DNA of 64,000 nucleotides, from assembly GCA_035454885.1 (NCBI GenBank), contig DATIGE010000021.1, forward strand, positions 8,897-72,896. The letters run 5' to 3'. Shown here piece by piece: positions 1-64,000 of the stretch. Origin of the DNA: a bacterium (GTDB taxonomy: Bacteria > UBA10199 > JACPAL01 > GCA-016699445). Both the position numbers and the translations under genes were made by a program. The notes below the pieces were generated by a model, which was given only the letters and a program-made list of their open reading frames with translations, was not told the origin of the DNA and did no database searches. Numbering within the stretch: position 1 is the first letter of the stretch; the number at the start of each line of letters is the position of its first letter.

Positions 1-2211
1 AATCTTCACCGCGGTCTCAAAGCGCCGCCGCGCGTCCTCAAGGCGGCCCTCCGCCTGGGCCAGGAGGCCCGAGCGGTTTTCGATTTCACCCTGAAGGAGA
101 GGGGAACCCTCCGCCAGGGGCAGGGCCTGTTTCAGATGGCCGTCCGCCGCCGTCGGATCCCCGGCGCGTTCCAGGAGCGTTGCGAGCATGACGTGCGCCC
201 GGGCGTGGTAGTTCTTGAGGGCGGGATGACGGTCGTGGTCGCCGGTCTCGATGGATTCGCTCAGGCGCGCGAGGGCCTCCTCCGTGCGGTCGGCGGCGAA
301 AAAGGTGATGCCCGTGTAGAGGCGGTGCTTGACCGTCTCGACGCGCGTGGCGTCGTCGCCCTTGGCGGAATACCAAGCGTCGTAGGTCTTGAGGGCTTCT
401 TCATAGCGTCCGAGGCGGTAGAGGGACGGGGCCTTGTGCCCGAAGACGATGGCGCGCTCCAGGTTGGTGACCGCGAAGGGGAGCAGGCGGTCGGCGAGGG
501 CGATGGTCTCCTCGAACGCGTTTTTTCCGAAGAGAAATTCCAGGGCGCCAAGGAGCCAGGCGCGCGCCGTCTCCGCGCGTCCGGCCTCGATCGCGTGACG
601 GACGATACGGACGGCGGCGGGCCCTTGCTCCGGTTTCGGATGATCCTTCAAAAGGGCGGAGAGCCAGGCGGCGTGGGCGTCTCGCATCCCCTCGGGTCCG
701 AATGCGGTCTCGAAGGCTGTCCGGAGGCCGGGGTGGGCCAGCCGCAGGCGGTGGTGTTCCTCGCGCGCGAGCGGCGACGTGACGAGTCCCGCGGCGATCA
801 GCTCCAACTCCGACCTCGCGAGGGCCTCGCCGTCTCCCGCCCAGGCGGCCTTCAATTCTCCGGCGCTCGCCGTGCCGGTCTCGGAGACCAGGAGGGCGAA
901 GAGCCAGGAGGTCTCGGGCCGGAGCCCCGCGACGCGCGCGGCCGCCGCTTCCTGAAAGTTCTTTGGGACCGCGAAGGCCTTGGCGCCCCGCCGGTAGTGG
1001 CGGAGGGCTTCCATGAGGAGCAGAGGCCTCCCGCCCGCCTCCCGCACGATGCGATCCGCCTCGTCCTTGGGGAGGGGATCGTCCTCGGTCGCCTTCAACA
1101 CGAGCTCAAGGGCGCGCTTCTTGGGGAGATCCTTGAGGACGACGGTGGCGGCTCGAGTCTCTTCGGCGATCCGCGCGATCCACGCCTTCGTTTCTCCGTC
1201 CGCCAGGTCCGAATCGTATTCGAGAAAAATCAGGGTTTGGGACTTGAGAAGACGGCGAACCTCCAGCCCGATCGCATTCCGCTCCTCGTTCGTCGTTCTC
1301 CGATGGACGTCGGGAAAGACGCGCGCCTCGCGCCCGCGGAGCTTCAGCCGCCACAGCGTTTCCTCCAAGAGGCGCGTGCGGCCGATGCCCGTCGGGCCCG
1401 TGACGATCAGGACACGCGCCCGGTCCTCGGCCTCGCGCAGGTCTTCCTCCTCCGGTCGCGGCACCCAGGGCGCCTTCTGCAGGATGGTTTGAGTCGTCTC
1501 CTCCGTGCTCAAGGGGACGGGCGTCTTGAGATGCAGGTTGAGCGCCTTGAGCGGCCCGAGCGCGGTCGCGAAACGCTCCGAGGGATTGGCCTTCATCAGG
1601 CGTTCGAGAATTTTCGCGAAAGGTTCGGGGAGTTTCCGTCCCTTGAGGGACTCGAAGAACGACAGGCCGAGGGCATAGAGGTCGCTCTGGGCGTCGTAAC
1701 GCCCGGCCTTGGCCTCCGGAGGCCAATAGGCGGGGGTGCCGAGGCCGGGGAGCCCGAAGTCGAGGAGCTTGGCCTCGCCCGAGGCCGTGACGAGGATGTT
1801 CGCGGGCTTGAGGTCCCGGTGCAGGAATCCCCGCGAGTGCAGGTAGTGCAGGGCGCGGCAGCAGCCGGCGAAGACCTTCAGGACGGTTTCGTCGGAAGCG
1901 CCTTGGGAGGCTTGGAGGGCTTCGTCGAGGGGGAGGCCCTCGACGTGCTCCATCACGTAGGCGGGAGGCGGGCCTTCCAGAAAATTTTCGATGCCGACCA
2001 GGTTCGCGTGGGAGAGGCGGATCAGGATCTCCGCCTCCGCCTTGAAAAGGGTGACGGAGGTGGCGGCCTTCGTGTCGAGGAGCCTCTTGAGCGCCAAGGT
2101 TCGCCCGGTCTCCCGGTCACGGACGAGAAAGACCTCCCCCCGTCCCCCCCGGCCCAGGGGTTTGAGAACTTCATAGCGAGGGGGGATTCCTGCAACGGAA
2201 AGAGCCGTCAC
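1..2211 (-). CDS. Ser/Thr protein kinase fused to a P-loop (STAND/AAA-like) NTPase and helical repeat region; partial, C-terminus runs off the window start
   Basis: Own translation of the minus strand starting at GTG (rc of 2209-2211). Sequence reads VTALSVAGIPPRYEVLKPLGRGGRGEVFLV...LALKRL...HRDLKPANILV...DFGL...GTPAYWPPE, which are canonical Hanks kinase subdomains. It is followed by a degenerate Walker-A-like GPTGIGRT motif and a long helical region. An in-frame TGA 13 codons upstream precludes a longer N-terminus. The plus-strand ORF 136..2244 in the track is its antisense artefact. Confidence 0.85.
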   Translation of the reverse strand, partial: MTALSVAGIPPRYEVLKPLGRGGRGEVFLVRDRETGRTLALKRLLDTKAATSVTLFKAEAEILIRLSHANLVGIENFLEGPPPAYVMEHVEGLPLDEALQASQGASDETVLKVFAGCCRALHYLHSRGFLHRDLKPANILVTASGEAKLLDFGLPGLGTPAYWPPEAKAGRYDAQSDLYALGLSFFESLKGRKLPEPFAKILERLMKANPSERFATALGPLKALNLHLKTPVPLSTEETTQTILQKAPWVPRPEEEDLREAEDRARVLIVTGPTGIGRTRLLEETLWRLKLRGREARVFPDVHRRTTNEERNAIGLEVRRLLKSQTLIFLEYDSDLADGETKAWIARIAEETRAATVVLKDLPKKRALELVLKATEDDPLPKDEADRIVREAGGRPLLLMEALRHYRRGAKAFAVPKNFQEAAAARVAGLRPETSWLFALLVSETGTASAGELKAAWAGDGEALARSELELIAAGLVTSPLAREEHHRLRLAHPGLRTAFETAFGPEGMRDAHAAWLSALLKDHPKPEQGPAAVRIVRHAIEAGRAETARAWLLGALEFLFGKNAFEETIALADRLLPFAVTNLERAIVFGHKAPSLYRLGRYEEALKTYDAWYSAKGDDATRVETVKHRLYTGITFFAADRTEEALARLSESIETGDHDRHPALKNYHARAHVMLATLLERAGDPTAADGHLKQALPLAEGSPLLQGEIENRSGLLAQAEGRLEDARRRFETAVKI

Positions 2212-2378
2212 TCCGGAAGGATAGCCTATTTTGCAGGGGGCTGAAACTCAATTGTGCAGGATTGCAATTTTGCTGAAAGTGGACGCGAAAATATTGTCCA
2301 CGGAGTGAACGAAATCCTATGCCCCGCTGCCTTTTGCCTCAACTTTGAAGGTGATCGTTCGAAGACGAGGATCTCAGT

Positions 2379-3566
2379 ATGATGCGGCTCGCCCAACTCA
2401 ACTTTCCCGCGCCGGTTCTTTCGGTGCCTGTCGCGGATATCGCCCGCTCCGAATGGATGGCGGAGCGGATCGGAGAGGCCCTTTCCGTCCCGCGTCCATT
2501 CGGCCGCGCCTATCAGCGGCTGCCGGTCCCTCTCCGTCATGATGACGCCCTCCTCGAACGTCTCCACAATCTCATCGAACCGGTCGGCGACAAAGGCCTC
2601 AAGGGCAGCTACGCGGGATGGATCACCCGCGCGGCTCTGGGGGAGGCGGCCGTGCGTGCGGACGAGGCCGCCTTGGTCTCGCTCGTGGACTTTTTTTCGC
2701 AGGGCGGATCGCTCGCGGAGCTTGAGAGACGGGCGGCGCTTGTTCTAGGGCCCATGGAGCCTGGGCGGGAGCAGCGCCGTAGGCGCCTTCTTGAGAGCGA
2801 CGATCCTCTGCGGTCTTCCAAACTGGCCGAGCTGTCCGACGGACATTTCAAAATCGGCGGCGGTTCGGTCCTTCCGGAAGAAAGGCAGGCGGCGGCCTAT
2901 CTCGCGGACGCCGGAAGTCTTGCCGCGATTCGCAGGATCCGGACCGAAGGTCCTGTTTTGATGGAGGAGGGCGATGCACGGGCGCGGTACCGGCGGACGC
3001 GGGAGGTATTTGGAATCGCGCTCGGCAACCACCGGCCGGGAGACCGGTTCTGGCCGCATCAGGTGAAGAGGGCGTTTCAGGGGCTCGGCGATCCGGTTTC
3101 AGTCGCTGCGGCCGGCCGGATCGGACGGGCTTACAATCTGGTGCTTGTGCCCGACGGCGAGTTCGAGAGCCGCGTGCTCGCGCGTCGCGCCCGGGAGAGG
3201 CATCGGGACTTCCTCTCTCCCTCGACGCAGGATGCGATCTTCTTCAGCCGAAGCTCGAACGGCGGGGCGGAGCTCTACGCAAGGACGCGGCCCCTCAGTC
3301 TGCCCTGGTGTCTGGAACCGGAAGACGTCCTGAGGGCCGTCCTGGAAAATATCGTCCACGAGAACCGGCATTCCGTCGACTTCGAGGCCCGAGGGGCGCG
3401 TCCGATCGCGCCCGAAGAGCATTTCCCGCTCGAGTTCCGGGCCCACGCCGACGCCTTTCTCTGGTCGGCCCTTCAGGGCGATCCGCGGGACCTCCGCCGG
3501 TTTTCCGTGGACCACCCGCTGGGACCGGGCCTCGCGTTCCGGGACCATTTCGAATCGAATTATTAG
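2379..3566 (+). CDS. hypothetical cytoplasmic protein (395 aa), divergent from the kinase
   Basis: Clean ORF with ATG-ATG start. No recognisable domain and no signal peptide. Its stop directly abuts the stop of the convergent gene 3567..7541. Confidence 0.55.
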   Translation: MMRLAQLNFPAPVLSVPVADIARSEWMAERIGEALSVPRPFGRAYQRLPVPLRHDDALLERLHNLIEPVGDKGLKGSYAGWITRAALGEAAVRADEAALVSLVDFFSQGGSLAELERRAALVLGPMEPGREQRRRRLLESDDPLRSSKLAELSDGHFKIGGGSVLPEERQAAAYLADAGSLAAIRRIRTEGPVLMEEGDARARYRRTREVFGIALGNHRPGDRFWPHQVKRAFQGLGDPVSVAAAGRIGRAYNLVLVPDGEFESRVLARRARERHRDFLSPSTQDAIFFSRSSNGGAELYARTRPLSLPWCLEPEDVLRAVLENIVHENRHSVDFEARGARPIAPEEHFPLEFRAHADAFLWSALQGDPRDLRRFSVDHPLGPGLAFRDHFESNY

Positions 3567-6500
3567 CTATTTCCCGACCACTTGAACCTGGAAGGCCATC
3601 GGCTCGGACGGGAAGCGGTCGACGACCTTGCCGTCGCGCGTGCTCACCACGTCGCCGTTCGCCTTCAAGACGTGGCCGGCCTCGTAGTAGCCGGCATATC
3701 CGAAATCGGGCTTCCGGCCCGTCACGCGCTCGTAGGCCTGGGCGTAGTGCCGGTGCTCGATGACATGGTCGGCGGGGACGATCTTGCGGAGCTCGGCGCG
3801 GATACGGGCTTCTTGGACCAGAGCGGCCTGGATCGCCTCCGGCGACTGCGTTCCCGTCTTTCTAATGATGTCCCGCACGATCCACATCGAGTTTAGGCCC
3901 TCCGCGAAACGGCCCATGACAACCACGTCCCCGTCGCGAAGGGGTTTTTCGGGGGAGGACTTTCCTTCCGGAGCCTGGAAGATGGCTTCTTTGGCGTCAC
4001 CCAGACGGATCACCGCCGCCTCAACGGCGCCGTTCCTGACGAAGGATGCCTGGTAGCCTTCGGCAACGGGGATGAGTTCCACGCCCGCCGCATCCAGCTT
4101 CGGTGCCCCCCCGCGGACGCTGCCGTCGGCCTTCAGAAAGGCCTGCTGGACATGGAGGCGGCCGCCGGGAACGACCTGGTCCAGGCCGTAACCTTGCCGG
4201 ATCCAATCGGACATCGCCGCCTGGGCCTCCGCGTCCGCCGTCCTCTGGCCAGGGGCGCGGCCCGAGCCTTCGATGGCGACCAGGATCGTGCGGCCGTCCT
4301 GACCTCTCACGCGAACGGACTGCCCCGGCGCGGCCGAAGGAGCGGGCGCGGGAGGGTAGCCCTGGTTGCCGGCTTGGAGTGCGGCGACGTTGGCGGATTG
4401 GGGGTAGGACGGCGCGATCTCATAGGAGCGTCCGTCGGCCTCGATCACGTCGCCCGGTTTGACGGCCATTCCATTCAGCCACTCGTACGTCATCGGCCGG
4501 CCGTTGACGGTGACCCCCCCGCGTGGGGTGCCGATCGGACCGTCGAAGAGGATCAACCCCCCGTTTCGCGTCGGCGCCACGACGAGTCGCGCCGGAGAGG
4601 ACGGAGAGTCCTGGACCGCGACCGGAGTGCCGTTGGCGTTCGGGACGATCGGCTGCGGCTTGGGCCGCGAGCCGCCCCAGACCATGCCGAGGACCGGGAT
4701 GGCGAGCGCCGCCCCCGAGACCAGGAGAGCGACCGACTGCGGGACCCCGTGAGCGGTGAGAAGGCCGTACAGACCCGCCGGGCCGCTGATGCTGTAGAGA
4801 GCGTCCTGGGGCAGGAGGGGGGACGGGGCGGCCGGGGCCTTGGCGCCCGGAGCGGCGTTCGCTTTGGCCTCGGACCCGATCTCAAAGCGCAGGGTGATCG
4901 TGCGGCCCGATTCCGCGGAAACCTCGAGAACCTTCATCCTCGGATGTTCGGACGATTGAAAGGACAGCCCTTTGGCTTTCAGGGCGTCGACGACCTTCTC
5001 GTATCCTTCGATCCCGGACGTGCGGATATCAATCGTGTCCAACCTGCCGTTCTGGCGGTTCACCTGGAAACCGAACTTTTCGGGGGAGCCGTTACGCGTT
5101 TTGACGTTGGTCCTGACCTGCAGAATCGACAGATCCCTCAGGAGCTGCTGCTCGACCTTCGAATTCGCGGGGGCGGGGGCCTTGGCTTCTTTCGCGCCTT
5201 TTCCTTCAACCTTCGTGGCCTCATCGGCCGATTTTTTCACGTCGACCCTGGTGACTTCCTCGCGCTTGGCCTCCTCAACGGCGGGGGTGACGGCCTTCTT
5301 CGGAGCAACCGCCTGCTTCGCGGCCACGAGGGCCTGCGCCGGAAGCGGATCGTTCTTGGGTTCGCTTTTCACGGGCTCCGGCGCTTGTTGGGGCGCCGCG
5401 GCCTTGGCCGGGAAGACCGTCTCGAAAACCCGGGGGCCGGCCGCGTACTTGAAGTAGCCGAAGACGTCCCGGATGACGGACTGTTTGAAGCCGCCACGGG
5501 GCGCCTGCGAAAGCCCCAAGGCGTGGCCGGTCTGGTTTCCTGCGACCATGCCGCCCATCGCGAAGCTGTGAGAGAGGACGAACTGGAGGCGGGGGGATTT
5601 CGCGGCGAAGGCCTCGCCGATGGTCCGCCCGCCCGCTCCGAATCCCTTCATGAAGCCCAGCGAGATCAAATTCGCGCCGTAGGATTTCAAGAGGTGATCG
5701 GCGGAAAAGACCTGCGAGGCGTCGTGGGCCGAGGCCTGGTAGAGCGTGTTCATGCCCCACAGGGCGTTCGCCTCGGCCGCGAAACCGGCCCCGATGGCGG
5801 CGTATCGCGCCTTGGTGACGGCGATTCCCGCCTTGCGGAGGAAGCGGTAGGCCTTGAAGGTGGCGCTGCGACCGATTTTGGCGGCCCCGCCCATGATCGC
5901 CATGGCGGCCAGATCATCGGTGCCGGTGGTCCTGATCTCGTCCCAGATGAAACCGGCGATTGTCTTGTTGCCGGTCTCCAACTCCGTCATTTTTTCGCCG
6001 CACTTGGCGGCGAACGCTTCGTCGCCGGAGGTCGCCTCGAGCAAACCGTAGAGGCCGTAGGCCGTCTTCGCGGCGCCGTCCATGATCGTGAGGTGGTCGG
6101 CGTTCTCGTAAAGGTGGTTCGCGAAGTCCCCGGCCGCCTCGGCATCGCCGGACTCGAGGGCGTCGGTGTATCCGACCAGGAAGCTCACCGCGTCCAGGCG
6201 GTAGCCCGTGCCCCAGCCGGTGTTGCCGACGTCGTTCAAGAGCGTCTGCGCGGCGCCCGAGAGCCGTCCGTCCCCCTCGTCGACGACGGCCTGAAGGGCC
6301 GCCTTCAGCGTCTTGGCGTCGCCCTTGTTGAGTTTCTTTTCCACGGCGTCCAGGACGTCCCGCTGCAGGTTCCACTTGTCGTGGCAACGGCTGATGCCGG
6401 TCTCTTCGCCCCCGCTTGCCGCCCAGGTGGCGAAGCCGGCCGTGTGGCCCAGAATCGAATTGTGGTCGGAGATTTCCTGCCTTTCGCGCTCGTCGATGAA

Positions 6501-7541
6501 GTTCTTCCAGACCTCGAGCGCCTGCTTGTTCACGTCGCGGCGCCGGTCGCCCTCCATGCGCGAGACGATGGCCTCGGCCTCGGGGAAGTCCGAGCGGATC
6601 TTTTTCAATTCCACTTCGGCCGTATCGATCTCGCCCTGGGCGAGGAGGCTCAAGGCCTTGTAGAGCGGGGCGCGCTTGCTGACTTCCTCGTAGGGGCTCG
6701 ATTCCGCATAGGCGGCCGCCACGTCGTAGGACCGTGAGGCCAGGCTGTTCAGATTGGCCCGAAGCGCCTCCTGGTTCTCGGGATCATCGACGGTGACCGA
6801 CCCCAGGATCATGTAACGGTTGGCCATGGCCTCCACTCCCTCGAGGACCTGCAGGCCTTCCTCCTCGGAGGGAACGTCGGCGAGCACCAGCTCATTTTCC
6901 AGGTCTTGGAGGCTGTTGTACTGTTCCTGGATGTCGTTGTTCACGAGGACGGCCTCGTCGGCGAGCAGGAGCTGTTGAAGACCTTTCACATCCTCGGCGT
7001 CGCTCTCGTTGTCGGCGCTTCCGTCGCCGTCGGCGTCCAAGACGCTTAAGTCCATGCGGTTGGCCTGGACGCGAAGCTCGAGGACGTCTTGATCGTTGGG
7101 GTTTGTCTCCAGATACGCCGAGAAGGCCTGCGCGGCCCCGTAGCCGTTCCCGACGGCCAGGTAGGCCTTGCCCAATTGAAGGTAATAATCCTCGGTCCCG
7201 ATCGGGTCGATCTTCCCGGCCTTTTCGAGGGCCTGGACCGCGAGTTGGGGATCTTCCGTATCGGGGTTCTCGACGACGTAGGCGCCCAGGTTCACGAGCT
7301 GGAACCAATCGTCGGGCAAGTCGTACGCGGCCTGGGCGTTGTCGTTTGCGGGCTTGAAGAGGGGATGCTGGACGCCGTTGTTCCGCAGGACGACGTCGAG
7401 GGCCTGCAGCGTCACGCCCGCCAGGGGGCAGAGGCTCATTAGGGCCGCGTTCTGGGACGCGCCGATCGCCGCCTCCGCCTGCTCGGCCGCCGGTCCCGCG
7501 ATCAACGGATTCATCGCTAGAGCCAATCCCCAAATTCCCAT
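3567..7541 (-). CDS. large secreted/membrane-anchored hypothetical protein (1324 aa)
   Basis: N-terminal signal peptide (MGIWGLALAMNPLIAGPAAEQAEA). Acidic D/E-rich segments, a Lys/Ala/Pro-rich linker and one predicted TM helix (LLVSGAALAIPVLGMVWGG). Plausible RBS (aaggagg) about 8 nt upstream of the ATG. Candidate sigma-54 promoter upstream. Confidence 0.75.
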   Translation of the reverse strand: MGIWGLALAMNPLIAGPAAEQAEAAIGASQNAALMSLCPLAGVTLQALDVVLRNNGVQHPLFKPANDNAQAAYDLPDDWFQLVNLGAYVVENPDTEDPQLAVQALEKAGKIDPIGTEDYYLQLGKAYLAVGNGYGAAQAFSAYLETNPNDQDVLELRVQANRMDLSVLDADGDGSADNESDAEDVKGLQQLLLADEAVLVNNDIQEQYNSLQDLENELVLADVPSEEEGLQVLEGVEAMANRYMILGSVTVDDPENQEALRANLNSLASRSYDVAAAYAESSPYEEVSKRAPLYKALSLLAQGEIDTAEVELKKIRSDFPEAEAIVSRMEGDRRRDVNKQALEVWKNFIDERERQEISDHNSILGHTAGFATWAASGGEETGISRCHDKWNLQRDVLDAVEKKLNKGDAKTLKAALQAVVDEGDGRLSGAAQTLLNDVGNTGWGTGYRLDAVSFLVGYTDALESGDAEAAGDFANHLYENADHLTIMDGAAKTAYGLYGLLEATSGDEAFAAKCGEKMTELETGNKTIAGFIWDEIRTTGTDDLAAMAIMGGAAKIGRSATFKAYRFLRKAGIAVTKARYAAIGAGFAAEANALWGMNTLYQASAHDASQVFSADHLLKSYGANLISLGFMKGFGAGGRTIGEAFAAKSPRLQFVLSHSFAMGGMVAGNQTGHALGLSQAPRGGFKQSVIRDVFGYFKYAAGPRVFETVFPAKAAAPQQAPEPVKSEPKNDPLPAQALVAAKQAVAPKKAVTPAVEEAKREEVTRVDVKKSADEATKVEGKGAKEAKAPAPANSKVEQQLLRDLSILQVRTNVKTRNGSPEKFGFQVNRQNGRLDTIDIRTSGIEGYEKVVDALKAKGLSFQSSEHPRMKVLEVSAESGRTITLRFEIGSEAKANAAPGAKAPAAPSPLLPQDALYSISGPAGLYGLLTAHGVPQSVALLVSGAALAIPVLGMVWGGSRPKPQPIVPNANGTPVAVQDSPSSPARLVVAPTRNGGLILFDGPIGTPRGGVTVNGRPMTYEWLNGMAVKPGDVIEADGRSYEIAPSYPQSANVAALQAGNQGYPPAPAPSAAPGQSVRVRGQDGRTILVAIEGSGRAPGQRTADAEAQAAMSDWIRQGYGLDQVVPGGRLHVQQAFLKADGSVRGGAPKLDAAGVELIPVAEGYQASFVRNGAVEAAVIRLGDAKEAIFQAPEGKSSPEKPLRDGDVVVMGRFAEGLNSMWIVRDIIRKTGTQSPEAIQAALVQEARIRAELRKIVPADHVIEHRHYAQAYERVTGRKPDFGYAGYYEAGHVLKANGDVVSTRDGKVVDRFPSEPMAFQVQVVGK

Positions 7542-7581
7542 GTGCCGACCTCCTTATGGACGTTGTGAACAGGGAGGAAAG

Positions 7582-7599
7582 AGCAAGGTGGATGCCAAG
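7582..7599 (-). promoter_or_regulatory. candidate sigma-54 (RpoN) -24/-12 promoter for the 1324-aa gene
   Basis: The minus strand reads cTTGGCATccaccTTGCTc, i.e. GG-N10-GC with TGGCAT and TTGCT, about 42 nt upstream of the ATG. Coordinates approximate to within a few nt. Confidence 0.5.
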
Positions 7600-7633
7600 A
7601 AAAAGTGAATAAAATCAGTGTGATGACTTGAGT

Positions 7634-7670
7634 CTTGCAAACACGGTTGCAATTTTATGCAAGAATGCAG
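7634..7670 (-). promoter_or_regulatory. candidate upstream activator (enhancer-binding protein) site, TTGCA-rich
   Basis: Top strand cTTGCAAacacggTTGCAATTTTATGCAAgaatgcag. On the gene strand the proximal element is TTTGCAAGACTCAAGTC, located 35 nt upstream of the -24 TGGCAT. Confidence 0.4.
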
Positions 7671-7684
7671 TGGGCTCAGGATTC

Positions 7685-8317
7685 TTATTCGCAGGGCAGG
7701 ACAACACAGCGGATCACAATGGTTTTTCTCAGGCCGACGTAGTCGCCCAAATTCGGATTCGGCGAATAGTTCGCAGAGACGCCGTAATTTGCCTGGTACG
7801 CGCTGCCGCCGCTCTCGGGCGCTCTATAGGTCGTGGAAACATTGGTGTTGGCCGTGTATTCGTCCGTTTCCCCGGGTTCGGCGGTCGCGCTGATCTGGTC
7901 GATTGCCGTGTATTGAATCTCGCCGTCGACGTAGACGTGGACGGGGCCCGGGTTCTCCGAAGGCTCGAAGATTGTATCGGAGACCCCCGCGGCCTCGTTG
8001 ACCGTCGGAGAAGCGGGGTCCGCCAAGGACGGGTTGCCCCCCTCATTTTCTTCGGCGGGCACCTCTGCCGCGGGGACCTCTTCGACGGGAAGCTCTTCGG
8101 GGGGAACGAAACCATCGTCCGTTCCCTTGAACGGATTTTCTTCCTTCGTCGGGCCGATGATCGTCTCACGAACGGTTTCGTGGGCCTCTCCGGCGGCGGG
8201 GGATTCGGAGGCGGCGGACTCGATGGCCTCCGCAAGGTCCTGCGGCGCTCTTTGGCTCGAGCACGCGGAGGCCGAGGCGATGAGAACGAAGAGGGCTAAG
8301 GTCGTTGCATTGCGCAT
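7685..8317 (-). CDS. acidic Pro/Glu-rich lipoprotein (about 210 aa)
   Basis: Internal Met MRNATTLALFVLIASASAC|SS gives a textbook type-II signal peptide and lipobox. The longer 315-aa ORF in the track lacks any signal and overlaps the promoter, so the internal start is preferred. AGGAG RBS about 7 nt upstream. Confidence 0.65.
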   Translation of the reverse strand: MRNATTLALFVLIASASACSSQRAPQDLAEAIESAASESPAAGEAHETVRETIIGPTKEENPFKGTDDGFVPPEELPVEEVPAAEVPAEENEGGNPSLADPASPTVNEAAGVSDTIFEPSENPGPVHVYVDGEIQYTAIDQISATAEPGETDEYTANTNVSTTYRAPESGGSAYQANYGVSANYSPNPNLGDYVGLRKTIVIRCVVLPCE

Positions 8318-8342
8318 GAAATCTCCTTGTCGTGGATTTCCA

Positions 8343-8359
8343 GAGCAACCCGAGTGCCA
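8343..8359 (-). promoter_or_regulatory. candidate sigma-54 -24/-12 promoter for the lipoprotein
   Basis: The minus strand reads tTGGCACtcgggTTGCTc, a near-consensus TGGCAC-N5-TTGC, about 27 nt upstream of the ATG. Confidence 0.55.
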
Positions 8360-8396
8360 AAAAATGCCGAATGAACTCGCGCCGGCGACTTCGTTC

Positions 8397-8436
8397 TTGC
8401 AAATTCTGCATGCACTTGATGCAAAATTGTATTGCC
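8397..8436 (-). promoter_or_regulatory. candidate upstream activator site, paralogous to the one at 7634-7670
   Basis: The gene strand reads ATTTTGCATcaagtGCATGCagaaTTTGCAAGAACGAAGTC. The proximal 17-mer TTTGCAAGAACGAAGTC lies exactly 35 nt upstream of the -24 GG, the same spacing as at the neighbouring promoter. Confidence 0.4.
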
Positions 8437-8526
8437 GTCGCGTACCCGGTACGCGTCTAAGTGATTGAACGAAAAGCGATTCAAGGAGAATGCCGCGACG
8501 GCACGCGGTTTGCTCTCTCAGTGAAC

Positions 8527-8982
8527 ATGCCCGATCTCTTTCACTACACCGACTACCGCCACTACCTCCGCGACTGGGTCGCCGCCGCGCGCGCCAACAG
8601 GAAGGGATTCTCCTTCCGCATCTTTGCGGCACGGGCCGGGTTGGGCGCTCCGGGCTATTTGGGGATGGTGATCCAGGGAAAACGGAATCTGGGCGAATCC
8701 GGCCTGGAGCGGTTCATGAACGGCATGAAGTTGATGGCCGCGGAAAGGCTCTACTTCCGGAACCTCGTGCTCTGGAATCAGGCGGAGACGGATGGAGAGA
8801 GAAGCCTCTACGAGGGAAAGCTCGCCTTGCTCCGCAAGTCCCGCAAACTCAGGCCGGCGGTCGCGGACGATATCCGGGGCAGGATCGAACGTTTCCGCGG
8901 GGAGATCGCCGGCCTGCTGGCCCCCGACTTCACGCCGGAAGAGGCCGCGATGCTGGCGAGACAGTACGTGCCGGAAGAATAG
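8527..8982 (+). CDS. TIGR02147-like (Fibrobacter/Myxococcus paralogous family) hypothetical protein
   Basis: MPDLFHYTDYRHYLRDWVAAARANRKGFSFRIFAARAGL...GYLGMVIQGKRNL resembles the N-terminal signature of that family from memory. Start chosen at the internal ATG; the GTG at 8461 is the alternative. Divergent from the sigma-54 lipoprotein gene. Confidence 0.45.
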   Translation: MPDLFHYTDYRHYLRDWVAAARANRKGFSFRIFAARAGLGAPGYLGMVIQGKRNLGESGLERFMNGMKLMAAERLYFRNLVLWNQAETDGERSLYEGKLALLRKSRKLRPAVADDIRGRIERFRGEIAGLLAPDFTPEEAAMLARQYVPEE

Positions 8983-8997
8983 AACGGGGCGCCCGGG

Positions 8998-10404
8998 TCA
9001 GCTCGCTCCCCCGACGACAAGTTCCGGAATGCGAAGTGTGGGCTGCGCATCCCCGACCGGAACGCCCTGGCCGTTCTTGCCGCAGGTGCCGATGCCGAAC
9101 CCGTGGTCGCTTCCGATCTTGTCGATGATCTGCAGGATTTTCGGCCCGTTGCCCATGAGGATGGCGCCGCGGACGGGCTCGCCCAGCTTCCCCTGGTCGA
9201 TCAGGTAACCCTCGTTGACCTCGAAGACGAAGTCGCCGTTGACCGTGTTGACCTGGCCGCCCCCCATCTTTCGGACAAAAAGGCCTTTTTCCGTGGACCG
9301 CAGGATCGACCCCGGCTCGTCGGAGCCGGCGAGGATCATCGTGTTCGTCATCCGGCAGATGGGTCGGAAACGGTAGGATTCGCGGCGCCCGTTGCCGGTC
9401 AAGGGGAAGCCGTGCTTCCGGGCCATCCGGCGGTCGCACATGTATTTCTTGAGCACGCCGTTCTCGATCAGGACGGTCCGCTCGGAGGGCACCCCTTCGT
9501 CGTCGAAGACGAAGGACCCGCGCTTGTTGGCGAGCGTGGCGTCGTCGACCACCGTGATCCGGTCGCCCGCGATCTTCCGACCGATCTTGTCGTGGTAGAC
9601 CGAGAGCCCCTCGCCGGCCAAGTCCGCCTCCAGGCCGTGACCCACCGCCTCGTGCACCATCGTGCCGCCCGCCTCGGAAGAGATCACCACCGGCATCGTG
9701 CCCGCCGGGGCCTTGCGCGCGCCCAGCATCATCAAGGCCTGCGAGGCCGCGGTCTTGGCGATTGCCTCCGGCGTCGTCTCCGGATTGTCCAGGAATTCCA
9801 GGCCGATCAACCCGCCCACGGGGTGGTAGCCGGTCTGCAGGAGCCCGGTCGCCGCGTCCTGGACCACGACCTGGACGAAGAAGAGGGCGTAGGTCCGGTC
9901 GTCCTTGGCGATCTCGCCCAGGGAATTGGCGATCATCACCTTCTTGGCGATCTCGGAGTACAGGACCTTGACCTGCTTGATCTTTGAAACGGGGGATGGA
10001 TCGGCCGCCCAGGCGAACTTTTCGGCGCGCTCGATCAGACCGCGCTTCTTTTGTATGTCCAGGTCGCGCGGCGGTTTCTTGATCTCAAATTGGATGTGCG
10101 GCGGGACGGTCTTGAGGGCGATGTCGTTGTCGAAGGCCTCCGCCTTGACGGCCCCGGCCACCGAGTCCGCGAGTTCCAGGAGGGCCTTTTCGGAGACGTC
10201 GTTGGTGAACCCATAGGCGGTCTTTTCCCCCCACATGACGCGGAGCCCCACGCCCCGGTCGAGGGCGGGGTTGACCTTCTCGATCCTCTTCTGCTCGGCG
10301 ATGATCTGCAACGACTCGGAGTCGTCGGCGTAAAGCTCGGAAAAGTCGCCGCCGTTCTGGAGCGCCTTCTTGAGGATCTTGGGGAGGTCGAAGGATTCAA
10401 TCAT
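8998..10404 (-). CDS. tldD: TldD/PmbA-family metalloprotease (TldD-like)
   Basis: 468 aa carrying the HEAVGHGLE motif and GxC...G C-terminal motifs typical of TldD. Full-length ORF. Confidence 0.85.
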   Translation of the reverse strand: MIESFDLPKILKKALQNGGDFSELYADDSESLQIIAEQKRIEKVNPALDRGVGLRVMWGEKTAYGFTNDVSEKALLELADSVAGAVKAEAFDNDIALKTVPPHIQFEIKKPPRDLDIQKKRGLIERAEKFAWAADPSPVSKIKQVKVLYSEIAKKVMIANSLGEIAKDDRTYALFFVQVVVQDAATGLLQTGYHPVGGLIGLEFLDNPETTPEAIAKTAASQALMMLGARKAPAGTMPVVISSEAGGTMVHEAVGHGLEADLAGEGLSVYHDKIGRKIAGDRITVVDDATLANKRGSFVFDDEGVPSERTVLIENGVLKKYMCDRRMARKHGFPLTGNGRRESYRFRPICRMTNTMILAGSDEPGSILRSTEKGLFVRKMGGGQVNTVNGDFVFEVNEGYLIDQGKLGEPVRGAILMGNGPKILQIIDKIGSDHGFGIGTCGKNGQGVPVGDAQPTLRIPELVVGGAS

Positions 10405-10473
10405 TGATCCTGAGTATCACATGGGATATTCGGTCCGCAACTTTCGCTCCCGGGGCACGATAATCAGGACGTC

Positions 10474-11607
10474 ATGATGGGTGGAAAACTATCCTTTTTG
10501 GCCTTTCGCGTCATCGGCTTGCTGGCCGCAGCGGCGGCCGCGTGGCCGTTGGTTTCCTGCGAACTCCAGCAGGGCGGGGACCAGTTGCACGGAATGATCA
10601 ACATCGCCTTTCCCTCCACCGCGGTGTGTCAGGCCCAGCAGAAACTGATCAATTTTCGGAACGTGAGCGGGACGGAGATCGTCATCGAAGGTGCCGCCAT
10701 CTCCGGCGGGACGGACCCGGAAGGGAACTTCAACCTCCTGGGCGTCAAGATCAACGCGGAGACCGTGCCCGCCACCACGGGATTCTTAAACGACGTCCAT
10801 GTCCCCTCGGGGGCCGACTACGCCTTCATCATCTCTTATACGCCCCGGAGCGAAAACACGGAGCACACGGCCATCCTCGACATCGCCTACCGGGCGCCCA
10901 GGGAAGGCATCGTGCAGATCTCGCTCTACGGGACGTCGACCGGGCGCGCCCCCGTCTGCCCGACGGGCGGAGGCAACACCGGAGGCGGCAAGGGCGACCT
11001 GAACGGGGCGGTGACGATCACCATCGACCGCATCGCCCTGGTGTCCAGCGCGCTCTCCCAGCCCATCAGCACCGATCCGGAAAATACCGTCACGCCTTAC
11101 AATCCGGTCTCGGTTCCGATCTCCTTCGATGCCGCCGCGAACGGCGTGGTCCTTCCGACGATCGGAGAGGACGTTCAGTTCCTCCTGCCGCGCACGAAGA
11201 CGAATCCCTTGTTCAACCTGATCAAGAGCGAGACCCTCGTCACCACCGAAGCGGACGGCTCCGGCACTTACGGCGACGACGGGTCCATCGAGATCCCGAA
11301 CGTGCCCATCCACCTGACGGAGTGTTTCGACACGAATTTCGACGTGACGCTGACGACGGGCGAGGTGACGATCCCCAACAACCTGCCCAAAAACCTCCTC
11401 CGGACGGCCGGCTTTGACCTGACGGACGACCAGACGAAGGTCTTCGGTTCGCCCGTCGACGCGACGACCTTGGAGACGACGCTCATCGGCATCGCGACCT
11501 TCACGGGAACCACGGGGGCCAGTTCCTGCACGGTCGCCCAGTCCATGGAGGCGACGGCCGGCGCGGTCATCATCAAGGCGACGATTCACCTTCCGGAAGG
11601 CGCCTAA
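10474..11607 (+). CDS. hypothetical lipoprotein; first gene of the secreted five-gene block
   Basis: Signal peptide with LVSC lipobox. Two domains joined by a Gly-rich linker (GGGNTGGGKGD). No known domain. Confidence 0.6.
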   Translation: MMGGKLSFLAFRVIGLLAAAAAAWPLVSCELQQGGDQLHGMINIAFPSTAVCQAQQKLINFRNVSGTEIVIEGAAISGGTDPEGNFNLLGVKINAETVPATTGFLNDVHVPSGADYAFIISYTPRSENTEHTAILDIAYRAPREGIVQISLYGTSTGRAPVCPTGGGNTGGGKGDLNGAVTITIDRIALVSSALSQPISTDPENTVTPYNPVSVPISFDAAANGVVLPTIGEDVQFLLPRTKTNPLFNLIKSETLVTTEADGSGTYGDDGSIEIPNVPIHLTECFDTNFDVTLTTGEVTIPNNLPKNLLRTAGFDLTDDQTKVFGSPVDATTLETTLIGIATFTGTTGASSCTVAQSMEATAGAVIIKATIHLPEGA

Positions 11608-11740
11608 GCCGGAAATCCAGCCCTCGTGCCGCATCACGTCAAAAAATGTGTCTTTTTTGGGACAGTTACGCTTCTTTTATCGGCAACCTTTGCCGTTCGC
11701 TGTCGATAAGGCGGTTAGGATAGGCACCCCTTGCCGGGGG

Positions 11741-14700
11741 ATGACTCAAGGGAGGTCGAGTTTGTCTCGGATTCTTAAAGGCATCGTCGGTTTCCTTCTC
11801 GCGCTTTCCATCGTTCAAGTCACGGCCTGCGGCGTGGGTGGCGAAGACCTCCCGTTCGTCTTCGGCGACGGCACCGACGGCGGCTCCGGTTCCGAAAGTC
11901 CTCCTCCGACCGGCGGCGGGACGACCGGCGGCACCACGGGGGGCACGACCGGCGGGACCACGGGCGGCACGAGCTCCTGCACGACCGACGACCAATGTCC
12001 CTCCGGACAGGTATGCAATACGACTTCGGGACAGTGCGGCCTCCCGGGCGGCGCCTGCGAGGTCGATTTCAACGCGTCGCTCGCCCTCAAGATCGACGCG
12101 GTGAAGTCCACCTCGGGCGGCCACTTCGACAGCCCGCCTTCTTGCTGCGAATACGCGGACGTCGACGGCGGTTCGACGTGCCCCACGATCGCCGCCGGCG
12201 ACCTGGACCACTTCCTCCAGGCCCCCTCCGAGAACACGGATCTCTATTGTTGCAGCGCCGACAGCGGGGCCGAAGTCTCCGGGCATCCGGAGCTCTTCTG
12301 CGACACGGAGAACCGCCACGGCGGTCTCCCAGAGCTCGCCGTCACGCGCTGGCCGGCCTCGGCCGGAGGCAAGATCCGGATGAAGTTCCTGGTCTCGCCC
12401 GACGGCTCGTCCTGTGTGGCGTCCATGGTCCGGGATCAATTCCCCGAATTCAAGCTGGAGAACACGGCCCTCGACGCCTCGCTCATCATCAACGCGGGCG
12501 AAGATTACCGGACGCTCCCGCCCCTCCCGTCCCAAGATTTGAATCCGGCGGAAATCACTTCGCCCTGCACCGTGACCACCGACGGCTCGGGGAACGTTTC
12601 GGTCGCGATCGACGCCCTGCCGTTCCGGTTCCTGACCAAGATCTACAGCAATTACACCCAGTGCATCTCCGGCAGCACCAATCCGGGGCCGGTCAATCCA
12701 GCGGAATGCCCCTCGGGTCCGTTCAGCACGTTCTTCTTCGAGGCGGGCGTCGGAGTTCCGGACGCCAACACGATCCAGGTCATCCCCGGTCTCAGCCAAT
12801 CGCCCTTAAGCCTCACCACCGGCTCGCGCTCGCAGGCCGTCGTCGACGCCACCAAGCAGAACGGGGCCATGGACATCACCGGCGAGCCCATGCATTACGA
12901 TGCCGGATCCTCTCAGACCCGCATGACGATCGTCACGGCCTTCGCCTTCCCGGACGATACGTCGACCGGCGTCTCCCGCGACGACAACTCCGGGGCCGGG
13001 CAGCTTCTGGCGGAATTAGGCAAGGCGATGCTGACCGCCGAGATCAAGGGCACGGTCACGAAGACCAACGGAGGGTCCATCCAGACCCTGGCCGATCTGA
13101 CCACCAATTGCGGCGGCGGGGGAGGAACGACCGGCGGCACGACGGGCGGGACCACGGGCGGCACGCCGTTATGCACGGCGGACTCCCAGTGTCCGGCGGG
13201 CCAGGTTTGTAATCTCTTGAACGGCCAGTGCGGCGTCCCCGTGGCGGGACTGAAGCTCGAGGAGATCGGGCCGGCCGCGCCGAACGCCTCCGTTGCCCAA
13301 CTTCTGCCCGCCGATGCGGCGCCGGCGGTGAATTTCGGTGAAACCCTTCTGAGCATCCAAACGAAAACCAAGCTTTACCGGATCTCCAACGTGGGCACCA
13401 AGGACATCGTCGTCAACGGAATCCACGTGGCGGACGTCAAGCAGAACTTCCGTCTGGGTTCCGTCTACCAGGGTTCGAGTTTCGCCGCCCGAACCTGGAA
13501 GGTCGGCCAGGATCCCTGGACGCTCGCCCGGGGCGGAGCGAGCGATTTCTTCTTCTTCCTGAACTACGGACCGTTCGGCAAGGTGGGCGGGGAAGGGAGC
13601 ACCCGCGCGGACGCCGGTTCCCTCGTCATCACCACAGACGCGGGCGTCTTCAACGTGAACCTCACCGGCACGGCCAAGAAGGACTCGCGTGCGACGCTCG
13701 CCCTTTACGTCGAAGACCCGAGCCGCTTTACGGTCACGGGCGCTTCGGACCCGGACCTGAAGGACGTCGATGACGGCGGGACGACCCGGCACCTGTACCT
13801 CGCCAAGAACAAGCTCTTCAGCTTCCGCCAGGACGGCACGCCGAGGGCGGTCTACCTCTTCAACAACGGCACGGCGGGTGGAATCGACGACATCGTGGTC
13901 CAGCACCTGAAATTCAACGCGGACGCGGGTGGAAAGATCGTCTTCGCGCCGGCCGCGGCGTCCGACGTCACGGCCTGTTTCGCGGCGCTTCCGGAAGCCA
14001 CCACGGCCTGCGCCACGCTCGCGGCGGCGGGGACCAACAAGATCAAGCTCGGAACGATGACCTTCACCCCGGCGGCCGGTACCTACGCCGTTTCCGAGGG
14101 CAGCCTGGACGTGAAGGCCATCTCCAAGGCGGCCTCCGCCACCGAGGGAGTTCCGCCCATCATCGGCGGGATGCCGACCAACGTGAACGACAATCCGCTG
14201 GTCAACTTCGGGCTCAAGGGCGCGAGCGGGGCCCCGAGCGGAACCTTCGATCTCAAGGTTCACCGCCTGATCGCCGGCTTCTCGAACAAGATCAACCAGG
14301 GGCTCCAGAAGACGCTCATCGTTTCCGGCTCGACCAAGGGCATCTTGAAGCGCTTCAACGACGGGCCGGGCACGGACGTGACTCTCGACCTGTTGAAGGA
14401 GGTCTTCAAGATCGAGGACGGTATGGAGCTCGACGCCGTCACCGGAGAGGCGACCCTGAAGCGGATCGTCACGGCCGTCGACGCCGATCCGAACAATCCC
14501 GCGAGCCCGTCGGCCATATCGGGCCTCCGCCTTTACAACGCGCCCGGCTCGCAGCCGGCCAACACGGAATACTTTGCGGAGTGCAAGACCGCGGGCACCC
14601 ACAACTGCGCCTTCTTCTACCTGTATATGGGCGACTGGGCCGGCTCGATCACGTCTTCCAGCTGCAACGGGGGCTCGAAATTCCCCGTCATCCAGAGCTA

Positions 14701-15286
14701 CACCGGCACCCAGGCGCAGCGCGACGCGCTCTTCGCCACCGTCATGAAGCCGGATAACGCGACGGAATTCGCCTGTCTCTCCGGCGCCGACGGCATGAAG
14801 GACGAGACGGCGGGCACTTTCGACCCGGTGACCGGCGAGATCACCTTCCGCGACGTGGCGGTGCGGCTCTACGCCCCGAACGTCCCGGCGCTCTCGAACA
14901 ACGACGTCGACGCCACGATCCGTCTTTCGCTGACGACCCAATGCGTGGGCCAGGACATGGTGCCGGACACGGCCTCCAAGGCCCAGTACCTTGTGCCGAA
15001 CAACACACTCAACGACACGAGCTTCAACAACACCCTGATGCCGGAGAACCCGCTCCTTCCGTACGTCGACCAGCCGGGCACCGTTTGCGGCATCCCGCGG
15101 ACCCTGCACGGTCGCGGAATGTTCCAGACCGATACGACGAACACGCTCGACAACGACACGGATCCGGACGGTCTCAATTTCAACGGGTTCGACCTGGCCG
15201 GCGTGGGCCGGAACGTGACGAGCCAGACGAGCGTGAGTCCGGCGAACATGTACATCATCATCAAGGCCGAGGTGGGAGAGTTTTAG
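11741..15286 (+). CDS. giant surface lipoprotein (about 1181 aa) with (GGTT)n linkers, Cys-knot mini-modules and Ig-like beta domains
   Basis: Start at MTQGRSSLSRILKGIVGFLLALSIVQVTAC (lipobox VTAC). (GGTT)n linkers occur twice. The Cys-knot module occurs twice: CTTDDQCPSGQVCNTTSGQCG and CTADSQCPAGQVCNLLNGQCG. The Ig-like (choice-of-anchor/ASH-like) region reads ISNVGTKDIVVNGIHVADVKQNF. The protein ends in ...EVGEF. Confidence 0.7.
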   Translation: MTQGRSSLSRILKGIVGFLLALSIVQVTACGVGGEDLPFVFGDGTDGGSGSESPPPTGGGTTGGTTGGTTGGTTGGTSSCTTDDQCPSGQVCNTTSGQCGLPGGACEVDFNASLALKIDAVKSTSGGHFDSPPSCCEYADVDGGSTCPTIAAGDLDHFLQAPSENTDLYCCSADSGAEVSGHPELFCDTENRHGGLPELAVTRWPASAGGKIRMKFLVSPDGSSCVASMVRDQFPEFKLENTALDASLIINAGEDYRTLPPLPSQDLNPAEITSPCTVTTDGSGNVSVAIDALPFRFLTKIYSNYTQCISGSTNPGPVNPAECPSGPFSTFFFEAGVGVPDANTIQVIPGLSQSPLSLTTGSRSQAVVDATKQNGAMDITGEPMHYDAGSSQTRMTIVTAFAFPDDTSTGVSRDDNSGAGQLLAELGKAMLTAEIKGTVTKTNGGSIQTLADLTTNCGGGGGTTGGTTGGTTGGTPLCTADSQCPAGQVCNLLNGQCGVPVAGLKLEEIGPAAPNASVAQLLPADAAPAVNFGETLLSIQTKTKLYRISNVGTKDIVVNGIHVADVKQNFRLGSVYQGSSFAARTWKVGQDPWTLARGGASDFFFFLNYGPFGKVGGEGSTRADAGSLVITTDAGVFNVNLTGTAKKDSRATLALYVEDPSRFTVTGASDPDLKDVDDGGTTRHLYLAKNKLFSFRQDGTPRAVYLFNNGTAGGIDDIVVQHLKFNADAGGKIVFAPAAASDVTACFAALPEATTACATLAAAGTNKIKLGTMTFTPAAGTYAVSEGSLDVKAISKAASATEGVPPIIGGMPTNVNDNPLVNFGLKGASGAPSGTFDLKVHRLIAGFSNKINQGLQKTLIVSGSTKGILKRFNDGPGTDVTLDLLKEVFKIEDGMELDAVTGEATLKRIVTAVDADPNNPASPSAISGLRLYNAPGSQPANTEYFAECKTAGTHNCAFFYLYMGDWAGSITSSSCNGGSKFPVIQSYTGTQAQRDALFATVMKPDNATEFACLSGADGMKDETAGTFDPVTGEITFRDVAVRLYAPNVPALSNNDVDATIRLSLTTQCVGQDMVPDTASKAQYLVPNNTLNDTSFNNTLMPENPLLPYVDQPGTVCGIPRTLHGRGMFQTDTTNTLDNDTDPDGLNFNGFDLAGVGRNVTSQTSVSPANMYIIIKAEVGEF
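11917..11985 (+). repeat. imperfect tandem 12-nt coding repeat (GGC GGS ACS ACS)n encoding a (GGTT)n linker; second copy at about 13120-13180
   Basis: ggcgggacgaccggcggcaccacggggggcacgaccggcgggaccacgggcggcacg translates to TGGTTGGTTGGTTGGTTGGT. The same motif recurs 1.2 kb downstream in the same gene. Confidence 0.7.
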
Positions 15287-15287
15287 T

Positions 15288-16301
15288 ATGGCATATCGTC
15301 CCGTAGGCATCATGACGGATTGCGAAAATGGATACGGGGTGGCCCTCGTCCAGGACGGGGACAATCCGTCCGTTCGCGCGGACGTGGACCTCAATGCCAC
15401 CGACGGGTCCGCGACGCCGCGGATCCGGGTCGATGGAAGCTGGGTCAACGTGGACGATGCCTTCGTCTCGGCCTACCGCGGGATGACGTCCGCGAATTCC
15501 ATGTCCGCCGATTCCCGGACTCAGGCGTGCGGGGCCATCAATGATGCCGTGGATCCTGGCATCGGCCGGGTCCATCCGTTTTGGTTGGTCACCGTGCCGA
15601 CGCTCTCGATCGGCGGCGCTTACCTCGTCAACCGGATCGCGCGGGCGGACCTCCTGACCGCCTCCAGCGACCCGGGAACGGTGGGGACCATTCTCGACTG
15701 GGGCTACGGCGGGACAAATGCCCTGTACAGCGCCACCCTGACGCCCATGACCCGCCACTCCGACGCCGGTTGGGCCTACGGGATGGGCGGCGTCAACGCC
15801 GGGGCGGGGCTCGCCTTCTTGATCGCCTCTTTCGCGCAGCCTTCCGGACGGGGAACGCCCGAGTTTTCGACCTCTCTGTCGCTCCTCACCAACGGAGGCC
15901 TGGTCTTTGTTTACGGCGACCGCGTGAGCGGCCGTGACCCCGCCCGTTTCTACACCGGTTTCGGCCTCCAACTCGCCTTGGGCGGGACGGCGCTGGGGCT
16001 TGGATTGGGCGGTGTCGGAAGGCGTCCGAGCGTTTCCTCGACGGACATGTACGCCCCGGATGGAATGGCCGGCGCCAGGGGCGTGCCGGGGAATCCTTAT
16101 GAAGGGACGCGTTTCCCGGGGCTCGACCGCGACCTGACGTGGATCGGAGTCGGTCATCTCTTGGGCGCCGGCGTCAATCTGGTGGATTATCTCTGGATCA
16201 GCCGCGCCGGAGAAAACCGGCCGGAGGAGGCGCCAACAGTGCATGTGGGCTTTTCACCCGTCCCCGGCGGCGGCGTGGGGTCGGTGTCCGGATCCTTTTA
16301 A
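15288..16301 (+). CDS. hypothetical protein (337 aa), translationally coupled to the upstream giant gene
   Basis: ATG lies 1 nt after the upstream stop. No classical signal peptide. Gly-rich with alternating hydrophobic stretches and a C-terminal ...GSVSGSF, suggestive of a beta-barrel outer-membrane protein C-terminal Phe (inference). Confidence 0.5.
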   Translation: MAYRPVGIMTDCENGYGVALVQDGDNPSVRADVDLNATDGSATPRIRVDGSWVNVDDAFVSAYRGMTSANSMSADSRTQACGAINDAVDPGIGRVHPFWLVTVPTLSIGGAYLVNRIARADLLTASSDPGTVGTILDWGYGGTNALYSATLTPMTRHSDAGWAYGMGGVNAGAGLAFLIASFAQPSGRGTPEFSTSLSLLTNGGLVFVYGDRVSGRDPARFYTGFGLQLALGGTALGLGLGGVGRRPSVSSTDMYAPDGMAGARGVPGNPYEGTRFPGLDRDLTWIGVGHLLGAGVNLVDYLWISRAGENRPEEAPTVHVGFSPVPGGGVGSVSGSF

Positions 16302-16310
16302 AGGAGAATC

Positions 16311-19300
16311 ATGAAGCGTCTGGTCTCAAAACTGGCCGGTTGGATGGTGGCGGGAATGATCCTCGGGGTTTCTTCCCAGGCCCATGCCGCCCTCGTCTGC
16401 CCCGATGCCCACCAGCCCGCCGGCACCGCCTGGTGCGACGGGGACGCGAGCCGCTTCCAGGCCGACACGCTCTGCGTGGCCGAGCCGGTCGACGGCCCGC
16501 CGGCGTCCTCGATCGACGAGGAAGTCGTCGGCGCGGGCGTCTGCATCAACGGCAAGTTCAAGACCGCCGATCAGCTGGAGCAGGTCGCCGACTTCGTCGT
16601 TTCCTACGATTTTCCCGCCGACCCCTTGCTTGGCCCCTCCGGCCTTTTCGTGCCCGAGCTGGAGACCCTGGCCGCAACCGGCGAATTCATGACGACGGTC
16701 CCTCTGGAAGACGAGGGCGTCTTCGACATCGTGATCCAAGGCCGGGTGCTCACCGACGACGGGGCGTTCACCGACGTCTCCATCGCGCGCCGCGTCCTGC
16801 GGGTTTCCAAGCCGCATCTGACGGTCACCCGCGCGCGCGTCGGCGGGGCGACGGCCGACTGCTCGGCCTCCGATCCGTCCTGCTTCGGCCTGCACGAACT
16901 CGAGGGCGACAGCGACGGCGACGGGATCTGCGACGGTCCCGTGGCGATCCCGAATCTCTGCGCCGCCGGCCCGGACACGACCGACGACAACGGTCCGGAC
17001 GGAGAGCCCCACACGATGGAGGTCACGCCTCCGGCGGTGCGTTCCAAGACGGTCGAGCTGTGCGTGAACAGCCATGACGCCGAGCCGCCCGCGGGCAATT
17101 CGATCCTCGTGCGCGCGGTCAATACGATCACGGACGATTCCGTGACTCCGGCGAAAGAGGTCCTGGTGGATGCGAGCTGCGCCGAGGCGGGTTCGGACGT
17201 CTGCCAGGTGTCCTCCGATTCCTTCTGCCCCGGAGGCTTCCGCCTCACGGTGCCGCTCGGGCACGGCAGGAACGAGATCGAACTCTTCGTCAACAACCTC
17301 GTGACGGGCTCCGACATCGGCGCCGCCCAGCAGATTTCCGTGGTTCCCTTCGACGTCGATCTGAAGGGTCCCGATCTCTGCGTCCGTTACCTGGACGAGG
17401 CGGGCCACGCGATCGACGACGTCGACGGCAAATCCATCACCGCCGACGAAGCGGCCTCCGTCACGGTGGACGTGACCTTGGGCGCCTGTGGCGGTGAGGA
17501 AGAGAACGTGCCGGAGACCAACCCCACGAGCTGCGACAACTCAAATCCGCCGGCGTGCGGCACGGCGGCGGTCTGCCTGCAGTCGAACGACGAGAGGGAA
17601 GGGGACAACCTCGATCCGAAGTTCGTCGCCATGTGCAAGCGCACGGTGGACGGCAAGACGCACTTCCAGGCGGCGTTCCCCGAGCTCCGCTTTCCCGTGA
17701 ACACGGCGACGATCAAGGCCGTGGACGCTTTGGGCAACCAGACCTTCGAGACGCGCGCCTTCGGCTACGGCAACGTCCGCCCGCTCTTCGACGCCGAGAA
17801 GAAGTTCGACCTGAAGGCGGCCATGGTCGACAACGGCGTGGGCGGCTTCGTCAAGGCGGGCTTCGTCAAGGACGAGGTCCTGCCGCTCCTCCTCAAGGTG
17901 GTGAACTCCAAAAAATTCGTCGACGACTTCTTCTTCCAGCTCATGGACCCGCGCCAGCCGAGCGACCAGGAAATCTCCTGCCTCAAGTCGATCGAGGACG
18001 ACGCCAACTGCACCTTCGGCCACCTGGCAAGCAAGGAGCGCGTGGTCGCGATCAAGACCTTCTGCGACGCCGACTGCAGCGACGAGATCGGCTCCATCGA
18101 AATCCCCAGCCTGTATTTCCTCAATCAGAACCGGTTGAGGGTGCAGATGAAGGTCAAAGGCTTCCACGGCCGGGCCGAGATGTACACGATGCGCTTCATC
18201 GATTCGGACAACGACAGCATCGTGGACACGGAGGACGACGACGCCGACAACGACGGCATCTGCGACAAGGAATTGCCGGCGATCGGCGTCTGCGACGACG
18301 AGAACCACGACGGCGTCTGCGACAAGGAGATCTCCCTCACCGGGACCTTCGGCAAGGGCCTGAACGCCTCCCGCAAATGCGTCCTCGACAAGAGTGTTCC
18401 CAGGGGAAGTTGCCCCGACGTCGATGCCGGGGACGAGCGCTACTTCGGCTGCTCCGACCAGGACGATGACAACGACGGCATTCCGGACTCGAAGGATCTG
18501 CCGGGACGGCTTGTTCAGGACCCCGACTTCGCGACCCACGTCATCCCGGTCAAGTTCACCATGAAGGAGATGGTCTTGAACCTCGACGTCTCCTTTGAGA
18601 AGTCCGCCGACGGCCGGTTGCATGTCGGGCTCACCAACGCGCCCGACCGGAAACTCATGGAATTCATCGCGGACGACAAGTTCCCGATCGAGTTCGACTG
18701 CGACAAGGACGTCTCCGAGCTCTACCAGGGCGGTTACGCCGGCCAGGAAGGGAACGGCCGGAACCTCTGGATCGACAGCGAGGTTTGCCGCGCCCTCGAG
18801 AACCTGAACCCGGTGGCCGACCAGGCCCTCTTCGGGGAAAAACCGCGCAAGCAGCAGAGCACCCGCAAGCAGCTGGAATGCACGGTGGAGGCCCTGGTCC
18901 GCTGCAGCATCCCCAAGCGTCTGGACGCCACGCTCGACCGCTTTGAGAACGACAAGGTCGCCCCGGTTTCGCTCACGCTCTTGGACAACCGCTTCCACAT
19001 GGACTTCTTTGCGCCCTTGGGCTCCGCCGGCGTGACGGTCGACCCGCGGGGCTTGGGCTTCAAGGGCAAGGGCCTGCTGATCCCCGCAGGCGTCTCCGAG
19101 AAAAACGACGAGGCCGAGCGCGACGGAAAAGAATTTCTGAATAACCTGCCCGAGGAGTTCAAGACGCCCAAGTTCGGGCCCCTCTCCAAGACGGGCGACG
19201 ACCACATGCTCGACCCGATCGACGCCGCCCAAGGCATGGGGAACGAGGTCAATCTGGCGCTCAACGAAGAGACGGTCAATTCGGCCCTGCACTCCGTGGG

Positions 19301-20411
19301 CATCCTCCTGTGGGAGCTCGCCCGCCAGGAAGGCGACGCGCACCAGATGCTGGACCTGACGGCCACCAAGCTCCGCGAGGACTTCGACTTCGGCATCCCG
19401 GACATCGGCTCCAGCGTGTGCAAGGACAAGAACGGCGACGAGGTCGCTGGGGACTCCTACAAGTGCTTCCCGTTCCCGCTGAACATCGAGAACGTCCTGG
19501 GCCCGACGACGATCCAGTATGTGGACTTCGACGGCGACGGCGTGCCGGGCACCGAGCACGATGCGCTCACGCCCATCATGATCCGCAACAACATGAATCC
19601 CTTCTATCCGCCCACGGTCCGGCTTGTCACGGCGAGCCCCATCGACGTCGGCGGCGACGGCGAAGGCGCCCCGACCGCCATCATGGCGGAATTGGAGATC
19701 GGTCTGGGCGACACCCTCATGACGCTCTTCGAGGAGAAGGTCGCCGATTGGAACGCCGAGGTCATCAAGGGCACGGGCGAGATCAAGAACTGGTGCGACT
19801 CGGACCGTTTCCCCGGCGCGAATCAGGAAGAATGCGACGCGAGCCGGATGCTCCCCATGGTGAGCTTCAAGGTCTCCGGACGCGTGTTCGTGACTCTTCT
19901 GGTCTGGGTGAAGGACGCGGGCATTATCCGCGCCGAGGGAGGTCTCTCCTCGATCATCAAGGCCGACGGCGGTTCCCCGGGCGAGGAGATGCAGCTCGAC
20001 AAGTCCAAGACGTATCTTGAGTTCTCGGTCCTGGACAACAACACGATCGTGCCGGACAACGAGATCGCCTCCGCCATGAAGACCCAGGTGGGGCTGATCC
20101 TGGAAAAATACGTCTTCGGCAACGCGCGCGACATCCGGATCAAGCTGCCGACCCAGTTGCCTCTGGAGGCCTACTGCGAGATTTATGCGGAAGACGATCC
20201 CGACACCTGCGAGTGCGTGAACGATCCTAACAAAGAGGACTGCGACCTGATCCACGACCTCCAAGATATCTGGGATGGGCTGGACCTGGAGCAGTACGGG
20301 TTCGAAGGCGTGCGCGTGGATCATCCGGTCCTGGGGATCACCGAAGACGACCTGCTGCCGGTCCGGTATCTCACCATCGGCACGGGGCTCACGTTCGACC
20401 TGACGGAATAA
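16311..20411 (+). CDS. giant secreted protein (1366 aa) with thrombospondin-type-3-like Asp-rich Ca-binding repeats
   Basis: Signal peptide MKRLVSKLAGWMVAGMILGVSSQAHA. Repeats such as DSDNDSIVDTEDDDADNDGICDKE and DQDDDNDGIPDSKD. Many Cys pairs. Confidence 0.7.
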   Translation: MKRLVSKLAGWMVAGMILGVSSQAHAALVCPDAHQPAGTAWCDGDASRFQADTLCVAEPVDGPPASSIDEEVVGAGVCINGKFKTADQLEQVADFVVSYDFPADPLLGPSGLFVPELETLAATGEFMTTVPLEDEGVFDIVIQGRVLTDDGAFTDVSIARRVLRVSKPHLTVTRARVGGATADCSASDPSCFGLHELEGDSDGDGICDGPVAIPNLCAAGPDTTDDNGPDGEPHTMEVTPPAVRSKTVELCVNSHDAEPPAGNSILVRAVNTITDDSVTPAKEVLVDASCAEAGSDVCQVSSDSFCPGGFRLTVPLGHGRNEIELFVNNLVTGSDIGAAQQISVVPFDVDLKGPDLCVRYLDEAGHAIDDVDGKSITADEAASVTVDVTLGACGGEEENVPETNPTSCDNSNPPACGTAAVCLQSNDEREGDNLDPKFVAMCKRTVDGKTHFQAAFPELRFPVNTATIKAVDALGNQTFETRAFGYGNVRPLFDAEKKFDLKAAMVDNGVGGFVKAGFVKDEVLPLLLKVVNSKKFVDDFFFQLMDPRQPSDQEISCLKSIEDDANCTFGHLASKERVVAIKTFCDADCSDEIGSIEIPSLYFLNQNRLRVQMKVKGFHGRAEMYTMRFIDSDNDSIVDTEDDDADNDGICDKELPAIGVCDDENHDGVCDKEISLTGTFGKGLNASRKCVLDKSVPRGSCPDVDAGDERYFGCSDQDDDNDGIPDSKDLPGRLVQDPDFATHVIPVKFTMKEMVLNLDVSFEKSADGRLHVGLTNAPDRKLMEFIADDKFPIEFDCDKDVSELYQGGYAGQEGNGRNLWIDSEVCRALENLNPVADQALFGEKPRKQQSTRKQLECTVEALVRCSIPKRLDATLDRFENDKVAPVSLTLLDNRFHMDFFAPLGSAGVTVDPRGLGFKGKGLLIPAGVSEKNDEAERDGKEFLNNLPEEFKTPKFGPLSKTGDDHMLDPIDAAQGMGNEVNLALNEETVNSALHSVGILLWELARQEGDAHQMLDLTATKLREDFDFGIPDIGSSVCKDKNGDEVAGDSYKCFPFPLNIENVLGPTTIQYVDFDGDGVPGTEHDALTPIMIRNNMNPFYPPTVRLVTASPIDVGGDGEGAPTAIMAELEIGLGDTLMTLFEEKVADWNAEVIKGTGEIKNWCDSDRFPGANQEECDASRMLPMVSFKVSGRVFVTLLVWVKDAGIIRAEGGLSSIIKADGGSPGEEMQLDKSKTYLEFSVLDNNTIVPDNEIASAMKTQVGLILEKYVFGNARDIRIKLPTQLPLEAYCEIYAEDDPDTCECVNDPNKEDCDLIHDLQDIWDGLDLEQYGFEGVRVDHPVLGITEDDLLPVRYLTIGTGLTFDLTE

Positions 20412-20421
20412 GGGAGTCTGT

Positions 20422-21387
20422 ATGTATACGACGGGATTATTGGGACAGCTCAATATGATGGCGGCGGGGCTCGGGAACTGGGTTCGCGCCGGGGCCCTGG
20501 CCTTGGGACTCTCCTCGATGAGCGGCGCGGTTGCTGGTTGCGGGTCCGGATCGGACCTTGGCGATTCGGGGATCGGTCCGATCGCCCCGCCGGATGGCAA
20601 TGACACGACGATCCCCAACACGCCCGAGGCCAATCTCGACGCCTGTCTCCCGGCCAATCCCCTGGGTAATCGCTTCAGCGTGCTTGTAGAAGGCGAGGGC
20701 GTCCGCCTGGGCGCGGGGACCCCGACCGACGGCAGCTTCCACATGGTCATGCCGAGTTCGAGTCTGACGATTTTGGGAAGCTCCGACGGACGGATCACGT
20801 TCCGCGGCCGCTTCAAATGGGACAGCGTCCCGTCCGAATGGGCGACGGTCGATCCCGACGCCCCGATCGGCCCTCTGGCCTTGTTCACCCAGGCCCGACA
20901 GTCCGGCCAGCCTCTCACGGACACGAATATGACCCGTGCGGGCCTGACCGGCCCCTGGGCGAATCAATTCCCGGCCTTCGCCGACAAGAACCGCGTGGGC
21001 TTCGCCTGGCCCGTGGAGGGCGTCCTCCATTTCGTCCGGGATTCGGCCGGCCATGTCTCCGATTGCGAGGTCGAGATGACCATCCGCTCCGCCGCCCGGA
21101 CCTCCAGCGGCATGGGACCCGCCCTGGACTACGGCGTCCTGTCGTTCTACGCGCCCCGCGCGGACGGCGAGGAGGCCATGGCGGAGGCGAATTTTGCCAA
21201 CGAAACCGTCGTCATCCTGGACGCTCCCATGGACGTCCTCTTGCCCGTCTCCGGTGAAGTCCAAGATGTCTGCGACGGCGATTGCGTCGACGTGCTCGGC
21301 GCCTCCAACCCCTCCCGCGTCCGCATGCGTCTGATCCGTTACACCCCAACGAGCGGAACGCCCGGCGACGGCGGTGCGGGCGGCTAG
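20422..21387 (+). CDS. hypothetical lipoprotein (321 aa)
   Basis: Signal and lipobox (AVAGC|GSGS). Starts 10 nt after the upstream stop. No known domain. Confidence 0.6.
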   Translation: MYTTGLLGQLNMMAAGLGNWVRAGALALGLSSMSGAVAGCGSGSDLGDSGIGPIAPPDGNDTTIPNTPEANLDACLPANPLGNRFSVLVEGEGVRLGAGTPTDGSFHMVMPSSSLTILGSSDGRITFRGRFKWDSVPSEWATVDPDAPIGPLALFTQARQSGQPLTDTNMTRAGLTGPWANQFPAFADKNRVGFAWPVEGVLHFVRDSAGHVSDCEVEMTIRSAARTSSGMGPALDYGVLSFYAPRADGEEAMAEANFANETVVILDAPMDVLLPVSGEVQDVCDGDCVDVLGASNPSRVRMRLIRYTPTSGTPGDGGAGG

Positions 21388-21448
21388 CTTCCTTTTCGCA
21401 AGCAACAAAAACGTACACCGGTCGAAGAGGCGAATGGAGACTTGATCC

Positions 21449-23353
21449 ATGTCCATTCCTCCCATTGCCTCCTCGACGTCCATAACGGGCGCGGCCGCAT
21501 TGACGCCGCTGTCCCTGCTCCAACAGATCGGCGTCACGAATCTCGCCGCCGGCGTTTCCGCCACGGAGATCCTTCGGACGGCCTTAAGCCCCCTCAACGA
21601 AAATTCGGAGCATTGCGAGAGTTTGTCGCTCTCGGCGGATGCGCGCCGGGATCTCACAAGCTTCGTCGAAGGAAATCATCCGGAGCCGTCCGAGGCCCTT
21701 CTGCAGGCCCTGGGCACAAAGGCCGCCGAGTTGAAGACGATCGTTCTGTCGGCGACTCCCGAACTTGTCGCTTCTTCGGATTCCGTCTCAGCGACAGGGG
21801 ATTCCGTCTCAACGACGGGAAGGATTGACCGCCGCGCCCTCGATTACACCGAGCTCTCGGATTCGGCCCGGCTTCAGCACGACGCGGCGGTTCGCGAGTC
21901 CGTCGACCGCCTGCTGGAAGGCATCCACGAGAGGTCGCGAGTCTCGATGGTGGCGACGCCCAAGGCGATCTCCCTGAAGGACGTTCTGGATCGTCCGGAG
22001 CAATACCGGGACAGGCCGCTGGAGATCGCCCTCTTCGACGTCGACGGAACGACCCACAAGGGAGAGCTCTTTTTCGAAGGGCAGTACTCGATTGAATGGC
22101 TCCTCCGCGACGTCCTTCGCTACGGCCCGAAGGCGACCGCCGGCTTTGGTTGGTGGCGCCTTTTGAAGGCCATTCCCGGGATCATCCGGCTCCGCATCCA
22201 AGAGAAGGCCCACGGTCCCGACCGGGCCCTTTTTGCCCGGACCTTCGAGCCCATCCTCAAGGGGCTCGACGCCAAGCGGGCTCAGGAGAGCCTGACGCGT
22301 TTCTACACCCGTTACGGAAGGCGGGGCGTCAGCGAATTCATGAAGACCGAATTTCAAAGGCACCGGCAAAAGAATCGCCTCATCATCGGCGTCTCGGCGT
22401 CCCTCGAATACCTGGTCAAGATGCACGCCAGGGACTTGGGGGTCCCCGAAGAGAACATGCTGGGGACCGTGATCGAAGTCGATAAGAACGAAAGGGCGAC
22501 CGGAAACTTCCGATGGCTGCACGGCGAGGAAAAGGTCGCCGCCTTGGAGGAATCCGTCTTCAAGCCCCTGCGCGACCGGGGCATCCAATTCAAGATCGTC
22601 ACGGGCTACTCCGATTCTCCGTCCGACCGTCCCATGTTGGATCTCGTCAAGCAGGACGGGGGCGTCGCTTACGCCACCAATCCTCCCAAAGAGGCGTTCA
22701 AGACGGAAACCCTGGCCGACGGGGGGATCGCCGTCGACGAGGAGGAGGGGTGGTTCGGCAACGGCGTCCGGCGGCTCACGTTCGCGACGTCCGAAACCGG
22801 GAAATTCGTTCACGAGGAGGAGACACCTCCGCGGCGTCCCGCTTGGGTCGGCGACGTCGGACGTTACGCCGTTCGTGTCTTCAGCGATACGGCGGGGGTC
22901 TTCGCGGCCGCCCCCGTCTCCGAAGCCGCCCATCAGGCCATGACCCACGGCGGTCATGCGAATGTTTCCTGGGACCTGATGGCCTCGGCGCCCAGCATGG
23001 CGGTCGGGGCCTTCTTTGCCTCGGCCGTGACCACGTTTCTCGTGCCGCCGGACGGGCCCGTCTCCGGGTGGCGGAGGTCCTTGTTGCGCGGGATGATTCC
23101 CGTCGCCGCGGCCATGGCGGCGGGCGGACATTCGATCGGATTTCTGCCGACTTTGGCGGCGGCCTTTATCGCGTCGGCCGGCGCGGAGCTGGTGACGGTC
23201 GGGGGACGGGTGACGGGACTGAGGCGATGGCGGGGCGGCGACGAGCGAAGGAATCCCGCGGGCAAGACGTTCGGTTTCTGGGGGCTCCGCTCGCTCCAAT
23301 TTACCGCCTACCGCGCGCTGGCGTTCCTCTTCCAGAGAAGCCTCGGCGCCTAG
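21449..23353 (+). CDS. HAD-superfamily subfamily IB hydrolase fused to an N-terminal extension and a C-terminal hydrophobic (membrane) region
   Basis: HAD motif I IALFDVDGTTHKGELFF, motif II GVSAS, motif IV GYSDSPSDRPML (SerB-like HAD-IB). About 180 extra N-terminal residues. The C-terminal 150 aa are rich in A/G/hydrophobics. Confidence 0.7.
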   Translation: MSIPPIASSTSITGAAALTPLSLLQQIGVTNLAAGVSATEILRTALSPLNENSEHCESLSLSADARRDLTSFVEGNHPEPSEALLQALGTKAAELKTIVLSATPELVASSDSVSATGDSVSTTGRIDRRALDYTELSDSARLQHDAAVRESVDRLLEGIHERSRVSMVATPKAISLKDVLDRPEQYRDRPLEIALFDVDGTTHKGELFFEGQYSIEWLLRDVLRYGPKATAGFGWWRLLKAIPGIIRLRIQEKAHGPDRALFARTFEPILKGLDAKRAQESLTRFYTRYGRRGVSEFMKTEFQRHRQKNRLIIGVSASLEYLVKMHARDLGVPEENMLGTVIEVDKNERATGNFRWLHGEEKVAALEESVFKPLRDRGIQFKIVTGYSDSPSDRPMLDLVKQDGGVAYATNPPKEAFKTETLADGGIAVDEEEGWFGNGVRRLTFATSETGKFVHEEETPPRRPAWVGDVGRYAVRVFSDTAGVFAAAPVSEAAHQAMTHGGHANVSWDLMASAPSMAVGAFFASAVTTFLVPPDGPVSGWRRSLLRGMIPVAAAMAAGGHSIGFLPTLAAAFIASAGAELVTVGGRVTGLRRWRGGDERRNPAGKTFGFWGLRSLQFTAYRALAFLFQRSLGA

Positions 23354-23422
23354 CTCTCGACAAACTCCTTGAGTTTTCTCTCCCCATTAGAGTAATCCAG
23401 CGGGTCTATTTCCAGACCACGC

Positions 23423-24850
23423 ATGCCAAAATTCTCTCGAAAAACCGCAGCCTTGCTGTTCTTTTTTTTCCTGTATCCGCTGCTTTCCGCGCCGGTTTCC
23501 GCCCAGCTTCTGGGCGGTGGCGACGAGGAGGAATCCTCCGGAAGGACGCTCGAGACGGCGACGGAGAAGGCGAAAAAGCTTTTCGGCGGCGGTTCCGGCG
23601 ATCTTCACCGTCTCACCCTCGACGACTGCGTCCAGAGGGCCCTTGTCTACCAACCCGAGCTGCAGGTGGCCGACTACAGCATCGAGACGGCCAAAGAGAA
23701 AAAAACCGAGGCGAGCCGCATCGGATATCCCATCTTTGATTACGAGTACCAGCTGGCGCCGGTCCCTCAGGACGTCGGCCGCGCGATGGAGAGTTTCTTT
23801 TCGGGCGATATCTCCGTCTTGAACAAGTTCAAGTTGGGCATCGGAGTCCCGATCAACACCTTCGGCAAGGTCAAGACGGGTAAATCACTGGCCGACACGG
23901 GCATCGAGGCCGAGCGGGAGAAGAAGACCCAGAAAAAAGGGGACATTGTCCTTAAGGTCAAACAGCTCTATTACGGCATCTTGCTCGCCGAGGAAGTGAG
24001 CCGCCTCTTGGACTCGGCGCATGGGGGTGTCGATAAGCAGATCAAGAAGAGGGAGGACGAAGGCGGCAGCGACCCCACCGAACTGCTCAAGCTCAAACTC
24101 TTCCGAGCGGAGCTGGAAAAGAAGATGGAGGAGGGCGACAAGAAGCAGATACTCGCCCGCGAGGCGCTGCGGGTCCAACTGGGTCTCGATCCCACGACGC
24201 GTTTCGACCTCGCGACCGACAAGCTCAGGCCGCTCGTGCGGAGGCTGGGTTCGTTCGAGGATTACAAGAAGGAAGCGTGGGAGAACCGCAGCGATCTCAA
24301 GCTCCTGGAGCTGGGTTACGAAGCCAAGGCCAAGCAAGTGAAGTTGGAGAAGAGGCTCATGGCCCCGAACCTCGGCGTGGGCGCGTTTTTCGAGATCGGC
24401 CGCGCGCCGGGCGTGACGGGCGTGACGACGACGGACGATTTCAGCGACCCGTTCAACTTCACGCGCGCCGGCATCGGCCTCCAGCTCAAAGGACAGTTCG
24501 ACTGGCATACGGGGTTTTCGAAAGTACGGCAGGCCAAGAGCGAACTCTACAAGATCGAGGTCCAGAAAGAGCTCGCCCAGGACGGCGTGGACTTGGACGT
24601 GAAGGAGGCCTTCCTGGACGTTCGGAACACCAAGTTGGATGTCGACCGGGCCGAGGAGGCGGGGAAGCTTTCGCGGCAGCTGCTTTTTCTCACACAGAGC
24701 AATTATGACATCGGGCTTGCGGAGCCCAAGGATTTGATCGAAGCTCTGTCCGGTTTTTTGCAGACGCGCGGACAGTACTTCGAGTCCGTGTTCAATTATA
24801 ACGTTGCGGTGGCCAAGCTGGACCAGAAGATCGGACGTTTGCCGGAATAG
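23423..24850 (+). CDS. TolC-family outer membrane efflux/channel protein
   Basis: Signal peptide. Two-repeat coiled-coil/beta architecture. Sequence resembles OEP-family proteins, for example DDCVQRALVYQPELQ...NYDIGLAEPKDLIEAL. Confidence 0.75.
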   Translation: MPKFSRKTAALLFFFFLYPLLSAPVSAQLLGGGDEEESSGRTLETATEKAKKLFGGGSGDLHRLTLDDCVQRALVYQPELQVADYSIETAKEKKTEASRIGYPIFDYEYQLAPVPQDVGRAMESFFSGDISVLNKFKLGIGVPINTFGKVKTGKSLADTGIEAEREKKTQKKGDIVLKVKQLYYGILLAEEVSRLLDSAHGGVDKQIKKREDEGGSDPTELLKLKLFRAELEKKMEEGDKKQILAREALRVQLGLDPTTRFDLATDKLRPLVRRLGSFEDYKKEAWENRSDLKLLELGYEAKAKQVKLEKRLMAPNLGVGAFFEIGRAPGVTGVTTTDDFSDPFNFTRAGIGLQLKGQFDWHTGFSKVRQAKSELYKIEVQKELAQDGVDLDVKEAFLDVRNTKLDVDRAEEAGKLSRQLLFLTQSNYDIGLAEPKDLIEALSGFLQTRGQYFESVFNYNVAVAKLDQKIGRLPE

Positions 24851-24910
24851 CCCCGCTTCCCGCGGGGCAGTGCTCGCTACTGCTCGTAAAGGAAGCTAGA
24901 GGAGATAGGA

Positions 24911-25693
24911 ATGAAAAAAATACTCATCGCAGTGGGACTGATCGCCCTGGCTGCCGCGTGTGGCGAGAAACCCGAAATCGTTCCGGTCCCCGCCAAGCCG
25001 GCGGAAGCTCCCTTGGCGCCCGCAGCCCCCACGCCGGCGGCCGAAGAAACGAAACCCTTCGTCATCCCCCCTGCGGCCAAGAAACAGGCCAAGTATTTTC
25101 CGGAAGGGTCGCCCAGCCGCGCCATCCAGGACCTGGACGACATGCTCGACTCCTACGTGCTCGATCCTCAAACCGCCGAGCAGAGGCAATACAACGAGGA
25201 CCTGAAGCGGACGGTCATCAAGGGGACCTTCGACATCCGGGAGCTTTGCCGGCTGGCCCTGGACAAGCATTGGGGCGAGCGTACGCCGCAGGAGCAGGAC
25301 GCGTTCGTGGACCTCATGATCCGCCTTCTGGAGAAGAAGGCCATTTTTTCCAAGGAGCAGGGTCAGAAAAAGGCCAAGAAATCGAAAAACGTCTACTCCG
25401 TGACCTACGAGGGGCACAAGTTCACGAACCCGAACGAGTTGAATGCCCTGGCCATGAGCCTCGTGCACATCCCGTCTGAGTCTCTCAAGATCGAGCTGAA
25501 CTACAAGCTCAAGAAGGACGGGGGTTCCGCCGGAGGCGGGTGGAAGATCTACGACGTGATCGTGGACGGGGCGAGCCTCTTGGACAACTATAAGTACCAA
25601 TTCGACAAGATCATCGCCAAAGAAGGATATCCCAACCTCGTCCACCGCATGGAGTCCAAGCTCAAAGAGTTGCAGGAAAAAGATCAGAAGTAA
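24911..25693 (+). CDS. mlaC: MlaC/Ttg2D-family phospholipid-binding lipoprotein
   Basis: Lipobox LAAAC, then a Pro/Ala linker, then LALDKHWGERTPQEQDAFVDLMIRLLEK...KIYDVIVDGASLLDNYKYQFDKII, which matches the Tgt2/MlaC fold signature. Confidence 0.65.
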   Translation: MKKILIAVGLIALAAACGEKPEIVPVPAKPAEAPLAPAAPTPAAEETKPFVIPPAAKKQAKYFPEGSPSRAIQDLDDMLDSYVLDPQTAEQRQYNEDLKRTVIKGTFDIRELCRLALDKHWGERTPQEQDAFVDLMIRLLEKKAIFSKEQGQKKAKKSKNVYSVTYEGHKFTNPNELNALAMSLVHIPSESLKIELNYKLKKDGGSAGGGWKIYDVIVDGASLLDNYKYQFDKIIAKEGYPNLVHRMESKLKELQEKDQK

Positions 25694-25696
25694 GGA

Positions 25697-27103
25697 ATGT
25701 ACAAACGTTGTGTGATGATATTGGCCGACGGGGCGCGCGCCGACGTGATGCGCGACATGGCCGAACGGGGCAAACTTCCCGCCATCTCGGAGCACCTGAT
25801 CGCGCCGGGTTCGCTCCGGGCGGCGGTCACGGCCTTTCCCTCCACGACGGGACCGGCCTACCTGCCCTATCTGACGGGCTGCTACCCCGGAACCTGCAAT
25901 CTTCCCGGCATCCGCTGGTTCGACAAGGACCGCTACGCGGAGCGGCGTTTCTCCATGGACCGGTTTCGCAGTTACGTGGGTGCGGAGTCGTTCTACATGA
26001 ACGGCGACCTGGCGCCCGACAAACGGACGTTGTTCGAGATCATCCCGAAATCGGTGAACGTCTTCAGCAGCATCAATCGCGGCGCCGGACTCAATGGGGA
26101 TCGGACGAAGTTTTCCCGCATCTGGTATTGGTATTACGCCCACCTGACCGACCGCTGGGGGTTGGTGGACGAGGCGGCGGGTGGAAAAGTCGTCGAGGCG
26201 CTGAAACGCGACCCCGAGTTCGTTTTCGCGGTCTTTCCGGCGATCGACGAGTATTCGCATCTTTCGAGCCCCTTTCACCCGCGCACGATCGCGGCCTACG
26301 AGGGGTTGGACCGGGCGGTCGGAAGGATCGTCGCCGCCCTCAAGGCGCGCGGCCAGATGGAGGAGACGGCGATCGTCATCGTCAGTGACCACGGTCTTTC
26401 CGAAACCTCCCGGCATTTCCCTCTCAACCAATTTTTGGAAAAATCGGGGATCGAGACTCTCTATTATCCGAAGATCCTTTTCAAAAAGCGTATTGAGGCC
26501 GCCAGCATGGTCTCGGGCAACGGCATGGCGAACGTCTACCTCAAGAACGGACGGGGCTGGAAGGGGCGCACCCCTTGGGAGCATCTGGCGTCCCGCGAGG
26601 ACCGTTTGATCGACCGGCTGTTGGAGCAACCGGAGGTGGATCTTCTGGCCGCCCAAAGGTCCGACGGGGCCGTCGTGGTGAAGAGCAAAAAGGGCGAGGC
26701 GGCGATCTCGGAAAACGGAAACATCCGCTATGAAACGAGCGGCGGCGATCCCTTCGGCTATACCGGTCTGCCCGCGGCGATGACCGAGCGCGAATCGTTA
26801 AGATTGACGGAAAAGACCGACTATCCCGACGCCCCGGCGCAGCTCTTGCAGATCTTCCGGTCCCGACGGGCGGGGGACGTCATCCTTTCGGCCGCCAAGG
26901 GCAGCGACCTGCGTCTCCGCTATGAGATCCACGAGCACAAGTCCTCGCACGGCGCGCTTCATTGGGAGCACATGCAGGTTCCCTTGGTGACGAACGTACG
27001 TCTCCCCGAGGGCCCCGTGCGTTCCGCGGACGTCTTTCCGACGGTCCTCAAGCTCCTGGGCCGCCCCATCCCGGCCGCCATCGACGGCCGTAGTCTCATC
27101 TAA
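25697..27103 (+). CDS. alkaline-phosphatase-superfamily type I phosphodiesterase/nucleotide pyrophosphatase-like protein
   Basis: ILADGARADV...FPSTTGPAYLPYLTG...VSDHG metal-binding motifs of the AlkP/NPP family. Confidence 0.7.
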   Translation: MYKRCVMILADGARADVMRDMAERGKLPAISEHLIAPGSLRAAVTAFPSTTGPAYLPYLTGCYPGTCNLPGIRWFDKDRYAERRFSMDRFRSYVGAESFYMNGDLAPDKRTLFEIIPKSVNVFSSINRGAGLNGDRTKFSRIWYWYYAHLTDRWGLVDEAAGGKVVEALKRDPEFVFAVFPAIDEYSHLSSPFHPRTIAAYEGLDRAVGRIVAALKARGQMEETAIVIVSDHGLSETSRHFPLNQFLEKSGIETLYYPKILFKKRIEAASMVSGNGMANVYLKNGRGWKGRTPWEHLASREDRLIDRLLEQPEVDLLAAQRSDGAVVVKSKKGEAAISENGNIRYETSGGDPFGYTGLPAAMTERESLRLTEKTDYPDAPAQLLQIFRSRRAGDVILSAAKGSDLRLRYEIHEHKSSHGALHWEHMQVPLVTNVRLPEGPVRSADVFPTVLKLLGRPIPAAIDGRSLI

Positions 27104-27137
27104 GAGATTGACTTTATTTGACGCAGGGTGTTAGCTC

Positions 27138-27746
27138 ATGAATGAGTATTCATTCATGGAAACTCGGTCGGAAAAATCGCTTCGCATCCTGGACGCCGCC
27201 ATCCGCGTCTTCGCCCGGAAGGGGTTTTACAACTCGACCATCGCCGACGTCGCCAAGATCGCCGAGGTGGCGGAAGGCACGATCTATCTCTACTTCAAGA
27301 ACAAGGACGACCTCCTCATCTCCATCTTCGAGCACAGCATGGACCTCTTCATCGAGGTGGCGAAGAAGGAGCTGGAAGGAATCGATGACCCAAAGGAAAA
27401 GCTGAAGAAGTTCATTAGCCTCCACCTGCGCCTCGTCCAAAAGAACCCGGAGTTGGCCCAGGTCCTCCAAATCGAGCTCAGGCAGTCGTCGAAGTTCATG
27501 AAGGAATACGAAGGCGGCAAGTTCAGCGAGTACCTGAACGTCGTCCGGGGCATCCTGGAAGAGGGGCAGGCCAAAGGCGTCTTCCGGAAGGACTTGGAGC
27601 CGCGCGTGCTCCGGCGGGCGATTTTCGGTTGTGTCGATGAGCTGGCGCTGGAGTGGCTCCTGATGACGAAGAAAAAATACAGTTTGGAGACCTGCGCGGA
27701 GCAGGTGGGTGACTTGTTCATTCGCGGGATCAGTAATCAATCATAA
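27138..27746 (+). CDS. TetR/AcrR-family transcriptional regulator (FadR-like position ahead of etfBA-acd)
   Basis: N-terminal HTH ILDAAIRVFARKGFYNSTIADVAKIAEVAEGTIYLYFKNKDDLL. Gene order matches the Bacillus/Thermus TetR-type FadR operons. Confidence 0.8.
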   Translation: MNEYSFMETRSEKSLRILDAAIRVFARKGFYNSTIADVAKIAEVAEGTIYLYFKNKDDLLISIFEHSMDLFIEVAKKELEGIDDPKEKLKKFISLHLRLVQKNPELAQVLQIELRQSSKFMKEYEGGKFSEYLNVVRGILEEGQAKGVFRKDLEPRVLRRAIFGCVDELALEWLLMTKKKYSLETCAEQVGDLFIRGISNQS

Positions 27747-27758
27747 CGAGGTGAACTT

Positions 27759-28535
27759 ATGAAAATCGCAGTCCTCATTAAGCAGGTGCCGGACACCGAG
27801 ACCAAGATCCGGATCAAGGCCGACTCGTCCGGAACCGAAGCGGACGGGATCAAGTACATCATCAGCCCCTACGACGAATATGCGGTCGAAGAGGCCCTCA
27901 AGACCAAGGAGAAGGCGGGAGCCGGCGAGGTGGTCGTCGTGTCTCTCGGTCCTGCGCGCTGCGTGGAGGCGATCCGCACGGCGCTTGCCATGGGCGCGGA
28001 CCGGGGGATCCACATCGACGACGGAGGCATTCCGATGGACCCCTTCGTGACCGCGAAGGTGCTTGCCAACGCCCTCAAGAACGAGAACCCGAGCATTATC
28101 TTCACCGGCAGGCAGGCCATCGACGACGATGCGGCCCAGGTGCCTCAGATGGTCGCCGAGTTCCTGAACCTCCCCCAGGTGATGATCGCCGAAAAATTCG
28201 AGCTGAACGCGGCCAAGAACGGGGCGACGGTTTATCGCCGCGTGGGCGGAGGGGCCAAGGAGGTCTACGATGTCGCGTTTCCGGCGCTCGTCGGCGCCGA
28301 GAAGGGGCTCAACACGCCGCGCTACGCGTCGCTTCCGGGCATCATGAAGGCAAAGACCAAGCCCATGGCGGCGCTCAAGGCGAGCGACCTGGTCGGCGAG
28401 GCCAAGCCCAAGACCGTTAACACGAACTACCGCCTGCCGCCCGAGCGGAAGGCCGGAAAGGTCCTGCAGGGCGAGCCCGAGCAGGTGGTGAAGGAGTTGG
28501 TGAAGCTGCTTCGTGAGGAAGCGAAGGTCATTTAA
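27759..28535 (+). CDS. etfB: electron transfer flavoprotein beta subunit
   Basis: MKIAVLIKQVPDTETKIRI...ISPYDEYAVEEAL canonical EtfB. Confidence 0.9.
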   Translation: MKIAVLIKQVPDTETKIRIKADSSGTEADGIKYIISPYDEYAVEEALKTKEKAGAGEVVVVSLGPARCVEAIRTALAMGADRGIHIDDGGIPMDPFVTAKVLANALKNENPSIIFTGRQAIDDDAAQVPQMVAEFLNLPQVMIAEKFELNAAKNGATVYRRVGGGAKEVYDVAFPALVGAEKGLNTPRYASLPGIMKAKTKPMAALKASDLVGEAKPKTVNTNYRLPPERKAGKVLQGEPEQVVKELVKLLREEAKVI

Positions 28536-28554
28536 CGATATTTAAGGAGAATTT

Positions 28555-29529
28555 ATGGGCAACATCTTAGTCATCGGCGAACATCAGGACGGAAAGGTCA
28601 AAAAAGTCACGCAGGAGTTGGTCACCAAGGCGGCCGAGCTCGCGGGCCAGATCGGCGGCGAGGTGGACGTCGTCCTTGTCGGACACGGGCTGCAGAACCC
28701 CGCGGAGTTGGGGTCCTTCGGGGCCAAGAAGGTCTATGTCGTCGACACCCCCAAGCTCGAGAAATACAACACGGAGGGCTGCGTGAAGGTCATCTCCGAC
28801 CTCGCCCAGGAAGCGAAACCCTCCGTCATTCTCGGAACCGCGAGTCCCCTGGGCAAGGACCTCCTTCCGCGCCTCGCCGCGCGCCTGAACGCCGGGCTTG
28901 CGGCCGATTGCACCGACCTTAAGATCGACGGGGGCAAGCTGGTGGCCACCCGTCCCATCTATTCCGGCAAGGCCTTCGTGGACGTGAAGTTCGAGGGCGA
29001 TCTCCAGATCGCCTCGGCACGCCCGAACTCGTTCGTCGCCAAGGCCGCCGGAGCGGGCGCGTCCGCCGAAGTCGTCCAAAAGAACATCGATCCCGGTGAG
29101 CTCCGGGCCGTCATGAAGGAAATCGTGAAGGGCAAGTCCGACAAGGCGGACCTGACGGAGGCGGCGGTCATCGTCTCGGGCGGCCGCGCCATGAAGGCGG
29201 CCGAGAACTTCAAGATTCTGAACGAGTTGGCCGACGTGATCGGGGCCACGGTGGGCGCCTCGCGCGCGGCGGTCGACTCGGGCTACGCGGCGCACGACAT
29301 GCAGGTGGGCCAGACGGGCAAGGTCGTCAACCCGAACCTCTACATCGCCTGCGGCATCTCCGGCGCCATCCAGCACCTGGCCGGCATGAGGACCTCCAAG
29401 GTGATCGTCGCGATCAACAAGGACCCGGAGGCCCCCATCTTCACCAAGGCGGATTACGGCATCGTCGGCGATCTCTTTCAGGTCGTCCCGTTGCTGACCC
29501 AGGAATTTAAAAAGGTCCTAACGGAATAG
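28555..29529 (+). CDS. etfA: electron transfer flavoprotein alpha subunit
   Basis: Canonical EtfA FAD-binding C-terminal domain ([10 protein letters not shown]...). Confidence 0.9.
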
Positions 29530-29539
29530 GAGACATACC

Positions 29540-31315
29540 ATGGCGGCACAGGCAACCGGCGGTTCCTTCCTCCTCGAAAAAACGGGCGAGCGCGAGATCT
29601 TTCTTCCGGAGGACTTGAGCGACGAGCAGAGGCAGTTGGCCGATCTCGTGAAGAACTTCATCCAGGGCGAGGTCCTGCCCCGGAGCGAGGACATCGAACA
29701 TCAGAAGTTCGACGTCACCGTCGGCCTGCTCAAGAAAGCAGGTGAGCTGGGTCTCTTGGCCGCCGAAGTTCCCGAAGAATTGGGCGGGCTCGCGATCAAC
29801 AAGGTGTCGACGGTCGCCATGGGCGAGAACTCCATCTACCAAGGCTCGTTCAGCGTTTCCCTCATGTGTCACACGGGCATCGGTTCGTGGCCGATCATGT
29901 ATTTCGGAACGCCCGAGCAGAAGAAAAAGTACCTGACGAAGCTGGCGACGGGCGAAATGATCGGCGCCTACTGTTTGACCGAGCCCTGTTCGGGATCGGA
30001 CGCCTTGGGCATGAAGTCGAAGGCGGTTCCTTCGGCGGACGGCAAGAGCTGGGTCCTGAACGGCGAGAAAACCTTCATCACCAACGGGGGCTTCGCCGAC
30101 CTCTATACCATCTTCGCGAAGACCGAAGGCGACAAGACGACGGCCTTTTTGGTCGAGCGCGGAACGCCCGGCCTGTCCACGGGCAAGGAAGAGAAGAAGA
30201 TGGGGATCAAGGGGTCCTCGACGACGCCGGTCGTGATGGAAAATTGCGTGATCCCCAAGGAGAACCTCCTGGGGGAAATCGGCAAGGGTCATAAGATCGC
30301 CTTCAACATCCTGAATCTTGGCCGTTTCAAGCTGGGTGTCGGCGCCACGGGCGCGTCCAAGTACCTGATCGGAGAGGCCGTCAAGTACGCGAAGGACCGG
30401 AAGCAGTTCGGCAAGTCCATCACCGACTTCGGCCTGATCCGAAAAAAGCTGGCGAACATGGCCTCGCGGACGTTCGTCTCGGAAAGCATGAATTACCGCA
30501 CGGCGGACCTGATGGATCAAAAGATCAAGGCCTTGGCCAAGGGGGACGCGTCCTACGATCAAAAAGTCATGGAGATTGTGGAAGAGTTCGCGATCGAATC
30601 GTCCATCGCCAAGATTTACGGATCGGAATGCGTCGACATGGTGGCCGACGAGGGCCTGCAGATTCTCGGCGGGTACGGTTTCCTCGAGGAATATCCCTTC
30701 GCCGCCGCCCTGCGGAACACGCGCATCAACCGGATCTTCGAGGGAACGAACGAAATCAACCGTCTCCTGATTCCGGCCATGCTGTTCAAGGCCGCAATGA
30801 AGGGGCAGTTGGAGCTGATGAACGCGATTTCCTCGGTGGTCGGCCAGCTGAAGGAAGGCTGGAAGAAGGAAGGGGACGGGCCGTTGGCGGATGAAATCCA
30901 CCAGGTCGAGTTGGCCAAGAAGCTGACGATCTATGCGGCCGGATGCGCGGCCCAGAAGTTCATGGATCAGTTGCGGGACAAGCAATACATCGCCGAATAC
31001 ATCGCGGACCTCGCCGTCGAGACTTACGCGATGGAGACGGCGGTCCTGCGCGCGGTCCAGCTCCGCAAGCGGTTCGGAGACAAGGCGACGCTGGCGGAAT
31101 CGATCATGAAACTTTTCGTCAACGAGGCATATCCCGAGATGCTCGTCCGGGCACGCCGCCTCCTTCTGGCGGTGGCCGAGGGGAATCAAGAGGAGTTCGG
31201 CAAGTACGCCAAGGCGCTGACGCGGTTCGATTACTTCAATCCGGTCGATACGACGGCCCTGCGGGACGGAATCGCTCAGGCGGTCATTGACCGCGAGGGC
31301 TATCGGATCGTATAG
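29540..31315 (+). CDS. long-form acyl-CoA dehydrogenase (about 590 aa, FadE/AcdA-like)
   Basis: ACAD N-terminal, middle and C-terminal domains (GAYCLTEPCSGSDALGMKSKAV...; YGGYGFLEEYP). Confidence 0.88.
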   Translation: MAAQATGGSFLLEKTGEREIFLPEDLSDEQRQLADLVKNFIQGEVLPRSEDIEHQKFDVTVGLLKKAGELGLLAAEVPEELGGLAINKVSTVAMGENSIYQGSFSVSLMCHTGIGSWPIMYFGTPEQKKKYLTKLATGEMIGAYCLTEPCSGSDALGMKSKAVPSADGKSWVLNGEKTFITNGGFADLYTIFAKTEGDKTTAFLVERGTPGLSTGKEEKKMGIKGSSTTPVVMENCVIPKENLLGEIGKGHKIAFNILNLGRFKLGVGATGASKYLIGEAVKYAKDRKQFGKSITDFGLIRKKLANMASRTFVSESMNYRTADLMDQKIKALAKGDASYDQKVMEIVEEFAIESSIAKIYGSECVDMVADEGLQILGGYGFLEEYPFAAALRNTRINRIFEGTNEINRLLIPAMLFKAAMKGQLELMNAISSVVGQLKEGWKKEGDGPLADEIHQVELAKKLTIYAAGCAAQKFMDQLRDKQYIAEYIADLAVETYAMETAVLRAVQLRKRFGDKATLAESIMKLFVNEAYPEMLVRARRLLLAVAEGNQEEFGKYAKALTRFDYFNPVDTTALRDGIAQAVIDREGYRIV

Positions 31316-31322
31316 ACTTCCC

Positions 31323-31799
31323 GTGACGCCCAAACCCGTTTCCGCCTCCTCGGCGGAGTTCACGCATCTGGTTCTTCCGCCCGACACGAACGCCCTCGGC
31401 ACGATCTTCGGCGGCAGGATCATGGAGTGGGTGGACATTGCGGGATCGATCGTCGCGAGCCGGCACTGCCGCCAGATTGTGGTGACCGCCTCGATGGACG
31501 CCCTTCATTTTCTGGCCCCGGTCAAGTTGGGAGACATCGTGATCCTCAAGGCGGCCGTCAACTTTACGCACCGCACCTCGCTGGAGATCGGCGTGCGAAT
31601 CGAGTCGGAGAATCCGCTGACGGGGGAGAGGCGTCACACCTCCAGCGCCTACCTGACGTTCGTCGCCTTGGACGCCGCCGGCAGGCCGGTGGCCGCGCCC
31701 GAGGTCCTGCCGCAGACGGAGGACGAGAAGCGGCGGTTTGAAGACGCCAAGAAGAGGTACGAATACCGCGTGAAAAACCGCCCACGCGCCAAGAAATAG
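31323..31799 (+). CDS. hotdog-fold acyl-CoA thioesterase (YciA-like)
   Basis: VLPPDTNALGTIFGGRIMEWVDIAGSIVA...LEIGVRIESE. GTG start 8 nt after the acd stop; an upstream TTG overlapping acd is the alternative. Confidence 0.75.
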   Translation: MTPKPVSASSAEFTHLVLPPDTNALGTIFGGRIMEWVDIAGSIVASRHCRQIVVTASMDALHFLAPVKLGDIVILKAAVNFTHRTSLEIGVRIESENPLTGERRHTSSAYLTFVALDAAGRPVAAPEVLPQTEDEKRRFEDAKKRYEYRVKNRPRAKK

Positions 31800-31802
31800 A
31801 CA

Positions 31803-32972
31803 TTACTCACACGTTTCATGGCCGGGGTGCGCGTGAGTCTCCAGAGACTTCTCGTAGACCCGGTAGGTCTTGTAGTGTTCGCCGCCCATCATCTCGATGC
31901 CGAAATTGATCTTCTGATTGTCCTCGAGCGTCCATGAAAGCTCGCCGCCCCAGTGGCGCAGCTCCTGGGAACGGCGGTGCATCTCGACGTAGAGCAGGAC
32001 CGAGAGGCCCGCTCCCAAGGACTCCCTCCGGAACTCCTTCTTGATGCCCAAAAGGATCAGCCGGGCCGACTTAATTTTCTTGGTTTTGATCCGATAGAGG
32101 AGTTTAAAAAAACCGAAGGGTAAGAGTCGTCCGTTCAGGTCCTTGATCGCCTCATTGAGATTCGGGAGGGCAAAGGCGATGGCGGCGGGCCGTCCGTCCA
32201 CCTCGGCGATGAGCGCCAACTTTGGCTCCATCAGCAGTTTAAAGTCTTTCGCCGCCTTCCGGATCTCGTTCTCGGTCAGCGGGACGAAAGCCCAGTTCTT
32301 CTCCCAGGCCGAGTTGAAGACGTCGATCAGGATGCGGACGTCACGATCGAGGTCTTTCGGATCGACCTCGCGGATGACGAGTCCCGGATGCTTTCGCGCC
32401 TCCTCGGCCAATTGCAGGGCGGCTTCGGGCGCGGGGCGCGAAGAATCGTACCGCCAGCAATAGAAATCCTTGAGCTTCTTGAGCCCCCAGCCCTCCAGGA
32501 GTCCAGCGTAATAGGGCCGCGTATGGGCCATGAGGACGAAGGGGGGGTGTTCCTGGCCTTTGACGACCACGCCCAATTCCTCGTTGATCGAGAAGCTGAA
32601 GGGCCCGCGCATCGAAGTCATGCCGCGCGCCTTGAGCCAGCCGGAGGCGTTCTCCAGGAGACAGTTTGCGACCTCGGGGTCGTTCACGCACTCGAAGAGA
32701 CCGAAAAAGCCCGTCTGTTCGTTGTGGGTCCGGTTGTGCAAGTGGTCGATCTGGGCGGAGATCCTTCCGACGGGATGGCCGTCCTTTTCAGCCAGGAAGA
32801 GCGCGACGTCGGCATGCTCGAAGAAGGGATTCTTCTTGGGGTTCAGAAAGTCCCGCCGCTCCTGGAGGAGGGGGGGCACCCAGGCCGGGTCGTCCCGGTA
32901 AAGGGTCCAGGGAAGGCGGATGAACCGTTCGCGTTCCGAACGGCTGGTGACGGGACGGATCGTCAGAGGCAT
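31803..32972 (-). CDS. BioF2-like GNAT (FemAB-like fold) N-acyltransferase, 389 aa
   Basis: About 390 aa two-lobed GNAT-like protein, immediately downstream of and co-oriented with an alpha-oxoamine synthase. From memory this matches the 'BioF2-like acetyltransferase' family; see finding. Confidence 0.55.
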   Translation of the reverse strand: MPLTIRPVTSRSERERFIRLPWTLYRDDPAWVPPLLQERRDFLNPKKNPFFEHADVALFLAEKDGHPVGRISAQIDHLHNRTHNEQTGFFGLFECVNDPEVANCLLENASGWLKARGMTSMRGPFSFSINEELGVVVKGQEHPPFVLMAHTRPYYAGLLEGWGLKKLKDFYCWRYDSSRPAPEAALQLAEEARKHPGLVIREVDPKDLDRDVRILIDVFNSAWEKNWAFVPLTENEIRKAAKDFKLLMEPKLALIAEVDGRPAAIAFALPNLNEAIKDLNGRLLPFGFFKLLYRIKTKKIKSARLILLGIKKEFRRESLGAGLSVLLYVEMHRRSQELRHWGGELSWTLEDNQKINFGIEMMGGEHYKTYRVYEKSLETHAHPGHETCE

Positions 32973-34241
32973 CTACCCGATTCCGTAGTTCTTCGCGACC
33001 TTGCGGAAGGCCTCGAGGGCGCGGGACAGATGCTCCTCCGTGTGGGTCGCGAGGGTGCTCGTACGGAGCATCTCCTTGCCTTTGGCCACGGCGGGGTAGA
33101 GGACGGGGTTGGTGTAGACGCCCGCGTCCAGGAGCTCCTTCCAGACCATCCAGGTCATCATGCTCTCGCCGATGACGACGGGGACGACCGCGGCTTGGGC
33201 CTGTCCGGTCTGATACCCGATCTCCGAAAGGCCCTTTTTCAGGAAGGCGGCGTTCTTCCGCACCGCGACGGCGCGTTCCGGCTCCTGGATCAGGATGTCC
33301 AGGGCGGCGCTGGCCGCGGCGGCGCAGCTGGGGGCGAGCGAGGCCGAAAAGATCATGGGGCGGCCGAAGTGCTTGATGAAGTTGATGACCAGCCGGTCGC
33401 CTGCCACGAAACCGCCGATCGAGGCGAGGCTCTTGCTGAAGGTCCCGACGATCAGGTCCACTTGGTCGTTGACTCCAAGTTGATGGCAGGTGCCGCGCCC
33501 GCCGGGCCCCAGGACGCCCAACCCGTGCGCGTCGTCGACGGCGAAACGGACCTTGTGCTTCTTCACGAGCGGGACCATCTCGGGAAGAGGCCCCAGATCC
33601 CCCTCCATGCTGTAGACCCCGTCGACAAAGAGGAGGGCGCCGGTCTCTTGGGGGATGCCGGAGAGGATACGGTCCAATTCGGCCAAATCGTTGTGAGGGA
33701 ACCGGATGGTTTCCCCCTCCATCAGGCGGCAGCCGTCGTGGATGCTCGCGTGGGCGAACCGGTCGACGACGGCGACGGATTTCTTGTTGATGAGCGCCGT
33801 GAGCATGCCGAGATTCGCCTGATACCCCGTGGTGAAGACGAGGGCGGCCTCCTTGCCCAGGAAGGCCGCGAGCTTCGCCTCCAGCTCTTCATGAATGGGC
33901 ATCGTTCCGTTCAAGAAGCGGGATCCCGTCATGCTGGTGCCGTATTTGCGGACGGCCTCGATCGCCGCCTCGCGCACCTTCGGATGGGTCGTGAGTCCCA
34001 GGTAGTTGTTGGATCCCAGCATCACGACCTCGCGGCCTTGATAGCGCGCGATGGGACCCTGGTTTTCCTCGATGGGGCGGAAGTAGGGATAAAGATCGGT
34101 GCCGGTGACCTCCTCGAGGACGCTCCAGCCGTAGGCCTTCGCCAGGACGTCGCGCCCGCCCTTTTCCCACTGGCTCGTCCAGTTCGAAAGATCGGCTTGC
34201 GTGTCATTCGGGGACGGTGCTTCGGCCAGGGCTTTGCTCAT
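32973..34241 (-). CDS. PLP-dependent alpha-oxoamine synthase (8-amino-7-oxononanoate synthase/serine palmitoyltransferase family)
   Basis: GSNNYLGL...GTFSKSL...(PLP Lys) conserved blocks of the BioF/Spt/Kbl family. No other biotin genes in the window. Confidence 0.85.
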   Translation of the reverse strand: MSKALAEAPSPNDTQADLSNWTSQWEKGGRDVLAKAYGWSVLEEVTGTDLYPYFRPIEENQGPIARYQGREVVMLGSNNYLGLTTHPKVREAAIEAVRKYGTSMTGSRFLNGTMPIHEELEAKLAAFLGKEAALVFTTGYQANLGMLTALINKKSVAVVDRFAHASIHDGCRLMEGETIRFPHNDLAELDRILSGIPQETGALLFVDGVYSMEGDLGPLPEMVPLVKKHKVRFAVDDAHGLGVLGPGGRGTCHQLGVNDQVDLIVGTFSKSLASIGGFVAGDRLVINFIKHFGRPMIFSASLAPSCAAAASAALDILIQEPERAVAVRKNAAFLKKGLSEIGYQTGQAQAAVVPVVIGESMMTWMVWKELLDAGVYTNPVLYPAVAKGKEMLRTSTLATHTEEHLSRALEAFRKVAKNYGIG

Positions 34242-34253
34242 GAGTCTCCTTCG

Positions 34254-36263
34254 TTAGACGATCGACTCCGCGAGGAGTTCGACCACGTCCTTGGTCTGGA
34301 TGTTTTCGATGCCCTTGTCGTGCGTGGCGTCCTTGAGCATGGTGATGCAGAAGGGACAGGCGCTGGCGATGACGTTCGGGTTGGCCGTCTGAAGGTCTTC
34401 CAGGCGCTGGTGGTTCACGCGCTTGCCGACGCGCTCCTCCATCCACATCCGTCCGCCTCCGGCCCCGCAGCAGCGGCCCTTGTCCTTGGAGAGAGGGACA
34501 TCCTTCACCTCGGCCCCGGGGATCGATTTCAGGATCTCGCGCGGGGCGTCGTAGACCTCGTTGTACCGGCCCAGGTAACAGGAGTCGTGATACGTGACGG
34601 ACTGAGGCAGCGGCCGCGCCGGCGTGAGCCGGCCTTCGCGGATCAGCCCGTATAGGAACTCCGTATGGTGGACGACCTCGTAATTTCCGCCCAGCTGCGG
34701 GTACTCGTTCTTGATCGTGTTGAAGCAATGCGGGCACGCGGTGATGACCTTTTTGAACTTGTAGCGGTTCATCGTCTCGACGTTGGTCTTGGCGAGCGTC
34801 TGGTAGAGGTACTCGTTGCCGATGCGCCGGGCGGGGTCGCCCGTGCAGTTCTCTTCCTTGCCCAGGATGGCGAAGTCGACGCCCGCTTTCTGGAGCATCT
34901 TCACGAGGGCGGTGGCGATCCTCGTATTCCGGTCGTCGAAGGAGCCCGCGCAGCCGACGAAGTAGAGGTATTCCGCCGTCGGGTGGTCCGCCATCATCTT
35001 GACGCCCAGGCTTTTGCACCACTCGGCGCGGTCGCTGGCGGCGATGCCCCAGGGGTTGGAGTTGACCTCGAGGTTCCTGAAGGTCGCCTGGACCTCGGTG
35101 GGCATCACGCCCTGGGTCAGGACCATGTGCCGGCGAACGTCCACGATACGGTCGACGAATTCGATGCCGACGGGGCAGGCTTCTTCACAAGCTCTGCAGG
35201 TGGTACACGACCAAAACACCTCCGGATCAATCGCAAAGGGCGTAATCCATTTTTCGGTCCCTTCGGGTAGAGTTCCGTCGCCCTCGCGCAGCGCGTGGGG
35301 TTTCCAGCCGCCGTGCGAGCCGCCGAGTTTGTACTCCTGGCGGAGCCACTCGCGCTCGTCGATGTTGATCTGTTTGGGGCTCAAGACCTTGCCCGTGTTG
35401 AACGCCGGACACATCGACGAGCAGCGCCCGCACTCCGTGCAGGTGGCGACGTCCAGGAGGTCCTTCCAGGTCATATCGGTCAGTTTCGCCGTACCGAACG
35501 AGGTCGCGTTCGGGTCCTCGAGGTTCAGCATGCGCAATTGGCCCAGGGGAGTCGTTCGGAGGAAGAAGACGTTCGGCAGAAAGGTGAAGACGTGAAAGTG
35601 TTTCCCATAGGGGAGAAAGTTCAGGAAGACGAGGATCAGGCCGACATGGACGAGATAGGAGACGTTCGCGATCTGCCCAAGCGCCGCCGGAGAGAGATTG
35701 GCCGCATGAAACGCCAGTCCGAACATCGCGGAGATCGGCGCCCAGCCGGCGTGGGTCATGTTATGCGCCAGATGCGCGCCTTCGAAGACGAAATCCGTCA
35801 GGCACAGCATGAAGATCATGAAGAGGATGAAAACGGCCTCGATCGACGGCGTCAGACGGCTTACCTTGAGGATGACGCGCCGGTAGACCGCATAGCTGAC
35901 GGCGACCATGACCAGGAGCAAGATCAGGTTCAGGAGAAACGTGTAGGCCAATCCCGGCAGGCTTTCCGCTAACCCCGAACCGAACGTCGGCGAGAATCCC
36001 ATGCCGAAGAGGAGGATCGTCCGGAGCCCGATGATGCAAAAGCCCCAGAAGATGATCGCGTGCATGAGGCCGGCCTTGAGATCGCCCTTGATGATCTTCG
36101 TCTGGGCGAAGGCGATCGTGATCAGGTTCTTCACCCGCTTCGGATAGTCGTTGAACCGGGCGTCCGGTTTGCCCGAGCCGATGACCTTCCACCAGCGCGA
36201 GACCGAGAAGGCGAAGAAGGATAGGGCCACGGCGAGCATGAGTGCGACGGTGATCGGGAACAT
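34254..36263 (-). CDS. membrane-anchored Fe-S oxidoreductase with 2x[4Fe-4S] ferredoxin motifs and C-terminal CCG (HdrD/GlpC-like) domains
   Basis: N-terminal about 230 aa with multiple TM helices. Motifs CTECGRCSSMCP and CTTCRACEEACP, then two Cys-rich CCG-type domains (CPHCFNT...; CCGAGGG...ACPFC). Confidence 0.8.
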   Translation of the reverse strand: MFPITVALMLAVALSFFAFSVSRWWKVIGSGKPDARFNDYPKRVKNLITIAFAQTKIIKGDLKAGLMHAIIFWGFCIIGLRTILLFGMGFSPTFGSGLAESLPGLAYTFLLNLILLLVMVAVSYAVYRRVILKVSRLTPSIEAVFILFMIFMLCLTDFVFEGAHLAHNMTHAGWAPISAMFGLAFHAANLSPAALGQIANVSYLVHVGLILVFLNFLPYGKHFHVFTFLPNVFFLRTTPLGQLRMLNLEDPNATSFGTAKLTDMTWKDLLDVATCTECGRCSSMCPAFNTGKVLSPKQINIDEREWLRQEYKLGGSHGGWKPHALREGDGTLPEGTEKWITPFAIDPEVFWSCTTCRACEEACPVGIEFVDRIVDVRRHMVLTQGVMPTEVQATFRNLEVNSNPWGIAASDRAEWCKSLGVKMMADHPTAEYLYFVGCAGSFDDRNTRIATALVKMLQKAGVDFAILGKEENCTGDPARRIGNEYLYQTLAKTNVETMNRYKFKKVITACPHCFNTIKNEYPQLGGNYEVVHHTEFLYGLIREGRLTPARPLPQSVTYHDSCYLGRYNEVYDAPREILKSIPGAEVKDVPLSKDKGRCCGAGGGRMWMEERVGKRVNHQRLEDLQTANPNVIASACPFCITMLKDATHDKGIENIQTKDVVELLAESIV

Positions 36264-36481
36264 GGGGGGAGGTCTCCTTAACTAACTGATTTTGATAGTG
36301 TTTTTGGCTATTCGAAATCCCTCCGCTTCTAGCAGAGCGTCAAGCCGACTTCAACCCAAAACAATCGGAGGAGGAACGTCTCCCCTCGGCCGTACCGCCG
36401 CGTCGGCTTCATCGGTACTGAGTTCCGCCTGGTTATTGCCCGGAGGCGGCCTTTGTGCCAGTCTCACTCGGATTGATTTTC

Positions 36482-37996
36482 ATGGGGAAGAAATTTCTTT
36501 TTGCCACGGTCTTTATCTGCGGAATGTCGGTGATGGCGGTCGAGCTGACCGCCTCCCGGCTGCTCGCGCCGTATTTCGGGACGTCTCTCTTCGTCTGGAC
36601 CAATTTGATCGGCGTCGTCCTCCTGGCCCTCTCCCTGGGGTATTACTGGGGCGGAAAACTTGCGGATCGGAACGGGGGAAGGAACGCGCGCCGGGACCTT
36701 TTCCTCCTAATCCTCACGACGGGCATTCTCGTCGGCGCCATCCCCTGGATCGCCGGACCGATCTTCCGCTTTTCTTATGAGGCGATGCCTCGATCGGGGT
36801 TATCGATCTTTTTTCCGTCCCTTGTCTCGATTCTCGTCCTTTTTACGTTGCCGCTCCTCTTTCTCGGGATGGTGACGCCTCTGGCCGTCCGCATCGGCAT
36901 CCGGGACCCGGACTCGGCGGGGCGCGTGGTCGGATCCCTCTACGCCTTTTCGACGGTCGGAAGCATTGTCGGCACTTTCCTGCCGGTCCTCTTGACGATC
37001 CCCTTTTGGGGTTCCCGCGAGACCTTTTACGTCTTCGGAGTCCTTTTGATCCTCTTGGGCGGCGCCGGCCTCAAACGGCCTTTCGTTTCCCTCGTCGCCT
37101 GTGTTCCGTTCGTCTGGGCGCTCCTGGTTCCCTCGACTCATGGGAGGGCGGATATCGAACTCGAAAAGGAATCGGTTTATAATCTCGTCCGCGTCCGGAG
37201 GCTTCCGAACGATTCCCGAACTCTCATCATCAACGAGGGGATCGGAGCGCAATCGATCTATCATCCCTCGCGAATCTTCACGCATTTTTACTGGGATGGG
37301 GCCGTCCTCTTGCCGCTCCTTCGCCCGGAAGGGGAAAGCTTTCTCTTCATCGGAGTGGCGGGCGGGACGAGCGCGCGGCTGGTCCATCATTTTTTCCCTT
37401 CGCTGAATTTGGACGGGGTCGAGATCGATCCCGTCATCGCGGACGCCGGCCGGAGGTTTTTCGGATTGGATCAGTTTCCGTTCGACATTCACGTCGGGGA
37501 CGGGCGGGTCTTTTTGGAGCGGCAAGAGAAAAAATACGATTTCATCATGGTGGACGTCTACCATGACAACCTGTTCATTCCGTTTCATCTGGCGACACGG
37601 GAGTTTTTCGAAACGGTCCGCCGCCGGCTCGCTCCGCGGGGCGCCATGGTCATGAACGTCTTCTCCCCCCGGGGCGAGACGGATCTGCTTCGGCTGATGA
37701 AAAATACGGTCGCCTCCGTTTTCCCTTTTGTCTATGAGTATCGCGTGAGGGATCTCGGGTCGCTTCTTTACGCTTTTCAGGAAGGGCCGGATCCGGGATC
37801 GTTCCCTTCGCCGGGCCTGGATCCCGATCTTCAAGAGCTCGCCGCGAAGATTCTCGACCAATGGAAACCGGTTGCCGCCGATCCTCGCGGAGCGATCTCC
37901 ACGGACGATCGGCCGCTTGTGGAACTCCTGGCGGCCCAGTCCATCTTTTTCGATTTGCCGAGCGTGAAGCCGTACTCGTTTGAGGCGCCTCGATAG
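36482..37996 (+). CDS. fused membrane domain plus spermidine-synthase-like (polyamine aminopropyltransferase family) protein
   Basis: N-terminal about 220 aa with 6-7 TM helices. C-terminal region reads [13 protein letters not shown]...GVEIDPVI...DFIMVDVY, typical of the SpeE-like methyltransferase fold. Confidence 0.65.
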
Positions 37997-38066
37997 GACG
38001 AGGGTCCGCCGAAATGATGTTGACTTTAAGGGGGGGTGGTTGGCAGAACTTCCCTTCCTCAAAGAT

Positions 38067-39617
<1,551 letters not shown>

Positions 39618-39619
39618 CG

Positions 39620-41119
39620 ATGTTCAAGAAAGTCCTCATCGCCAACCGCGGAGAGATCGCCCTGAGGGTCATCCGCGCCTGCCGCGAGGTCGGCATCCAG
39701 ACGGTGGCGGTTTATTCCGAAATCGACCGGGCCTCCCTCCACGTCCGCTTCGCCGACGAGGCGTACGGCATCGGCCCGGCGCCCGCCAAGGAGAGCTATC
39801 TCGTCGCCGAAAAGATCCTCGAGGTCGCCAAGCAGACGAAGGCCGAGGCGATCCATCCGGGCTACGGATTTCTCTCCGAGAACGCCGATTTCTCCGACGA
39901 GTGCCGCAAGGCCGGCATCCAGTTTATCGGCCCGCGCGGCGATTCCATGCGGATGCTGGGCGACAAGATCGCCGGGCGGCGGACGGCCGAGAAGGTGGGC
40001 GTCCCGGTGGTTCCCGGCATCAAGGACCCCCTGAAGGACGCCGCGGAAGCCCGGAAGATCGCCGATAAGATCGGATACCCCGTCCTCCTCAAGGCGCGGG
40101 CCGGCGGCGGCGGCAAGGGGATGCGCAAGGTCCAGAAGCCCGAGGAGATCGAGTCGGCCTTCCGCCTGGCCTCCTCCGAGGCGGCGTCGTCCTTCAAGGA
40201 TCCGGCCCTCTACATCGAGAAGTACGTCGAGGAGCCGCATCACATCGAGGTCCAGATCCTGGGTGACCGCCACGGCAACGTCGTGGCCCTGGGCGAGCGC
40301 GAATGTTCGGTGCAGCGTCGCCATCAGAAGATCATCGAAGAGAGCCCGTCGCCCTACATCACGTCCGAGACGCGCAAGAAATTGCTCGAAGCCGCCGTCA
40401 TTCTCGGCAAGGAGGCCAAGTACGAGAACGCGGGCACGATGGAGTTTCTGGTCGACAAGAACCAGAATCACTTCTTTCTCGAAATGAACGCCCGCCTGCA
40501 GGTCGAGCACCCCATCACCGAGATGGTGACGAATATCGACTTGGTGCGCGCGCAATTGAGGATCGCGGGGGGAGAAAAACTCGAGGACATCCTGCCGAAG
40601 GAACGGGAACCGAGAGGGCATTCCATCGAATGCCGGATCTACGCCGAGGATCCGGACATGGACTTCATCCCGTCCCCGGGCTTCGTCAAAAAATCGCGGA
40701 GTCCCGAGGGCAACTGGGTGCGCGTGGATTCGGCGGTCTATTCCGGAAGCACCATCTCCGTCTATTACGACCCGATGATCGCAAAGCTCATCACGTGGGG
40801 ACGCGACCGGACGGACGCCATCCTTCGGATGGAAAGGGCGCTCAAGGAGTACCAGGTCGTCGGCGTGAAGACGAACATCGCCTTTCATGAAGCCGTTCTC
40901 TCGCATCCGGCCTTCCGCAAGGGGCATTATGACACGGGTTTCGTGGAACGCAGCATGGCGGAGCTCAAGCGCAAGTCGCACGAAGGCTACGCGGACATCG
41001 CCGCGCTGGCCGCGGTGGTTCATCAGATGAGGAAGAAGGGCGTAGGGGCGCATGGCCAGGCGCCCGTACAGGGGCCCTCCCCCTGGAAGATGGCGGGTCG
41101 GAAGGAGGGGCTGCGTTGA
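39620..41119 (+). CDS. accC: biotin carboxylase subunit
   Basis: MFKKVLIANRGEIALRVIRA... ATP-grasp biotin carboxylase. Starts 3 nt after the pccB stop. Confidence 0.9.
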   Translation: MFKKVLIANRGEIALRVIRACREVGIQTVAVYSEIDRASLHVRFADEAYGIGPAPAKESYLVAEKILEVAKQTKAEAIHPGYGFLSENADFSDECRKAGIQFIGPRGDSMRMLGDKIAGRRTAEKVGVPVVPGIKDPLKDAAEARKIADKIGYPVLLKARAGGGGKGMRKVQKPEEIESAFRLASSEAASSFKDPALYIEKYVEEPHHIEVQILGDRHGNVVALGERECSVQRRHQKIIEESPSPYITSETRKKLLEAAVILGKEAKYENAGTMEFLVDKNQNHFFLEMNARLQVEHPITEMVTNIDLVRAQLRIAGGEKLEDILPKEREPRGHSIECRIYAEDPDMDFIPSPGFVKKSRSPEGNWVRVDSAVYSGSTISVYYDPMIAKLITWGRDRTDAILRMERALKEYQVVGVKTNIAFHEAVLSHPAFRKGHYDTGFVERSMAELKRKSHEGYADIAALAAVVHQMRKKGVGAHGQAPVQGPSPWKMAGRKEGLR

Positions 41120-41600
41120 GATTTAATGCCGTCATCGGCGGCGCGGAAAAGATCCCGGTCGAAAAGATCGAAGACGGGAGGTTCCGCGTTGGCGAGAAGG
41201 AGCGCGAGGTCTCGGTCGAGGTGATCGAGGAGGGCGTCTATTCGCTCATCGTGGACGGGCAGTCCTACGAGGTGGCCGTTCGCGAGGACAAGAAGGGAAT
41301 GACGGTCGAGATCGGGGCCCACGCCATTCCCGTGAAGCTCGAGGACCCGTTCCAGGCCCGCTCCGCGTCCGGCAAGGGCGCCCTTGAGGGCGAAGCGGTG
41401 ATTTCTTCGCCCATGCCGGGCCGCGTGGTCGGCCTCAAGGTGGAGGCCGGGCAGGCGGTCAAGGAGGGGGACGGCGTTGTTCTGGTCGAAGCGATGAAGA
41501 TGGAGAACGAGCTTCACGCCCCCAAGGACGGCAAGATAAAATCCATCCTGGTCAAGGTCGGAGAAGCCGTCGAGGGCGGACAGGACTTAGTCGTCATCGA

Positions 41601-41604
<4 letters not shown>
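41116..41604 (+). CDS. biotin carboxyl carrier protein (small biotinyl subunit)
   Basis: C-terminal biotinyl domain with EAMKMENE motif. TTG start overlapping the accC stop. Its own stop overlaps the mutase start. Confidence 0.8.
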
Positions 41605-43195
<1,591 letters not shown>

Positions 43196-43199
<4 letters not shown>

Positions 43200-43924
43200 C
43201 CCTTTCGTTCCATCACCCTCACCGCCAAGACCGACAGTTCATAGAGCAGCAGGAGAGGGACGGCCAAGAGGACTTGCGATAGGACGTCCGGGCCGGGCGT
43301 CAGGATGCCGGCGATGAGGAACATCGCGACCAAGACATAGCGCCGCGCCTTGGTGAGCATCTCACGCCGGACGATTCCCGCTCGCGCCAAAAGGACGATC
43401 ACGAGCGGCATCTCGAAAACGAGTCCGAAGGTGAGGAGCATCCGCGAGATGAACCCCAGGTAGTCCTTCATTTGTGGCAGGAACTGGATGCCGGTTCCTT
43501 CCAGGGCTGAGACGAAGAAACGAAATCCGACTGGAAAGATGCCGTAGTAACCGAACAAGGCCCCGCCCAGGAAAAAGAACGTCGAGAAGAGAACGAATCC
43601 CGCTCCGAGGGTCTTTTCTTTCTGATGAAGCCCTGGGGCGATGAAGGCCCAGAATTGATACAGGACCAGGGGCGAGCTGAGGAAGGTCCCGGCCAGAAGG
43701 GCGACCTGGAGGTAGGTGATGAAAGCCTCGAGTGGGCTTGTCGCGATGAAACCCGAGCCCGCCGGCATCACCGCCAAGAGCGGTTTTTGAAGGAAAGAAA
43801 AGATTTCCTTCGAGAAATAAAGACAAGCCAGCGTTCCCACGCCGAGGCTGAGAAGCGCATAGATGAGCCTTTTCCGGAGCTCGATGAGATGTTGCACGAG
43901 GGTGAGCCGGAGGGTGTCCGTCAT
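43196..43924 (-). CDS. tatC: twin-arginine translocase subunit TatC
   Basis: LIELRKRL...6 TM helices with TatC signature blocks. Confidence 0.9.
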
Positions 43925-44091
43925 TTCGTGTCGTCTTCCTTGAATTCCGATTTGATTTCGTCCACCGTCCGCTGAACCTGGCGGACGAAACGCCCGAGCT
44001 TGCTGGCGAGCGACGGCAGCTTGTCCGGGCCGATGAAGATGACGGCCAGAATGAGGACGATCAGGAGCTCTCCGCTGCCCAAACCAAACAT
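43921..44091 (-). CDS. tatA: twin-arginine translocase TatA/E-family protein (56 aa)
   Basis: MFGLGSGELLIVLILAVIFIGPDKLPSLASKLGRFVRQ... Start at an internal Met of the long track ORF; overlaps the tatC start by 4 nt. Confidence 0.8.
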   Translation of the reverse strand: MFGLGSGELLIVLILAVIFIGPDKLPSLASKLGRFVRQVQRTVDEIKSEFKEDDTK

Positions 44092-44145
44092 GGGCCTCGT
44101 ATATCCGCCCGTGAAAGGGTTGTCAAAAAGTGGTATGGAAGCGTC

Positions 44146-45081
44146 ATGGCAGCAACCGGCGTCCTCTGGGATGCGCGTTACCTCGATCACGTCACCGGCC
44201 CCTGGCATCCCGAGCGCCCGGAACGTCTGGGCGCCATCCGTCAAGTCCTCACCGAGCGGCCCGTCGGAAAAATGGTGACGATGTTGGAGCCTCGTCCCGC
44301 GACGATCGACGAGATCGCCCTCGTCCACGACTTCGAATACGTCCGGAAAATCGAAAAGACGGCGGGTTTGGACGTCCCGCTCGATCCGGATACGTCCGCC
44401 TCCCCCGGAAGCTGGGACGCCGCCCGGCTGGCGGTCGGGGGGATTCTCAACGCGGTGGACGCCGTCTTTGAAGGAAAAGTGGCCAACGCCTTCGCCTTCG
44501 TCCGCCCGCCGGGCCATCACGCGGAAAGGGCCCGCGCGATGGGATTTTGCCTTTTCAACAACGTGGCCATCGCGGCCGAACACGCGATCCGGACGAAAAA
44601 TTGCCGTCGCGTCCTCATCGTGGACTACGACGTGCATCACGGCAATGGCACCCAGTGGGCCTTTTACGACCGGAGCGACGTCTTTTACATTTCCACCCAC
44701 CGCTATCCGTTTTATCCGGGCACCGGCTCGCGCCGCGAGGAGGGTGAAGGGAAGGGACAAGGCTACACGCTCAACGTGACCTTCCCCGGCGGGGAGGGTG
44801 ACCACGAATACTTGAAATCCTTCGACGACGTCGTGATCCCGGCCATGCGGGATTACCGCCCCGATTTCATCCTCGTCTCCGCCGGCTTTGACGCCCATCG
44901 CCTCGACCCGCTCGGCGGCATGAACGTGACCGCCGACGGCTTCGGCCGGATGTCGGAGGCGATCTTGAAGGTCGCGAAGGACTCCTGCGGCGGCAAGGCG
45001 GTGTTCGTCTTGGAGGGCGGTTACAGTCTGGAAGGCCTTTCGGAATCCGTGGAAAATTGCCTCATTCGATTGTCGCGGTAG
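44146..45081 (+). CDS. histone deacetylase-family (AcuC/HDAC-like) deacetylase
   Basis: FVRPPGHHAE...DYDVHHGNGTQ...EGGY motifs. Confidence 0.85.
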   Translation: MAATGVLWDARYLDHVTGPWHPERPERLGAIRQVLTERPVGKMVTMLEPRPATIDEIALVHDFEYVRKIEKTAGLDVPLDPDTSASPGSWDAARLAVGGILNAVDAVFEGKVANAFAFVRPPGHHAERARAMGFCLFNNVAIAAEHAIRTKNCRRVLIVDYDVHHGNGTQWAFYDRSDVFYISTHRYPFYPGTGSRREEGEGKGQGYTLNVTFPGGEGDHEYLKSFDDVVIPAMRDYRPDFILVSAGFDAHRLDPLGGMNVTADGFGRMSEAILKVAKDSCGGKAVFVLEGGYSLEGLSESVENCLIRLSR

Positions 45082-45132
45082 TCCGGCGCACGCCATCGGA
45101 CCCCTTGTATAAAGCAAAATAAGACACTTTCC

Positions 45133-45149
45133 TGGGGATAACTATTGCA
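45133..45149 (+). promoter_or_regulatory. possible sigma-54-type promoter upstream of Cys-rich protein 1
   Basis: cTGGGGATaactaTTGCAg with correct GG/GC spacing and a perfect -12 TTGCA. It lies 110-175 nt from the alternative starts, inside an unusually AT-rich intergenic region. Confidence 0.3.
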
Positions 45150-45258
45150 GATCTAAGGACTCTGATGTATGGCAGCTTCGACGCGGCCATTGTGACGCTG
45201 GACCCGGTAAGTCTCTGGAAATAATCGATGTTTTGAACCTGAAGAAGGCGGTAACACT

Positions 45259-47301
45259 GTGGACGGAAGACATCACGAGATACGACGTAGGAGGTACGTT
45301 GCCAGGATCATCCCTAGCGTCCTGATGGCCATCGGCCTGTATGCGGCGGCCGCGGCGTTTCCCATTGAGGCCCAGGCCGGCGATACCTGTTTCAGTCATA
45401 TGACCGGCAGCGGATGTGTGACCATCTGCACGGACGGTTCCGCCGAAGACACGCACCGGGACAACCATGGAGATCAGCCGTTCGGGTGCGAATGCGGCGA
45501 TGGCGTGTGTTTCGCCGTCGCGGGCGAGGACTGCAACACATGCCCGCAAGATTGCGGCGTTTGTCCCGGTTGCGGCGACTTGAGTATCACCCCGCCGGAG
45601 GAATGCGACGGATCGGCCTCGGCCTGCGCCGGCATCACGGGTTGCTCGGCCGACGGAAGCACGTGCGACTGCGACGGGTGCCGCTGCGCGCCCTTCTGCG
45701 TCGTCGACGGCGTCTGTAACGGCAGCGAGGATTGCGACAACTGCTCGGCCGATTGCGGCTCCTGTCCCGTCTGCGGCAACGGCGTCGTGGAATCGGGAGA
45801 GCAATGCGACGACGGGAACGGCGACGCGGCCGATTGCTGCGACAACAGTTGCTCCTTTACGACGAACGCCTGCGGGGACGGAAACGCCTGCAACGGCGAC
45901 GAAGTCTGCGCGAACGGCTCGTGCGGGACCGGCACGCCGTTGAGTTGCGACGACTCCAACGTCTGCAACGGGACGGAGACCTGCGATCCGCAATCCGGTT
46001 GCCAAGCCGGCGTCCCTCTGGATTGCGACGATCAGGACGCCTGTACGGACGACACCTGCGACTCGACGTTGGGCTGCGGTCACAGCACGATCGCCTGCTC
46101 CGACGGCGACCTCTGCACGACCGATACTTGCGATCCCTCCTCGGGATGTCTCTTTCCCACTTTGAGCTGCGACGACGGCGATGCCTGCACGAACGATGCC
46201 TGCGACGCAGGTCTCGGGTGTCAGACGTCTCCGACCGATTGCGACGATCAGGTGGACTGCACGACCGACGGCTGCGACCCCTCCCAGGGATGTCTGCACA
46301 CCCCGGATCACGGTGCGTGCGACGACGGCAACCCCTGCACGGACGACGTGTGCGATCCCGTGGAGGGATGCCGCAATGTCGTCGACGTCGAGAATTCCTG
46401 CAGTGACGGTGACGCCTGCAACGGCGTTGAGTCCTGCAATGCGAACGGGGGGTGCGATGCGGGGACGGTGCCCGTGTGCGACGACGGGAATCCCTGCACC
46501 GATGATTCCTGCGATTCCGCGACGGGGTGCGTGGCCGCAGCGGATGACACCAACAGTTGCTCGGACGGTGACGCCTGCAACGGCGCGGAAGCCTGCGTCC
46601 AGGGAAGCTGCCTCGGCAGCGCGCCTCTCGATTGCGACGACGGCAACGTTTGCACTGATGACGCCTGCATTCCCACCACGGGATGCGAGCATTCCGACAA
46701 CACGTCTTCCTGCGACGACGGTGACCCCTGTACGCCGGGCGACGTTTGCGCGGGCGGAGTTTGCGCCGGACGGGACGGCGACAACGACACCGTCGGCGAC
46801 GACTGCGACAAGTGTCCCGGCGGCAATGATCAGGTCGACTCCGACAAGGACGGCATTCCGAACGCCTGCGACAGTTGCGCCGGCGCGGCCACGGATGGCG
46901 ATGGGGATGGAACCCCCGACGCGTGCGATGTCTGTCCCGCGGACGCGACTGATGATTCCGACGGCGACGGGGTGTGCGACGGGGAGGACAACTGCCCGAA
47001 CGCCTCGAATTCCAGTCAAGCCGACGGCGATGCCGACGGCCTGGGCGATGCCTGCGACGATTGTCAGGATGCCAATTTCAACGGAACCTGCGACGACGAG
47101 GAGGGGACGTTGGCCGATGCGCCCGATGCGCCACCTCCACCGCCCGGCGGGGCGCCGACTCCCATGGGCGTGGCCGCGGGCAGGAACTGCCATCTGGTGC
47201 GGGGTGATGCCGCCAAGCCGGGGTCGGACGACCTGCTTCTGTTCCTCGCCGCCGCCGCCTTCCTCGGATCGGTGAGATTTTTTAGGCGTCTTGCGGATTA
47301 A
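45259..47301 (+). CDS. secreted cysteine-rich repeat protein 1 (Myxococcus-type Cys repeats plus TSP3-like Asp repeats), with a C-terminal hydrophobic/basic tail
   Basis: More than 15 repeats of CDDxxxCTxDxCDxxxGC. Followed by DGDGDGTPDACDVCPADATDDSDGDGVCD (TSP3/Ca-binding-like). C-terminus is ...GRNCHLVRGDAAKPGSDDLLLFLAAAAFLGSVRFFRRLAD. Start ambiguous: ATG 45259 with an RRRR n-region, or ATG 45325 giving MAIGLYAAAAAFPIEAQA. Confidence 0.75.
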   Translation: MDGRHHEIRRRRYVARIIPSVLMAIGLYAAAAAFPIEAQAGDTCFSHMTGSGCVTICTDGSAEDTHRDNHGDQPFGCECGDGVCFAVAGEDCNTCPQDCGVCPGCGDLSITPPEECDGSASACAGITGCSADGSTCDCDGCRCAPFCVVDGVCNGSEDCDNCSADCGSCPVCGNGVVESGEQCDDGNGDAADCCDNSCSFTTNACGDGNACNGDEVCANGSCGTGTPLSCDDSNVCNGTETCDPQSGCQAGVPLDCDDQDACTDDTCDSTLGCGHSTIACSDGDLCTTDTCDPSSGCLFPTLSCDDGDACTNDACDAGLGCQTSPTDCDDQVDCTTDGCDPSQGCLHTPDHGACDDGNPCTDDVCDPVEGCRNVVDVENSCSDGDACNGVESCNANGGCDAGTVPVCDDGNPCTDDSCDSATGCVAAADDTNSCSDGDACNGAEACVQGSCLGSAPLDCDDGNVCTDDACIPTTGCEHSDNTSSCDDGDPCTPGDVCAGGVCAGRDGDNDTVGDDCDKCPGGNDQVDSDKDGIPNACDSCAGAATDGDGDGTPDACDVCPADATDDSDGDGVCDGEDNCPNASNSSQADGDADGLGDACDDCQDANFNGTCDDEEGTLADAPDAPPPPPGGAPTPMGVAAGRNCHLVRGDAAKPGSDDLLLFLAAAAFLGSVRFFRRLAD

Positions 47302-47325
47302 CACGCTGTGGATGGGGAGATTTCC

Positions 47326-48708
47326 ATGTTCAAGCGGACCCGTGGTGTCGGTCTTGCGGTCGTTCTCCTAGCCGGACTCATCACCCATCCTCGTTCGGCC
47401 GGCGCCCTCAACGTCCAGCTGCTCCGGCCCGGCACGGGGCATGTTCAAGGGTTTCACCTCTTCACATCGGAAACCCTGCCGAAACACCGTTTGGCCGCCG
47501 GTCTGAATCTGAATCTGGCCAATCACCCCTTCGAACAGGTCCCGGTCGGAACGACCATCCGGACCACCGGCCTGGTCGACCGTTTCGTGACGGCGGACTT
47601 GCTCCTGTCCTATGGGGCCCTCGATTGGTTGACCTTGAACTTGGGGATGCCGGTCAACGTCTACCACGACATCGCCCCGACCCCGACGTCCGGACGGGAT
47701 CGCGGCGGCGGAGACGCCGGCGACCTCATCTTGAACGCCAAGATCCGCATCTTTGACGCCGAGAAGACGGGGTCTCATCTGGGACTCGCCGTCGTGCCTT
47801 TTGTGACCTTGCCGACGGGGAGACAGTCCATCTTTTTCGGGGATTCCTCGGTGACGGGCGGTGCCGTCGTGGCGGGCGACGCCCAATGGAAGTCGAACCG
47901 GTTCTACCTGAACGTCGGGGCCCGCTTCCGCGAGACGGAGACGATCGCGAATTTGACGGTCAAGCATGAGTTCGTCTTCGGCGGCGGTTTTCAGCGGCCG
48001 ATCGTCAAGAAGTGGGATTTGAACGTCATCGCGGAAGTCTTCGGTTCGACGACGCTGTCGAAAAATTTCGTCGTCCAGGACATCTCGACGCCTCTCGAAG
48101 GCATGGTCGTCCTGCAGAAAAAATGGTTGGAGAACCGGAATTTGATCACGCACGTCGGGGCCGGGGCGGGACTCACCAACGGTTATGGGGCGCCCAACGT
48201 GCGGGCGATCCTGGGCGTCTCGTATGCCTGGGATTTCAAGAAGGATGACAGACCCGCGCCCGTGGCCGTCCGCGAAGAGGTGATTGCGACGAGCAAGATC
48301 CACTTTGCCTACAATCGCTCGGAAATCCTTCCTTCGTCGCACGCCGTCTTGGACGACATCGTCCGGACGATCAAGGGGAGGCCGGAAATCCGGCAGGTTC
48401 GCGTGGAAGGGCATACCGACAGCCACGGCGCGGACGAGTACAATCAAAGGCTCTCCGAAAAGCGGGCCCAGGCCGTCATGCAATATCTCACGAACAACGG
48501 CATTCCGGCCGACCGGGTGACCGCCGTTGGGATGGGAGAAACGAAGCCGGTTGCGGACAATGTCACGAAGTCCGGCCGCGCGCAGAACCGGCGCGTGGAG
48601 TTCCACCTTCAGGTCGCGGAAGGGGCGAAAGTCCGCATCCGCGAATCCCAGGAAGCGGCCCCCACCTACGAACAGGGCGACCCCGGTGAGACCCGCCGTC
48701 GCCGCTGA
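47326..48708 (+). CDS. OmpA-family outer membrane protein 1 (about 300-aa N-terminal beta domain plus OmpA C-like peptidoglycan-binding domain)
   Basis: Signal peptide. C-terminal VEGHTDSHGADEYNQRLSEKRAQAV...GRAQNRRVEF. Confidence 0.85.
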   Translation: MFKRTRGVGLAVVLLAGLITHPRSAGALNVQLLRPGTGHVQGFHLFTSETLPKHRLAAGLNLNLANHPFEQVPVGTTIRTTGLVDRFVTADLLLSYGALDWLTLNLGMPVNVYHDIAPTPTSGRDRGGGDAGDLILNAKIRIFDAEKTGSHLGLAVVPFVTLPTGRQSIFFGDSSVTGGAVVAGDAQWKSNRFYLNVGARFRETETIANLTVKHEFVFGGGFQRPIVKKWDLNVIAEVFGSTTLSKNFVVQDISTPLEGMVVLQKKWLENRNLITHVGAGAGLTNGYGAPNVRAILGVSYAWDFKKDDRPAPVAVREEVIATSKIHFAYNRSEILPSSHAVLDDIVRTIKGRPEIRQVRVEGHTDSHGADEYNQRLSEKRAQAVMQYLTNNGIPADRVTAVGMGETKPVADNVTKSGRAQNRRVEFHLQVAEGAKVRIRESQEAAPTYEQGDPGETRRRR

Positions 48709-48843
48709 TCCCTCCAAAACCCTCTCAAATTGATAAAGCCTGATAAGGCCTGGGTGCTGATTGACCCGATTTCTCGGCACCGCGGCGGGGCCGTTTCCTT
48801 ATTTTTCAGGCCCTTAACGACGATGCCCGTGCTCATGACGCAA

Positions 48844-48861
48844 TTGGTAAACGTCTTGCAC
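48844..48861 (+). promoter_or_regulatory. possible sigma-54-type promoter upstream of Cys-rich protein 2
   Basis: TTGGTAAacgtcTTGCAc, i.e. GG-N10-GC with a perfect -12 TTGCA, about 40 nt upstream of the ATG at 48899. The -24 element is imperfect. Confidence 0.35.
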
Positions 48862-48898
48862 TAGCCCCCGATGACGAATCACAAAGTTGGGGGGAGTT

Positions 48899-51721
48899 AT
48901 GAAGGTCATCCGAGTGCTTGTAACGTTCGGTTACAGAATTCTGGGACGTCTCTTCCTCCCATTTGCCGTCCTCGGGATTGGCCTGCTCCTGGTGCCGAGC
49001 GAAGCCGAGGCGGCCCGATCCTGCGTCTGCCACAATATTATCAACAACCCCAACGAAGTCTGCGCCGCCAGCCGTTCTGTTCTTGAAACAGGACACGCAA
49101 GTCACGTTGCCGACGGAAAAGATCGTTACGGCACTTGCGACAGTTGCGGCGATGCCATCCTGCAATGTTGCACTTTCGTACCAAACACCTCGCCTCCGGT
49201 CGCCGATGAATGTTGCGTGGTCGACTGTCAGGGGCAGGCCGAGATTTCGCCGGGAGTTCCCTGCGTCGCCGATCCCAATTGCGGAACGAACGGCGACGGC
49301 TCCTCGCTTCCCCAGTGCTCCCAGGAGGAGTGCGATGACGGCGACAATGATTGCAGCACCAACGATTGCACCCCGGACTGCAAATCGACGCCGAGCTGCG
49401 GCGACGACAATGTTTGCACCGATGATTTCTGCTGTAATGGTTCCAATGATCCGGATCCGCTTTGTTCCGAGGCGGGCGTCTGTGTGAACAAAAACAACAC
49501 CGATCCATGTGATGATGATGATGAGTGCACCGACGGCGACGTCTGTCAAAGTGGAGTTTGCGTCCCAGGGGGTCCCAAGGATTGCAGCGACGGACTCTTC
49601 TGTACCCAAGATCTTTGCGATCCGGCGACGGGCTGCGACTGGAGTCAACCCACCGAATGCTCGGACGGAACCGTCTGCACCACGGACACGTGCAACGAGG
49701 ACAACGACCAGTGCGAGTTTCCCGGGATTAGTTGCGACGATTTAGATGCCTGCACCGATGACAGCTGCGATGCGGAAAAGGGATGCGGTCATTCTCCGCA
49801 CGATTGCGACGACAACAACCGATGCACTGACGACAGCTGTAATTCGGAGGATGGCTGCCATTATGCCTCCCATGATTGCGACGATGAAAAGACCTGCACG
49901 GACGACAGTTGCGATCCGGTAGAGGGCTGCGGTCACTCGCCTAACAATGGATCCTGCGATGACGGCAACCCTTGTACCGACGACGTCTGCAACCCTTCGG
50001 GGTGTGAGGAAGGGGACGAGACGTGCGTCCAAGACGAAAATTTCGAAACAAACGGTTGTATCCACATCTATAATGATTCCGGGACCGCCTGCGGCGATGA
50101 AAGCGATACCGACTGTGATAATCCGGATACCTGCGACGGACGCGGGACCTGTCAGGACAACAACGAGGACAACGGGACGGAGTGCACGACCGACGATAAC
50201 GCATGCACGGACGACGTCTGTTCCGAAGGTGTCTGCACGCATCCCGCCGATGATCAGAACTCCTGCGACGACGGGAACGCCTGTACTCGTGACGCTTGTA
50301 CGAGCGGGGAATGCGTCGGCACCGACATCTCGGCCGAATGCCCGGATGACGACAATGCCTGCACGGATAAGAGCTGCGATCCGAAATCCGGTTGCGGTCA
50401 AACCAACGACGACAGCAACGAATGCTCGGACGGCAACGCCTGCACGAGCGACGCCTGCTCGAGCGGGGAATGCGTCGGCACCGACATCTCGTCCGAATGC
50501 CCGGATGACGACAATGCCTGCACGGATAAGAGCTGCGATCCGAAATCGGGTTGCGGTCAAACCAACGACGACACCAATCAATGCTCGGACGGCGACGCCT
50601 GCACGAGCGACGCCTGCTCGAGCGGGGAGTGTGTCGGCACCGACATCTCGGCCGAATGCCCGGATGACGACAATCCCTGCACGGATAAGAGCTGCGATCC
50701 GAAATCCGGTTGCGGTCAAACCAACGACGACAGCAATGAATGCTCCGATGGCAACGCCTGCACGACCGTCGATGTCTGCAGCGAGGGTGAATGCCTCGGC
50801 AGCGTACCGCCGATCTGCGACGACCAAAACCCCTGCACGGACGACTCCTGCGATCCGAATGCAGGCCAGAAAGAGGTTGCTCGCTTCATCAGCGAGACGC
50901 AGCCCGTCGACCCGTGCGTGCATACGCCAGACGTGACCAACGAGTGCACCGACGGCGATGCCTGCAACGGTCTGGAGCAATGCGTCCTCTTGCTGGACGG
51001 CGATGTCGTCTATGGAGCGGCATGCGAAGCGGGTACGCCTCCCAACTGCGACGACAACAACCGGTGCACGGGCGAGACGTGCGATCCGGCGGTGGGCTGC
51101 GTATCCGTCCCCCTGCCCGATACGGACGGGGACCACATCCCGAACGTTTGCGACGTCTGCACCGGCGGGGACGATGAGGTGGATGGAGACGGGGATTCGG
51201 TCGCCGACGCCTGCGATAACTGCCCCAAGAATTCCAATTCGAGTCAGTCGGATTCGGATGGAGACGGCCTGGGCGACGCCTGCGACAACTGCCCCGACAT
51301 CGCCAATCCGGACCAGGCGGACTCCAACGGGAACGGCGCCGGGGACGCCTGTGACGACGAAGGCGAATTGGCGAGCTGCATCGCCCTTCCCGGAAACGAA
51401 CCCCCCGAGGTTCTGTTCGGTGCGGCCGAGAAGACCAAGGGTGTCATCACGATCCCGGTGTCGATCGTCGATCCCGAAGGGGATAATTTCACGACAACCT
51501 GCTCGGTGGATGAGGGCACGGTGGCCCTGGGCGAGGGTGTTGTGACCTACACGATCCCGACGCCCCTCGATCCGAAATCGGACGGTCTGATCACCGTGAG
51601 CTGCACGGTGGGCGACTCCGGGAGCTGCCAGGAAAAGACCTTCAAGACCGTAGTCAGCATCGGCGTGGCGGGGGATCAGCTGGGCAGCGGATGCTCCCTA
51701 TTGCCGTCGAGTCCAAAATAA
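48899..51721 (+). CDS. secreted cysteine-rich repeat protein 2 (paralogue of 45259..47301)
   Basis: Signal peptide MKVIRVLVTFGYRILGRLFLPFAVLGIGLLLVPSEAEA. About 20 Myxococcus-type Cys repeats, including three near-identical 52-aa units. TSP3-like Asp repeats. Ends ...GSGCSLLPSSPK. Confidence 0.8.
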   Translation: MKVIRVLVTFGYRILGRLFLPFAVLGIGLLLVPSEAEAARSCVCHNIINNPNEVCAASRSVLETGHASHVADGKDRYGTCDSCGDAILQCCTFVPNTSPPVADECCVVDCQGQAEISPGVPCVADPNCGTNGDGSSLPQCSQEECDDGDNDCSTNDCTPDCKSTPSCGDDNVCTDDFCCNGSNDPDPLCSEAGVCVNKNNTDPCDDDDECTDGDVCQSGVCVPGGPKDCSDGLFCTQDLCDPATGCDWSQPTECSDGTVCTTDTCNEDNDQCEFPGISCDDLDACTDDSCDAEKGCGHSPHDCDDNNRCTDDSCNSEDGCHYASHDCDDEKTCTDDSCDPVEGCGHSPNNGSCDDGNPCTDDVCNPSGCEEGDETCVQDENFETNGCIHIYNDSGTACGDESDTDCDNPDTCDGRGTCQDNNEDNGTECTTDDNACTDDVCSEGVCTHPADDQNSCDDGNACTRDACTSGECVGTDISAECPDDDNACTDKSCDPKSGCGQTNDDSNECSDGNACTSDACSSGECVGTDISSECPDDDNACTDKSCDPKSGCGQTNDDTNQCSDGDACTSDACSSGECVGTDISAECPDDDNPCTDKSCDPKSGCGQTNDDSNECSDGNACTTVDVCSEGECLGSVPPICDDQNPCTDDSCDPNAGQKEVARFISETQPVDPCVHTPDVTNECTDGDACNGLEQCVLLLDGDVVYGAACEAGTPPNCDDNNRCTGETCDPAVGCVSVPLPDTDGDHIPNVCDVCTGGDDEVDGDGDSVADACDNCPKNSNSSQSDSDGDGLGDACDNCPDIANPDQADSNGNGAGDACDDEGELASCIALPGNEPPEVLFGAAEKTKGVITIPVSIVDPEGDNFTTTCSVDEGTVALGEGVVTYTIPTPLDPKSDGLITVSCTVGDSGSCQEKTFKTVVSIGVAGDQLGSGCSLLPSSPK
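50314..50781 (+). repeat. three tandem copies of a near-identical 156-bp (52-aa) unit inside Cys-rich protein 2
   Basis: Unit reads SGECVGTDIS[AS]ECPDDDN[AP]CTDKSCDPKSGCGQTNDD[ST]N[EQ]CSDG[ND]ACTSDACS. The DNA copies differ at only a handful of positions, and the period is 156 nt by offset of the repeated gcgtcggcaccgacatctcg strings. Confidence 0.8.
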
Positions 51722-51780
51722 GGTAAAGGGCATTCCCATCATCATAATACAGAAGCAGAAGTGCAAGCCCGGGGGGGCTT

Positions 51781-53133
51781 ATGAAAAAGACGCTGTGCCT
51801 CGTAGTGGGTGTCCTCGCCGTCTCGTTCGCCGCGCTTCCAAGATCCTGGGCCTTGAACGTCCAACTCCTCCGCCCCAGCACGGGGCACGTGAAGGGCTAC
51901 CAGCTCTTCACCTCCGAAACATTGCCTAAATACACGCTGGCGGCGGGCCTCAACGTCAATTTCGCCCATCACCCGTTTGAATTGACCATCGCCGGCACGA
52001 CGAGCCGGGTCCTGGGCATCGTCGACCGGTTCGTGACGGCGGATTTTCTGGTCTCCTACGGCCTGACTAATTGGTGGACGATCAACGTCGACATGCCGCT
52101 CAACATCTACCACGACATCGCCCCGACGTTCATCGCGACGCGGGACCGGGGAGGCGGGGATCCGGGCGACCTGGGAGTCAACATGAAGTTTAGGGTCTTC
52201 GACGCGAACGAGACCTCCACCGGCCTGGGGCTGGCGTTTGTTCCGTTTGTCACCGTCCCGACGGGCCGCCAGTCGGTCTGGTTCGGCGATGAGAACCTGA
52301 CGGGCGGAGCGATCCTGGTGGGCGACGCCCAGTGGAAAGCGAACCGGTTTTACCTGAACGTGGGCGGGCGTTTCCGGGAGAGGGAGCAGGTCACGAATCT
52401 AATCGTCAAGAATGAGCTCCTTTACGGCCTCGGTTTCACGCGTCCGATCGTGAAGGACTGGGACTTCAACATCATTCTCGAAGTTTTCGGTTCGACGAAC
52501 TTCCGGAAGTTCGCGACGGAGAACATCTCATCGCCGATCGAAGGCCTGGCGATTCTTCAAAAGAAGTGGGGTGAGAACCGGAGACTCATCACGCACGTGG
52601 GCGGGGGATTCGGGATTACGAACGGTTACGGCGTTCCCACGTGGCGGGCGCTCATCGGCGTTTCCTACGCTTGGGATTTGAAGCCGGCGCCCAAACCGGT
52701 CCGCGAAGAGGTCATCACGACGAACAAGATCCACTTCGCCTTCGACAAGGCCGAAATCAAGCCGTCGTCGTATCCCGTCATCGATGAAATCATACGCACC
52801 ATCCAAAGCAAGAATGTCGTCGCCGTGCGTGTCGAAGGCCACACGGACAGCTACGGGACGGACGCGTACAACCAAAAGCTCTCGGAACGGCGGGCCAACG
52901 CCGTCATGAATTACCTGACCTCACACGGGATACCGGCCGAAAAGGCCAGCGCGGTCGGCATGGGAGAGTCGAAGCCGGTCGCGGACAATGCAACCAAGGC
53001 CGGCCGCGCGGAAAACCGGCGTGTCGAATTCCACCTCGAGATCCCCGAGGGTTCGAAGGTCAGGGTGCAGGAATCCAGCCAAGAGGCCCCGCATTACGAG
53101 GAGGGCGATCCGGGCGGGCGCCCAAGAAAATAA
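51781..53133 (+). CDS. OmpA-family outer membrane protein 2 (paralogue of 47326..48708)
   Basis: Collinear similarity along its full length to OmpA-like 1 (ALNVQLLRP.TGHV.G..LFTSETLPK...). OmpA C-like domain VEGHTDSYGTDAYNQKLSERRANAV. Confidence 0.85.
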   Translation: MKKTLCLVVGVLAVSFAALPRSWALNVQLLRPSTGHVKGYQLFTSETLPKYTLAAGLNVNFAHHPFELTIAGTTSRVLGIVDRFVTADFLVSYGLTNWWTINVDMPLNIYHDIAPTFIATRDRGGGDPGDLGVNMKFRVFDANETSTGLGLAFVPFVTVPTGRQSVWFGDENLTGGAILVGDAQWKANRFYLNVGGRFREREQVTNLIVKNELLYGLGFTRPIVKDWDFNIILEVFGSTNFRKFATENISSPIEGLAILQKKWGENRRLITHVGGGFGITNGYGVPTWRALIGVSYAWDLKPAPKPVREEVITTNKIHFAFDKAEIKPSSYPVIDEIIRTIQSKNVVAVRVEGHTDSYGTDAYNQKLSERRANAVMNYLTSHGIPAEKASAVGMGESKPVADNATKAGRAENRRVEFHLEIPEGSKVRVQESSQEAPHYEEGDPGGRPRK

Positions 53134-53227
53134 GCATCTGGTTTTAAAGGCCTTTTTAAGTAAGTAAATATTGATTTATCGAATTGATTGTCTGGCGCCT
53201 CAGGCCGAATTCGGTTAAAATCAATCG

Positions 53228-54790
53228 GTGAAAAGACGCGTCTCCCGTCGTCATTCCCATCATCGCAAGAAATGGCCTTTTCCTCTGGTTCCCGCCATTG
53301 CGGCGACGACGGCGGTCTTGGTATTGGCCCTGGTCATCATCCTCAAGCGCGCGGGACCGCCCCAAGTCGCCGCCGTGCCGCCGCTTCCCCAAAGCCGCAG
53401 CATGCAGCCCATGAGGCCGGAACCGGCCGCAAGGCCATCCATGCCGTCCGTGACGGCTCAGCCGGCCGCGCAGACCGCCTTGAAGCGTCCGGTTTTCGTG
53501 GCGGCGCCGGATCCGCGTTGCCACAGGCTGGGTCGCCTGAACGCCTCGTTCTACCGGTGCGGAGAGAGCTTGATTCTTTTGAAGGAAGGGGCGGAGTTTC
53601 CGGAGGACCTCAAGTCCGCGCCGTGGCAGAGGACGCTCGGCGAATTGATGAATCGCGGATTGATCGACGGCGCTTTGGCCACGGAGAAGGGGGACATCAC
53701 CCTCGCGACGGTCCCGAACGACGCCCGTTTCGCCGATCAGACGTTCTTGAACGGTGACGCCCCGTACGACATCGGCGCCCTGGACGCCTGGAGCGCCGTG
53801 ACGGGCAGCCCCGACCTGACGGTCGCGATCCTCGACAGCGGCATCGATCTCGTCCATCCGGACCTCCAGGCCAATCTTTGGACCAATGAGGGCGAAGTTC
53901 CCGGCAACGCGACGGACGACGACGGCAACGGGTATATCGACGACGCCAATGGCTATAATTTCAACGCCGCAACGGCCGACAACCAGGACGACAAAGGGCA
54001 CGGGACGCACGGGGCGGGGGTTATCGGCGCGGTGGGCAACAACGGGATCGGAATCGCCGGGATCAACTGGAACGTGAACCTCCTGCCGCTCAAGATCACG
54101 GACGCAGACGGCAAAGCCTCGCTGGCTGCGGCCGTGGAGGCGATCAACTACGCAATAGAAAACAACGCGAAGGTCATCAACGCCAGTTGGGTCATGAGCC
54201 TTTCGACGCCCGAGAAGGTCAATCTCCTGCAGACGGCGGTTCAGAACGCCGTGAGCGCGGGGATTGTCTTCGTGGCGGCCGCCGGCAACAACGCGGGGCA
54301 GGATCTTGACGCGTCGCCCCTGTATCCCGCGTCGTTTGATTTGCCGGGGGTCGTGACGGTCGCGGCGGTCGATGCGGACCGGGTGCTCGCTTCGTTCTCC
54401 AACATCGGCGCCAATTCCGTCGACCTGGCGGCTCCGGGAATGGGCATCCTGTCGACCGCGATCGGAGGGGACTTCAGTTCGTCCGCCGGGACTTCGGTCG
54501 CGGCGACCGTCGTGAGCGGCGCGGCCGCACTCCTGCTGGCCCAAAAGCCTTCTCTCAGCCCCGCCGAAGTCAGAAACGTCCTCATGGAGACCGCGACGGC
54601 CTCCCCGTCGCTTTCCGGCAAGACGGTGAGCGGCGGATCGCTCAACTTGAAGGCGGCTCTGGCGGCCGTGGGGGCTTCCGTGGGGTCTTCGGATTCCTCG
54701 GGAGAACCCAAATCGGACGTGGCCGCCTCGGCGGCCAAATCGACCTCTTCGGGGTCGTCCGGAGGCGGCTGTTCGTTGGCGGGGCCTTAG
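53228..54790 (+). CDS. subtilisin-like (S8 family) serine peptidase with an N-terminal signal-anchor
   Basis: Catalytic triad blocks AILDSGID (Asp), HGTHGAGVIG (His), GTSVAATVVSGAAALL (Ser). Ends ...SSGGGCSLAGP. Confidence 0.88.
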   Translation: MKRRVSRRHSHHRKKWPFPLVPAIAATTAVLVLALVIILKRAGPPQVAAVPPLPQSRSMQPMRPEPAARPSMPSVTAQPAAQTALKRPVFVAAPDPRCHRLGRLNASFYRCGESLILLKEGAEFPEDLKSAPWQRTLGELMNRGLIDGALATEKGDITLATVPNDARFADQTFLNGDAPYDIGALDAWSAVTGSPDLTVAILDSGIDLVHPDLQANLWTNEGEVPGNATDDDGNGYIDDANGYNFNAATADNQDDKGHGTHGAGVIGAVGNNGIGIAGINWNVNLLPLKITDADGKASLAAAVEAINYAIENNAKVINASWVMSLSTPEKVNLLQTAVQNAVSAGIVFVAAAGNNAGQDLDASPLYPASFDLPGVVTVAAVDADRVLASFSNIGANSVDLAAPGMGILSTAIGGDFSSSAGTSVAATVVSGAAALLLAQKPSLSPAEVRNVLMETATASPSLSGKTVSGGSLNLKAALAAVGASVGSSDSSGEPKSDVAASAAKSTSSGSSGGGCSLAGP

Positions 54791-57312
54791 AGATTATTTA
54801 AGTCCTTAAAGAGAAAATCCACGCCCCGGCTCGCGGGGGCCTCGCCACTGGGAATCGCCAGATCCTCGGGTTTTGGAGCCGCGTCCTCCAGGGCCGAGCC
54901 TCCCGTCATCGAGTCGATATTGGCGAGTTTGATGTACGCGGGCTTCGCGAAGTCCAAGACCGGCCGATCCTTCAACGCCTCCTCCATGTAGTAGAGCCAG
55001 ATAGGCGCCGAAACCACGCCGCCAGTCATGCCCGGACCGATCTTCTTGCGGCTGTCGTAGCCGGTCCAGACGCCCGTGATGAGGTCGGGTGTGAAGGCGA
55101 CGAACCAGGCGTCGGACTCGTCGTTGGTGGTCCCCGTCTTGCCGGCCGCCGGCCGCTTGAGGGACTTTGCCTTGAATCCCGTGCCGTGGTCGATGACGTC
55201 CGTCAAAAGGTTGGTCATGAGAAAGGCCGTCTGAGGGCTGATGACGTGTCCCGGCGGGATCGAGGCTCCGTAGAGGATGCGTTTTTCCTCCGGAGTCACC
55301 TTGAGATTCTCCTTCTCGATGACCTTTTCGCCCTCCGCCAGAAGCTCGCCGTTGAAGCCCGCGCCGGAGCCGCTCCCGGGGACGTCGAAAACGTGCGCGG
55401 CATCCGCGACCGCGGGCCGGTTCTCCTCGAGTACGTTGCCGTCCTTGTCCACGATCTTGCGGATGAAAAGGGGGGTGGGCCTGACCCCTCCCGCGGGGAA
55501 AGTGGCGAAGGCGCGCGTGAGGTCGAAGAGCGTCACATCCGAGGCCCCGAGGGCCGTTGAAAGGTAACGCGCGATGGGCGTCGAGATTCCGAGTTTACGC
55601 GCGTAGGCCACCGTGTAGTCGATGCCGATGTCGTGGAAGACCTTGACCGCGATGACGTTGTTCGAATGCGTGATGGCGCTCCGCACGGGCATGGGACCGT
55701 TGTGCTTGCGGCTGTAATTCTCGGGGCTCCAGAACCGGTTGCGGCCCACCTTGTACTCGACCGGGGCGTCGATGACCGTCGTGCCGGGCGTGTAGCCCTT
55801 GTCCAGGGCGGCGGAATAAACGATGGGCTTGAACGCCGATCCCGGCTGACGGATCGCCTGGGTCGCGCGGTTGAACTCGCTGCGCTTGAAGCTGAAGCCG
55901 CCGATCATCGCCTTCACCTCGCCCGTCAGGGGATTGAAGGAGAAGAGCGCGGACTCGAGCTTGGGTTCCACCTCGATGGTGAACTCGCCGTCGGCCGTCC
56001 GGCGGACCCAGTAGATTTCGCCGACCTTGGGCGTCCGCCCCGTCCACTTGCGGTTCTCGGGGGGGATTGTCCCTTCCGCGTGACCGACGACCACCGTCGC
56101 GGTGCCCTGGTCGTCCACGGCCGAGATCACGCCCCGGTAGATGTGGCCTTCCTCGATGGGCGTGGAGAGCGGGGGAATCTCCGGATTGGGAGGCATGCGG
56201 ATCGGTTCGTCCAACTCCGTGAGCTGCAGGTGGACCTGGTCCGCGAATTCCCGGATCTTGTCCGGCGCGACCCTCTCCACGGGCCCGTGGAAGCCCTTGC
56301 GGCGCTCCACCTCCAAGAGTCCGCGCTTCACGGCGCGGTCGGCGGCCTGGTAGTCGGCGAGATTGACCGTCGTGTGGATCTTGAGTCCTCCCCCGTAGAG
56401 CGTCTGTTGGCCGAAGTTCTGCTCGATCGTCCGGCGCACGTGTTCCACAAAATAGGGCGCGTATAGGTCGTTAAAATCCTTGTCGATGCCCGCGCGATAG
56501 AGAGTCAGCGGGGCCTTCAGGGCCTCCTCGTATTCGGCCTTCGAGATGTACCGATTCTCGAGCATTTGGGAGAGCACGTGCTCCTGGCGCAGGCGCGCCA
56601 TGGCGGGATTGACGAGCGGGGAGAAGGCCGTCGGGGCCGAGGGGAGTCCCGCGATCATCGCCGTCTCCGCAAGCGTCAGCTCCGTGATGTCCTTGTGGAA
56701 ATAATTCCGCGCGGCGGCCTGGACGCCGTGGGCCCGGTTCCCCAAAAAGATCTGGTTCAGATAGATGTAGAGGATCTGCTCCTTCGTGAAATTCTGCTCG
56801 AGCTGCGTGGCGAGGATGGCCTCCTTCACCTTGCGGTCGAAGCTTTTCTCGCGAGAGAGGACGAGGGAGCGGGTGACCTGCTGGGTGATCGTCGATCCTC
56901 CCTGCACGACCTTGCCCGCCCGGAGGTTTTCGAAAAAAGCCCGGAGGATGCTCTTGAAGTCGACGCCCTTGTGGTCCCAAAAACGCTCGTCCTCGGACGC
57001 CACGAAGGCGTCGATCACGCGGCGCGGGATCTTCTCGTAGGGCAAGAGATAGCGGCACTCCTGCCAAAATTCGCCGATTTTCGAATTGTCGTCGGCGAAC
57101 ACCTCGCTCACGAGCAGGGGCTTGTAGTCGGCGATGCCCCCGAGCTTGGGCAGGTCCTTGGCGAAGTGGTAATAGAGGACGCTGGTGCCCACGACGAAGA
57201 CGCCGACGGCGATTGCCAGGAGTCCGAAGGCGACTTTGAAGAGGCGGCCGACGCCCTCGAGGACGGTGGACACGTTTCGCACCTCATTTAAGATCCCAAG
57301 ACCGATTCGCAC
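54787..57312 (-). CDS. mrcA: class A penicillin-binding protein (PBP1A; glycosyltransferase plus transpeptidase)
   Basis: Glycosyltransferase motifs EDERFWDHKGVD and GGSTITQQ. Transpeptidase motifs SAFKP, SHN-like and KTGT. Confidence 0.9.
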   Translation of the reverse strand: MRIGLGILNEVRNVSTVLEGVGRLFKVAFGLLAIAVGVFVVGTSVLYYHFAKDLPKLGGIADYKPLLVSEVFADDNSKIGEFWQECRYLLPYEKIPRRVIDAFVASEDERFWDHKGVDFKSILRAFFENLRAGKVVQGGSTITQQVTRSLVLSREKSFDRKVKEAILATQLEQNFTKEQILYIYLNQIFLGNRAHGVQAAARNYFHKDITELTLAETAMIAGLPSAPTAFSPLVNPAMARLRQEHVLSQMLENRYISKAEYEEALKAPLTLYRAGIDKDFNDLYAPYFVEHVRRTIEQNFGQQTLYGGGLKIHTTVNLADYQAADRAVKRGLLEVERRKGFHGPVERVAPDKIREFADQVHLQLTELDEPIRMPPNPEIPPLSTPIEEGHIYRGVISAVDDQGTATVVVGHAEGTIPPENRKWTGRTPKVGEIYWVRRTADGEFTIEVEPKLESALFSFNPLTGEVKAMIGGFSFKRSEFNRATQAIRQPGSAFKPIVYSAALDKGYTPGTTVIDAPVEYKVGRNRFWSPENYSRKHNGPMPVRSAITHSNNVIAVKVFHDIGIDYTVAYARKLGISTPIARYLSTALGASDVTLFDLTRAFATFPAGGVRPTPLFIRKIVDKDGNVLEENRPAVADAAHVFDVPGSGSGAGFNGELLAEGEKVIEKENLKVTPEEKRILYGASIPPGHVISPQTAFLMTNLLTDVIDHGTGFKAKSLKRPAAGKTGTTNDESDAWFVAFTPDLITGVWTGYDSRKKIGPGMTGGVVSAPIWLYYMEEALKDRPVLDFAKPAYIKLANIDSMTGGSALEDAAPKPEDLAIPSGEAPASRGVDFLFKDLNNL

Positions 57313-57415
57313 CCGCAGGGTGTAGGGGGCACTGAGTAGACGAATCCCGGCGGATCGTCAATATGGACAAATCCGTCCACGGATGATAGCAGGGGAGGAC
57401 GAGAAGGGGGAGATC

Positions 57416-57634
57416 ATGAAGAATTCCGGTTGTCTTGTCGTCCTCGCGGCGCTCGTCTTCGCATCCGGGTGCAGTTTCGAGAAGAAGGCGCCCCCCCCGC
57501 CGCAGCTTGCCGTTCCGCAGCCGGCAGCCCCGGCGCCGCAGCCGCCGGCGGCGCAGCCGGAGGCCCCAATGCCTCCCGAGACCGCGCCTGAGGCCCCCGC
57601 GACGCGACCGTCCGAGGCCGAGAGCGGCTACTGA
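57416..57634 (+). CDS. small proline-rich lipoprotein (about 72 aa)
   Basis: MKNSGCLVVLAALVFASGC|SF lipobox followed by a PPPPQLAVPQPAAPAPQPPAAQPEAP low-complexity tail. An alternative upstream start adds 11 aa. Confidence 0.5.
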   Translation: MKNSGCLVVLAALVFASGCSFEKKAPPPPQLAVPQPAAPAPQPPAAQPEAPMPPETAPEAPATRPSEAESGY

Positions 57635-57640
57635 GCGGCA

Positions 57641-58699
57641 ATGACGCAGCGGCAGATCTTCATTCTTTCGTTTTTTGTCCTTCTCGTACTGATCTTTCTT
57701 CAATTGGTCGGGGTCTTCAAGATCTTCCTGACGCCCATCCTCTGGGCCATCGTGCTGACCATCGTTTTCTATCCGCTCCACAAGAGGTTTCTGAAGCTCT
57801 TCAAGAACCGGAAGACCTTGGCGGCTTTGGCGACGGTTTTCGTGGTGTTCCTTCTCACCGTGGGGCCCATGATTTTCTTCTCCGGAACGCTTGTCCGCGA
57901 AATCCTCCAATTCTACGCGGATGTCGGAGCGTGGATCACGGACAAGAAATATGAGGCCGCCTGGAACCGCGTCCTGGATTCCCCGTTGCGCGTGGTGTGG
58001 GACAAGATCGTCGAAAAAACCTCGGCGCTGGACATCGAGATCCTGCCGCTCCTCGGCCGCACCGCGCAGGGCGTTTCGGAGGCCATCGTCCGGCAGATCC
58101 GGTCGGGCGCGACCAACTTCCTCTTCTTCGTGCTCAACTATATCGTGACGGTCATCATCTTCTTTTTCTTCGTCCGGGACGGAGAGGCCATGGCCCGGGG
58201 CATCAAGGATCTTTTTCCGATGACCCGCGAAAACAAGGAGGCCATTTTCAACCGCCTGGAAGTGACGGTTTCGGCGGTGGTGCGCGGGCTCGTCGTGACC
58301 GGCGGCGTTCAGGCCGTGCTGGCGGGGGTGGCTTTCTGGATCCTGGGCGTGCCGTTCCCCGTTTTCTTGGCGTTGCTCGTCGCGTTTCTGGCGCTGGTGC
58401 CCATCGGCGGGGCCGTTGTCGTTTGGGGCCCGTCGGCCTTTTATCTTTTTCTCTCGGGGAGCTGGGTGAAGGCGTTGATCTTGTTCTTGTGGGGAGCGCT
58501 CGTCATCAGCATGGTGGACAATTTCCTCAAACCCATCCTGATCGGCGAGAAGACGCGGATTCCGACGCTCTTTCTCTTCTTGGCGATCCTGGGCGGGTTG
58601 ACGTTCTACGGCCTGATCGGGGTCTTTTTGGGGCCGATCATGCTCGCGCTGTTCTTGACGCTGATCGACATCTACCGGAAAGAATACTCCGAAAAATAG
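57641..58699 (+). CDS. AI-2E family transporter (PerM/YdiK-like)
   Basis: 8-TM protein. Sequence contains the conserved VVWGPSAFYLF...LKPILIGEKTRIP... motifs of UPF0118/AI-2E. Confidence 0.8.
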   Translation: MTQRQIFILSFFVLLVLIFLQLVGVFKIFLTPILWAIVLTIVFYPLHKRFLKLFKNRKTLAALATVFVVFLLTVGPMIFFSGTLVREILQFYADVGAWITDKKYEAAWNRVLDSPLRVVWDKIVEKTSALDIEILPLLGRTAQGVSEAIVRQIRSGATNFLFFVLNYIVTVIIFFFFVRDGEAMARGIKDLFPMTRENKEAIFNRLEVTVSAVVRGLVVTGGVQAVLAGVAFWILGVPFPVFLALLVAFLALVPIGGAVVVWGPSAFYLFLSGSWVKALILFLWGALVISMVDNFLKPILIGEKTRIPTLFLFLAILGGLTFYGLIGVFLGPIMLALFLTLIDIYRKEYSEK

Positions 58700-58709
58700 A
58701 GAGGCACTT

Positions 58710-59858
58710 ATGAGACGAACATTCCCGTCCGTCGTTTTCACCCTCATGTGGACCGTGTCCGCCGTAGCCTTCGGCGGAGGCGGATGCGCCAAACCGGGCG
58801 CGAAGACGATTCCCGTCGGCGAATACGGCTCCCTCACGGGGGGGACGGCCACCTTCGGGCAGAGCTCGCATCAGGGCACGATGCTCGCGACGGAGGAGGT
58901 CAACGCCGCCGGGGGTCTCTTGGGCCAGAAGGTCGAGGTCATCACCGAGGACGACCAGAGCCGGCCGGAAGAGGCCAAGACGGCGGTGCTCAAACTCATC
59001 AAGCAAAACAACGTGGTGGCGGTCATCGGGGAAGTTGCGTCGTCGCGGAGCCTGGCGGCCGCGCCCGAATGCCAAAAGTCGAAGATTCCGATGATCAGCC
59101 CGGCGTCCACCAATCCCAAGGTGACGGAGATCGGCGACTACATCTTCCGCGCTTGTTTCGTCGACACGTTTCAAGGCGAGGCGATGGCCAAGTTCGCCAG
59201 GAACGACCTGAAGCTTTCGCGCGTCGCGGTTTTGAAGGACGTCAAGAACGACTACTCGGTCGGCCTGGCGGACTTTTTCGAAAAAACCTTCAAGGCGGAG
59301 GGCGGCGAGATCACGGTGGTTCAGTCCTATTCCGAGGGTGACATCGACTTCCGCGCCCAATTGACGGCCATCAAGGGACAGAGCCCGGACGGGGTCTTTG
59401 TGCCGGGTTACTACACCGAAGTGGGTTTGATCGCGCGCCAGGCCCGGGAGTTGGGGATCACCGTCCCGCTGATGGGCGGAGACGGCTGGGACTCGCCCAA
59501 GACCATCGAGATCGGCGGGGCGGCGGTGGAGGGCAGCTACTTCGGGAACCACTACGCGGCCGACGACCCGGACCCAGTCATCCAGTCCTTCATCCAAAAA
59601 TTCAAGGCGAAGTACGGAATTGTCCCCGACGCCATGGCGGTGCTGGGTTACGATGCCGCGAGTCTCCTCTACGACGCGATCAAGCGCGCGGGGAGCGCCG
59701 AACCGGCGAAGATCCGCGATGCGTTGGCGGCGACGGCGGATTTTCAGGGCGTCTCCGGCAAGCTCACCATGGACGCGAACCGGAACGCGAAAAAGAAGCT
59801 CGTGATCATGAAGATCGAGAACGGGGCGAATAAATTCCACGCCGAGGTCAAACCGTAG
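58710..59858 (+). CDS. livK: branched-chain amino acid ABC transporter substrate-binding protein (LivK/LivJ family)
   Basis: Type I periplasmic binding protein fold (VAVIGEVASS...ISPASTNPK...). Signal/lipoprotein-like N-terminus (GGGGC). Confidence 0.85.
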   Translation: MRRTFPSVVFTLMWTVSAVAFGGGGCAKPGAKTIPVGEYGSLTGGTATFGQSSHQGTMLATEEVNAAGGLLGQKVEVITEDDQSRPEEAKTAVLKLIKQNNVVAVIGEVASSRSLAAAPECQKSKIPMISPASTNPKVTEIGDYIFRACFVDTFQGEAMAKFARNDLKLSRVAVLKDVKNDYSVGLADFFEKTFKAEGGEITVVQSYSEGDIDFRAQLTAIKGQSPDGVFVPGYYTEVGLIARQARELGITVPLMGGDGWDSPKTIEIGGAAVEGSYFGNHYAADDPDPVIQSFIQKFKAKYGIVPDAMAVLGYDAASLLYDAIKRAGSAEPAKIRDALAATADFQGVSGKLTMDANRNAKKKLVIMKIENGANKFHAEVKP

Positions 59859-59861
59859 GGC

Positions 59862-60761
59862 ATGTCAGAATTTTTGCAACAAACCGTCAATGGGCTGGCT
59901 TGGGGCAGCATCTACGCCCTGATCGCCCTGGGTTACACGATGGTCTACGGCGTCCTCCGTCTCATCAACTTCGCTCACGGCGACGTCTACATGATCGGCG
60001 CCATGACTGGTTACTACGCGGGGAATCTGATCACCCGCGGACTTCCGGCGGGCGCGGCGTTCCCGGTGGTTCTCGCCTGCTCGATGGCGGTCTGCGGCGT
60101 CCTGGGCTTTTTGATCGAACGGGCCGCCTACCGCCCGCTCCGGAACGCCCCGCGAATCAACTCTCTCATCACCGCCATCGGCGTCTCGCTTCTCCTGGAA
60201 TTCGGCGGCCAGCTTCTCTTCGGGGCCGACCCCAAGGTCTTTCCGCCGCTGATTCCGGAACAGCCGCTCTTCGAGATCGGCGGGGCGGTGATCGGCCGGA
60301 TCCAGGCGGTGATCTTCGCGGTCGCCTTGGTCCTCATGGCGGTCCTGCGTTTCATCGTCGTGAAGACGCGGCTCGGCAAGGCGATGCGCGCAGTTTCGTT
60401 TTCGCACGTCGCGAGCCAGCTCGTCGGCGTCCCGCTCGACACCGTCGTCAGCTTCACGTTCGTCCTGGGATCGATGCTCGCGGGCGCCGGGGGCGTCCTG
60501 GTCGGCATCGCGAACCCCAAGGTCGAGCCGCTCATGGGGATCATGCCGGGGCTGAAGGCCTTCGTGGCGGCGGTCTTGGGGGGGATCGGCAACATTCCCG
60601 GGGCGCTCGCCGGCGGGCTCCTGATGGGCCTCTCGGAGACCTACGTCGTCGGTTACGTGTCCTCGACGTACCGGGACGCCCTGGCCTTCGTCCTTCTCAT
60701 CCTCATTCTGCTCGTCCGTCCGGGCGGGCTCTTTGGAAAATCCGTCTCGGATAAAGTCTGA
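59862..60761 (+). CDS. livH: branched-chain amino acid ABC transporter permease LivH
   Basis: WGSIYALIALGYTMVYGVLRLINFAHGD canonical LivH. Confidence 0.9.
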   Translation: MSEFLQQTVNGLAWGSIYALIALGYTMVYGVLRLINFAHGDVYMIGAMTGYYAGNLITRGLPAGAAFPVVLACSMAVCGVLGFLIERAAYRPLRNAPRINSLITAIGVSLLLEFGGQLLFGADPKVFPPLIPEQPLFEIGGAVIGRIQAVIFAVALVLMAVLRFIVVKTRLGKAMRAVSFSHVASQLVGVPLDTVVSFTFVLGSMLAGAGGVLVGIANPKVEPLMGIMPGLKAFVAAVLGGIGNIPGALAGGLLMGLSETYVVGYVSSTYRDALAFVLLILILLVRPGGLFGKSVSDKV

Positions 60762-61732
60762 TGGGGATCCTCCGCAAACCTGTCTCCGTCATCGCCGCGG
60801 GGATCCTGGCCTGCTGGGTCGTCCAAGAATTCGCGACGCCCTGGATCAACCCGTACCACCTTCAAATCTTGAACACGATCGGCATCGCCGCCGTGATGGC
60901 GGTGAGCCTGAATCTCATCACCGGGCACACGGGCCAGTTCTCGCTCGGCCACGCCGGGTTCATGGCTCTGGGGGCCTACGCCTCGGCCGCCTTCACGGTC
61001 CACCTGAACCCGGACGCGCTGGGCCTCGTTCCCATCCTCCCGGACTGGGCGTGGCGCCCGCTCTTTTTCGTCACGGCTCTGGCGGCCGGCGGCGCGACCG
61101 CGGCCCTGGCGGGGCTGATCGTCGGCATCCCGACCCTGCGACTGAAGGGGGACTATCTGGCCATCGCGACCCTGGGCCTGGGCGAGATCATCCGGGTCAT
61201 CGTCCTCAACCTGGAGTTCGTGGGCGGGGCGAGGGGATTCACCGGCATCCCGGAGTCCTCCAACTTTTTTTGGATCTTTTCGGCCCTCCTCGTCCTGACC
61301 GTCTTGATGGCGCGGGGCGTGTATTCCCTCAAGGGGTTGGCCTTCCTGGCCGTGCGGGAGGACGAGGTCGCCGCGCGCTCGGTGGGGATCAACACGACCC
61401 GCTACAAGGTGCTCGCCTTCGTCCTCGGGTCGTTCTGGGCCGGGGTGGGCGGGGGACTCTTCGCCCATTTGAACACCTATCTCCACACCAACTCGTTCGG
61501 CTTCCTCAAGTCGGTCGAATACGTCGTCATGGTCGTTCTCGGTGGCTTGGGCTCGATCACGGGCTCGCTCGTCGCGGCGGCCCTCCTGACCCTGTTGCCC
61601 GAACTCCTCCGCATCGCCAGCGAGTGGCGGATGATCTTCTACGCCTTGCTCCTCGTCGTCATGATGATCCTCTGGCCGCGCGGGCTCATGGGCCAAAGGG
61701 AACTCCGTTGGATCCGGAGGGTGAAACCGTGA
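60761..61732 (+). CDS. livM: branched-chain amino acid ABC transporter permease LivM
   Basis: LNLITGHTGQFSLGHAGFMALGAYASA canonical LivM. 1-nt offset overlap with livH. Confidence 0.9.
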   Translation: MGILRKPVSVIAAGILACWVVQEFATPWINPYHLQILNTIGIAAVMAVSLNLITGHTGQFSLGHAGFMALGAYASAAFTVHLNPDALGLVPILPDWAWRPLFFVTALAAGGATAALAGLIVGIPTLRLKGDYLAIATLGLGEIIRVIVLNLEFVGGARGFTGIPESSNFFWIFSALLVLTVLMARGVYSLKGLAFLAVREDEVAARSVGINTTRYKVLAFVLGSFWAGVGGGLFAHLNTYLHTNSFGFLKSVEYVVMVVLGGLGSITGSLVAAALLTLLPELLRIASEWRMIFYALLLVVMMILWPRGLMGQRELRWIRRVKP

Positions 61733-62502
61733 CGGCGGAACCGATCTTGAGGGCCGAAAACGCCGGCGTGCGCTTCGGGGGGCTTCAGGCCCTGAAGGGG
61801 TTTTGCCTGAACGTGGAGGAGAGGGGCTTCGTGGGCGTGATCGGACCCAACGGTGCGGGCAAGACGACGTTTTTCAACCTCTTGACCGGGGTCTCAGAAC
61901 CGACGGAAGGTTCCCTCTTCGTCGGCGGCGTGCGCGTCAACGGGCTCAAGCCCCACGCGATCAGCCGCCTGGGCGTGGCCCGCACCTTTCAGAACATCCG
62001 GCTCTTTTCCGCGCTGACCGTCGAGGAAAACGTCCTCGCCGGATTTCACGCGCGGCTCAAGTCCTCGCTCGCGGCGGCGGCCTTCCGCGTCCGTTCTTAT
62101 GAAGAGGAGGAGAAGGCGGACCGGGACGGCGCCTGCGCCCTGCTTCGGCTTTTCGGCTTGGAGCGCCTGAAGGACGAGACGGCCTCGGGTTTGAGCTACG
62201 GCGACCAACGAAGGCTCGAGATCGTGCGCGCGCTCGCGACGCGGCCGAGGCTCCTTCTCCTGGACGAACCGGCGGCGGGGATGAATCCCACCGAAAAGAA
62301 GGAGTTGATCGACTTGATCCGCGGCGTGCACCGGGACTTCGGTCTGGCCGTGATCCTGATCGAGCACGACATGAGCGTGGTGATGAACCTTTGTCCTCGA
62401 ATCCTCGTGCTGGATTACGGGGAAACGATCGCCGAAGGCACCCCCGAGGAGATCCGGAAGAACCCAAAGGTGATCGAGGCGTATCTGGGGACGACCGCGT
62501 GA
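61729..62502 (+). CDS. livG: branched-chain amino acid ABC transporter ATP-binding protein LivG
   Basis: GTG start overlapping the livM stop (GTGA). Walker A GPNGAGKTT, signature LSYGDQRRLEI, Walker B LLLLDEP. Confidence 0.88.
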   Translation: MTAEPILRAENAGVRFGGLQALKGFCLNVEERGFVGVIGPNGAGKTTFFNLLTGVSEPTEGSLFVGGVRVNGLKPHAISRLGVARTFQNIRLFSALTVEENVLAGFHARLKSSLAAAAFRVRSYEEEEKADRDGACALLRLFGLERLKDETASGLSYGDQRRLEIVRALATRPRLLLLDEPAAGMNPTEKKELIDLIRGVHRDFGLAVILIEHDMSVVMNLCPRILVLDYGETIAEGTPEEIRKNPKVIEAYLGTTA

Positions 62503-63227
62503 TCCTGGAGATCGAAAACCTGCACGTCCGTTACGGCTCCATCGAGGCCCTGAAGGGGGTTAGCCTCCGGATGGAGGAGGGCGAGATGGTGGCCCTGATC
62601 GGCTCCAACGGGGCCGGCAAGACCACGCTGCTTCGCACCATCTCCGGCATCCTTCGGCCGTCGGCCGGTTCCATCGAATATCGTGGTCCGTCGGCGGGGG
62701 GGGAGGCCATCGCCCTTCATACCCTGGCGCCGCACAAGATCGTTTCGCACGGCATCGCCCAGGTGCCGGAGGGGCGGATGGTCTTTTCGAACCTGACGGT
62801 CTTGGAGAATCTGGAGCTCGGGGCCTACGGGCGCAAGGGAGCCTCCGGGATCAAATCCGACCTGGATCATGTCATGGAGATTTTTCCCCGCTTGAGGGAA
62901 AGGATCGCGCAGAACGCCGGGACTCTTTCCGGCGGCGAGCAGCAGATGCTCGCGGTCGGGCGGGCCCTCATGGCGCGTCCGAGGCTCCTTCTCCTGGACG
63001 AGCCGTCGCTCGGCATCGCGCCGGCGCTGGTCCAGCAGATCTTCAAGGTGCTGGTCGAAATCAACCGGAAGGGGACGACGATCCTGCTCGTGGAACAGGA
63101 CGCGTACCTGGCCCTCAAATCCACGGCCCGCGCCTACGTGTTGGAGACGGGGACCGTCAAGACCTCGGGACCGAGCGCCCAACTGATGAGCGATCCCGAG
63201 GTCAAAAAAGCCTACCTGGGCGGGTGA
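62499..63227 (+). CDS. livF: branched-chain amino acid ABC transporter ATP-binding protein LivF
   Basis: GTG start overlapping the livG stop. Walker A GSNGAGKTT, signature LSGGEQQMLAV, Walker B LLLLDEPS. Confidence 0.88.
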   Translation: MILEIENLHVRYGSIEALKGVSLRMEEGEMVALIGSNGAGKTTLLRTISGILRPSAGSIEYRGPSAGGEAIALHTLAPHKIVSHGIAQVPEGRMVFSNLTVLENLELGAYGRKGASGIKSDLDHVMEIFPRLRERIAQNAGTLSGGEQQMLAVGRALMARPRLLLLDEPSLGIAPALVQQIFKVLVEINRKGTTILLVEQDAYLALKSTARAYVLETGTVKTSGPSAQLMSDPEVKKAYLGG

Positions 63228-64000
63228 ATGCGCCATCCGACTCGCATTCTTGAGGCGCGATGGATTTACCTTCGAGTCTTGGGTTTTTGTTTTTTTGCGA
63301 CGTTTGTTTCCCTCCTGGTTCAAATTCTTGGATTGATCGGTCCCCAGGGCCTATTCCCCGCCTCGGAGATCCTGGCCGAAACCTCTTTTTTGAGGACTCC
63401 GTCTCTACTTTGGCTGGGTACGTCTGATACTTGCATCTTCATCGTCGTCGGCCTCGGTCTGTGCGGTTCGCTGCTCGTCGTCTTGAACCGGTGGAACCGG
63501 ATCGGTCTCGCCGTCTGCTGGATGGTCTTTCTTTCCATCGCGAGCGTGTCACCGCAGTTCACTTGGTACAAGGCCGATGGCCTGCTGTTGGAATGCGCCT
63601 TCTTGGGTTGGTTTCTGGCGCCGTCCGGGCGCAGACCCTATCTGGGGGAACAGGACCCGCCGTCATTTGTCGTTCTTTTTGCGCACCTGTGGTTGCTTTT
63701 CCGTCTCATGTTCGAGACGGGACTCGCCAAGGCGGTCAGTCCCGACCCCGTCTGGAGGGATCTGGACGCCATGGCCTACTTCCACCAAAACATGCCGTTC
63801 CCCACTTGGGTGGGCTGGCTGTTTTCGCAACTTCCCTACGGCTTTCATCGCTTTGAAACGGCGTTCACGCTCTTGGGCGAGTGCTTCGCGCCGTTCCTCC
63901 TATTCTGCGGACGGCGCGCCCGGTTCATCGCACTGGTCCTGTGGTTCTGCCTGCAGACCGGAATCATCCTTTCCGGGAACTTCCTGGCCTTCAATTACCT
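63228..64000 (+). CDS. polytopic membrane protein, lipase-maturation-factor (LMF/DUF1222)-like; partial at window end
   Basis: ATG directly after the livF stop. WIYLRVLGFCFFATFVSLLVQILGLIGPQGLFP... resembles the bacterial LMF-family N-terminus from memory. Runs off the window end. Confidence 0.5.
   Translation, partial: MRHPTRILEARWIYLRVLGFCFFATFVSLLVQILGLIGPQGLFPASEILAETSFLRTPSLLWLGTSDTCIFIVVGLGLCGSLLVVLNRWNRIGLAVCWMVFLSIASVSPQFTWYKADGLLLECAFLGWFLAPSGRRPYLGEQDPPSFVVLFAHLWLLFRLMFETGLAKAVSPDPVWRDLDAMAYFHQNMPFPTWVGWLFSQLPYGFHRFETAFTLLGECFAPFLLFCGRRARFIALVLWFCLQTGIILSGNFLAFNY

Follow-up and report, generated by a model that had tools for sequence, protein, structure and literature searches.

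The window analyzed here is a stretch of 64,000 nucleotides (64 kb), and the part of it that concerns us, positions 7542 to 8526, holds three sigma-54-type promoter cores, which we call P1, P2, and P3. P1 and P2 lie on the minus strand, upstream of a 1324-aa gene and of the gene for a 210-aa acidic lipoprotein, respectively; P3 lies on the plus strand, upstream of a divergent gene for a short helix-turn-helix (HTH) protein. At the left end of the window there is a Ser/Thr protein kinase gene. The features are the following (a strand is given where one applies).

1..2211, minus strand: Ser/Thr protein kinase gene with STAND-NTPase and TPR regions (Pfam Pkinase, E = 8.5e-34), cut by the window edge; the GTG at 2211 is its probable start
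2232..2273: TGCA cluster directly upstream of the kinase gene, with three TGCA including TTGCAATTTTGC
3567..7541, minus strand: 1324-aa gene, encoding an N-terminal TPR (Pfam TPR_14), a hydrophobic segment within the protein, and a C-terminal region that is strongly conserved
Upstream of it, minus strand: ribosome-binding site (RBS) TAAGGAGGT, with the ATG at 7541, 40 nt downstream of the P1 core
7582..7597, minus strand: P1 sigma-54-type core (−24/−12) TGGCATccaccTTGCT, an exact match to TGGCAY-N5-TTGCW
7598..7624, minus strand: AT-rich P1 spacer of 27 nt, with a T-tract adjoining the −24 element and an IHF-like site
7625..7669, minus strand: predicted P1 enhancer, four TGCA at −72, −64, −54, and −42 from the T of TGG
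7641..7625, minus strand: P1 17-mer TTTGCAAGACTCAAGTC, inside the P1 enhancer around the promoter-proximal TGCA
7685..8317, minus strand: gene for the 210-aa acidic lipoprotein (lipobox ASASAC)
Upstream of it, minus strand: P2 RBS AAGGAG, with the ATG at 8317
8344..8359, minus strand: P2 sigma-54-type core TGGCACtcgggTTGCT
8387..8431: predicted enhancer common to P2 and P3, including the P2 17-mer
8403..8387, minus strand: P2 17-mer TTTGCAAGAACGAAGTC
8439..8455: perfect 17-bp palindrome CGCGTACC-g-GGTACGCG, flanked by the enhancer and the P3 core
8499..8514, plus strand: P3 sigma-54-type core CGGCACGcggtTTGCT, one mismatch to the consensus
8527..8982, plus strand: gene for a 151-aa TIGR02147-like protein that has only the XRE/HTH_31-type N-terminal domain

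The 1324-aa protein is, judged by its sequence, a homologue of a TPR-FHA-PP2C-like protein. Searches with the whole protein and with its C-terminal domain returned only one full orthologue (P0002, 46% identical) and two fragments; at a paralogous locus in a relative (L033), a 1510-aa paralogue that is ~30% identical to it (E = 5e-41) carries FHA and a weak PP2C_2 match. A search of PDB sequences with its C-terminal part gave no significant match, so that the FHA/PP2C-like nature of the 1324-aa protein is read solely from its homology to this paralogue. The label "secreted," which an earlier sequence-only reading had attached to it, found nothing in its support. The 210-aa lipoprotein matched no family in profile searches, and its orthologue in another genome (L011) is only 43% identical.

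Near-consensus −24/−12 elements precede both minus-strand genes, each followed by an RBS and an ATG, just where the sequence-only reading had placed them. Relative to TGGCACG-N4-TTGCW, with GG and GC 10 nt apart, P1 has two mismatches and P2 and P3 one each. The pattern TGGCAY-N5-TTGCW occurs twice in the 64 kb compared to 0.08 expected, a count reached in none of 100 shuffles, and the two matches are precisely the elements upstream of the two minus-strand genes; together with P3, at one mismatch, all three cores are intergenic and oriented toward a gene. Weaker matches, with three mismatches, are scattered, many of them intragenic, and have zero or one TGCA upstream. The P1 and P2 17-mers, both read on the minus strand, agree at 14 of 17 positions, and no other site in the window matches their pattern with up to two mismatches. 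Their spacing from the core is indeed the same at both promoters, at 27/28 nt rather than the 35 nt first given. When P1 and P2 are anchored on their cores, the 75 nt upstream align without gaps at 44 positions (44/75; p ~2.5e-7), compared to ~30% for the same comparison among other sigma-54 promoters of the lineage. No Rfam family matched in the P1-P2-P3 region.

With the further TGCA half-sites reported before each 17-mer, the P1 and P2 upstream regions are exactly the two places in the window where TGCA is most densely clustered (four in 50 nt); even one such cluster arose in only 3 of 200 Markov simulations. At P1 the four positions are unchanged in L011. The common enhancer has TGCA at −64, −55, −51, and −42 relative to P2, plus TACA at −72, and TGCA at −79 to −101 relative to P3. 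We tabulated cores in the window and in L011, L031, L032, L033, L036, L037, and L039 and found that good sigma-54 cores have two to five TGCA within ~125 to 130 nt upstream, most of them at least three, compared to none or one at chance cores; the cores with only two are P2 and P3 of L037 and the L039 core at 4218. The sole intergenic exception is a core in L040 without any TGCA, which means that TGCA is not universal across the wider family. Over 10 non-redundant upstream regions, TGCA occurs 33 times, compared to 2.7 expected from the locus background and 10.9 under a Markov model built on them (enrichment p = 8e-25), and the top 5-mer is TGCAA/TTGCA (p = 3e-29); these statistics carry some selection bias, because promoters were picked by their sigma-54 pattern and then inspected for TGCA. 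Distances from one TGCA to the next range from 4 to 23 nt, too variable to define a single exact dyad, and the proximal TGCA is unusually near the core, ~40 nt upstream of the −24 element and roughly −66 from the predicted start. As to the spacers, the IHF-like site at P1 has one mismatch (AATCAGTGTGATG on the opposite strand), and the promoter of the L033 FHA paralogue contains a sequence similar to the P1 spacer. Sites of the form WATCAR-N4-TTR with at most one mismatch occur in 7 of 13 spacers, compared to 2.0 ± 1.3 in shuffles; they are enriched, yet P2 has none and the P3 of the window has two mismatches, and we rejected IHF as a universal spacer element.

These promoters are conserved in other genomes. 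At the orthologous locus in L011, a 91-nt ungapped block that runs from the TGCA cluster to the core is 81 to 85% identical to its counterpart in the window, whereas four-fold degenerate sites of the two loci are only 53 to 71% identical—near saturation—and the flanks of P1, at 30 to 34% (30% in the far-upstream flank), cannot be aligned with those of its orthologue. Within the block, it is the cores and the TGCA motifs that are chiefly conserved. Cores are 90 to 100% identical across genomes (18/20 for P1 in L011/L002, 19/20 for P2 and 100% for P3 in L011), 21 of the 27 spacer positions of P1 are retained in the orthologue, and the common enhancer is the best-conserved intergenic stretch in L011 and partly kept in L036 and L037. 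In L037, a third genome, both P2 and P3 are retained, with TGGCACccgcgTTGCT at the position of the P2 core. The architecture recurs at the paralogous L033 locus, where TGCAAGACTCGACTC, 27 nt, and AGGCACG-N4-TTGCT form a P1-like arrangement before the 1510-aa FHA homologue, and a P2-like promoter precedes a small upstream gene. The 17-mer, put forward as a conserved element, holds as such for P1 and P2 of the window but is less conserved as a unit than it seems: in the second genome, the two promoters agree at only 10 of its 17 positions, and the invariant part is TGCA.GA....A.TC. At the level of sequence, P1 and P2 are confirmed as genuine promoters of the sigma-54 type that have been conserved in evolution and have a predicted TGCA-rich enhancer in common.

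P3 was overlooked by the sequence-only reading. Its core ends 12 nt before the ATG at 8527, with 13 nt from GC to ATG, and no Shine-Dalgarno sequence precedes this ATG, so that we predict an mRNA with almost no leader. The layout was seen again in 9 of 10 informative homologous loci: in L031, L032, L033, L036, and L037, the core is repeated, again 13 nt from the ATG, and the mis-annotated N-termini of P0008 and P0014 ("..GTRFA..") imply the same type of core. The encoded 151-aa protein matches NCBIfam TIGR02147 with 87 bits (cutoff, 50; E = 1.4e-24) over model positions 1 to 109 of 272 and lacks the C-terminal, DUF4423-type half. It belongs to a short, ~150-aa TIGR02147 subfamily with 21 members or homologues; HTH_31 was detected in 6 of 20 family members (best E = 2e-6). 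We found no functional studies of TIGR02147/DUF4423 in the literature, only one incidental mention; nor did we find a sigma-54 promoter described as dedicated to leaderless transcription.

Gene linkage in relatives points to a candidate activator. The kinase of the window is 44% identical to, and collinear with, a 910-aa kinase in L033, and the gene downstream of the latter encodes a 571-aa enhancer-binding protein (bEBP) of GAF-Sigma54_activat-HTH_8 architecture (E = 5e-66 for Sigma54_activat), whose loop reads GAFTHA in place of the canonical GAFTGA. Sigma54_activat genes adjoin the TIGR02147-like gene in L032, L033, L039, and L040, and this HTH gene stands in relatives beside genes for Ser/Thr kinases and GAF-AAA+-HTH_8 enhancer-binding proteins. 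We found neither an rpoN gene nor a bEBP gene within the 64-kb window; the Sigma54_activat proteins in related contigs imply sigma-54 in the lineage. The related element that had been noticed between the kinase gene and a divergent hypothetical gene is indeed present, as TTGCAATTTTGC at 2262..2273 with the Ser/Thr kinase to its left, and no sigma-54 core was found at its cluster. Only three non-coding intervals of the window have at least four TGCA per 125 nt, and this kinase-upstream cluster is among them; in L033, the kinase gene shows the same layout with a TGCA cluster upstream.

Taken together, we consider it probable that one kinase-linked bEBP activates the three sigma-54 promoters of positions 7542-8526 through TGCA enhancers. 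The co-regulation proposed earlier gains further from the P2 layout in L037, from the P1 layout before the 30%-identical L033 paralogue, and from the GAF-AAA+(Sigma54_activat)-HTH_8 genes beside the orthologous kinase. P1 would drive the 1324-aa TPR/FHA-like gene; P2 would drive the lipoprotein gene, probably with read-through into the large 1324-aa gene; and P3, on the opposite strand, would drive the short TIGR02147-type HTH gene. Each enhancer would offer three to five TTGCA/TGCAA half-sites to an NtrC-family bEBP, one enhancer being common to P2 and P3. P1 and P2 agree in the register of their half-sites, with one at −42 and another at −64 relative to the −24 element; since these are 22 nt, or two helical turns, apart, both are on one side of the helix. 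The bound bEBP oligomer would loop over the AT-rich, T-tract, or IHF-like spacer to reach the closed E-sigma54 complex and open the promoter at the expense of ATP. The likeliest activator would be a GAF-AAA+-HTH_8 protein whose gene adjoins, or is fused with, that of a Ser/Thr kinase. The kinase at the left end of the window would be a member of such a kinase-bEBP pair, in which case the TGCA cluster before its gene would be an autoregulatory site, which makes 2232..2273 a candidate autoregulatory operator. Dependence of P1, P2, and P3 on sigma-54 is what we infer from their cores, and the transcription starts (near 7570 for P1, 8332 for P2, and 8525-8527 for P3) and leaderless translation are predicted from the same layout.

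Other explanations of these elements differ in what they retain of this reading. Under one of them, the promoters would be of the sigma-70 type, for example with TTGCAA as the −35 element and a weak −10 element ~18 nt downstream, and GG-N10-GC would be fortuitous. TTGCAA does resemble TTGACA, and GATTTT and GATATT lie 18 nt downstream at P1 and its orthologue, respectively, but P2 has GAGTTC at the equivalent position, P3 has no TANNNT near its ATG, and a consensus scan of 7300-8700 found no sigma-70-like promoter (a terminator scan likewise gave nothing relevant). The presence of three near-consensus sigma-54 cores in a stretch of 1 kb is moreover far beyond chance, and these cores are the best-conserved positions, which leaves the sigma-70 account very unlikely; the absence of a sigma-70-like promoter, together with conservation in register in the orthologue, supports the earlier proposal that both minus-strand elements are sigma-54 promoters with a common activator site. 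It is extremely unlikely that duplication of an intergenic segment, or a small dispersed repeat or MITE, left P1 and P2 alike as a neutral relic without a regulatory role. Their ungapped alignment, 57 to 60% identical over 91 nt, is what a duplication would leave, and because this value is the same within genomes and between genomes, the duplication would be older than the genome split; yet each copy has been kept while synonymous sites approached saturation, and the P1/P2 conservation is centered on the cores and TGCA motifs. The block is found nowhere else in the window. A 596-Gb genome collection, which did not include the window's own MAG, gave only three chance matches to TGCAAGA-N4-AGTC-N24-30-TGGCAY-N5-TTGC, in unrelated taxa, and a metagenome collection scanned with a gap of 16 to 38 nt gave 25 matches, 24 of them by chance and one the L011 orthologous locus. 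We therefore rejected a dispersed repeat or MITE; the 17-mer, which would have lost its meaning as a common dispersed repeat, is present in two copies in the window and is not dispersed.

An account that keeps the sigma-54 cores would assign the TGCA cluster and 17-mer to the adjacent TIGR02147/XRE-type HTH protein, as operators of an auto- or co-regulator, with the bEBP acting from solution or binding another site, of which the 8439-8455 palindrome is an example. The HTH gene directly adjoins TGCA sites, its own promoter bears a TGCA cluster in every lineage examined, its family has an XRE/HTH_31-type DNA-binding domain, and a separate conserved palindrome lies between the TGCA cluster and P3. 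A precedent is documented, as far as the abstract goes, in Cereibacter sphaeroides, where an RpoN3 promoter, that is, a sigma-54 promoter, expresses an Xre-family regulator (PMC11999139). On the other hand, TTGCA/TGCAA half-sites are typical for the Fis-type HTH_8 domains of NtrC-family activators, and clusters occupy enhancer-like positions before every core, even at promoters far from any TIGR02147-like gene (L033 16558, L033 17695, and L032 5131), and also stand before the kinase/bEBP operon, both in the window and in L033. The palindrome, which may serve a second regulator, is partly kept in L011 and L037 but absent from L036 and from P1. We regard this operator account as unlikely and retain activation by one kinase-linked bEBP through TGCA enhancers.

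As a regulatory unit, the three promoters together are of an ordinary kind, found here in an uncultured bacterium that has hardly been sampled, and the current understanding of sigma-54 regulation is not overturned by them. Classical sigma-54 promoters with NtrC-type enhancers are exemplified by glnAp2/NtrC, and divergent sigma-54 pairs with a common enhancer by zraP-zraSR/ZraR. The locus resembles these in its −24 GG/−12 GC cores matching TGGCACG-N4-TTGCW, clustered upstream activator sites, AT-rich or IHF-like spacers, the single enhancer between the divergent cores of P2 and P3, and an activator gene—here in relatives—that combines GAF sensory, AAA+, and Fis-type HTH domains. It differs in that the enhancer is nearer the core, the half-sites are irregular, and the input presumably comes from a Ser/Thr rather than a histidine kinase; the system here is known from sequence. 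In Myxococcus xanthus, sigma-54 regulons include bEBPs tied to Ser/Thr-kinase and FHA signaling. There, as here, eukaryote-like kinases, FHA/PP2C-type proteins, and sigma-54 activators are linked, and many envelope or signaling genes are, or in the present case would be, under sigma-54 control; unlike in M. xanthus, the kinase here is fused to or adjacent to a GAF-type bEBP, and the targets include a short TIGR02147-type HTH gene with its promoter placed for a leaderless transcript. We found no direct counterpart of this kinase-bEBP-TGCA module in the literature.

At the level of DNA sites, the closest likeness is to LuxO, an NtrC-family bEBP that binds TTGCA/TGCAA half-sites such as ttgcaatttgcaa, as seen by ChIP-seq; upstream of the qrr sRNA genes of Vibrio, its sites read TTGCA-N3-TGCAA (PMC10328515). 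The half-sites, their A-T-rich centers, and the sigma-54 promoters downstream are alike, and TGCAATTTTGCA and TTGCAATTTTGC are one base of spacing apart from the LuxO example. In contrast to LuxO sites, the spacings here are N2, N4, N5, N6, and longer rather than N3, with several sites per promoter, and the candidate activator has a GAF instead of a receiver domain and belongs to an unrelated lineage. The putative TGCA element would therefore function as LuxO sites do, yet it falls outside the LuxO-type TTGCA-N3-TGCAA family. The Cereibacter case, so far as its abstract describes it, is similar in being a two-step cascade, with a small XRE-type HTH regulator under the control of a sigma-54 promoter and the activator of that promoter; it involves a different protein family, and the fixed 13-nt core-to-ATG layout does not appear in that abstract.

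More tentatively, the locus may represent an undescribed conserved module, in which a GAF-type sigma-54 activator, coupled to or fused with a Ser/Thr kinase, would act through TGCA enhancers on large membrane TPR-FHA-PP2C-like proteins, small envelope proteins, and a short TIGR02147/XRE HTH regulator with a fixed 13-nt core-to-ATG distance and a leaderless mRNA. If so, the combination of a TGCA cluster and a sigma-54 core would be a testable regulon signature for a lineage known from metagenomes only, one tied to a kinase-coupled enhancer-binding protein, and the uncharacterized short TIGR02147-type HTH proteins would gain their first regulatory context. The fixed core-to-ATG distance would in addition provide a clean natural case in which to ask whether the sigma-54 holoenzyme can make leaderless mRNAs.

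The interpretation of P1 and P2 as sigma-54 promoters, which precede the minus-strand genes for a 1324-aa protein and a 210-aa lipoprotein (lipobox ASASAC), is essentially right and the finding itself is real; we extend it by a third, divergent promoter, P3, and by a plausible candidate for the activator. The system is of a well-known kind, and it is less usual in that (i) its enhancer is register-locked and promoter-proximal and (ii) one of its sigma-54 promoters is placed for a predicted leaderless HTH transcript. At both P1 and P2 the minus-strand sequence agrees exactly with the look-alike regions described in the sequence-only reading, and the distance between the conserved 17-mer and the −24/−12 core is the same, although it amounts to 27 nt, counted to the T of TGG (28 nt if counted to GG), instead of the 35 nt given there.

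Promoter elements and kinase region in the window
1..2211, minus strand: Ser/Thr kinase gene with STAND and TPR regions, truncated at the window's left end
2232-2273: TGCA cluster including TTGCAATTTTGC, directly upstream of the kinase gene
7641..7625, minus strand: P1 17-mer TTTGCAAGACTCAAGTC, upstream of the 1324-aa gene
7597..7582, minus strand: P1 core TGGCATccaccTTGCT, 27 nt downstream of the 17-mer
Minus strand: P1 ribosome-binding site TAAGGAGGT, then ATG at 7541, start of the 1324-aa gene (3567..7541)
8403..8387, minus strand: P2 17-mer TTTGCAAGAACGAAGTC, upstream of the lipoprotein gene
8359..8344, minus strand: P2 core TGGCACtcgggTTGCT, 27 nt downstream of the 17-mer
Minus strand: P2 ribosome-binding site AAGGAG, then ATG at 8317, start of the lipoprotein gene (7685..8317)
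8439..8455: perfect 17-bp palindrome CGCGTACC-g-GGTACGCG, with the shared enhancer on one side and the P3 core on the other
8499..8514, plus strand: P3 core CGGCACGcggtTTGCT, found on relaxing the first consensus base

Within the 64 kb, TGGCAY-N5-TTGCW occurs only at P1 and P2 (0.08 expected), whose upstream regions are the two densest TGCA clusters of the window; only three non-coding intervals (P1, P2/P3 and the region before the kinase gene) hold at least four TGCA per 125 nt. The only clusters in coding regions lie in two genes for Cys-rich Dicty_CTDC-repeat proteins (45259-53133), each followed by an OmpA-family gene, and are due to TGC codons.

The 1324-aa protein comes from a MAG labelled "bacterium" and otherwise unclassified (locus tag VLJ37_04800), and its single full orthologue in a collection of 5.8 billion proteins, P0002, is 46% identical. 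The whole orthologous locus is present on the contig of P0002 (L002) and on a JGI contig (L011) that overlaps it and came up when DNA was scanned for the pattern. Across the two genomes, identity is just 53-71% at four-fold degenerate sites, 43% for the lipoprotein and 30-34%, with large indels, in the flanks of P1; the 91-nt block that begins at the first TGCA and runs through the core aligns ungapped at 81% (P1) and 85% (P2). Because P1 and P2 are 57-60% identical to each other both within one genome and across genomes, the two copies must be old and independently maintained. In the second genome their 17-mers agree at only 10 of 17 positions, with TGCA.GA....A.TC invariant, and a third genome (L037/L038) retains P2 as TTTACAAGAATGGAGTC + 27 nt + TGGCACccgcgTTGCT.

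This conservation pattern, together with the sequence scans, excludes neutral duplication or a mobile repeat: even with two mismatches allowed, the 17-mer has no window site besides P1 and P2. Reading the sites as sigma-70 promoters is weak, with a negative scan and no plausible −10 elements at P2 and P3. The serious rival concerns the activator: the neighbouring HTH protein of TIGR02147 type, and not an NtrC-family enhancer-binding protein (bEBP), could be what binds the TGCA sites, though we consider this reading unlikely. TTGCA/TGCAA also serve as half-sites for LuxO, an activator of the NtrC family (ttgcaatttgcaa is one example; PMC10328515), but the spacings here differ, so the resemblance is a functional analogy and not family membership.

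Intergenic cores with at most two mismatches in the window and three related loci (L031, L032, L033) have at least three TGCA within 125 nt upstream, and three-mismatch chance matches, many of them intragenic, have 0-1. Loci added later sometimes have fewer: two at L037 P2, L037 P3 and L039 4218, none at L040 4936. Ten non-redundant upstream regions contain 33 TGCA against 2.7 expected, and the top enriched 5-mer is TGCAA/TTGCA (30 against 1.4), with some selection bias because the set had been inspected for TGCA beforehand. L033 alone has four TGCA-type sigma-54 promoters, including a divergent pair with one common cluster; another of the four, reading TGCAAGACTCGACTC + 27 nt + AGGCACG-N4-TTGCT with TGCA at −86, −64 and −42, serves a gene for a 1510-aa TPR-FHA-PP2C-like protein. 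TGCA at −64 and −42 recurs in P1, P2 and their orthologues, and core-anchored ungapped identity within this subclass is 49-60% over 75 nt, compared with about 30% for other TGCA-type promoters. Searching with an nhmmer profile of this block adds one L033 promoter, that of a small gene lying upstream of the FHA paralogue; within the window only P1 and P2 match. The 1510-aa protein, collinear with the 1324-aa protein (3567-7541, minus strand) and 30% identical to it, is its paralogue. The 1324-aa protein is not obviously secreted, contrary to its earlier label; EGSGRA in place of the paralogue's DGMGGH suggests a degenerate (pseudo-)phosphatase.

P1 and P2 were both borne out, and P3 adds a divergent core to that two-promoter picture: TGGCACG-N4-TTGCW with at most one mismatch matches the window only at P2 and P3 (0.35 expected), and the P3 core is 100% identical in L011. 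P3 faces the gene of a 151-aa protein, a short member of TIGR02147 (NCBIfam E 1.4e-24, matching the first 109 of the model's 272 positions); its domain is of the XRE/HTH_31 type, as recognised in 6 of 20 homologues. From its GC to the ATG (8527) is 13 nt. Twenty-one homologues made eight further loci readable, and this distance is fixed in nine of ten informative homologous loci: L031, L032, L033, L036 and L037 have this core at exactly that spacing ahead of the start codon, the layout is implied for P0008 and P0014 by mis-called N-terminal extensions ("..GTRFA..", translated GGCACGCGnTTTGC), and only L039 deviates, with a 37-nt leader. Since "GTRFA" inside the extensions of P0007, P0008 and P0014 is a translated sigma-54 core, their annotated starts are probably wrong. 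Counting the C of GC as −12 puts the first base of the ATG near +3, and no Shine-Dalgarno sequence precedes it (8499-8529, plus strand); the mRNA is thus predicted to be essentially leaderless. TIGR02147-type promoters carry an IHF-like WATCAR-N4-TTR with 0-1 mismatch at a constant −40 to −42 from the core's T (L031:9930-9945, L032, L033, L011), P3 has one with two mismatches, and IHF-like sites occupy 7 of 13 spacers (2.0 expected). The palindrome, which L011 and L037 keep in part and L036 lacks, could be the site of a second regulator.

Neither rpoN nor a bEBP gene was found in the window. In relatives, the short HTH gene adjoins Pkinase(-TPR) and GAF-Sigma54_activat-HTH_8 genes, separate in L033 and fused in L032, L039 and L040, where eukaryote-like kinase and bEBP are combined in proteins of 1359-1501 aa.

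Kinase-bEBP loci in related genomes (GAF-AAA+-HTH_8 fused to, or immediately after, Pkinase-TPR)
L032:1-4269
L039:4376-8881
L040:713-4792
L033:4931-9342

The window's kinase, probably starting at GTG 2211, is collinear with and 44% identical to the L033 kinase, whose next gene encodes a 571-aa bEBP (with GAFTHA where GAFTGA is expected); we infer that the window's own bEBP lies just past the left edge. The TTGCAATTTTGC element noticed earlier before the kinase is present within the TGCA cluster at 2232-2273, which has no sigma-54 core. The L033 kinase gene has the same upstream TGCA arrangement, and the cluster may be an autoregulatory operator of the kinase-bEBP operon. A paralogous kinase-bEBP system (L040:4820-4951) has the core AGGCACaatgcTTGCA with an inverted repeat TGTCAT-N19-ATGACA instead of upstream TGCA, which suggests a different enhancer specificity. 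Elsewhere in the window, five consecutive ORFs of 321 to 1366 aa at 10474-21387 have high GC3 and no Pfam match, the 1212-aa one containing a Myxo_Cys_RPT repeat (TIGR04201).

Follow-up and report, generated by a model that had tools for sequence, protein, structure and literature searches.

A predicted serine palmitoyltransferase-ceramide synthase gene pair facing beta-oxidation genes in an uncultured bacterium

The closest described counterparts of the locus reported here are the ceramide synthesis genes of Caulobacter (CC_1154 and CC_1162-1165) and the yghO-aasR-epi-acpR-spt cluster of E. coli BL21, which encodes YghO, an acyl-AMP ligase, an epimerase, an ACP, and Spt. CC_1154 (CCNA_01212) is a genetically required Caulobacter acyltransferase, named CerS or bCerS; YghO (ECD_02850 in E. 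coli BL21(DE3)) is its homologue (44% identity, E 1e-107, 98% coverage; PMC9386255, Supplementary Table 2). In the rhodobacterial clusters, the genes for AcpR, AasR, and CerR lie beside spt. E. coli K-12 is reported to have no complete cluster of the BL21 type.

The locus lies in a 64-kb stretch of DNA, analysed at its full length (the window), from an uncultured "deltaproteobacterial"/Myxococcota-like lineage. Its two central genes belong to the same Spt and bCerS families as those of Caulobacter and E. coli BL21 and follow the same pathway logic; very probably, their products catalyse the two opening steps of ceramide synthesis in bacteria. Unlike the rhodobacterial clusters, the pair is co-operonic with the gene for an Etf-linked FeS oxidoreductase and faces genes of beta-oxidation, and homologues of CerR, AcpR, and AasR are absent from the window. 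An earlier note on this DNA had described an alpha-oxoamine synthase (AOS) of 422 aa followed by a 389-aa protein at 31803-34241, which the listing of open reading frames matches exactly. The features referred to below are as follows (with the evidence for each).

34254-36263, minus strand: membrane FeS oxidoreductase, 669 aa, first gene of the operon (two copies of PF02754 CCG, Fer4 families)
32973-34241, minus strand: candidate spt, serine palmitoyltransferase, 422 aa (ORF listing, PF00155, NCBIfam, PDB match, tree)
31803-32972, minus strand: candidate bcerS, bacterial ceramide synthase of the YghO/CC_1154 family, 389 aa (ORF listing, YghO homology, AlphaFold, synteny, fusions)
27138-31799, plus strand: convergent beta-oxidation operon TetR-etfBA-acd-thioesterase (context block), made up of the next five genes
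27138-27746, plus strand: TetR/YsiA-type regulator (Pfam/NCBIfam)
27759-28535, plus strand: etfB (Pfam/NCBIfam)
28555-29529, plus strand: etfA (Pfam/NCBIfam)
29540-31315, plus strand: acyl-CoA dehydrogenase, acd (Pfam/NCBIfam)
31287-31799, plus strand: 4HBT/YciA-like acyl-CoA thioesterase (Pfam/NCBIfam)

The junctions were read directly in the sequence. The TAA stop of the FeS oxidoreductase gene is followed by 12 nt containing AAGGAG (a Shine-Dalgarno sequence) and then by the ATG of the AOS gene, whose TAG stop directly abuts the ATG of the 389-aa reading frame; 3 nt separate the stop of the latter from that of the convergent thioesterase gene. This arrangement suggests that spt and bcerS are co-transcribed behind the gene for the Etf-associated membrane FeS oxidoreductase. 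At its N terminus that protein carries a transmembrane region; it also contains two 4Fe-4S motifs and a pair of CCG domains (Pfam). We take this to be the architecture of Etf-associated quinone oxidoreductases found in anaerobes that oxidise fatty acids; its function is putative. The lipid-related neighbourhood described in the earlier note was recovered in full: genes for HAD-IB, TolC-like, MlaC, and phosphodiesterase proteins are present in addition to those for TetR, EtfB, EtfA, acyl-CoA dehydrogenase, and 4HBT thioesterase. Rfam, tRNA, and promoter scans returned nothing informative.

The first gene of the pair is confirmed as an AOS by PF00155 (E 1.8e-58), with strong matches also to models for Spt, BioF, and Kbl. 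The top NCBIfam model is Spt-CFB (456.7 bits), followed by a BioF/Kbl-related model (372.5 bits), BioF (TIGR00858; 359 bits, under its cutoff of 426), and Kbl (357 bits), and the protein passes no non-Spt equivalog cutoff. It also falls below all three Spt equivalog cutoffs (456.7 versus 640, 393.4 versus 500, and 315.8 versus 670 bits); these models (NF047600, NF047599, and NF047603) are specific to clades of Bacteroidota, Betaproteobacteria, and Alphaproteobacteria, and the host lineage lies outside all three. The top sequence match in the PDB is the serine palmitoyltransferase of Sphingobacterium multivorum (SmSPT; E 7e-108), with 45% identity over 381 aa and zero gaps. Within the motif GTFSKSLAS, K270 is the lysine that binds PLP; it aligns with SmSPT K244, and H164, D236, and H239 align with SmSPT H138, D210, and H213. 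Of the 18 residues that surround PLP, L-serine, and the acyl pocket according to the SmSPT crystal paper, 16 are identical (Asn52, Gly80, Ser81, His138, Asp210, His213, Thr241, Ser243, and Lys244 of SmSPT are among those kept); replacements of Phe114 by Tyr and of Met271 by Ile and about 26 additional N-terminal residues distinguish the window protein from SmSPT. All residues touching the serine hydroxyl and carboxylate are conserved, a pattern that is suggestive, though only that, of L-serine and a long-chain acyl thioester as substrates.

A small, distance-based neighbour-joining tree (393 columns, comparing Spt, BioF, and Kbl sequences) gives the same picture; ALAS and CqsA score much lower against the AOS in the NCBIfam and PDB searches. 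The window AOS, all AOSs encoded next to a GNAT gene, and SmSPT form one clade with 96% bootstrap support, and the rhodobacterial Spts join it at 79%; the Spt clade excludes the BioF and Kbl enzymes of E. coli as well as Thermus BioF/Kbl. By sequence comparison, then, the AOS is predicted to be a serine palmitoyltransferase of the Bacteroidota/delta-proteobacterial Spt subgroup. It resembles SmSPT (PDB 3a2b and 8guh) in being a stand-alone, soluble enzyme with no ACP gene adjoining, which fits the expectation for this acyl-CoA-using subgroup.

The same searches bear on whether the AOS might take a different amino acid, either cysteate (leading to capnine and sulfonolipid) or alanine or glycine (leading to 1-deoxy bases), so that N-acylation by the GNAT would give a sulfonolipid or a 1-deoxyceramide. 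Cysteate-C-fatty acyltransferases are clear homologues (28eh, E 3.9e-73; 7u7h, E 1.1e-69), the AOS scores below the curated Spt cutoffs, and 1-deoxy- and sulfono-ceramides have been described from anoxic waters, with Desulfobacterota named as a partial source; SmSPT itself is reported to take alanine and glycine at low efficiency. Characterised Spts nevertheless match the AOS far better than the cysteate enzymes do, and both the retained serine contacts and the well-supported clade with SmSPT argue for serine. A head group other than serine thus appears improbable.

The 389-aa protein has no Pfam or NCBIfam match at E<0.01 (the top one is PF00583, at E 0.084), and a search of its sequence against the PDB yielded noise only. 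Its identity emerges from comparison with YghO of E. coli BL21, to which it is 38% identical over 376 of its 389 aa (E 9e-95); the tie to Caulobacter CC_1154 runs through YghO and the published table (PMC9386255). When the protein is aligned with YghO and with nine homologues drawn from diverse phyla, 50 residues are invariant, and among its relatives 22 of 30 match PF00583. Its AlphaFold model (pLDDT 91.2, pTM 0.87) has no evident transmembrane region, and the C-terminal end of the protein (residues 381-389) is a disordered His/Cys tail. The top Foldseek matches are tandem GNATs (5kf1, 2wpw, 7q3a, and MshD; E 1e-13 to 1e-10, TM 0.56-0.62), which bears out the earlier description of a "two-lobed GNAT" at the level of the fold; on inspection of the alignment, the GNAT acyl-CoA loop (FRRESLGAGLS, about residues 314-324) was seen only in the C-terminal lobe. 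MshD (1ozp and 2c27), the glucosamine N-acetyltransferase of C. acetobutylicum (5kf1), and 2wpw of the clavulanate pathway share the two fused lobes but only 12-15% identity, and they move acetyl groups to sugars or thiols, whereas a bCerS would move a long acyl chain to a sphingoid base.

The labels "BioF2-like" and "FemAB-like" that the earlier note had attached to this protein fared less well, as it matches neither PF13480 (Acetyltransf_6) nor PF02388. A transferase of the FemAB/FemX type, which would use aminoacyl-tRNA to modify peptidoglycan bridges or to aminoacylate lipids, would account for the presence of FemX, the C-terminal domains of MprF/aminoacyl-PG synthase, and the tRNA-dependent Sbb17/Sba18 among the Foldseek matches (E 1e-7 to 1e-10), and PF13480 is touched by 2 of the 30 relatives (best E 3.6e-5). 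FemX itself, however, fits the model much more poorly (E about 8e-8, TM 0.44) than the tandem GNATs, which are acyl-CoA dependent; the predominance of PF00583 among relatives, the homology to YghO/CC_1154, and conserved gene partners that are Spt and CerR rather than cell-wall genes point the same way, and a FemAB-type function is scarcely credible. An OlsB-type N-acyl amino acid synthase was also considered for the GNAT and provisionally set aside; homology, fold, and synteny favour bCerS.

From homology and predicted fold, the 389-aa protein is therefore assigned as a putative bacterial ceramide synthase (bCerS) of the YghO/CC_1154 family, a tandem-GNAT N-acyltransferase. It shares with CC_1154 and YghO the length class (about 375-390 aa), full-length co-linearity, membership of the GNAT superfamily, and the partnership of its gene with spt and a CerR-type reductase gene. 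It differs in belonging to a large branch of Myxococcota and "Deltaproteobacteria" metagenome-assembled genomes (CC_1154 and YghO lie in a Rhodobacteria branch), in the short His/Cys-rich C-terminal tail of its clade, and in gene order: the window bcerS abuts spt, whereas the Caulobacter and E. coli genes are separate or divergent from it.

The association of the two genes recurs widely. An AOS gene lies directly upstream of the bcerS homologue in about 24 of 80 related genomes, about 40 of the 80 have a gene for a CerR-like epimerase immediately after it, and the full AOS-bCerS-CerR-like triad is found in eight of the 80; the CerR-like epimerase of these relatives is homologous to "epi" of E. 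coli BL21 (E 9e-41). CerR-like sequences lie, for example, at 11227-12210 in relative L003 and at 7846-8784 in relative L005. Adjacency of AOS and GNAT genes occurs in several phyla, and the two proteins are also joined in a natural Spt-bCerS fusion (P0198), whose Spt half shares 47% identity with the window Spt. A second fusion (P0169) joins a fatty-acid hydroxylase to bCerS, and PAP2_3 and FA_hydroxylase genes adjoin the pair in relative L001. Two genes upstream of its pair, L001 also has a BioB-like radical-SAM/BATS gene. The order FeS oxidoreductase-spt-bcerS is kept in relatives L088, L089, L008, and L009, and L005 shares it apart from an inserted cstA; in L088 and L089 the TetR-etfBA-acd-thioesterase block is likewise kept beside bcerS-spt.

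This recurrence is difficult to reconcile with a housekeeping BioF or Kbl, serving biotin synthesis or threonine catabolism, that happens to lie next to an unrelated small-molecule acetyltransferase. Such a reading can draw on the 40% identity of the AOS to Thermus BioF/Kbl (29% to E. coli BioF), on the NCBIfam BioF and Kbl scores, on the BioB-like gene of L001, and on the biotin-dependent propionyl-CoA carboxylase genes present near the pair in the window. It is opposed by the placement of BioF and Kbl outside the Spt clade, by the conserved adjacency and the single fused protein, and by the full-length homology of the GNAT to YghO/bCerS. Moreover, a scan of about 50 reading frames across the window turned up no bioA, bioB, or bioD, and tdh was likewise not found in the window. 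A BioF/Kbl role is thus very unlikely, in agreement with the doubt about biotin synthesis expressed in the earlier note. That note had named two outcomes that would count against its proposal, and neither came about: the AOS clusters apart from BioF, and by fold and homology the GNAT is no FemAB enzyme of peptidoglycan bridges.

With the pair read as spt and bcerS, we infer its substrates, step order, and product by following the order of ceramide-pathway steps given in PMC11087976. The PLP-dependent Spt would condense L-serine with a long-chain acyl-CoA to 3-ketosphinganine, releasing CO2 and CoA. The soluble bCerS would then acylate the amino group of this base with another chain, taken from an acyl thioester, to form N-acyl-3-ketosphinganine (3-keto-dihydroceramide, or "oxidised ceramide"), and a CerR-type NAD(P)H reductase, for which the window has no gene, would reduce the 3-keto group to yield dihydroceramide for the outer membrane. 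The earlier suggestion of an Spt-like condensation followed by GNAT N-acylation to a ceramide-like lipid accords with the Spt clade, the YghO homology, the CerR synteny, and the fusions. Because neither a dedicated ACP gene nor one for an acyl-ACP synthetase lies nearby, the most likely acyl donor is the acyl-CoA pool. Searches of the 64-kb window by tblastn with CerR-like, PAP2, and FA-hydroxylase queries gave no match.

The pathway itself has already been described, and the pair is an ordinary member of it, unusual only in its wiring to a block of fatty-acid degradation genes. This wiring raises the idea that ceramide synthesis is hard-wired to beta-oxidation, with spt and bcerS sharing the FeS oxidoreductase transcript and using catabolic acyl-CoA without AcpR or AasR; the evidence for such a link is synteny, that is, the conserved operon, and we consider it doubtful. 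Under such a scheme, one acyl-CoA-sensing TetR regulator may govern both the pair and the beta-oxidation genes. In a stronger variant, the end product could be unreduced 3-keto-dihydroceramide, since no cerR is linked to the pair; in another, 2-enoyl-CoA made by the dehydrogenase could serve as the substrate of the condensation, which would lead to a 4,5-unsaturated base.

The assignment adds a confident, sequence-based Spt-bCerS pair to a lineage known from uncultured members. The bCerS/YghO family is very large (8464 representatives at E<=1e-3 in a library clustered at 50% identity), yet the window bCerS has no Pfam or NCBIfam match, and automated annotation will therefore go on giving such proteins labels like "N-acetyltransferase" or "hypothetical". 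The abutment of spt and bcerS, the natural fusions, and the bridge through E. coli YghO, a cheap means of recognising the pathway, should be useful for mapping sphingolipid producers in metagenomes. The conserved FeS oxidoreductase operon is a modest hint, open to testing, that acyl-CoA from beta-oxidation may supply ceramide synthesis in some anaerobes.

The alpha-oxoamine synthase (AOS) gene and the GNAT gene that the earlier note placed at 31803-34241 were both found in the ORF table over precisely that span, opposite the etfBA, acyl-CoA dehydrogenase, and thioesterase genes and near the HAD-IB, TolC, MlaC, and phosphodiesterase genes, as had been described:

21449-31799, plus strand: genes for HAD-IB (634 aa), TolC-like, MlaC (HpnM-like), type-I phosphodiesterase, TetR, EtfBA, acyl-CoA dehydrogenase (acd), and thioesterase; syntenic in L088 and L089 (loci in related genomes)
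31803..32972, minus strand: bcerS, 389-aa ORF (ORF table)
32973..34241, minus strand: spt, 422-aa ORF (ORF table)
34254..36263, minus strand: 669-aa ORF for a membrane FeS/CCG oxidoreductase (FeSox), first gene of the spt-bcerS operon (ORF table)
37980-43199, plus strand: propionyl-CoA carboxylase and methylmalonyl-CoA mutase genes, on the other side; the propionyl-CoA carboxylase part is also kept in L088 and L089

The TAA stop of the FeSox gene is followed by 12 nt containing AAGGAG and then by the spt ATG, and the spt TAG stop directly abuts the bcerS ATG; these three minus-strand genes, with such tight junctions, therefore form one operon. Only 3 nt separate the bcerS stop from that of the convergent thioesterase gene. 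Long antisense ORFs lie over real genes (for example, 29507-31438, minus strand), as expected at about 62% G+C; a 755-aa plus-strand ORF (32388..34655) overlapping the operon is of this kind.

The 422-aa protein belongs to the alpha-oxoamine synthases (PF00155, E 1.8e-58). Among NCBIfam models it scores highest against the serine palmitoyltransferase (Spt) of Bacteroidota (456.7 bits), followed by the Spt of Betaproteobacteria (393.4), a BioF/Kbl-related subfamily (372.5), BioF (359.2), and Kbl (356.6); it reaches the curated cutoff of none of the five, so HMM scores alone leave its identity unsettled. The best solved relative is the Spt of Sphingobacterium multivorum (SmSPT; E 7e-108), with which it aligns free of gaps over 381 residues at 45% identity. 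The crystallographic study of SmSPT (PMC10196870) lists 18 residues that surround PLP, the carboxylate and hydroxyl of serine, and the acyl pocket; 16 of them are identical here, and the exceptions, Tyr for Phe114 and Ile for Met271, fall at positions that make contact through the main chain.

Phylogenetic placement bears out the Spt-like condensation suggested in the earlier note. In a neighbour-joining tree (32 sequences, 393 columns, 100 bootstraps) that included Spt, BioF, and Kbl from the E. coli BL21 genome and three PDB sequences, the AOS, every GNAT-adjacent AOS of related genomes, and SmSPT form a clade with 96% bootstrap support; rhodobacterial Spts attach to it at 79%. Outside the Spt clade fall BioF, Kbl, and Thermus BioF/Kbl, and identity as BioF or Kbl was rejected. 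The placement matches a published Spt subgroup that unites Bacteroidetes and delta-proteobacteria (PMC9386255).

The 389-aa protein has no Pfam or NCBIfam match at E<0.01, and a PDB sequence search returned no relative. Its family is very large: grouping at 90% identity gives over 6800 clusters, and a 50%-identity library contains 8464 representatives at E<=1e-3, of which 1557 reach E<=1e-30; named members are labelled "N-acetyltransferase" and come from "Deltaproteobacteria bacterium" MAGs. An AlphaFold model built on the family alignment (pLDDT 91.2, pTM 0.87) has as its best structural matches the tandem-GNAT N-acetyltransferases 5kf1, 2wpw, 7q3a, and MshD (E 1e-13 to 1e-10). The earlier description as a two-lobed GNAT/FemAB-like protein thus holds for the tandem-GNAT fold but not for likeness to FemAB: FemX is a much poorer structural match (TM 0.44), and PF13480 is touched by 2 of 30 family members, PF00583 by 22 (best E 8e-9). 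On inspection of the alignment, the C-terminal lobe appears to hold the GNAT acyl-CoA loop motif (FR...LG.GLS) and the majority of invariant residues, an arrangement shared with MshD-type enzymes. Residues 378-389 (31803-31838, minus strand) form a short, disordered His/Cys-rich tail (HAHPGHETCE; pLDDT <50), which the closest bCerS clade also carries, with ends of the form (D/E)ECG; it is missing from YghO and from most family members.

The link to bacterial ceramide synthase (bCerS) comes through E. coli BL21(DE3), in which five dihydroceramide genes lie together (PMC9386255), in the order yghO, fatty acyl-AMP ligase, NAD-epimerase, ACP, and spt. Caulobacter CC_1154, also designated CCNA_01212, is an acyltransferase genetically required for ceramide and named CerS or bCerS; its BL21 equivalent is YghO (ECD_02850; 44% identity, E 1e-107, 98% coverage; PMC9386255 Supplementary Table 2). 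Over 376 residues the 389-aa protein and YghO share 38% identity (E 9e-95), and 50 invariant positions are common to the two and to nine homologues from Sorangium, Polyangium, Anaeromyxobacter, Labilithrix, Gemmatimonadota, Planctomycetota, Dehalococcoidia, and Nitrospirales. The Spt described here is 41% identical to the BL21 Spt.

When one genome per species was scanned, at least 583 relatives were found; the best 80 are mostly from Myxococcota, with Gemmatimonadota, Planctomycetota, Nitrospirota, and Dehalococcoidia MAGs. By tblastn on these 80 loci, an AOS gene lies immediately upstream, in the same orientation, in about 24; an NAD-epimerase gene lies immediately downstream in about 40; and the complete triad occurs in eight (L005, L011, L013, L019, L034, L039, L045, and L077). 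The epimerase is homologous to BL21 "epi," the counterpart of the ceramide-pathway reductase CerR (E 9e-41 in L003, 3e-19 in L005); Spt, bCerS, and CerR are already known from the literature to cluster. At L001 the pair is preceded by a PAP2_3 phosphatase/transferase gene and followed by one for a fatty-acid hydroxylase, and at L009 a GT2/GT21-like glycosyltransferase gene is nearby; these look like candidate genes for ceramide head groups and hydroxylation. (The L001 region, 6761-13628, holds PAP2_3/PAP2 and FA_hydroxylase genes and a BioB-like radical-SAM/BATS gene around the pair; at L009, 3207-4691 and 11132-14722 hold the glycosyltransferase gene and one for a 1196-aa Ser/Thr kinase-TPR protein.) Three library proteins are fusions or duplications: P0198 (780 aa) joins AOS and GNAT in one chain, its AOS half 47% identical to the Spt described here; in P0169 (630 aa) the GNAT is fused to a fatty-acid hydroxylase domain; and P0121 (784 aa) consists of two GNAT copies in tandem. 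Such neighbours and fusions are as expected for an enzyme of ceramide synthesis.

The pair is unusual in sharing an operon with FeSox. The architecture of FeSox is presumably that of the Etf:quinone oxidoreductases found in anaerobes that oxidise fatty acids, and its operon faces genes for TetR, EtfB, EtfA, acyl-CoA dehydrogenase, and a 4HBT thioesterase. The whole block is conserved in L088 and L089 (GNAT 86% and 72% identical), running from HAD, TolC-like, MlaC, phosphodiesterase, TetR, etfBA, acd, and thioesterase through convergent bcerS-spt-FeSox to propionyl-CoA carboxylase. The order FeSox-spt-bcerS is also kept in L008, L009, and L005 (with cstA inserted in L005), and thus in at least five related genomes, with genes overlapping or 0-12 nt apart. 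This order was missing from the roughly 75 remaining bCerS loci surveyed, which marks it as lineage-specific; it may reflect only shared ancestry, or use of the catabolic acyl-CoA pool. The MlaC, TolC, and phosphodiesterase genes could represent a putative lipid-trafficking or head-group module, possibly directed at ceramide.

Elsewhere in the window, five consecutive large plus-strand ORFs (10474-21387; 377, 1212, 337, 1366, and 321 aa) have no Pfam match; the 1212-aa ORF weakly matches TIGR04201, a Cys-rich repeat of Myxococcales, a hint that the contig is of Myxococcota-like origin. The 45259-53133 region encodes, in alternation, two Dictyostelium-type CTDC Cys-rich repeat proteins, of 680 and 944 aa, and two proteins with an OmpA domain, of 466 and 450 aa; it looks like a surface-protein module that has been duplicated. 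No tRNA genes or Rfam families at gathering score were found in the 64-kb window (1-64000).

Judged by family membership, and in the step order of PMC11087976, Spt would condense L-serine with acyl-CoA to 3-ketosphinganine, bCerS would N-acylate this product in the cytoplasm, and CerR would reduce the keto group, a step reported as periplasmic (PMC11087976). The Bacteroidetes/delta-proteobacterial Spt subgroup is without the dedicated ACP (AcpR) and acyl-ACP synthetase (AasR) partners of Rhodobacteria (PMC9386255), and no ACP or acyl-ACP synthetase gene was found in the window, so the acyl donor is likely to be acyl-CoA. No CerR homologue was found in the 64-kb window, whereas in L005, from the closest species-level relative, a cerR-type gene comes right after the GNAT gene. 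The Spt clade, the homology to YghO and CC_1154, the CerR-type neighbours, and the fusions support the earlier proposal of Spt-like condensation and N-acylation by the GNAT; the pair is an already known module, bacterial Spt-bCerS, in a lineage new to it.

Follow-up and report, generated by a model that had tools for sequence, protein, structure and literature searches.

Each of the two tandem gene pairs described here, A1-B1 and A2-B2, is proposed to encode a surface unit of two proteins that resembles TraAB: a surface stalk with a lipid anchor (the A protein) would dock on a barrel tethered to peptidoglycan (the B protein). This reading, regarded as fairly probable, is carried by the domain content of the proteins, the 12-strand fold of the B proteins, their homology to TraB, the conserved adjacency and fusion of A and B, and a correlation between the C-terminal tag of A and the subtype of its barrel. 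The pairs are followed by a gene for an S8 subtilase and lie within a stretch of 64 kb, termed the window. Judged by sequence comparison, the locus is a distantly related variant of the TraA/TraB design, which serves cell-cell contact in myxobacteria.

Gene organisation and the A proteins

The five open reading frames to which the earlier note drew attention are all present on the + strand, as two collinear A-B pairs and then the subtilase (Table 1). At present these genes carry only the labels "OmpA family protein" or "hypothetical". The intergenic gaps measure 24 nt (A1-B1), 59 nt (A2-B2) and 94 nt (B2-S8), and A1 and B1 share one reading frame, with one stop codon and eight codons between them. 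The spacing alone suggests an operon structure; promoter and terminator scans of the locus gave results no better than those for shuffled sequence. Duplication of the pair as a unit, proposed previously, is borne out by the B proteins, which are 64% identical over their full length, and by the A proteins, which are 34-40% identical through the repeats. In the DNA, B1 and B2 lie about 4440 nt apart and share 70-77% identity. It is proposed that A1-B1 and A2-B2 are old, diverged paralogues, each with its own cognate specificity. No rRNA or tRNA genes were found in the 64-kb window, and the best named relatives of a methylmalonyl-CoA mutase encoded in it belong to 'Deltaproteobacteria bacterium' genomes (72-79% identity).

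Table 1. Positions of the genes and of their features within the window.
Feature	Position	Strand	Description
A1	45259-47301	+	secreted Cys-rich stalk protein, 680 aa
A1 signal peptide	45259-45378	+	by inspection, ...FPIEAQA/GDTC
A1 Dicty_CTDC-type repeats	about 46024-46668	+	
A1 TSP3-like repeats	46837-47064	+	
A1 full tripartite tag	47167-47298	+	GVAAGRNC(644)HLV, 12-aa spacer, helix, RFFRRLAD
A1 tag hydrophobic helix	47233-47274 (residues 659-672)	+	LLLFLAAAAFLGSV
B1	47326-48708	+	ATG 47326 inside ORF 47308-48708; 460 aa; TraB-like
B1 signal peptide	47326-47403	+	
B1 12-stranded barrel	47404-48240	+	AlphaFold2 model
B1 OmpA peptidoglycan-binding domain	48304-48591	+	
A2	48887/48899-51721	+	secreted Cys-rich stalk protein, 940 aa
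A2 signal peptide	48899-49012	+	by inspection, ...PSEAEA/ARSC
A2 internal tandem repeat	50270-50765	+	159 nt (53 aa) x 3.1 copies, 92% identity
A2 short tag	51671-51718	+	GDQLGSGCSLLPSSPK-stop, without transmembrane helix
B2	51781-53133	+	450 aa; TraB-like
B2 signal peptide	51781-51849	+	
B2 12-stranded barrel	51850-52683	+	AlphaFold2 model
B2 OmpA domain	52735-53019	+	
S8 subtilase	53228-54790	+	secreted, 520 aa
S8 domain	53816-54604	+	Pfam Peptidase_S8 PF00082, 178 bits (cutoff 21.8)
S8 short tag	54761-54787	+	GGGCSLAGP-stop

The A proteins contain 89-113 cysteines each, with a composition of 13.1% Cys and 17.2% Asp in A1 and 12.0% Cys in A2, and the mature N-terminus of both is a Cys/His-rich module. 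The Cys repeats that the earlier note had described as of Myxococcus type are present, although they belong to the Dicty_CTDC type (Pfam matches of 72 and 62 bits in A1 and A2, cutoff 27), with only one sub-threshold DUF4215/myxo_disulf-like copy. A1 has 7 copies of the motif C.D..C[TN].[DE].C and A2 has 12, against about 0 expected in shuffles. Thrombospondin-type-3-like repeats were likewise recovered at the motif level (D.D.DG..D..D.C, four times in A1 and once in A2, about 0 expected in shuffles) but not as a Pfam TSP_3 match. The internal tandem repeat of A2 is a recent lengthening of the stalk, and the C-terminal Ig-like module of this protein is common to the related loci L001, L005 and L007. 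Overall, the A proteins evolve fast and have a mosaic make-up, while B is conserved. Neither A1 nor A2 matched PA14 (Pfam) or TIGR04201 at E<=0.01, and none of the TraA models was matched by either protein. A different gene of the 64-kb window codes for a protein with TIGR04201 repeats.

The B barrel and its relation to TraB

AlphaFold2 models of the two B proteins (pLDDT 80 and 78) display 12 long strands together with the OmpA domain, which scores 91 bits against Pfam OmpA in B1 and B2 alike. The N-terminal domain is thus larger than the 8-strand OmpA barrel, as the earlier note had supposed. The best fold matches of the barrel are FapF and COG4313, and a search of the PDB with the barrel sequence profile gave no match at E<=1. 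When the OmpA domain was removed, the barrel queries matched only the NCBIfam profile NF033763 (TraB), with E-values of 4.7e-20 and 5e-18 and query residues 2-268 aligned to profile positions 20-289 of 522. Whole B proteins score 166 and 173 bits against NF033763, far under its curated cutoff of 700. By this profile comparison, the B barrel is homologous to the TraB barrel; to judge by the E-values, TraB branches off remotely within a large superfamily of barrels, in which function may have diverged. The linker connecting barrel and OmpA domain is about 17 aa long (LKPAPKPVREEV...) and has no TSP3 motif, a motif found in the linker of 17 of 123 representative relatives. The most conserved part of B is the N-terminal segment 24-51, with 81% column identity, while the extracellular loops gave no clear sign of a hypervariability that would set the partner specificities of B1 and B2 apart.

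The homology and the architecture shared with TraAB, the mosaic character of A beside a conserved B, the recent repeat expansion in A2 and the TIGR04201 protein of the window would also agree with a special case of the TraAB-like unit, namely a true outer-membrane-exchange or kin-recognition fusogen with two specificities. This is considered quite improbable, as A is devoid of the PA14-like variable domain that serves TraA as its homotypic-recognition element, B has no TSP3 linker and falls far under the TraB cutoff, and the literature states that "OME is restricted to myxobacteria" (PMC12045341).

Coupling of A and B, C-terminal tags and the subtilase

An exhaustive profile search with the barrel returned 4364 representative matches at E<=1e-3, the best 144 of which were examined; word-indexed homologue searches stopped at 42-44 close relatives, without TraB among them, and a search with a 5-sequence barrel alignment led to only 2 genome loci. 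All 15 barrel genes with readable neighbours adjoin a gene for a secreted protein with a C-terminal Cys tag (13 upstream on the same strand, one downstream and one divergent), an adjacency that holds in relatives down to about 40% identity. The passengers beside the barrels vary widely and include Cys-rich, TSP3, VWA and 2000-aa adhesin-like proteins. Among the best 144 of the 4364 representative matches, 123 carry the OmpA domain and 32 are fusions, in which passenger, Cys tag, helix, basic cluster, signal peptide and barrel follow in this order, mostly with OmpA too. Tag type follows barrel subtype, with a full-tag partner beside B1-type barrels (3/3) and a short-tag partner beside B2-type barrels (5/5). 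Functional coupling of exoprotein and barrel had been argued from duplication of the pair; because of the adjacency, the fusions and the tag-barrel correlation, the case is now much stronger than duplication alone would make it, and the coupling is strongly supported by comparative sequence evidence. The same three observations disfavour the view that B is a generic envelope protein (a COG4313-like uptake channel or OmpA-family structural protein) with incidental Cys-rich neighbours. That view is very improbable, even though one relative weakly matches Pfam Phenol_MetA_deg (PF13557) and sources label the B proteins only as OmpA family proteins.

Of the roles suggested previously for the barrel, that of an anchor partner is the best supported, while a two-partner-like export route is not supported. 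Transporters of two-partner secretion (TpsB/Omp85) have 16 strands and POTRA domains; B has a 12-stranded barrel and is without POTRA domains. A related possibility is that each B serves its A as a dedicated translocator in the outer membrane, in the manner of an autotransporter or FapF. The barrel would then export its partner or expose it at the surface, and the pair would work as a type V-like secretion unit that is split. The fusions, with the passenger before the barrel, recall the layout of autotransporters, adjacency is strictly 1:1 whatever the passenger type, and the conserved N-terminal segment of B could be a plug. Against this, A with its many cysteines would fold and form disulfides in the periplasm, which makes it too bulky for a 12-strand pore, and the fusions have no linker through the pore, because their passenger and barrel are kept apart by a cleavable tag, then a helix and a second signal peptide. 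In addition, no Pfam autotransporter or POTRA / ShlB match was found, and in M. xanthus TraA reaches the surface via the type II secretion system, with TraA and TraB localising independently (PMC11980579, PMC12045341). A translocator is considered unlikely.

In the TraAB-like unit favoured here, A would be exported by Sec, fold in the periplasm as a rigid, disulfide-rich, calcium-binding stalk and be sorted to the surface through its C-terminal Cys tag. By analogy with TraA, the tag Cys would be lipidated, a CPBP-type sorting protease would trim the tag and an existing secretion system would move the folded protein to the surface; neither a CPBP sorting protease nor type II secretion genes were found among the scanned ORFs of the 64-kb window. 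B would be inserted in the outer membrane as a 12-stranded barrel and would bind peptidoglycan through its periplasmic OmpA domain. With its membrane-proximal end A would dock 1:1 on its own B, full-tag A1 on B1 and short-tag A2 on B2, and such docking would couple the surface stalk mechanically to the cell wall, in the service of adhesion or of contacts to other cells or surfaces.

The tags differ in layout. A1 has all three parts of the tripartite arrangement (Cys motif, helix and basic tail), and this full tag is retained by its orthologues in L013 and L014. In A2 and the subtilase the chain stops 5-8 residues after the tag Cys, without helix or basic tail, and the short ending of A2 is conserved in orthologues from L001, L005, L007 and L014. 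None of the three tags matched TIGR03901 (MYXO-CTERM, cutoff 20 bits) even at E<=10, while one fused relative scores 17.1 bits. No curated model of C-terminal sorting tags fits those of the window, the tail of the subtilase giving a weak JDVT-CTERM match (E 0.21). As read from sequence, the layout of the full tag is like that of TraA, while the short tags are without the helix that the published sorting model needs.

The subtilase has an ordinary signal peptide, a Ser/Gly-rich tether and a short Cys tag as in A2. The earlier note had put it forward as a candidate maturase, for example one trimming the short tags of the A proteins. Its location on the same strand 94 nt after B2, its identical position in L005 and L007 and a best NCBIfam match to the processing protease mycosin (TIGR03921) would suit that role, although the mycosin score of 155 bits is below the cutoff of 278.75. 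In L001, L008 and L013 no such gene follows the barrel, nor does one in any distant relative with a known downstream gene (L003, L004, L009-L012 and the P0035 locus); it is kept in some close relatives and in these only. Moreover, among solved structures its closest relative by far is deseasin MCP-01, a secreted collagenolytic subtilase (E 1e-68). Because it carries the short Cys tag itself, the subtilase looks like a substrate. Probably it is cargo, a further client of the same sorting route that would be tethered at the surface, and maturation of A by this protease is improbable.

The locus and its relatives suggest that the design of a Cys-tagged protein with a barrel-OmpA partner is far more widespread and modular than TraAB and MYXO-CTERM imply, and the fusions and the tag/barrel matching provide independent genomic evidence for a 1:1 working unit. 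The helix-less short tags pose a puzzle, that of a C-terminal Cys signal working without a membrane anchor. Rather speculatively, TraAB might be just the part known so far of a large, undescribed class of surface modules with two components, a Cys-tagged surface protein and a dedicated 12-strand barrel-OmpA protein, with a new kind of sorting signal in this lineage. Such a class would extend through uncultured 'deltaproteobacterial' lineages; its representative barrels would number in the thousands, and its genes would often be fused. The new signal would be a helix-less C-terminal G-G-C-[SA]-L tail, ending 4-10 residues after the Cys, that recalls the CAAX box, is common to a stalk protein and a subtilase and is matched to its own barrel subtype. 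Contact-dependent functions such as outer-membrane exchange, or new C-terminal lipid anchoring, may then exist outside Myxococcota.

Comparison with TraAB and other known systems

The arrangement had not been recognised as a described system, but its barrel is homologous to that of TraB, and with a tagged Cys-rich surface protein beside a barrel-OmpA partner it is laid out like the traAB operon of myxobacteria and like MXAN_5598, a fused protein (PMC3325183, PMC11980579). In myxobacteria traA and then traB form a bicistronic operon; in TraA a signal peptide and a variable domain precede a Cys-rich stalk, the repeats of which reportedly resemble Pfam00526, and a Cys tag, while TraB comprises a barrel, TSP3 repeats and an OmpA domain, and the two form a 1:1 complex in which AlphaFold puts the TraA base on the TraB barrel (PMC3325183, PMC12045341, PMC11980579). 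The present pairs share the two-gene unit on one strand with the surface protein first and the barrel second, the signal peptide, Cys-rich repeat stalk and C-terminal Cys tag of A, the signal peptide, homologous barrel (E 5e-20) and OmpA domain of B, and the combination of a variable A with a conserved B. The TraA tag (PQGGAFCC, 13-aa spacer, helix, RPRRPAR; PMC11980579) likewise has its counterpart in a Cys, a spacer of about 13 aa, a helix and a basic tail. In contrast to TraA, A has no PA14-like variable domain and its repeats are of the Dicty_CTDC rather than the TIGR04201 type, two types that resemble each other according to Pathak et al. (PMC3325183). The TSP3 repeats reside in A, whereas in TraB they occupy the linker; the tags fall short of the cutoff of the MYXO-CTERM HMM, and in one of the tag types the membrane helix is missing; gaps of 24-59 nt separate the genes, which overlap in myxobacteria; and the pair is tandemly duplicated.

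MXAN_5598 is a fused adhesin with an internal MYXO-CTERM, an outer-membrane barrel and OmpA (PMC11980579). By published architecture only, its order of parts is that of the 32 fused relatives. Here A and B are separate genes, and because A1 and B1 share a reading frame this pair is one stop codon from the MXAN_5598 arrangement. Typical MYXO-CTERM cargo includes adhesins and proteases. The A1 tag resembles the signals of the MYXO-CTERM/myxosortase system (MrtX, CPBP family) in being tripartite with an invariant Cys, while the A2 and S8 tags differ from both MYXO-CTERM and JDVT-CTERM/MrtJ signals in having neither helix nor basic tail. MYXO-CTERM sorting has been treated as confined to Myxococcota and Bradymonadales (bioRxiv 10.1101/2023.06.07.544157).

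Type Va autotransporters also place a passenger before a 12-stranded barrel. In the present pairs, passenger and barrel are separate, or in the fusions divided by a cleavable tag and a second signal peptide, and the passenger is disulfide-rich. FapF, COG4313 (Pput2725) and KdgM/NanC are 12-stranded barrels as well, with sequence similarity to the solved chains that is not detectable; B differs from them in its C-terminal OmpA domain and in having an obligate tagged-protein neighbour in place of an amyloid or uptake operon.

Organization of the locus and its surroundings

The five genes of the locus were read individually, and the arrangement described in the earlier note, two pairs of exoprotein and barrel genes (A1-B1 and A2-B2) followed by an S8 subtilase gene (S8), all on the forward strand, is real. 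A1 and A2 are secreted Cys-rich stalk proteins and B1 and B2 are their barrel partners. Within the pairs the genes are 24 nt (A1-B1) and 59 nt (A2-B2) apart; wider spacers precede A1 (177 nt), A2 (~180 nt) and S8 (94 nt). Further out the neighbourhood is of housekeeping character, comprising genes for acyl-CoA carboxylase subunits, methylmalonyl-CoA mutase, TatC and a branched-chain amino-acid ABC transporter. The 398-residue reverse-strand ORF that overlaps the deacetylase gene is largely an artefact; its TatA/B/E match is limited to the first-translated stretch, and the syntenic relative L008 carries a 53-residue TatA at the equivalent position.

Coordinates of the features discussed (positions refer to the window unless a related locus, L, is named)
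Feature	Position	Strand	Remark
Second cluster, five genes	10474-21387	+	377, 1212, 337, 1366 and 321 aa
ORF overlapping deacetylase gene	43921-45117	-	398 aa
TatA/B/E match of this ORF	~43921-44080	-
Histone-deacetylase-family gene	44146-45081	+	5' flank of five-gene locus
A1	45259-47301	+	680 aa
Cys/His motif, A1	45379-45560	+
A1/B1 junction	47299-47328	+
B1	47326-48708	+	460 aa
A2	48899-51721	+	940 aa
Cys/His motif, A2	49013-49170	+
Tandem repeat, A2	50270-50765	+
Short tag, A2	51671-51718	+
B2	51781-53133	+	450 aa
B2 residues 24-51	51850-51933	+
S8 subtilase	53228-54790	+	520 aa
Short tag, S8	54761-54787	+
Class A penicillin-binding protein gene	54787-57312	-	3' flank of five-gene locus
A protein of L001	7614-9875
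Short tag, L001	~9850-9875
Short tags, L005	~5310-5351, ~8440-8468
Short tags, L007	~140-181, ~3440-3469
Short tag, L008	~7790-7844
Short tag, L014	~3290-3329
Called starts of S8 orthologues	L005 6966; L007 1871
Barrel-only locus, L011	443-7903

In relatives the locus occupies the same syntenic place, between the deacetylase and penicillin-binding protein genes, and its composition differs. L014 displays an A1-like gene (full tag, i.e. with helix), a B1-like gene, an A2-like gene (short tag GSGCALVR, without helix) and a B2-like gene, L005 two B genes followed by S8, and L007 the tail of A2, B2 and S8, while single pairs lacking S8 were found in L001 (A2/B2-type), L013 (A1/B1-type) and L008. 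It follows that the tandem arrangement is old and that it varies among close relatives.

A second cluster of five genes in the window includes a 1212-residue protein that matches the TraA-type Cys repeat TIGR04201 (Myxo_Cys_RPT) with 26.6 bits (cutoff 25). Several of its proteins begin with signal-peptide or lipoprotein-like sequences, and GC3 was 0.86-0.89 for the two largest ORFs (1212 and 1366 residues), which were those checked. Pfam returned no match for four of the five proteins, the 337-residue ORF being scanned against NCBIfam only.

Barrel proteins and their obligate linkage to A proteins

B1 and B2 share 64% identity over the full-length proteins and 70-77% at the DNA level, and each contains an OmpA domain (Pfam, 91 bits). 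AlphaFold2 models built from 33-34 homologues (pLDDT 80 and 78) place 12 long strands ahead of the OmpA domain in both proteins, in agreement with the earlier suggestion of a barrel larger than the ordinary 8-strand OmpA type. No solved structure was detectable by sequence for the barrel. The most conserved stretch of the whole protein comprises the first 28 mature residues, ALNVQLLRPSTGHVKGYQLFTSETLPKY (B2 residues 24-51, with an equivalent in B1), which show 81% mean column identity and are modelled with high confidence without regular secondary structure; this segment may act as a plug or occupy the lumen, as happens in FapF and COG4313.

The top NCBIfam match of B1 and B2 is NF033763, the outer-membrane exchange protein TraB of the Myxococcus xanthus TraA/TraB pair, and with the OmpA domain removed the barrel matches this family only (E values of 4.7e-20 and 5e-18), the match extending over almost the entire domain. 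Full scores of 166-173 bits lie far under the curated cutoff of 700; thus, the B proteins are TraB homologues outside the TraB family proper. An exhaustive profile search with the barrel domain retrieved 4364 representative proteins at E<=1e-3, of which 203 reach E<=1e-30, and the OmpA domain is present in 123 of the best 144 matches examined. Barrel-only members of ~300 residues (L011 and the related proteins P0027, P0030 and P0031) likewise lie after a large tagged TSP3_bac protein (2166 residues), so some lineages can dispense with the peptidoglycan-binding domain.

Neighbourhoods were read for 15 barrel genes (two each in the window and L014, and one each in L001, L003, L004, L005 and L007-L013); at a sixteenth locus a gene of 1005 aa lies upstream. 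A secreted protein with a C-terminal Cys tag adjoins the barrel gene in all 15, located upstream on the same strand in 13, downstream in L009 and divergently in L012. None of these 15 sits beside unrelated genes alone; the pairing is conserved, and the functional coupling of each exoprotein to its barrel proposed in the earlier note is well supported. Fusions account for 32 of the best 144 of the 4364 matches, with the order passenger, Cys tag, helix, basic cluster, signal-peptide-like helix and barrel. Their passengers are diverse (Cys-rich, TSP3/Asp-rich, VWA or Ig-like) and their tag consensus is roughly QG[SG]G..C[SAG]L, followed by 8-15 residues, the helix and R/K. A1 and B1 share a reading frame, with nothing but the A1 stop codon and eight codons between them, and the fused form is therefore one mutation away: loss of this stop would give the passenger-tag-barrel architecture of the 32 fused relatives and of MXAN_5598, the fused adhesin-tag-barrel-OmpA protein of M. 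xanthus.

Stalk proteins, C-terminal tags and the subtilase

By inspection, A1 and A2 display signal-peptide-like N-termini. They are rich in Cys (13.1% and 12.0%, respectively) and Asp (17.2% and 16.2%), and contain 7 and 12 copies of the motif C.D..C[TN].[DE].C and 4 and 1 copies of the TSP3-like motif D.D.DG..D..D.C, essentially none of either being expected in shuffled sequence. Pfam identifies the Cys repeats as Dicty_CTDC (72 and 62 bits, cutoff 27) and a single sub-threshold copy of DUF4215, while Pfam and NCBIfam scans revealed no match of A1 or A2 to PA14, TIGR04201 or TIGR03901 (MYXO-CTERM). A tandem repeat in A2 (159 nt or 53 residues, 3.1 copies, 92% identity) indicates that the length of the stalk has changed recently. 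The A protein of L001 is A1-like over its N-terminal 150 residues (65% identity) and A2-like over its C-terminal 160 (52%). Partner barrels are 63-82% identical across close syntenic loci and are thus conserved while A proteins are mosaic, a pattern that suggests that modules have been shuffled in the surface component.

A Cys/His motif, C-x-C-H ... G-H, is common to the mature N-termini of A1, A2 and the A proteins of L001, L003, L008, P0048 and P0049 (e.g. GDTCFSH..HRDNHGDQPFGCEC, ARSCVCHN..GHASH, CICHG..GHDCH and RxCYCHNIC..GHQKS). It has no family match, may bind metal and is located at the distal tip of A, where TraA carries its recognition domain.

The A1 tail, GVAAGRNC-HLVRGDAAKPGSDD-LLLFLAAAAFLGSV-RFFRRLAD, has a Cys and a 12-residue spacer ahead of a hydrophobic helix and a basic tail, the same layout as the tag of TraA, PQGGAFCC-GTTADATPAGSTT-FLLLLAAGLTFL-RPRRPAR (PMC11980579). 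The A2 (GDQLGSGCSLLPSSPK) and S8 (GGGCSLAGP) tails retain the Cys motif and lack the helix, for which there is no space ahead of the next gene. None of the three tags reaches any curated sorting-tag model. Short tags, G-(S/G)-G-C-[STA]-L plus 2-10 residues and a stop, terminate stalk proteins and the S8 subtilase across six independent assemblies, counting the window. They do not fit the published MYXO-CTERM model, which requires a helix; CAAX-like recognition is only an idea. Tag type follows barrel subtype, with the full tag in 3/3 B1-type partners and the short tag in 5/5 B2-type partners.

S8 is missing from all distant relatives examined and is confined to a narrow clade around the window. 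Its orthologues have ordinary signal peptides and tails of GGGC[SA]L plus 2-3 residues. In the source assemblies of L005 and L007 their starts are called too far downstream, and normal signal peptides, MILPHRFLACSILFAAVLFSPSAQS and MTQPLWAAALLVVSSLMSSG, are encoded in frame further upstream. The nearest solved relative is deseasin MCP-01, a secreted collagenolytic subtilase (E 1e-68 vs ~1e-35 for other subtilisins). Given this distribution, short tag, signal peptide and kinship, S8 is more plausibly cargo carried by the same sorting route than the candidate maturase proposed previously.

Proposed assembly and relationship to TraAB

By analogy with TraAB and MYXO-CTERM sorting (PMC11980579, PMC12045341), A would be exported by Sec and form its disulfides in the periplasm, after which its tag Cys would be lipidated, a CPBP-type protease would trim the tag and the folded protein would be moved to the surface. 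B would be an outer-membrane barrel tethered to peptidoglycan, on which the base of the cognate A would dock 1:1, coupling the stalk to the cell wall. Neither a sorting protease gene nor genes for type II secretion can be seen within the 64-kb window. That B serves instead as the translocator for A is less likely, because a 12-strand pore cannot pass a protein with ~45-55 disulfides, TraA uses a type II secretion system, and TraA and TraB arrive at the outer membrane independently of each other (PMC11980579, PMC12045341).

The docking arrangement has a parallel in the 1:1 TraA:TraB complex, for which AlphaFold predicts that TraA sits on the TraB barrel by its membrane-proximal end (PMC12045341). 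In TraA, a signal peptide and a PA14-like variable domain precede a Cys-rich stalk and MYXO-CTERM; its repeats are said to resemble Pfam00526, and it is encoded ahead of TraB in a bicistronic operon (PMC3325183). In TraB, TSP3 repeats lie between a barrel and an OmpA domain (PMC6372800, PMC12045341). Pfam00526 is the family matched by the A proteins of the window. The arrangement, initially taken as undescribed, thus follows the TraAB/MXAN_5598 layout already in the literature, with a barrel homologous to TraB. The interest of the locus rests mainly on the helix-less tags and the breadth of the module. The barrel superfamily that includes the B proteins far exceeds in size what the searched literature describes. 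The window version nevertheless departs from TraAB in several defining features, and its A proteins lack the TraA recognition domain; the system represents a rearranged and distantly related version of the TraAB/MXAN_5598 design.

Follow-up and report, generated by a model that had tools for sequence, protein, structure and literature searches.

What is the short, Cys-containing end shared by two proteins encoded in this 64,000 nucleotide window (the whole stretch of DNA analysed here, from a MAG of an uncultivated bacterium), and what might it do? The two proteins, a Cys-rich protein and an S8 protease (subtilase), end in Gly-rich GCSL tails, with the coordinates and sequences given in the original prediction. 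A pair of genes, for a Cys-rich protein and a barrel-OmpA partner, is present as a tandem duplicate and is followed by the S8 gene. The features are:

45259–47301, + strand: Cys-rich protein 1, 680 aa (Pfam PF00526, E 4e-20), ending ...GRNCHLVRGDAAKPGSDDLLLFLAAAAFLGSVRFFRRLAD
47308–48708, + strand: partner gene 1, predicted 12-stranded outer-membrane barrel plus C-terminal OmpA peptidoglycan-binding domain (Pfam OmpA, E 6e-26), likely starting at the ATG at 47326
48887–51721, + strand: Cys-rich protein 2, 944 aa (Pfam PF00526, E 6.3e-17), ending ...GVAGDQLGSGCSLLPSSPK with stop TAA
51683–51721, + strand: short tail ending Cys-rich protein 2, GSGCSLLPSSPK followed by a TAA stop (residues 933–944 of 944)
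51781–53133, + strand: partner gene 2, predicted 12-stranded outer-membrane barrel plus OmpA domain
53228–54790, + strand: S8 (subtilase) gene (Pfam PF00082, E 2.8e-52), ending ...SGSSGGGCSLAGP with stop TAG
54668–54760, + strand: low-complexity Ser/Gly/Ala linker from the S8 catalytic domain to the tail, residues 481–511
54761–54790, + strand: short tail ending the S8 protease, GGGCSLAGP followed by a TAG stop (residues 512–520 of 520)
54787–57312, − strand: convergent PBP1A gene

The stops of both short-tail ORFs are genuine. Neither read-through nor the +1 and +2 frames revealed a TM helix and Arg tail downstream of the stops in the window or in nine related loci, in agreement with the original prediction. 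TAA, TAG and TGA are all used after the short tails of related loci, the TAG of the S8 gene overlaps the stop of the PBP1A gene, and the same short ends are present in independent assemblies from NCBI, JGI, ENA and Logan. Within the window, only the ORFs for Cys-rich protein 2 and the S8 protease have the motif at their end. As the tail codons differ (TGC TCC CTA TTG versus TGT TCG TTG GCG), the two tails are not a recent DNA copy.

Alignment of homologue C-termini, proposed with the original prediction, was strongly positive, with the tail kept in both the S8 and Cys-rich families. S8 homologues yielded 35 distinct tails, retained down to about 41% identity, in which G(-1) and the Cys are invariant, G(-2) is found in 33/35, S or A(+1) in 34/35 (the other has N) and L(+2) in 33/35. 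In an alignment of 29 S8 sequences, no variation is seen at G514 or C515 and almost none at G513 and L517; the linker sequence before the tail drifts, while the tail itself is kept. The Cys-rich family contributed 12 distinct tails of the form G-(S/G)-G-C-[SAT]-L-[IVLM]-[RP]..., carried by 8/8 true homologues of the C-terminal domain of Cys-rich protein 2, which were recovered in a search without a word index, and also found in L087 (two copies, on both of its Cys-rich paralogues), L088 and L099. The consensus is [GS]-G-C-[SA]-L-[IVLM]-x, then 0–13 further residues. Across all 47 distinct tails, G(-1) and the Cys occur without exception (47/47), L(+2) in 45/47 and I, V, L or M(+3) in 41/47. 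At least 4 residues follow the Cys in 47/47, and exactly 4 in 17/47, placing the Cys 4–17 residues from the C-terminal end and never 3. Carriers in the available data belong to only two protein families, which are unrelated, and the proposal of one tag family centred on an invariant Cys is borne out.

A core motif, [GS]GC[SAT][LMF][hydrophobic], was counted in 80 unrelated loci (1.2 Mb, 3987 ORFs) as a control. It occurred three times in 940,479 ORF residues, never near an ORF end, and none of the 3987 ORFs had the C-terminal motif. In the window and its relatives, 14/14 occurrences of the core motif lie 4–20 residues ahead of a stop. No tail was found in 80 other S8 loci, where a looser pattern gave one chance-like match, in an ORF that is not S8. 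The tail motif is far beyond chance and, judged by its conservation, the short tail is a real C-terminal protein tag that is kept under selection.

Cys-rich protein 2 is made up of a signal peptide, Dicty_CTDC-type Cys-rich repeats, TSP3-like Asp-rich repeats, a C-terminal domain (118 aa, 51365–51718) and the short tail. Cys-rich protein 1 is a paralogue that does not have the 118 aa C-terminal domain, and its own end had been taken for a complete Cys, TM and Arg signal, which is supported by alignment with the tripartite tails of L091. The parts are:

47167–47301, + strand: full tripartite tail of Cys-rich protein 1, from signature to stop
47167–47202, + strand: signature, GVAAGRNCHLVR
47203–47232, + strand: spacer, GDAAKPGSDD
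47233–47274, + strand: hydrophobic part, LLLFLAAAAFLGSV
47275–47298, + strand: basic part, RFFRRLAD

Between this tail and those of the two L091 Cys-rich proteins (GGG[LF]TCQLVA...GGYGWLLFM..PLLALR..RR), V, G, C, L, V, P, G, LLF, L, R and RR are invariant. The L092 Cys-rich tail is GSGFDTVSCALAYSAPGAGSLMTVLLALAGLAGIGIRRWRS, and the tail of the S8 protein P0067 is GSSGGCSL, 14 residues, LFVLLGFYLL and KRK; a search with the tripartite version returned no further proteins. Protein 1 and its tripartite relatives have a common signature, C-x-L-V/A, then the spacer, a TM helix and basic residues, and the C-H-L-V-R of protein 1 matches the C-[SA]-L-V-R of short tails. We therefore equate the short tail with the signature part. 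The spacer of the tripartite tails is hydrophilic and 11–15 residues long, which would place the signature outside the membrane and fit a dispensable TM helix. P0137, which shares its N-terminal 600 residues with protein 1 (45% identity, 388 bits), differs from it in ending with the C-terminal domain and the short tail GSGCSLVR. The RGD tripeptide that had been pointed out in protein 1 is, on composition, a chance occurrence, with 0.34 expected per protein of this composition, and is not conserved in the related tails. We put at about even the chance that the short tail represents the signature of a tripartite sorting signal of the Cys type, with the membrane part missing, and that it leads to lipidation/trimming and surface tethering.

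Resemblance to the start of a MYXO-CTERM signal had also been claimed. The short tail does match the beginning of the Cys, TM and Arg signal of its relatives, but the curated model does not identify it as MYXO-CTERM, as there was no hit at E<=10 in the NCBIfam library, which is presumed to hold TIGR03901. No NCBIfam model (MYXO-CTERM, JDVT-CTERM) recognises it, and JDVT-CTERM scored 6.5 bits on the S8 tail against a cut-off of 27. In the MYXO-CTERM/myxosortase system (TIGR03901; MrtX, MrtC, MrtP; Myxococcota and Bradymonadales), a C-terminal tag with Gly then an invariant Cys likewise occurs on surface proteins exported by Sec, one of them a Cys-rich-repeat protein adjoining an OmpA-domain gene (TraA/TraB), and a further likeness lies in the Cys, TM and Arg tails of our relatives. 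However, the present short tail has no TM helix or Arg cluster, its signature is G-C-[SA]-L-hydrophobic rather than GCGC, and the tripartite relatives have their hydrophilic spacer, whereas Haft reports none in the sorting domains found. JDVT-CTERM-type Cys signals also have a short signature with one invariant Cys close to the C-terminus, but all are tripartite, with TM helix and Arg, and the DP motif and neighbouring MrtJ gene of JDVT-CTERM are both lacking here. GlyGly-CTERM/rhombosortase (for example the VesB serine protease of Vibrio cholerae) shares Gly-Gly before the critical position and a surface-retained secreted serine protease, but has a TM helix, basic residues and no invariant Cys, and no rhomboid gene was found in our window. 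In TraA/TraB, which effect outer-membrane exchange in Myxococcus xanthus, an operon likewise encodes a Cys-tagged Cys-rich-repeat surface protein then an OmpA-domain protein. Both partner proteins have TraB as their top NCBIfam match (166–173 bits, with 166 bits to NF033763 for partner 1; cut-off 700), and TraA repeats resemble PF00526, the family matched by the Cys-rich proteins. The differences are that Pfam found no PA14 domain in the present Cys-rich proteins, and that the present pair is duplicated with an S8 gene next to it.

Alternatively, the tail might stay unprocessed, its free Cys making an intermolecular disulfide with a tagged protein or an anchored partner (e.g. protein 1), which would produce covalently linked dimers or tie the protein to a subunit anchored in the membrane. 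We regard this as possible but unlikely. The S8 protease has an N-terminal TM helix (approximately 18–41), a disordered stretch, a small pro-like domain, the catalytic core (D203/H258/N354/S423, in columns that are invariant in the alignment), the linker and the tail; its start codon is uncertain, and the database twin P0001 begins MPSVTAQ. In the AlphaFold2 model, residues 488–520 have a pLDDT of about 30 and are not docked against the folded part, the tail Cys lying at the tip of a disordered linker. Most S8 homologues have no other Cys outside the signal peptide, and in the window's S8 clade the other Cys are mostly even in number; the tail Cys is usually unpaired. An unpaired Cys on a flexible linker would suit disulfide formation, as would the encoding of TM-anchored and short forms of one signature in one window. 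However, the strict S/A, L and hydrophobic residues after the Cys and the minimum of at least 4 residues are left unexplained, the short tails on both L087 paralogues mean that no anchored partner is encoded nearby, and S8 genes of the distant clade have no other tagged protein within 10 kb.

It is improbable that the tail is a non-covalent signal for outer-membrane transport or docking, received by the adjacent FapF-like barrel/OmpA protein or the type II secretion system, with the Cys serving only for recognition. Partner 2 was modelled by AlphaFold2 as a 12-strand barrel (pTM 0.73), from which we infer the fold of its paralogue, partner 1. Among solved structures, the model of partner 2 is closest to the FapF polypeptide transporter. 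The pair of genes shows both duplication and synteny, and MYXO-CTERM proteins go through the type II secretion system according to the literature. Nevertheless, the barrel match reflects generic fold similarity (TM-score 0.6–0.7, about 12% identity), tail-bearing S8 genes of other genomes lie among housekeeping genes and lack a barrel partner, and an invariant Cys would be unusual in a purely non-covalent signal.

Very little probability attaches to the tail being a substrate motif of the S8 protease, which would process itself and the Cys-rich proteins or carry out PatG-type sortase-like transpeptidation. The order Cys-rich, barrel-OmpA, S8, PBP1A(−) is preserved in L085, L087 and L088, the S8 gene being downstream of the pairs in all close relatives, and the catalytic residues are intact. 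However, the weak similarity to the PatA/PatG proteases (82 bits, cut-off 421) reflects generic S8 similarity, and the need for a Cys is unexplained. The S8 protease is itself tagged and in the distant clade is the sole tagged protein nearby, tail-bearing homologues elsewhere have no Cys-rich neighbour, and the tripartite-tailed Cys-rich proteins of L091 and L092 have no S8 neighbour, all of which goes against the earlier suggestion that the adjacent protease is the processing enzyme. Although the tail resembles a truncated signal of which full versions exist, an artefact of assembly or frameshift, a non-functional remnant of a TM signal since lost, or chance is effectively refuted by the independent assemblies, the three stop codons with no TM helix downstream in any frame, the overlap with the convergent gene, the clean controls and a motif that is invariant at about 41–46% overall identity while the linker drifts.

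Some observations count against lipidation of a Cys signature, too. A soluble periplasmic precursor without a TM helix lacks an evident membrane hold, a many-to-one sorting system would be expected to serve more than two families, and no CPBP, rhomboid or Lgt gene was found within the 64 kb window or the flanks of related loci read. With its Cys never standing exactly 3 residues before the end, the tail is not a canonical CaaX box. The eukaryotic CaaX/Rce1 system (CPBP family) nonetheless has a similarly short motif, with an invariant Cys, a small and an aliphatic residue and few more, and no TM helix in the substrate. The present Cys is instead 4–17 residues from the end, and as these proteins have signal peptides or a TM anchor the tail would be periplasmic or extracellular, whereas CaaX is cytosolic. 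We know of no prenyltransferase for that compartment.

In known Cys-type signals, cleavage by the CPBP protease requires the Cys, and lipidation is thought to come first. S-lipidation by an Lgt-like enzyme has been proposed for MYXO-CTERM, Rce1 and the myxosortases belong to one protease family, and Rce1 relatives act on short CaaX tails. By analogy, the most likely role of the short tail is in Cys-dependent modification and trimming with a CaaX-like logic. After export, the Cys thiol would acquire a covalent modification, most likely an S-linked lipid added by Lgt or another membrane enzyme, and a CPBP/Rce1-type protease would then remove the residues beyond the Cys, for which, as in eukaryotic CaaX, a TM helix in the substrate would be unnecessary. 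This form of the tail, without the membrane helix and arginine cluster, is undescribed until now. It is carried by surface proteins that are exported by Sec, in this case an S8 protease and TraA-like Cys-rich proteins, in which the tail ends a flexible linker, and these carriers would be left tethered to the cell surface via their C-terminus.

The short tail occurs on the products of two of five consecutive + strand genes (window positions):

45259–47301, + strand: Cys-rich protein 1; PF00526 (Dicty_CTDC Cys-rich repeats; Pfam)
47308–48708, + strand: OmpA-domain protein 1, a partner; PF00691 (Pfam)
48887–51721, + strand: Cys-rich protein 2; PF00526; C-terminus GVAGDQLGSGCSLLPSSPK, then TAA
51781–53133, + strand: OmpA-domain protein 2, a partner; PF00691 (Pfam)
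53228–54790, + strand: S8 protease; PF00082; C-terminus SGSSGGGCSLAGP, then TAG

The Cys-rich gene and its OmpA-domain partner form a tandem duplication (45259–53133). The last protein matches PF00082 at 178 bits (cut-off 21.8) and has an invariant Asp/His/Ser triad (D203, H258 and S423), as is required of a Peptidase S8 member. An exact database look-up of this protein from its GTG start returned no record, and the database twin starts further in. The S8 stop codon is overlapped by that of a convergent PBP1A gene (54787–57312). This overlap, of 4 bases (54787–54790), is kept in relatives (8465–8468 in L085 and 3466–3469 in L088, related loci from elsewhere). The order Cys-rich, barrel-OmpA, S8, PBP1A (– strand), AI-2E is also kept in relatives, where S8 identity is 51–89%.

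The original prediction was that Cys-rich protein 2 and the S8 protease share a short C-terminal Cys tail, and this was confirmed. No other ORF in the window has a Gly-Cys motif near its end, and the tail codons differ between the two genes, so recent copying of the DNA is ruled out. Among the best 120 S8 homologues, the 31 closest (P0001–P0030 and P0032) end in the tail, as do P0052, P0088 and P0092, while the remaining, more distant subtilases are without it. Counting the window protein and that of a further locus, L102, there are 35 distinct S8 tails. In an alignment of 29 sequences, with identity to the window S8 protease down to about 41%, G514 and C515 never vary, G513 and L517 are almost invariant, and the 30–40 residues ahead of the tail cannot be aligned. 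When the C-terminal 118 residues of Cys-rich protein 2 were used as the query, with no word index, all true homologues of this C-terminal domain (8/8) ended in G-(S/G)-G-C-[SA]-L-[IVLM]-[RP] followed by 0–4 residues. Related loci contributed four further tails of the Cys-rich type (L085, two copies in L087, and L088), and one more was found in L099. Aligned C-termini of homologues thus conserve the GC-S/A-L tail in both families, across 47 distinct tails in all. In this pooled set, the Cys and the Gly preceding it are present in every tail (47/47 each), the first residue after the Cys is Ser or Ala in 45/47 and the second is Leu in 45/47. The third is Ile, Val, Leu or Met (or Ala), and the fourth mostly Pro, Arg, Gln or Lys. 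The Cys is always 4–17 residues from the end (47/47), with at least four residues following it in every case and exactly four, the commonest number, in 17/47.

A profile search of genome contigs with the S8 alignment, which drew on generic S8 motifs, returned 80 unrelated subtilase loci, and none of their S8 genes carries the tail. These loci served as a control set, amounting to 1.21 Mb and, in 3987 ORFs of 100 aa or longer, 940,479 residues. The set contains three copies of the core motif, none of them near an ORF end, compared with 14/14 terminal occurrences in the window and related loci. Among the data reached, the tag is borne by only two protein families. A metagenome scan with a diverse barrel-domain alignment found seven loci, two of them with new tails, and the tail-bearing lineage is rare in the collections scanned. 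In local tests, real tails used as queries gave E-values of at least 93 at the size of the 5.8-billion-protein database.

The same short ends are present in independent assemblies from NCBI, JGI, ENA and Logan, and TAA, TAG and TGA all occur as the stop codon after a tail. In the window and related loci, no transmembrane (TM) helix with a basic tail was revealed by read-through or in the +1 and +2 frames, and the sole hydrophobic stretches downstream of the stops are the signal peptides of the following gene. The stops are therefore genuine, as originally claimed, rather than products of frameshift or misassembly. A recoded stop codon was ruled out, as all three stop codons are in use.

Some relatives carry the same signature as part of a longer, tripartite tail in which a spacer, a TM helix and basic residues follow. 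P0067, which comes from a 'Deltaproteobacteria' MAG, is a more distant S8 protein and contains PKD domains. Its C-terminus is ...PGSSGGCSLSRENSVSVLPYNLFVLLGFYLLKRKSS..., in which a GGCSL signature like that of the short tails precedes a spacer, then a hydrophobic stretch, then KRK. In L091, a locus on a 2.4 Mb contig with a partner that is 49% identical, the two Cys-rich/TSP3 proteins encoded upstream of the partner end ...HVGGGLTCQLVADQGPAPLGGYGWLLFMLIPLLALRTLRR... and ...GGGFTCQLVAGQAPSPLGGYGWLLFMTVPLLALRMMRR..., and in L092, where the partner is 60% identical, a 2166 aa TSP3 protein has the C-terminus ...GSGFDTVSCALAYSAPGAGSLMTVLLALAGLAGIGIRRWRS. Cys-rich protein 1 ends ...GVAAGRNCHLVRGDAAKPGSDDLLLFLAAAAFLGSVRFFRRLAD, with a 10-residue hydrophilic spacer preceding its TM helix and RFFRR. 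When this end was aligned with the L091 tails, V, G, C, L, V, P, G, LLF, L, R and RR were invariant, which bears out the earlier reading of it as a complete signal of Cys, TM helix and Arg cluster. The alignment, together with a coding-like GC3, also ruled out intergenic read-through as the source of the TM extension. Compared at the DNA level, the end of the Cys-rich protein 1 gene and L087 are highly diverged. A search with the tripartite tails of L091 and Cys-rich protein 1 gave 11 candidates, none of them significant. Near the barrel/OmpA gene of L091 are an HvfC-like gene, a gene of the MbnB/TglH/ChrH (MNIO) family and a 91-aa ORF (15718–17687), which matches the layout of RiPP-type clusters for peptide modification.

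The full signals (C-[HQSA]-L-[VA]) and the short tails (C-[SA]-L-[VI]) have matching signatures, and the G-D-Q-L-G-S-G that precedes the short signature is similar to G-Q-H-V-G-G-G in L091. These comparisons show, for two unrelated exported families, that the short tail and the signature of tripartite Cys signals are homologous in both position and sequence. Close relatives can carry either form: P0137 and Cys-rich protein 1 are 45% identical across the N-terminal 600 residues (388 bits), yet P0137 ends in the 118-aa C-terminal domain and GSGCSLVR. In the tripartite relatives, a hydrophilic spacer of 11–15 residues separates the Cys from the helix. This would put the signature outside the membrane, and a dispensable helix is plausible. 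We conclude that the short tail represents the signature portion of a tripartite Cys-type signal whose membrane part was lost or never present, and that loss or retention of the membrane part took place in two protein families.

The interpretation of the tail as a MYXO-CTERM-like sorting tag was supported in part: the signature is common to tripartite relatives, but no MYXO-CTERM model was matched. None of the NCBIfam models for C-terminal signals matched the whole proteins at E ≤ 1. With isolated tails and E ≤ 10, only a trace of JDVT-CTERM (NF033191) appeared, at 6.5 bits against a cut-off of 27 and over model positions 1–11 only; TIGR03901 (MYXO-CTERM) is expected in the library, and no match to that model was listed. 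Gene annotators have missed the tail because no curated model matches it. The tails share with MYXO-CTERM an invariant signature Cys at the extreme C-terminus, but the short tails lack the TM helix directly after the signature and the Arg-rich cluster, and the curated HMM cut-off is not reached. Unlike JDVT-CTERM, the tails here have no DP motif, TM helix or CPBP neighbour. In Haft's survey, the MYXO-, JDVT-, Synerg- and CGP-CTERM signals are all tripartite and are cut by proteases of the CPBP/Rce1 family, and one protease superfamily acts on both the long prokaryotic signals and the short eukaryotic CaaX signal. MrtX experiments showed that cleavage of TraA requires the Cys. A literature search for a Cys tail without a TM helix found no description. 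Hedgehog- or intein-like autoprocessing at G-C was ruled out, as a stretch of only 4–8 residues after the Cys leaves no room for a Hint domain.

The tail differs from a CaaX box in that the Cys is never exactly fourth from the C-terminus, the pattern being C-a-a-a-X or longer. A cytosolic location is also unlikely, because each protein has either a signal peptide or a TM helix at its N-terminus. The tail differs too from the lipobox recognized by Lgt/LspA, where [LVI][ASTVI][GAS]C terminates an N-terminal signal peptide, in being C-terminal and in having Ala, Gly or Ser rather than Leu at position –3. An unusual N-terminal lipobox is found in a LivJ-like binding protein (58710–58790), where AFGGGGC has Gly at –1 and –2, and orthologues have LAGVGC and LLAAGC. 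The AFGGGGC lipobox shows that Gly-Gly-Cys is accepted as a lipidation-site context in this organism.

The setting of the tail Cys was examined in the S8 proteins. In the distant clade (P0010–P0032), it is the sole Cys outside the signal peptide in most homologues, and in the window's clade the other Cys are mostly even in number, so the tail Cys is usually unpaired within the protein. An AlphaFold2 model of the window S8 protease built from the 29-sequence alignment (pTM 0.73) has an N-terminal TM helix (residues 21–41), a disordered stretch, a small pro-like domain and a catalytic core that is confident up to residue 487. Residues 488–520 have a pLDDT of about 30 and are undocked from the fold; the model thus has the tail at the tip of a flexible tether, an arrangement that is usual for anchor signals. 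In the window clade (53279–53344 and 53500–53570 in the window), the N-terminal TM helix takes the place of an obviously cleavable signal peptide, and the pro-like region contains a conserved Cys pair (PDPRCHRLGRLNASFYRCGE). This pair is absent from the distant clade, whose signal peptides are ordinary.

We give an even chance to a mechanism in which the tail Cys would be covalently modified, most likely by S-lipidation, a CPBP-type protease would remove the residues after it (at least four), and the protein would remain bound to the cell surface. Positions P1'–P3' of this cleavage would then correspond to the three conserved positions after the Cys (small, Leu and hydrophobic). Rce1 prefers an aliphatic residue second after the Cys, which parallels the near-invariant Leu of the tail. 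The main rival, that an unprocessed tail Cys forms an intermolecular disulfide, is in our estimation improbable: it leaves both the conserved residues after the Cys and the minimum tail length unexplained.

A weaker candidate is that the barrel partner, or a secretion system, recognizes the tail. The N-terminal 270 residues of the partner are a predicted 12-strand barrel (model of 51781–52665), for which the best solved match is the polypeptide (amyloid-subunit) transporter FapF, with a TM-score of 0.6–0.7, and the partner may act as an outer-membrane channel dedicated to the Cys-rich protein. Mean identity among relatives is 82% for the barrel domain, which is far better conserved than the Cys-rich protein or S8 protease. 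The locus layout is similar to that of TraA/TraB of Myxococcus, and TraB (NF033763) is the top NCBIfam match of both partners, but they score only 166 and 173 bits against a cut-off of 700, and the Cys-rich proteins have no PA14 or TIGR04201 match, only PF00526 and DUF4215. The locus therefore failed the membership tests for this system. Tail-bearing S8 genes exist without such neighbours, which makes recognition by the barrel or a secretion system quite unlikely. The distant tail-bearing S8 genes are in a different, housekeeping setting, with CysS-IspF-IspD-CarD on one side and a ComEA-like gene, a small ORF and a polyprenyl synthase gene on the other, and no second tagged ORF was found within 10 kb. 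Processing of the tail by the S8 protease itself, the adjacent enzyme that was originally suggested, is weakened in the same way, as these distant S8 genes carry the tail without tagged neighbours, and we regard it as very unlikely. That the short tail is an artefact or a functionless remnant is effectively excluded.

The distant S8 genes always lie between ispD/ispF (with carD and cysS) and the polyprenyl synthase gene (10001–13128 in L081, 10001–13068 in L082 and 10001–12984 in L084). An isoprenoid neighbourhood is curious for a CaaX-like tail, and may be plain housekeeping synteny. One lineage probably holds both S8 types, as P0032, of the distant type, apparently shares one MAG with P0161 (a barrel partner with 80% identity to that of the window), judging by their accession numbers. 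No CPBP, rhomboid or Lgt genes were found in the 64-kb window or in the flanks of relatives that were read. Elsewhere in the window, six consecutive + strand ORFs (10474–23353; 377, 1212, 337, 1366, 321 and 634 aa) are almost without Pfam matches, and only the last has a domain (HAD). They are followed by genes for a TolC-like OEP (23423–24850), an MlaC-like protein and a phosphodiesterase, and the region looks like an uncharacterized envelope or secretion cluster. The whole window (1–64000) contains no tRNA genes, rRNA or Rfam families at gathering score.

More tentatively, the tail could be an extracytoplasmic bacterial counterpart of the CaaX box, in which a G-C-[SA]-L-hydrophobic-x tag without a TM helix would be lipidated, clipped by a CPBP/Rce1 protease and used for surface anchoring in an uncultivated lineage. 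If this is true, Cys-type signals can dispense with their TM helix and Arg part. Recognition and chemistry at the Cys may not require a membrane-anchored substrate, and a tag consisting of the Cys signature only would tie bacterial Cys-type sorting closer to eukaryotic CaaX processing, which uses the same protease family. The tail is of clear interest to protein-sorting researchers, as a very small (6–10 residue) candidate tag for surface display and as a handle on the enzyme that modifies the Cys of MYXO-CTERM-type signals.
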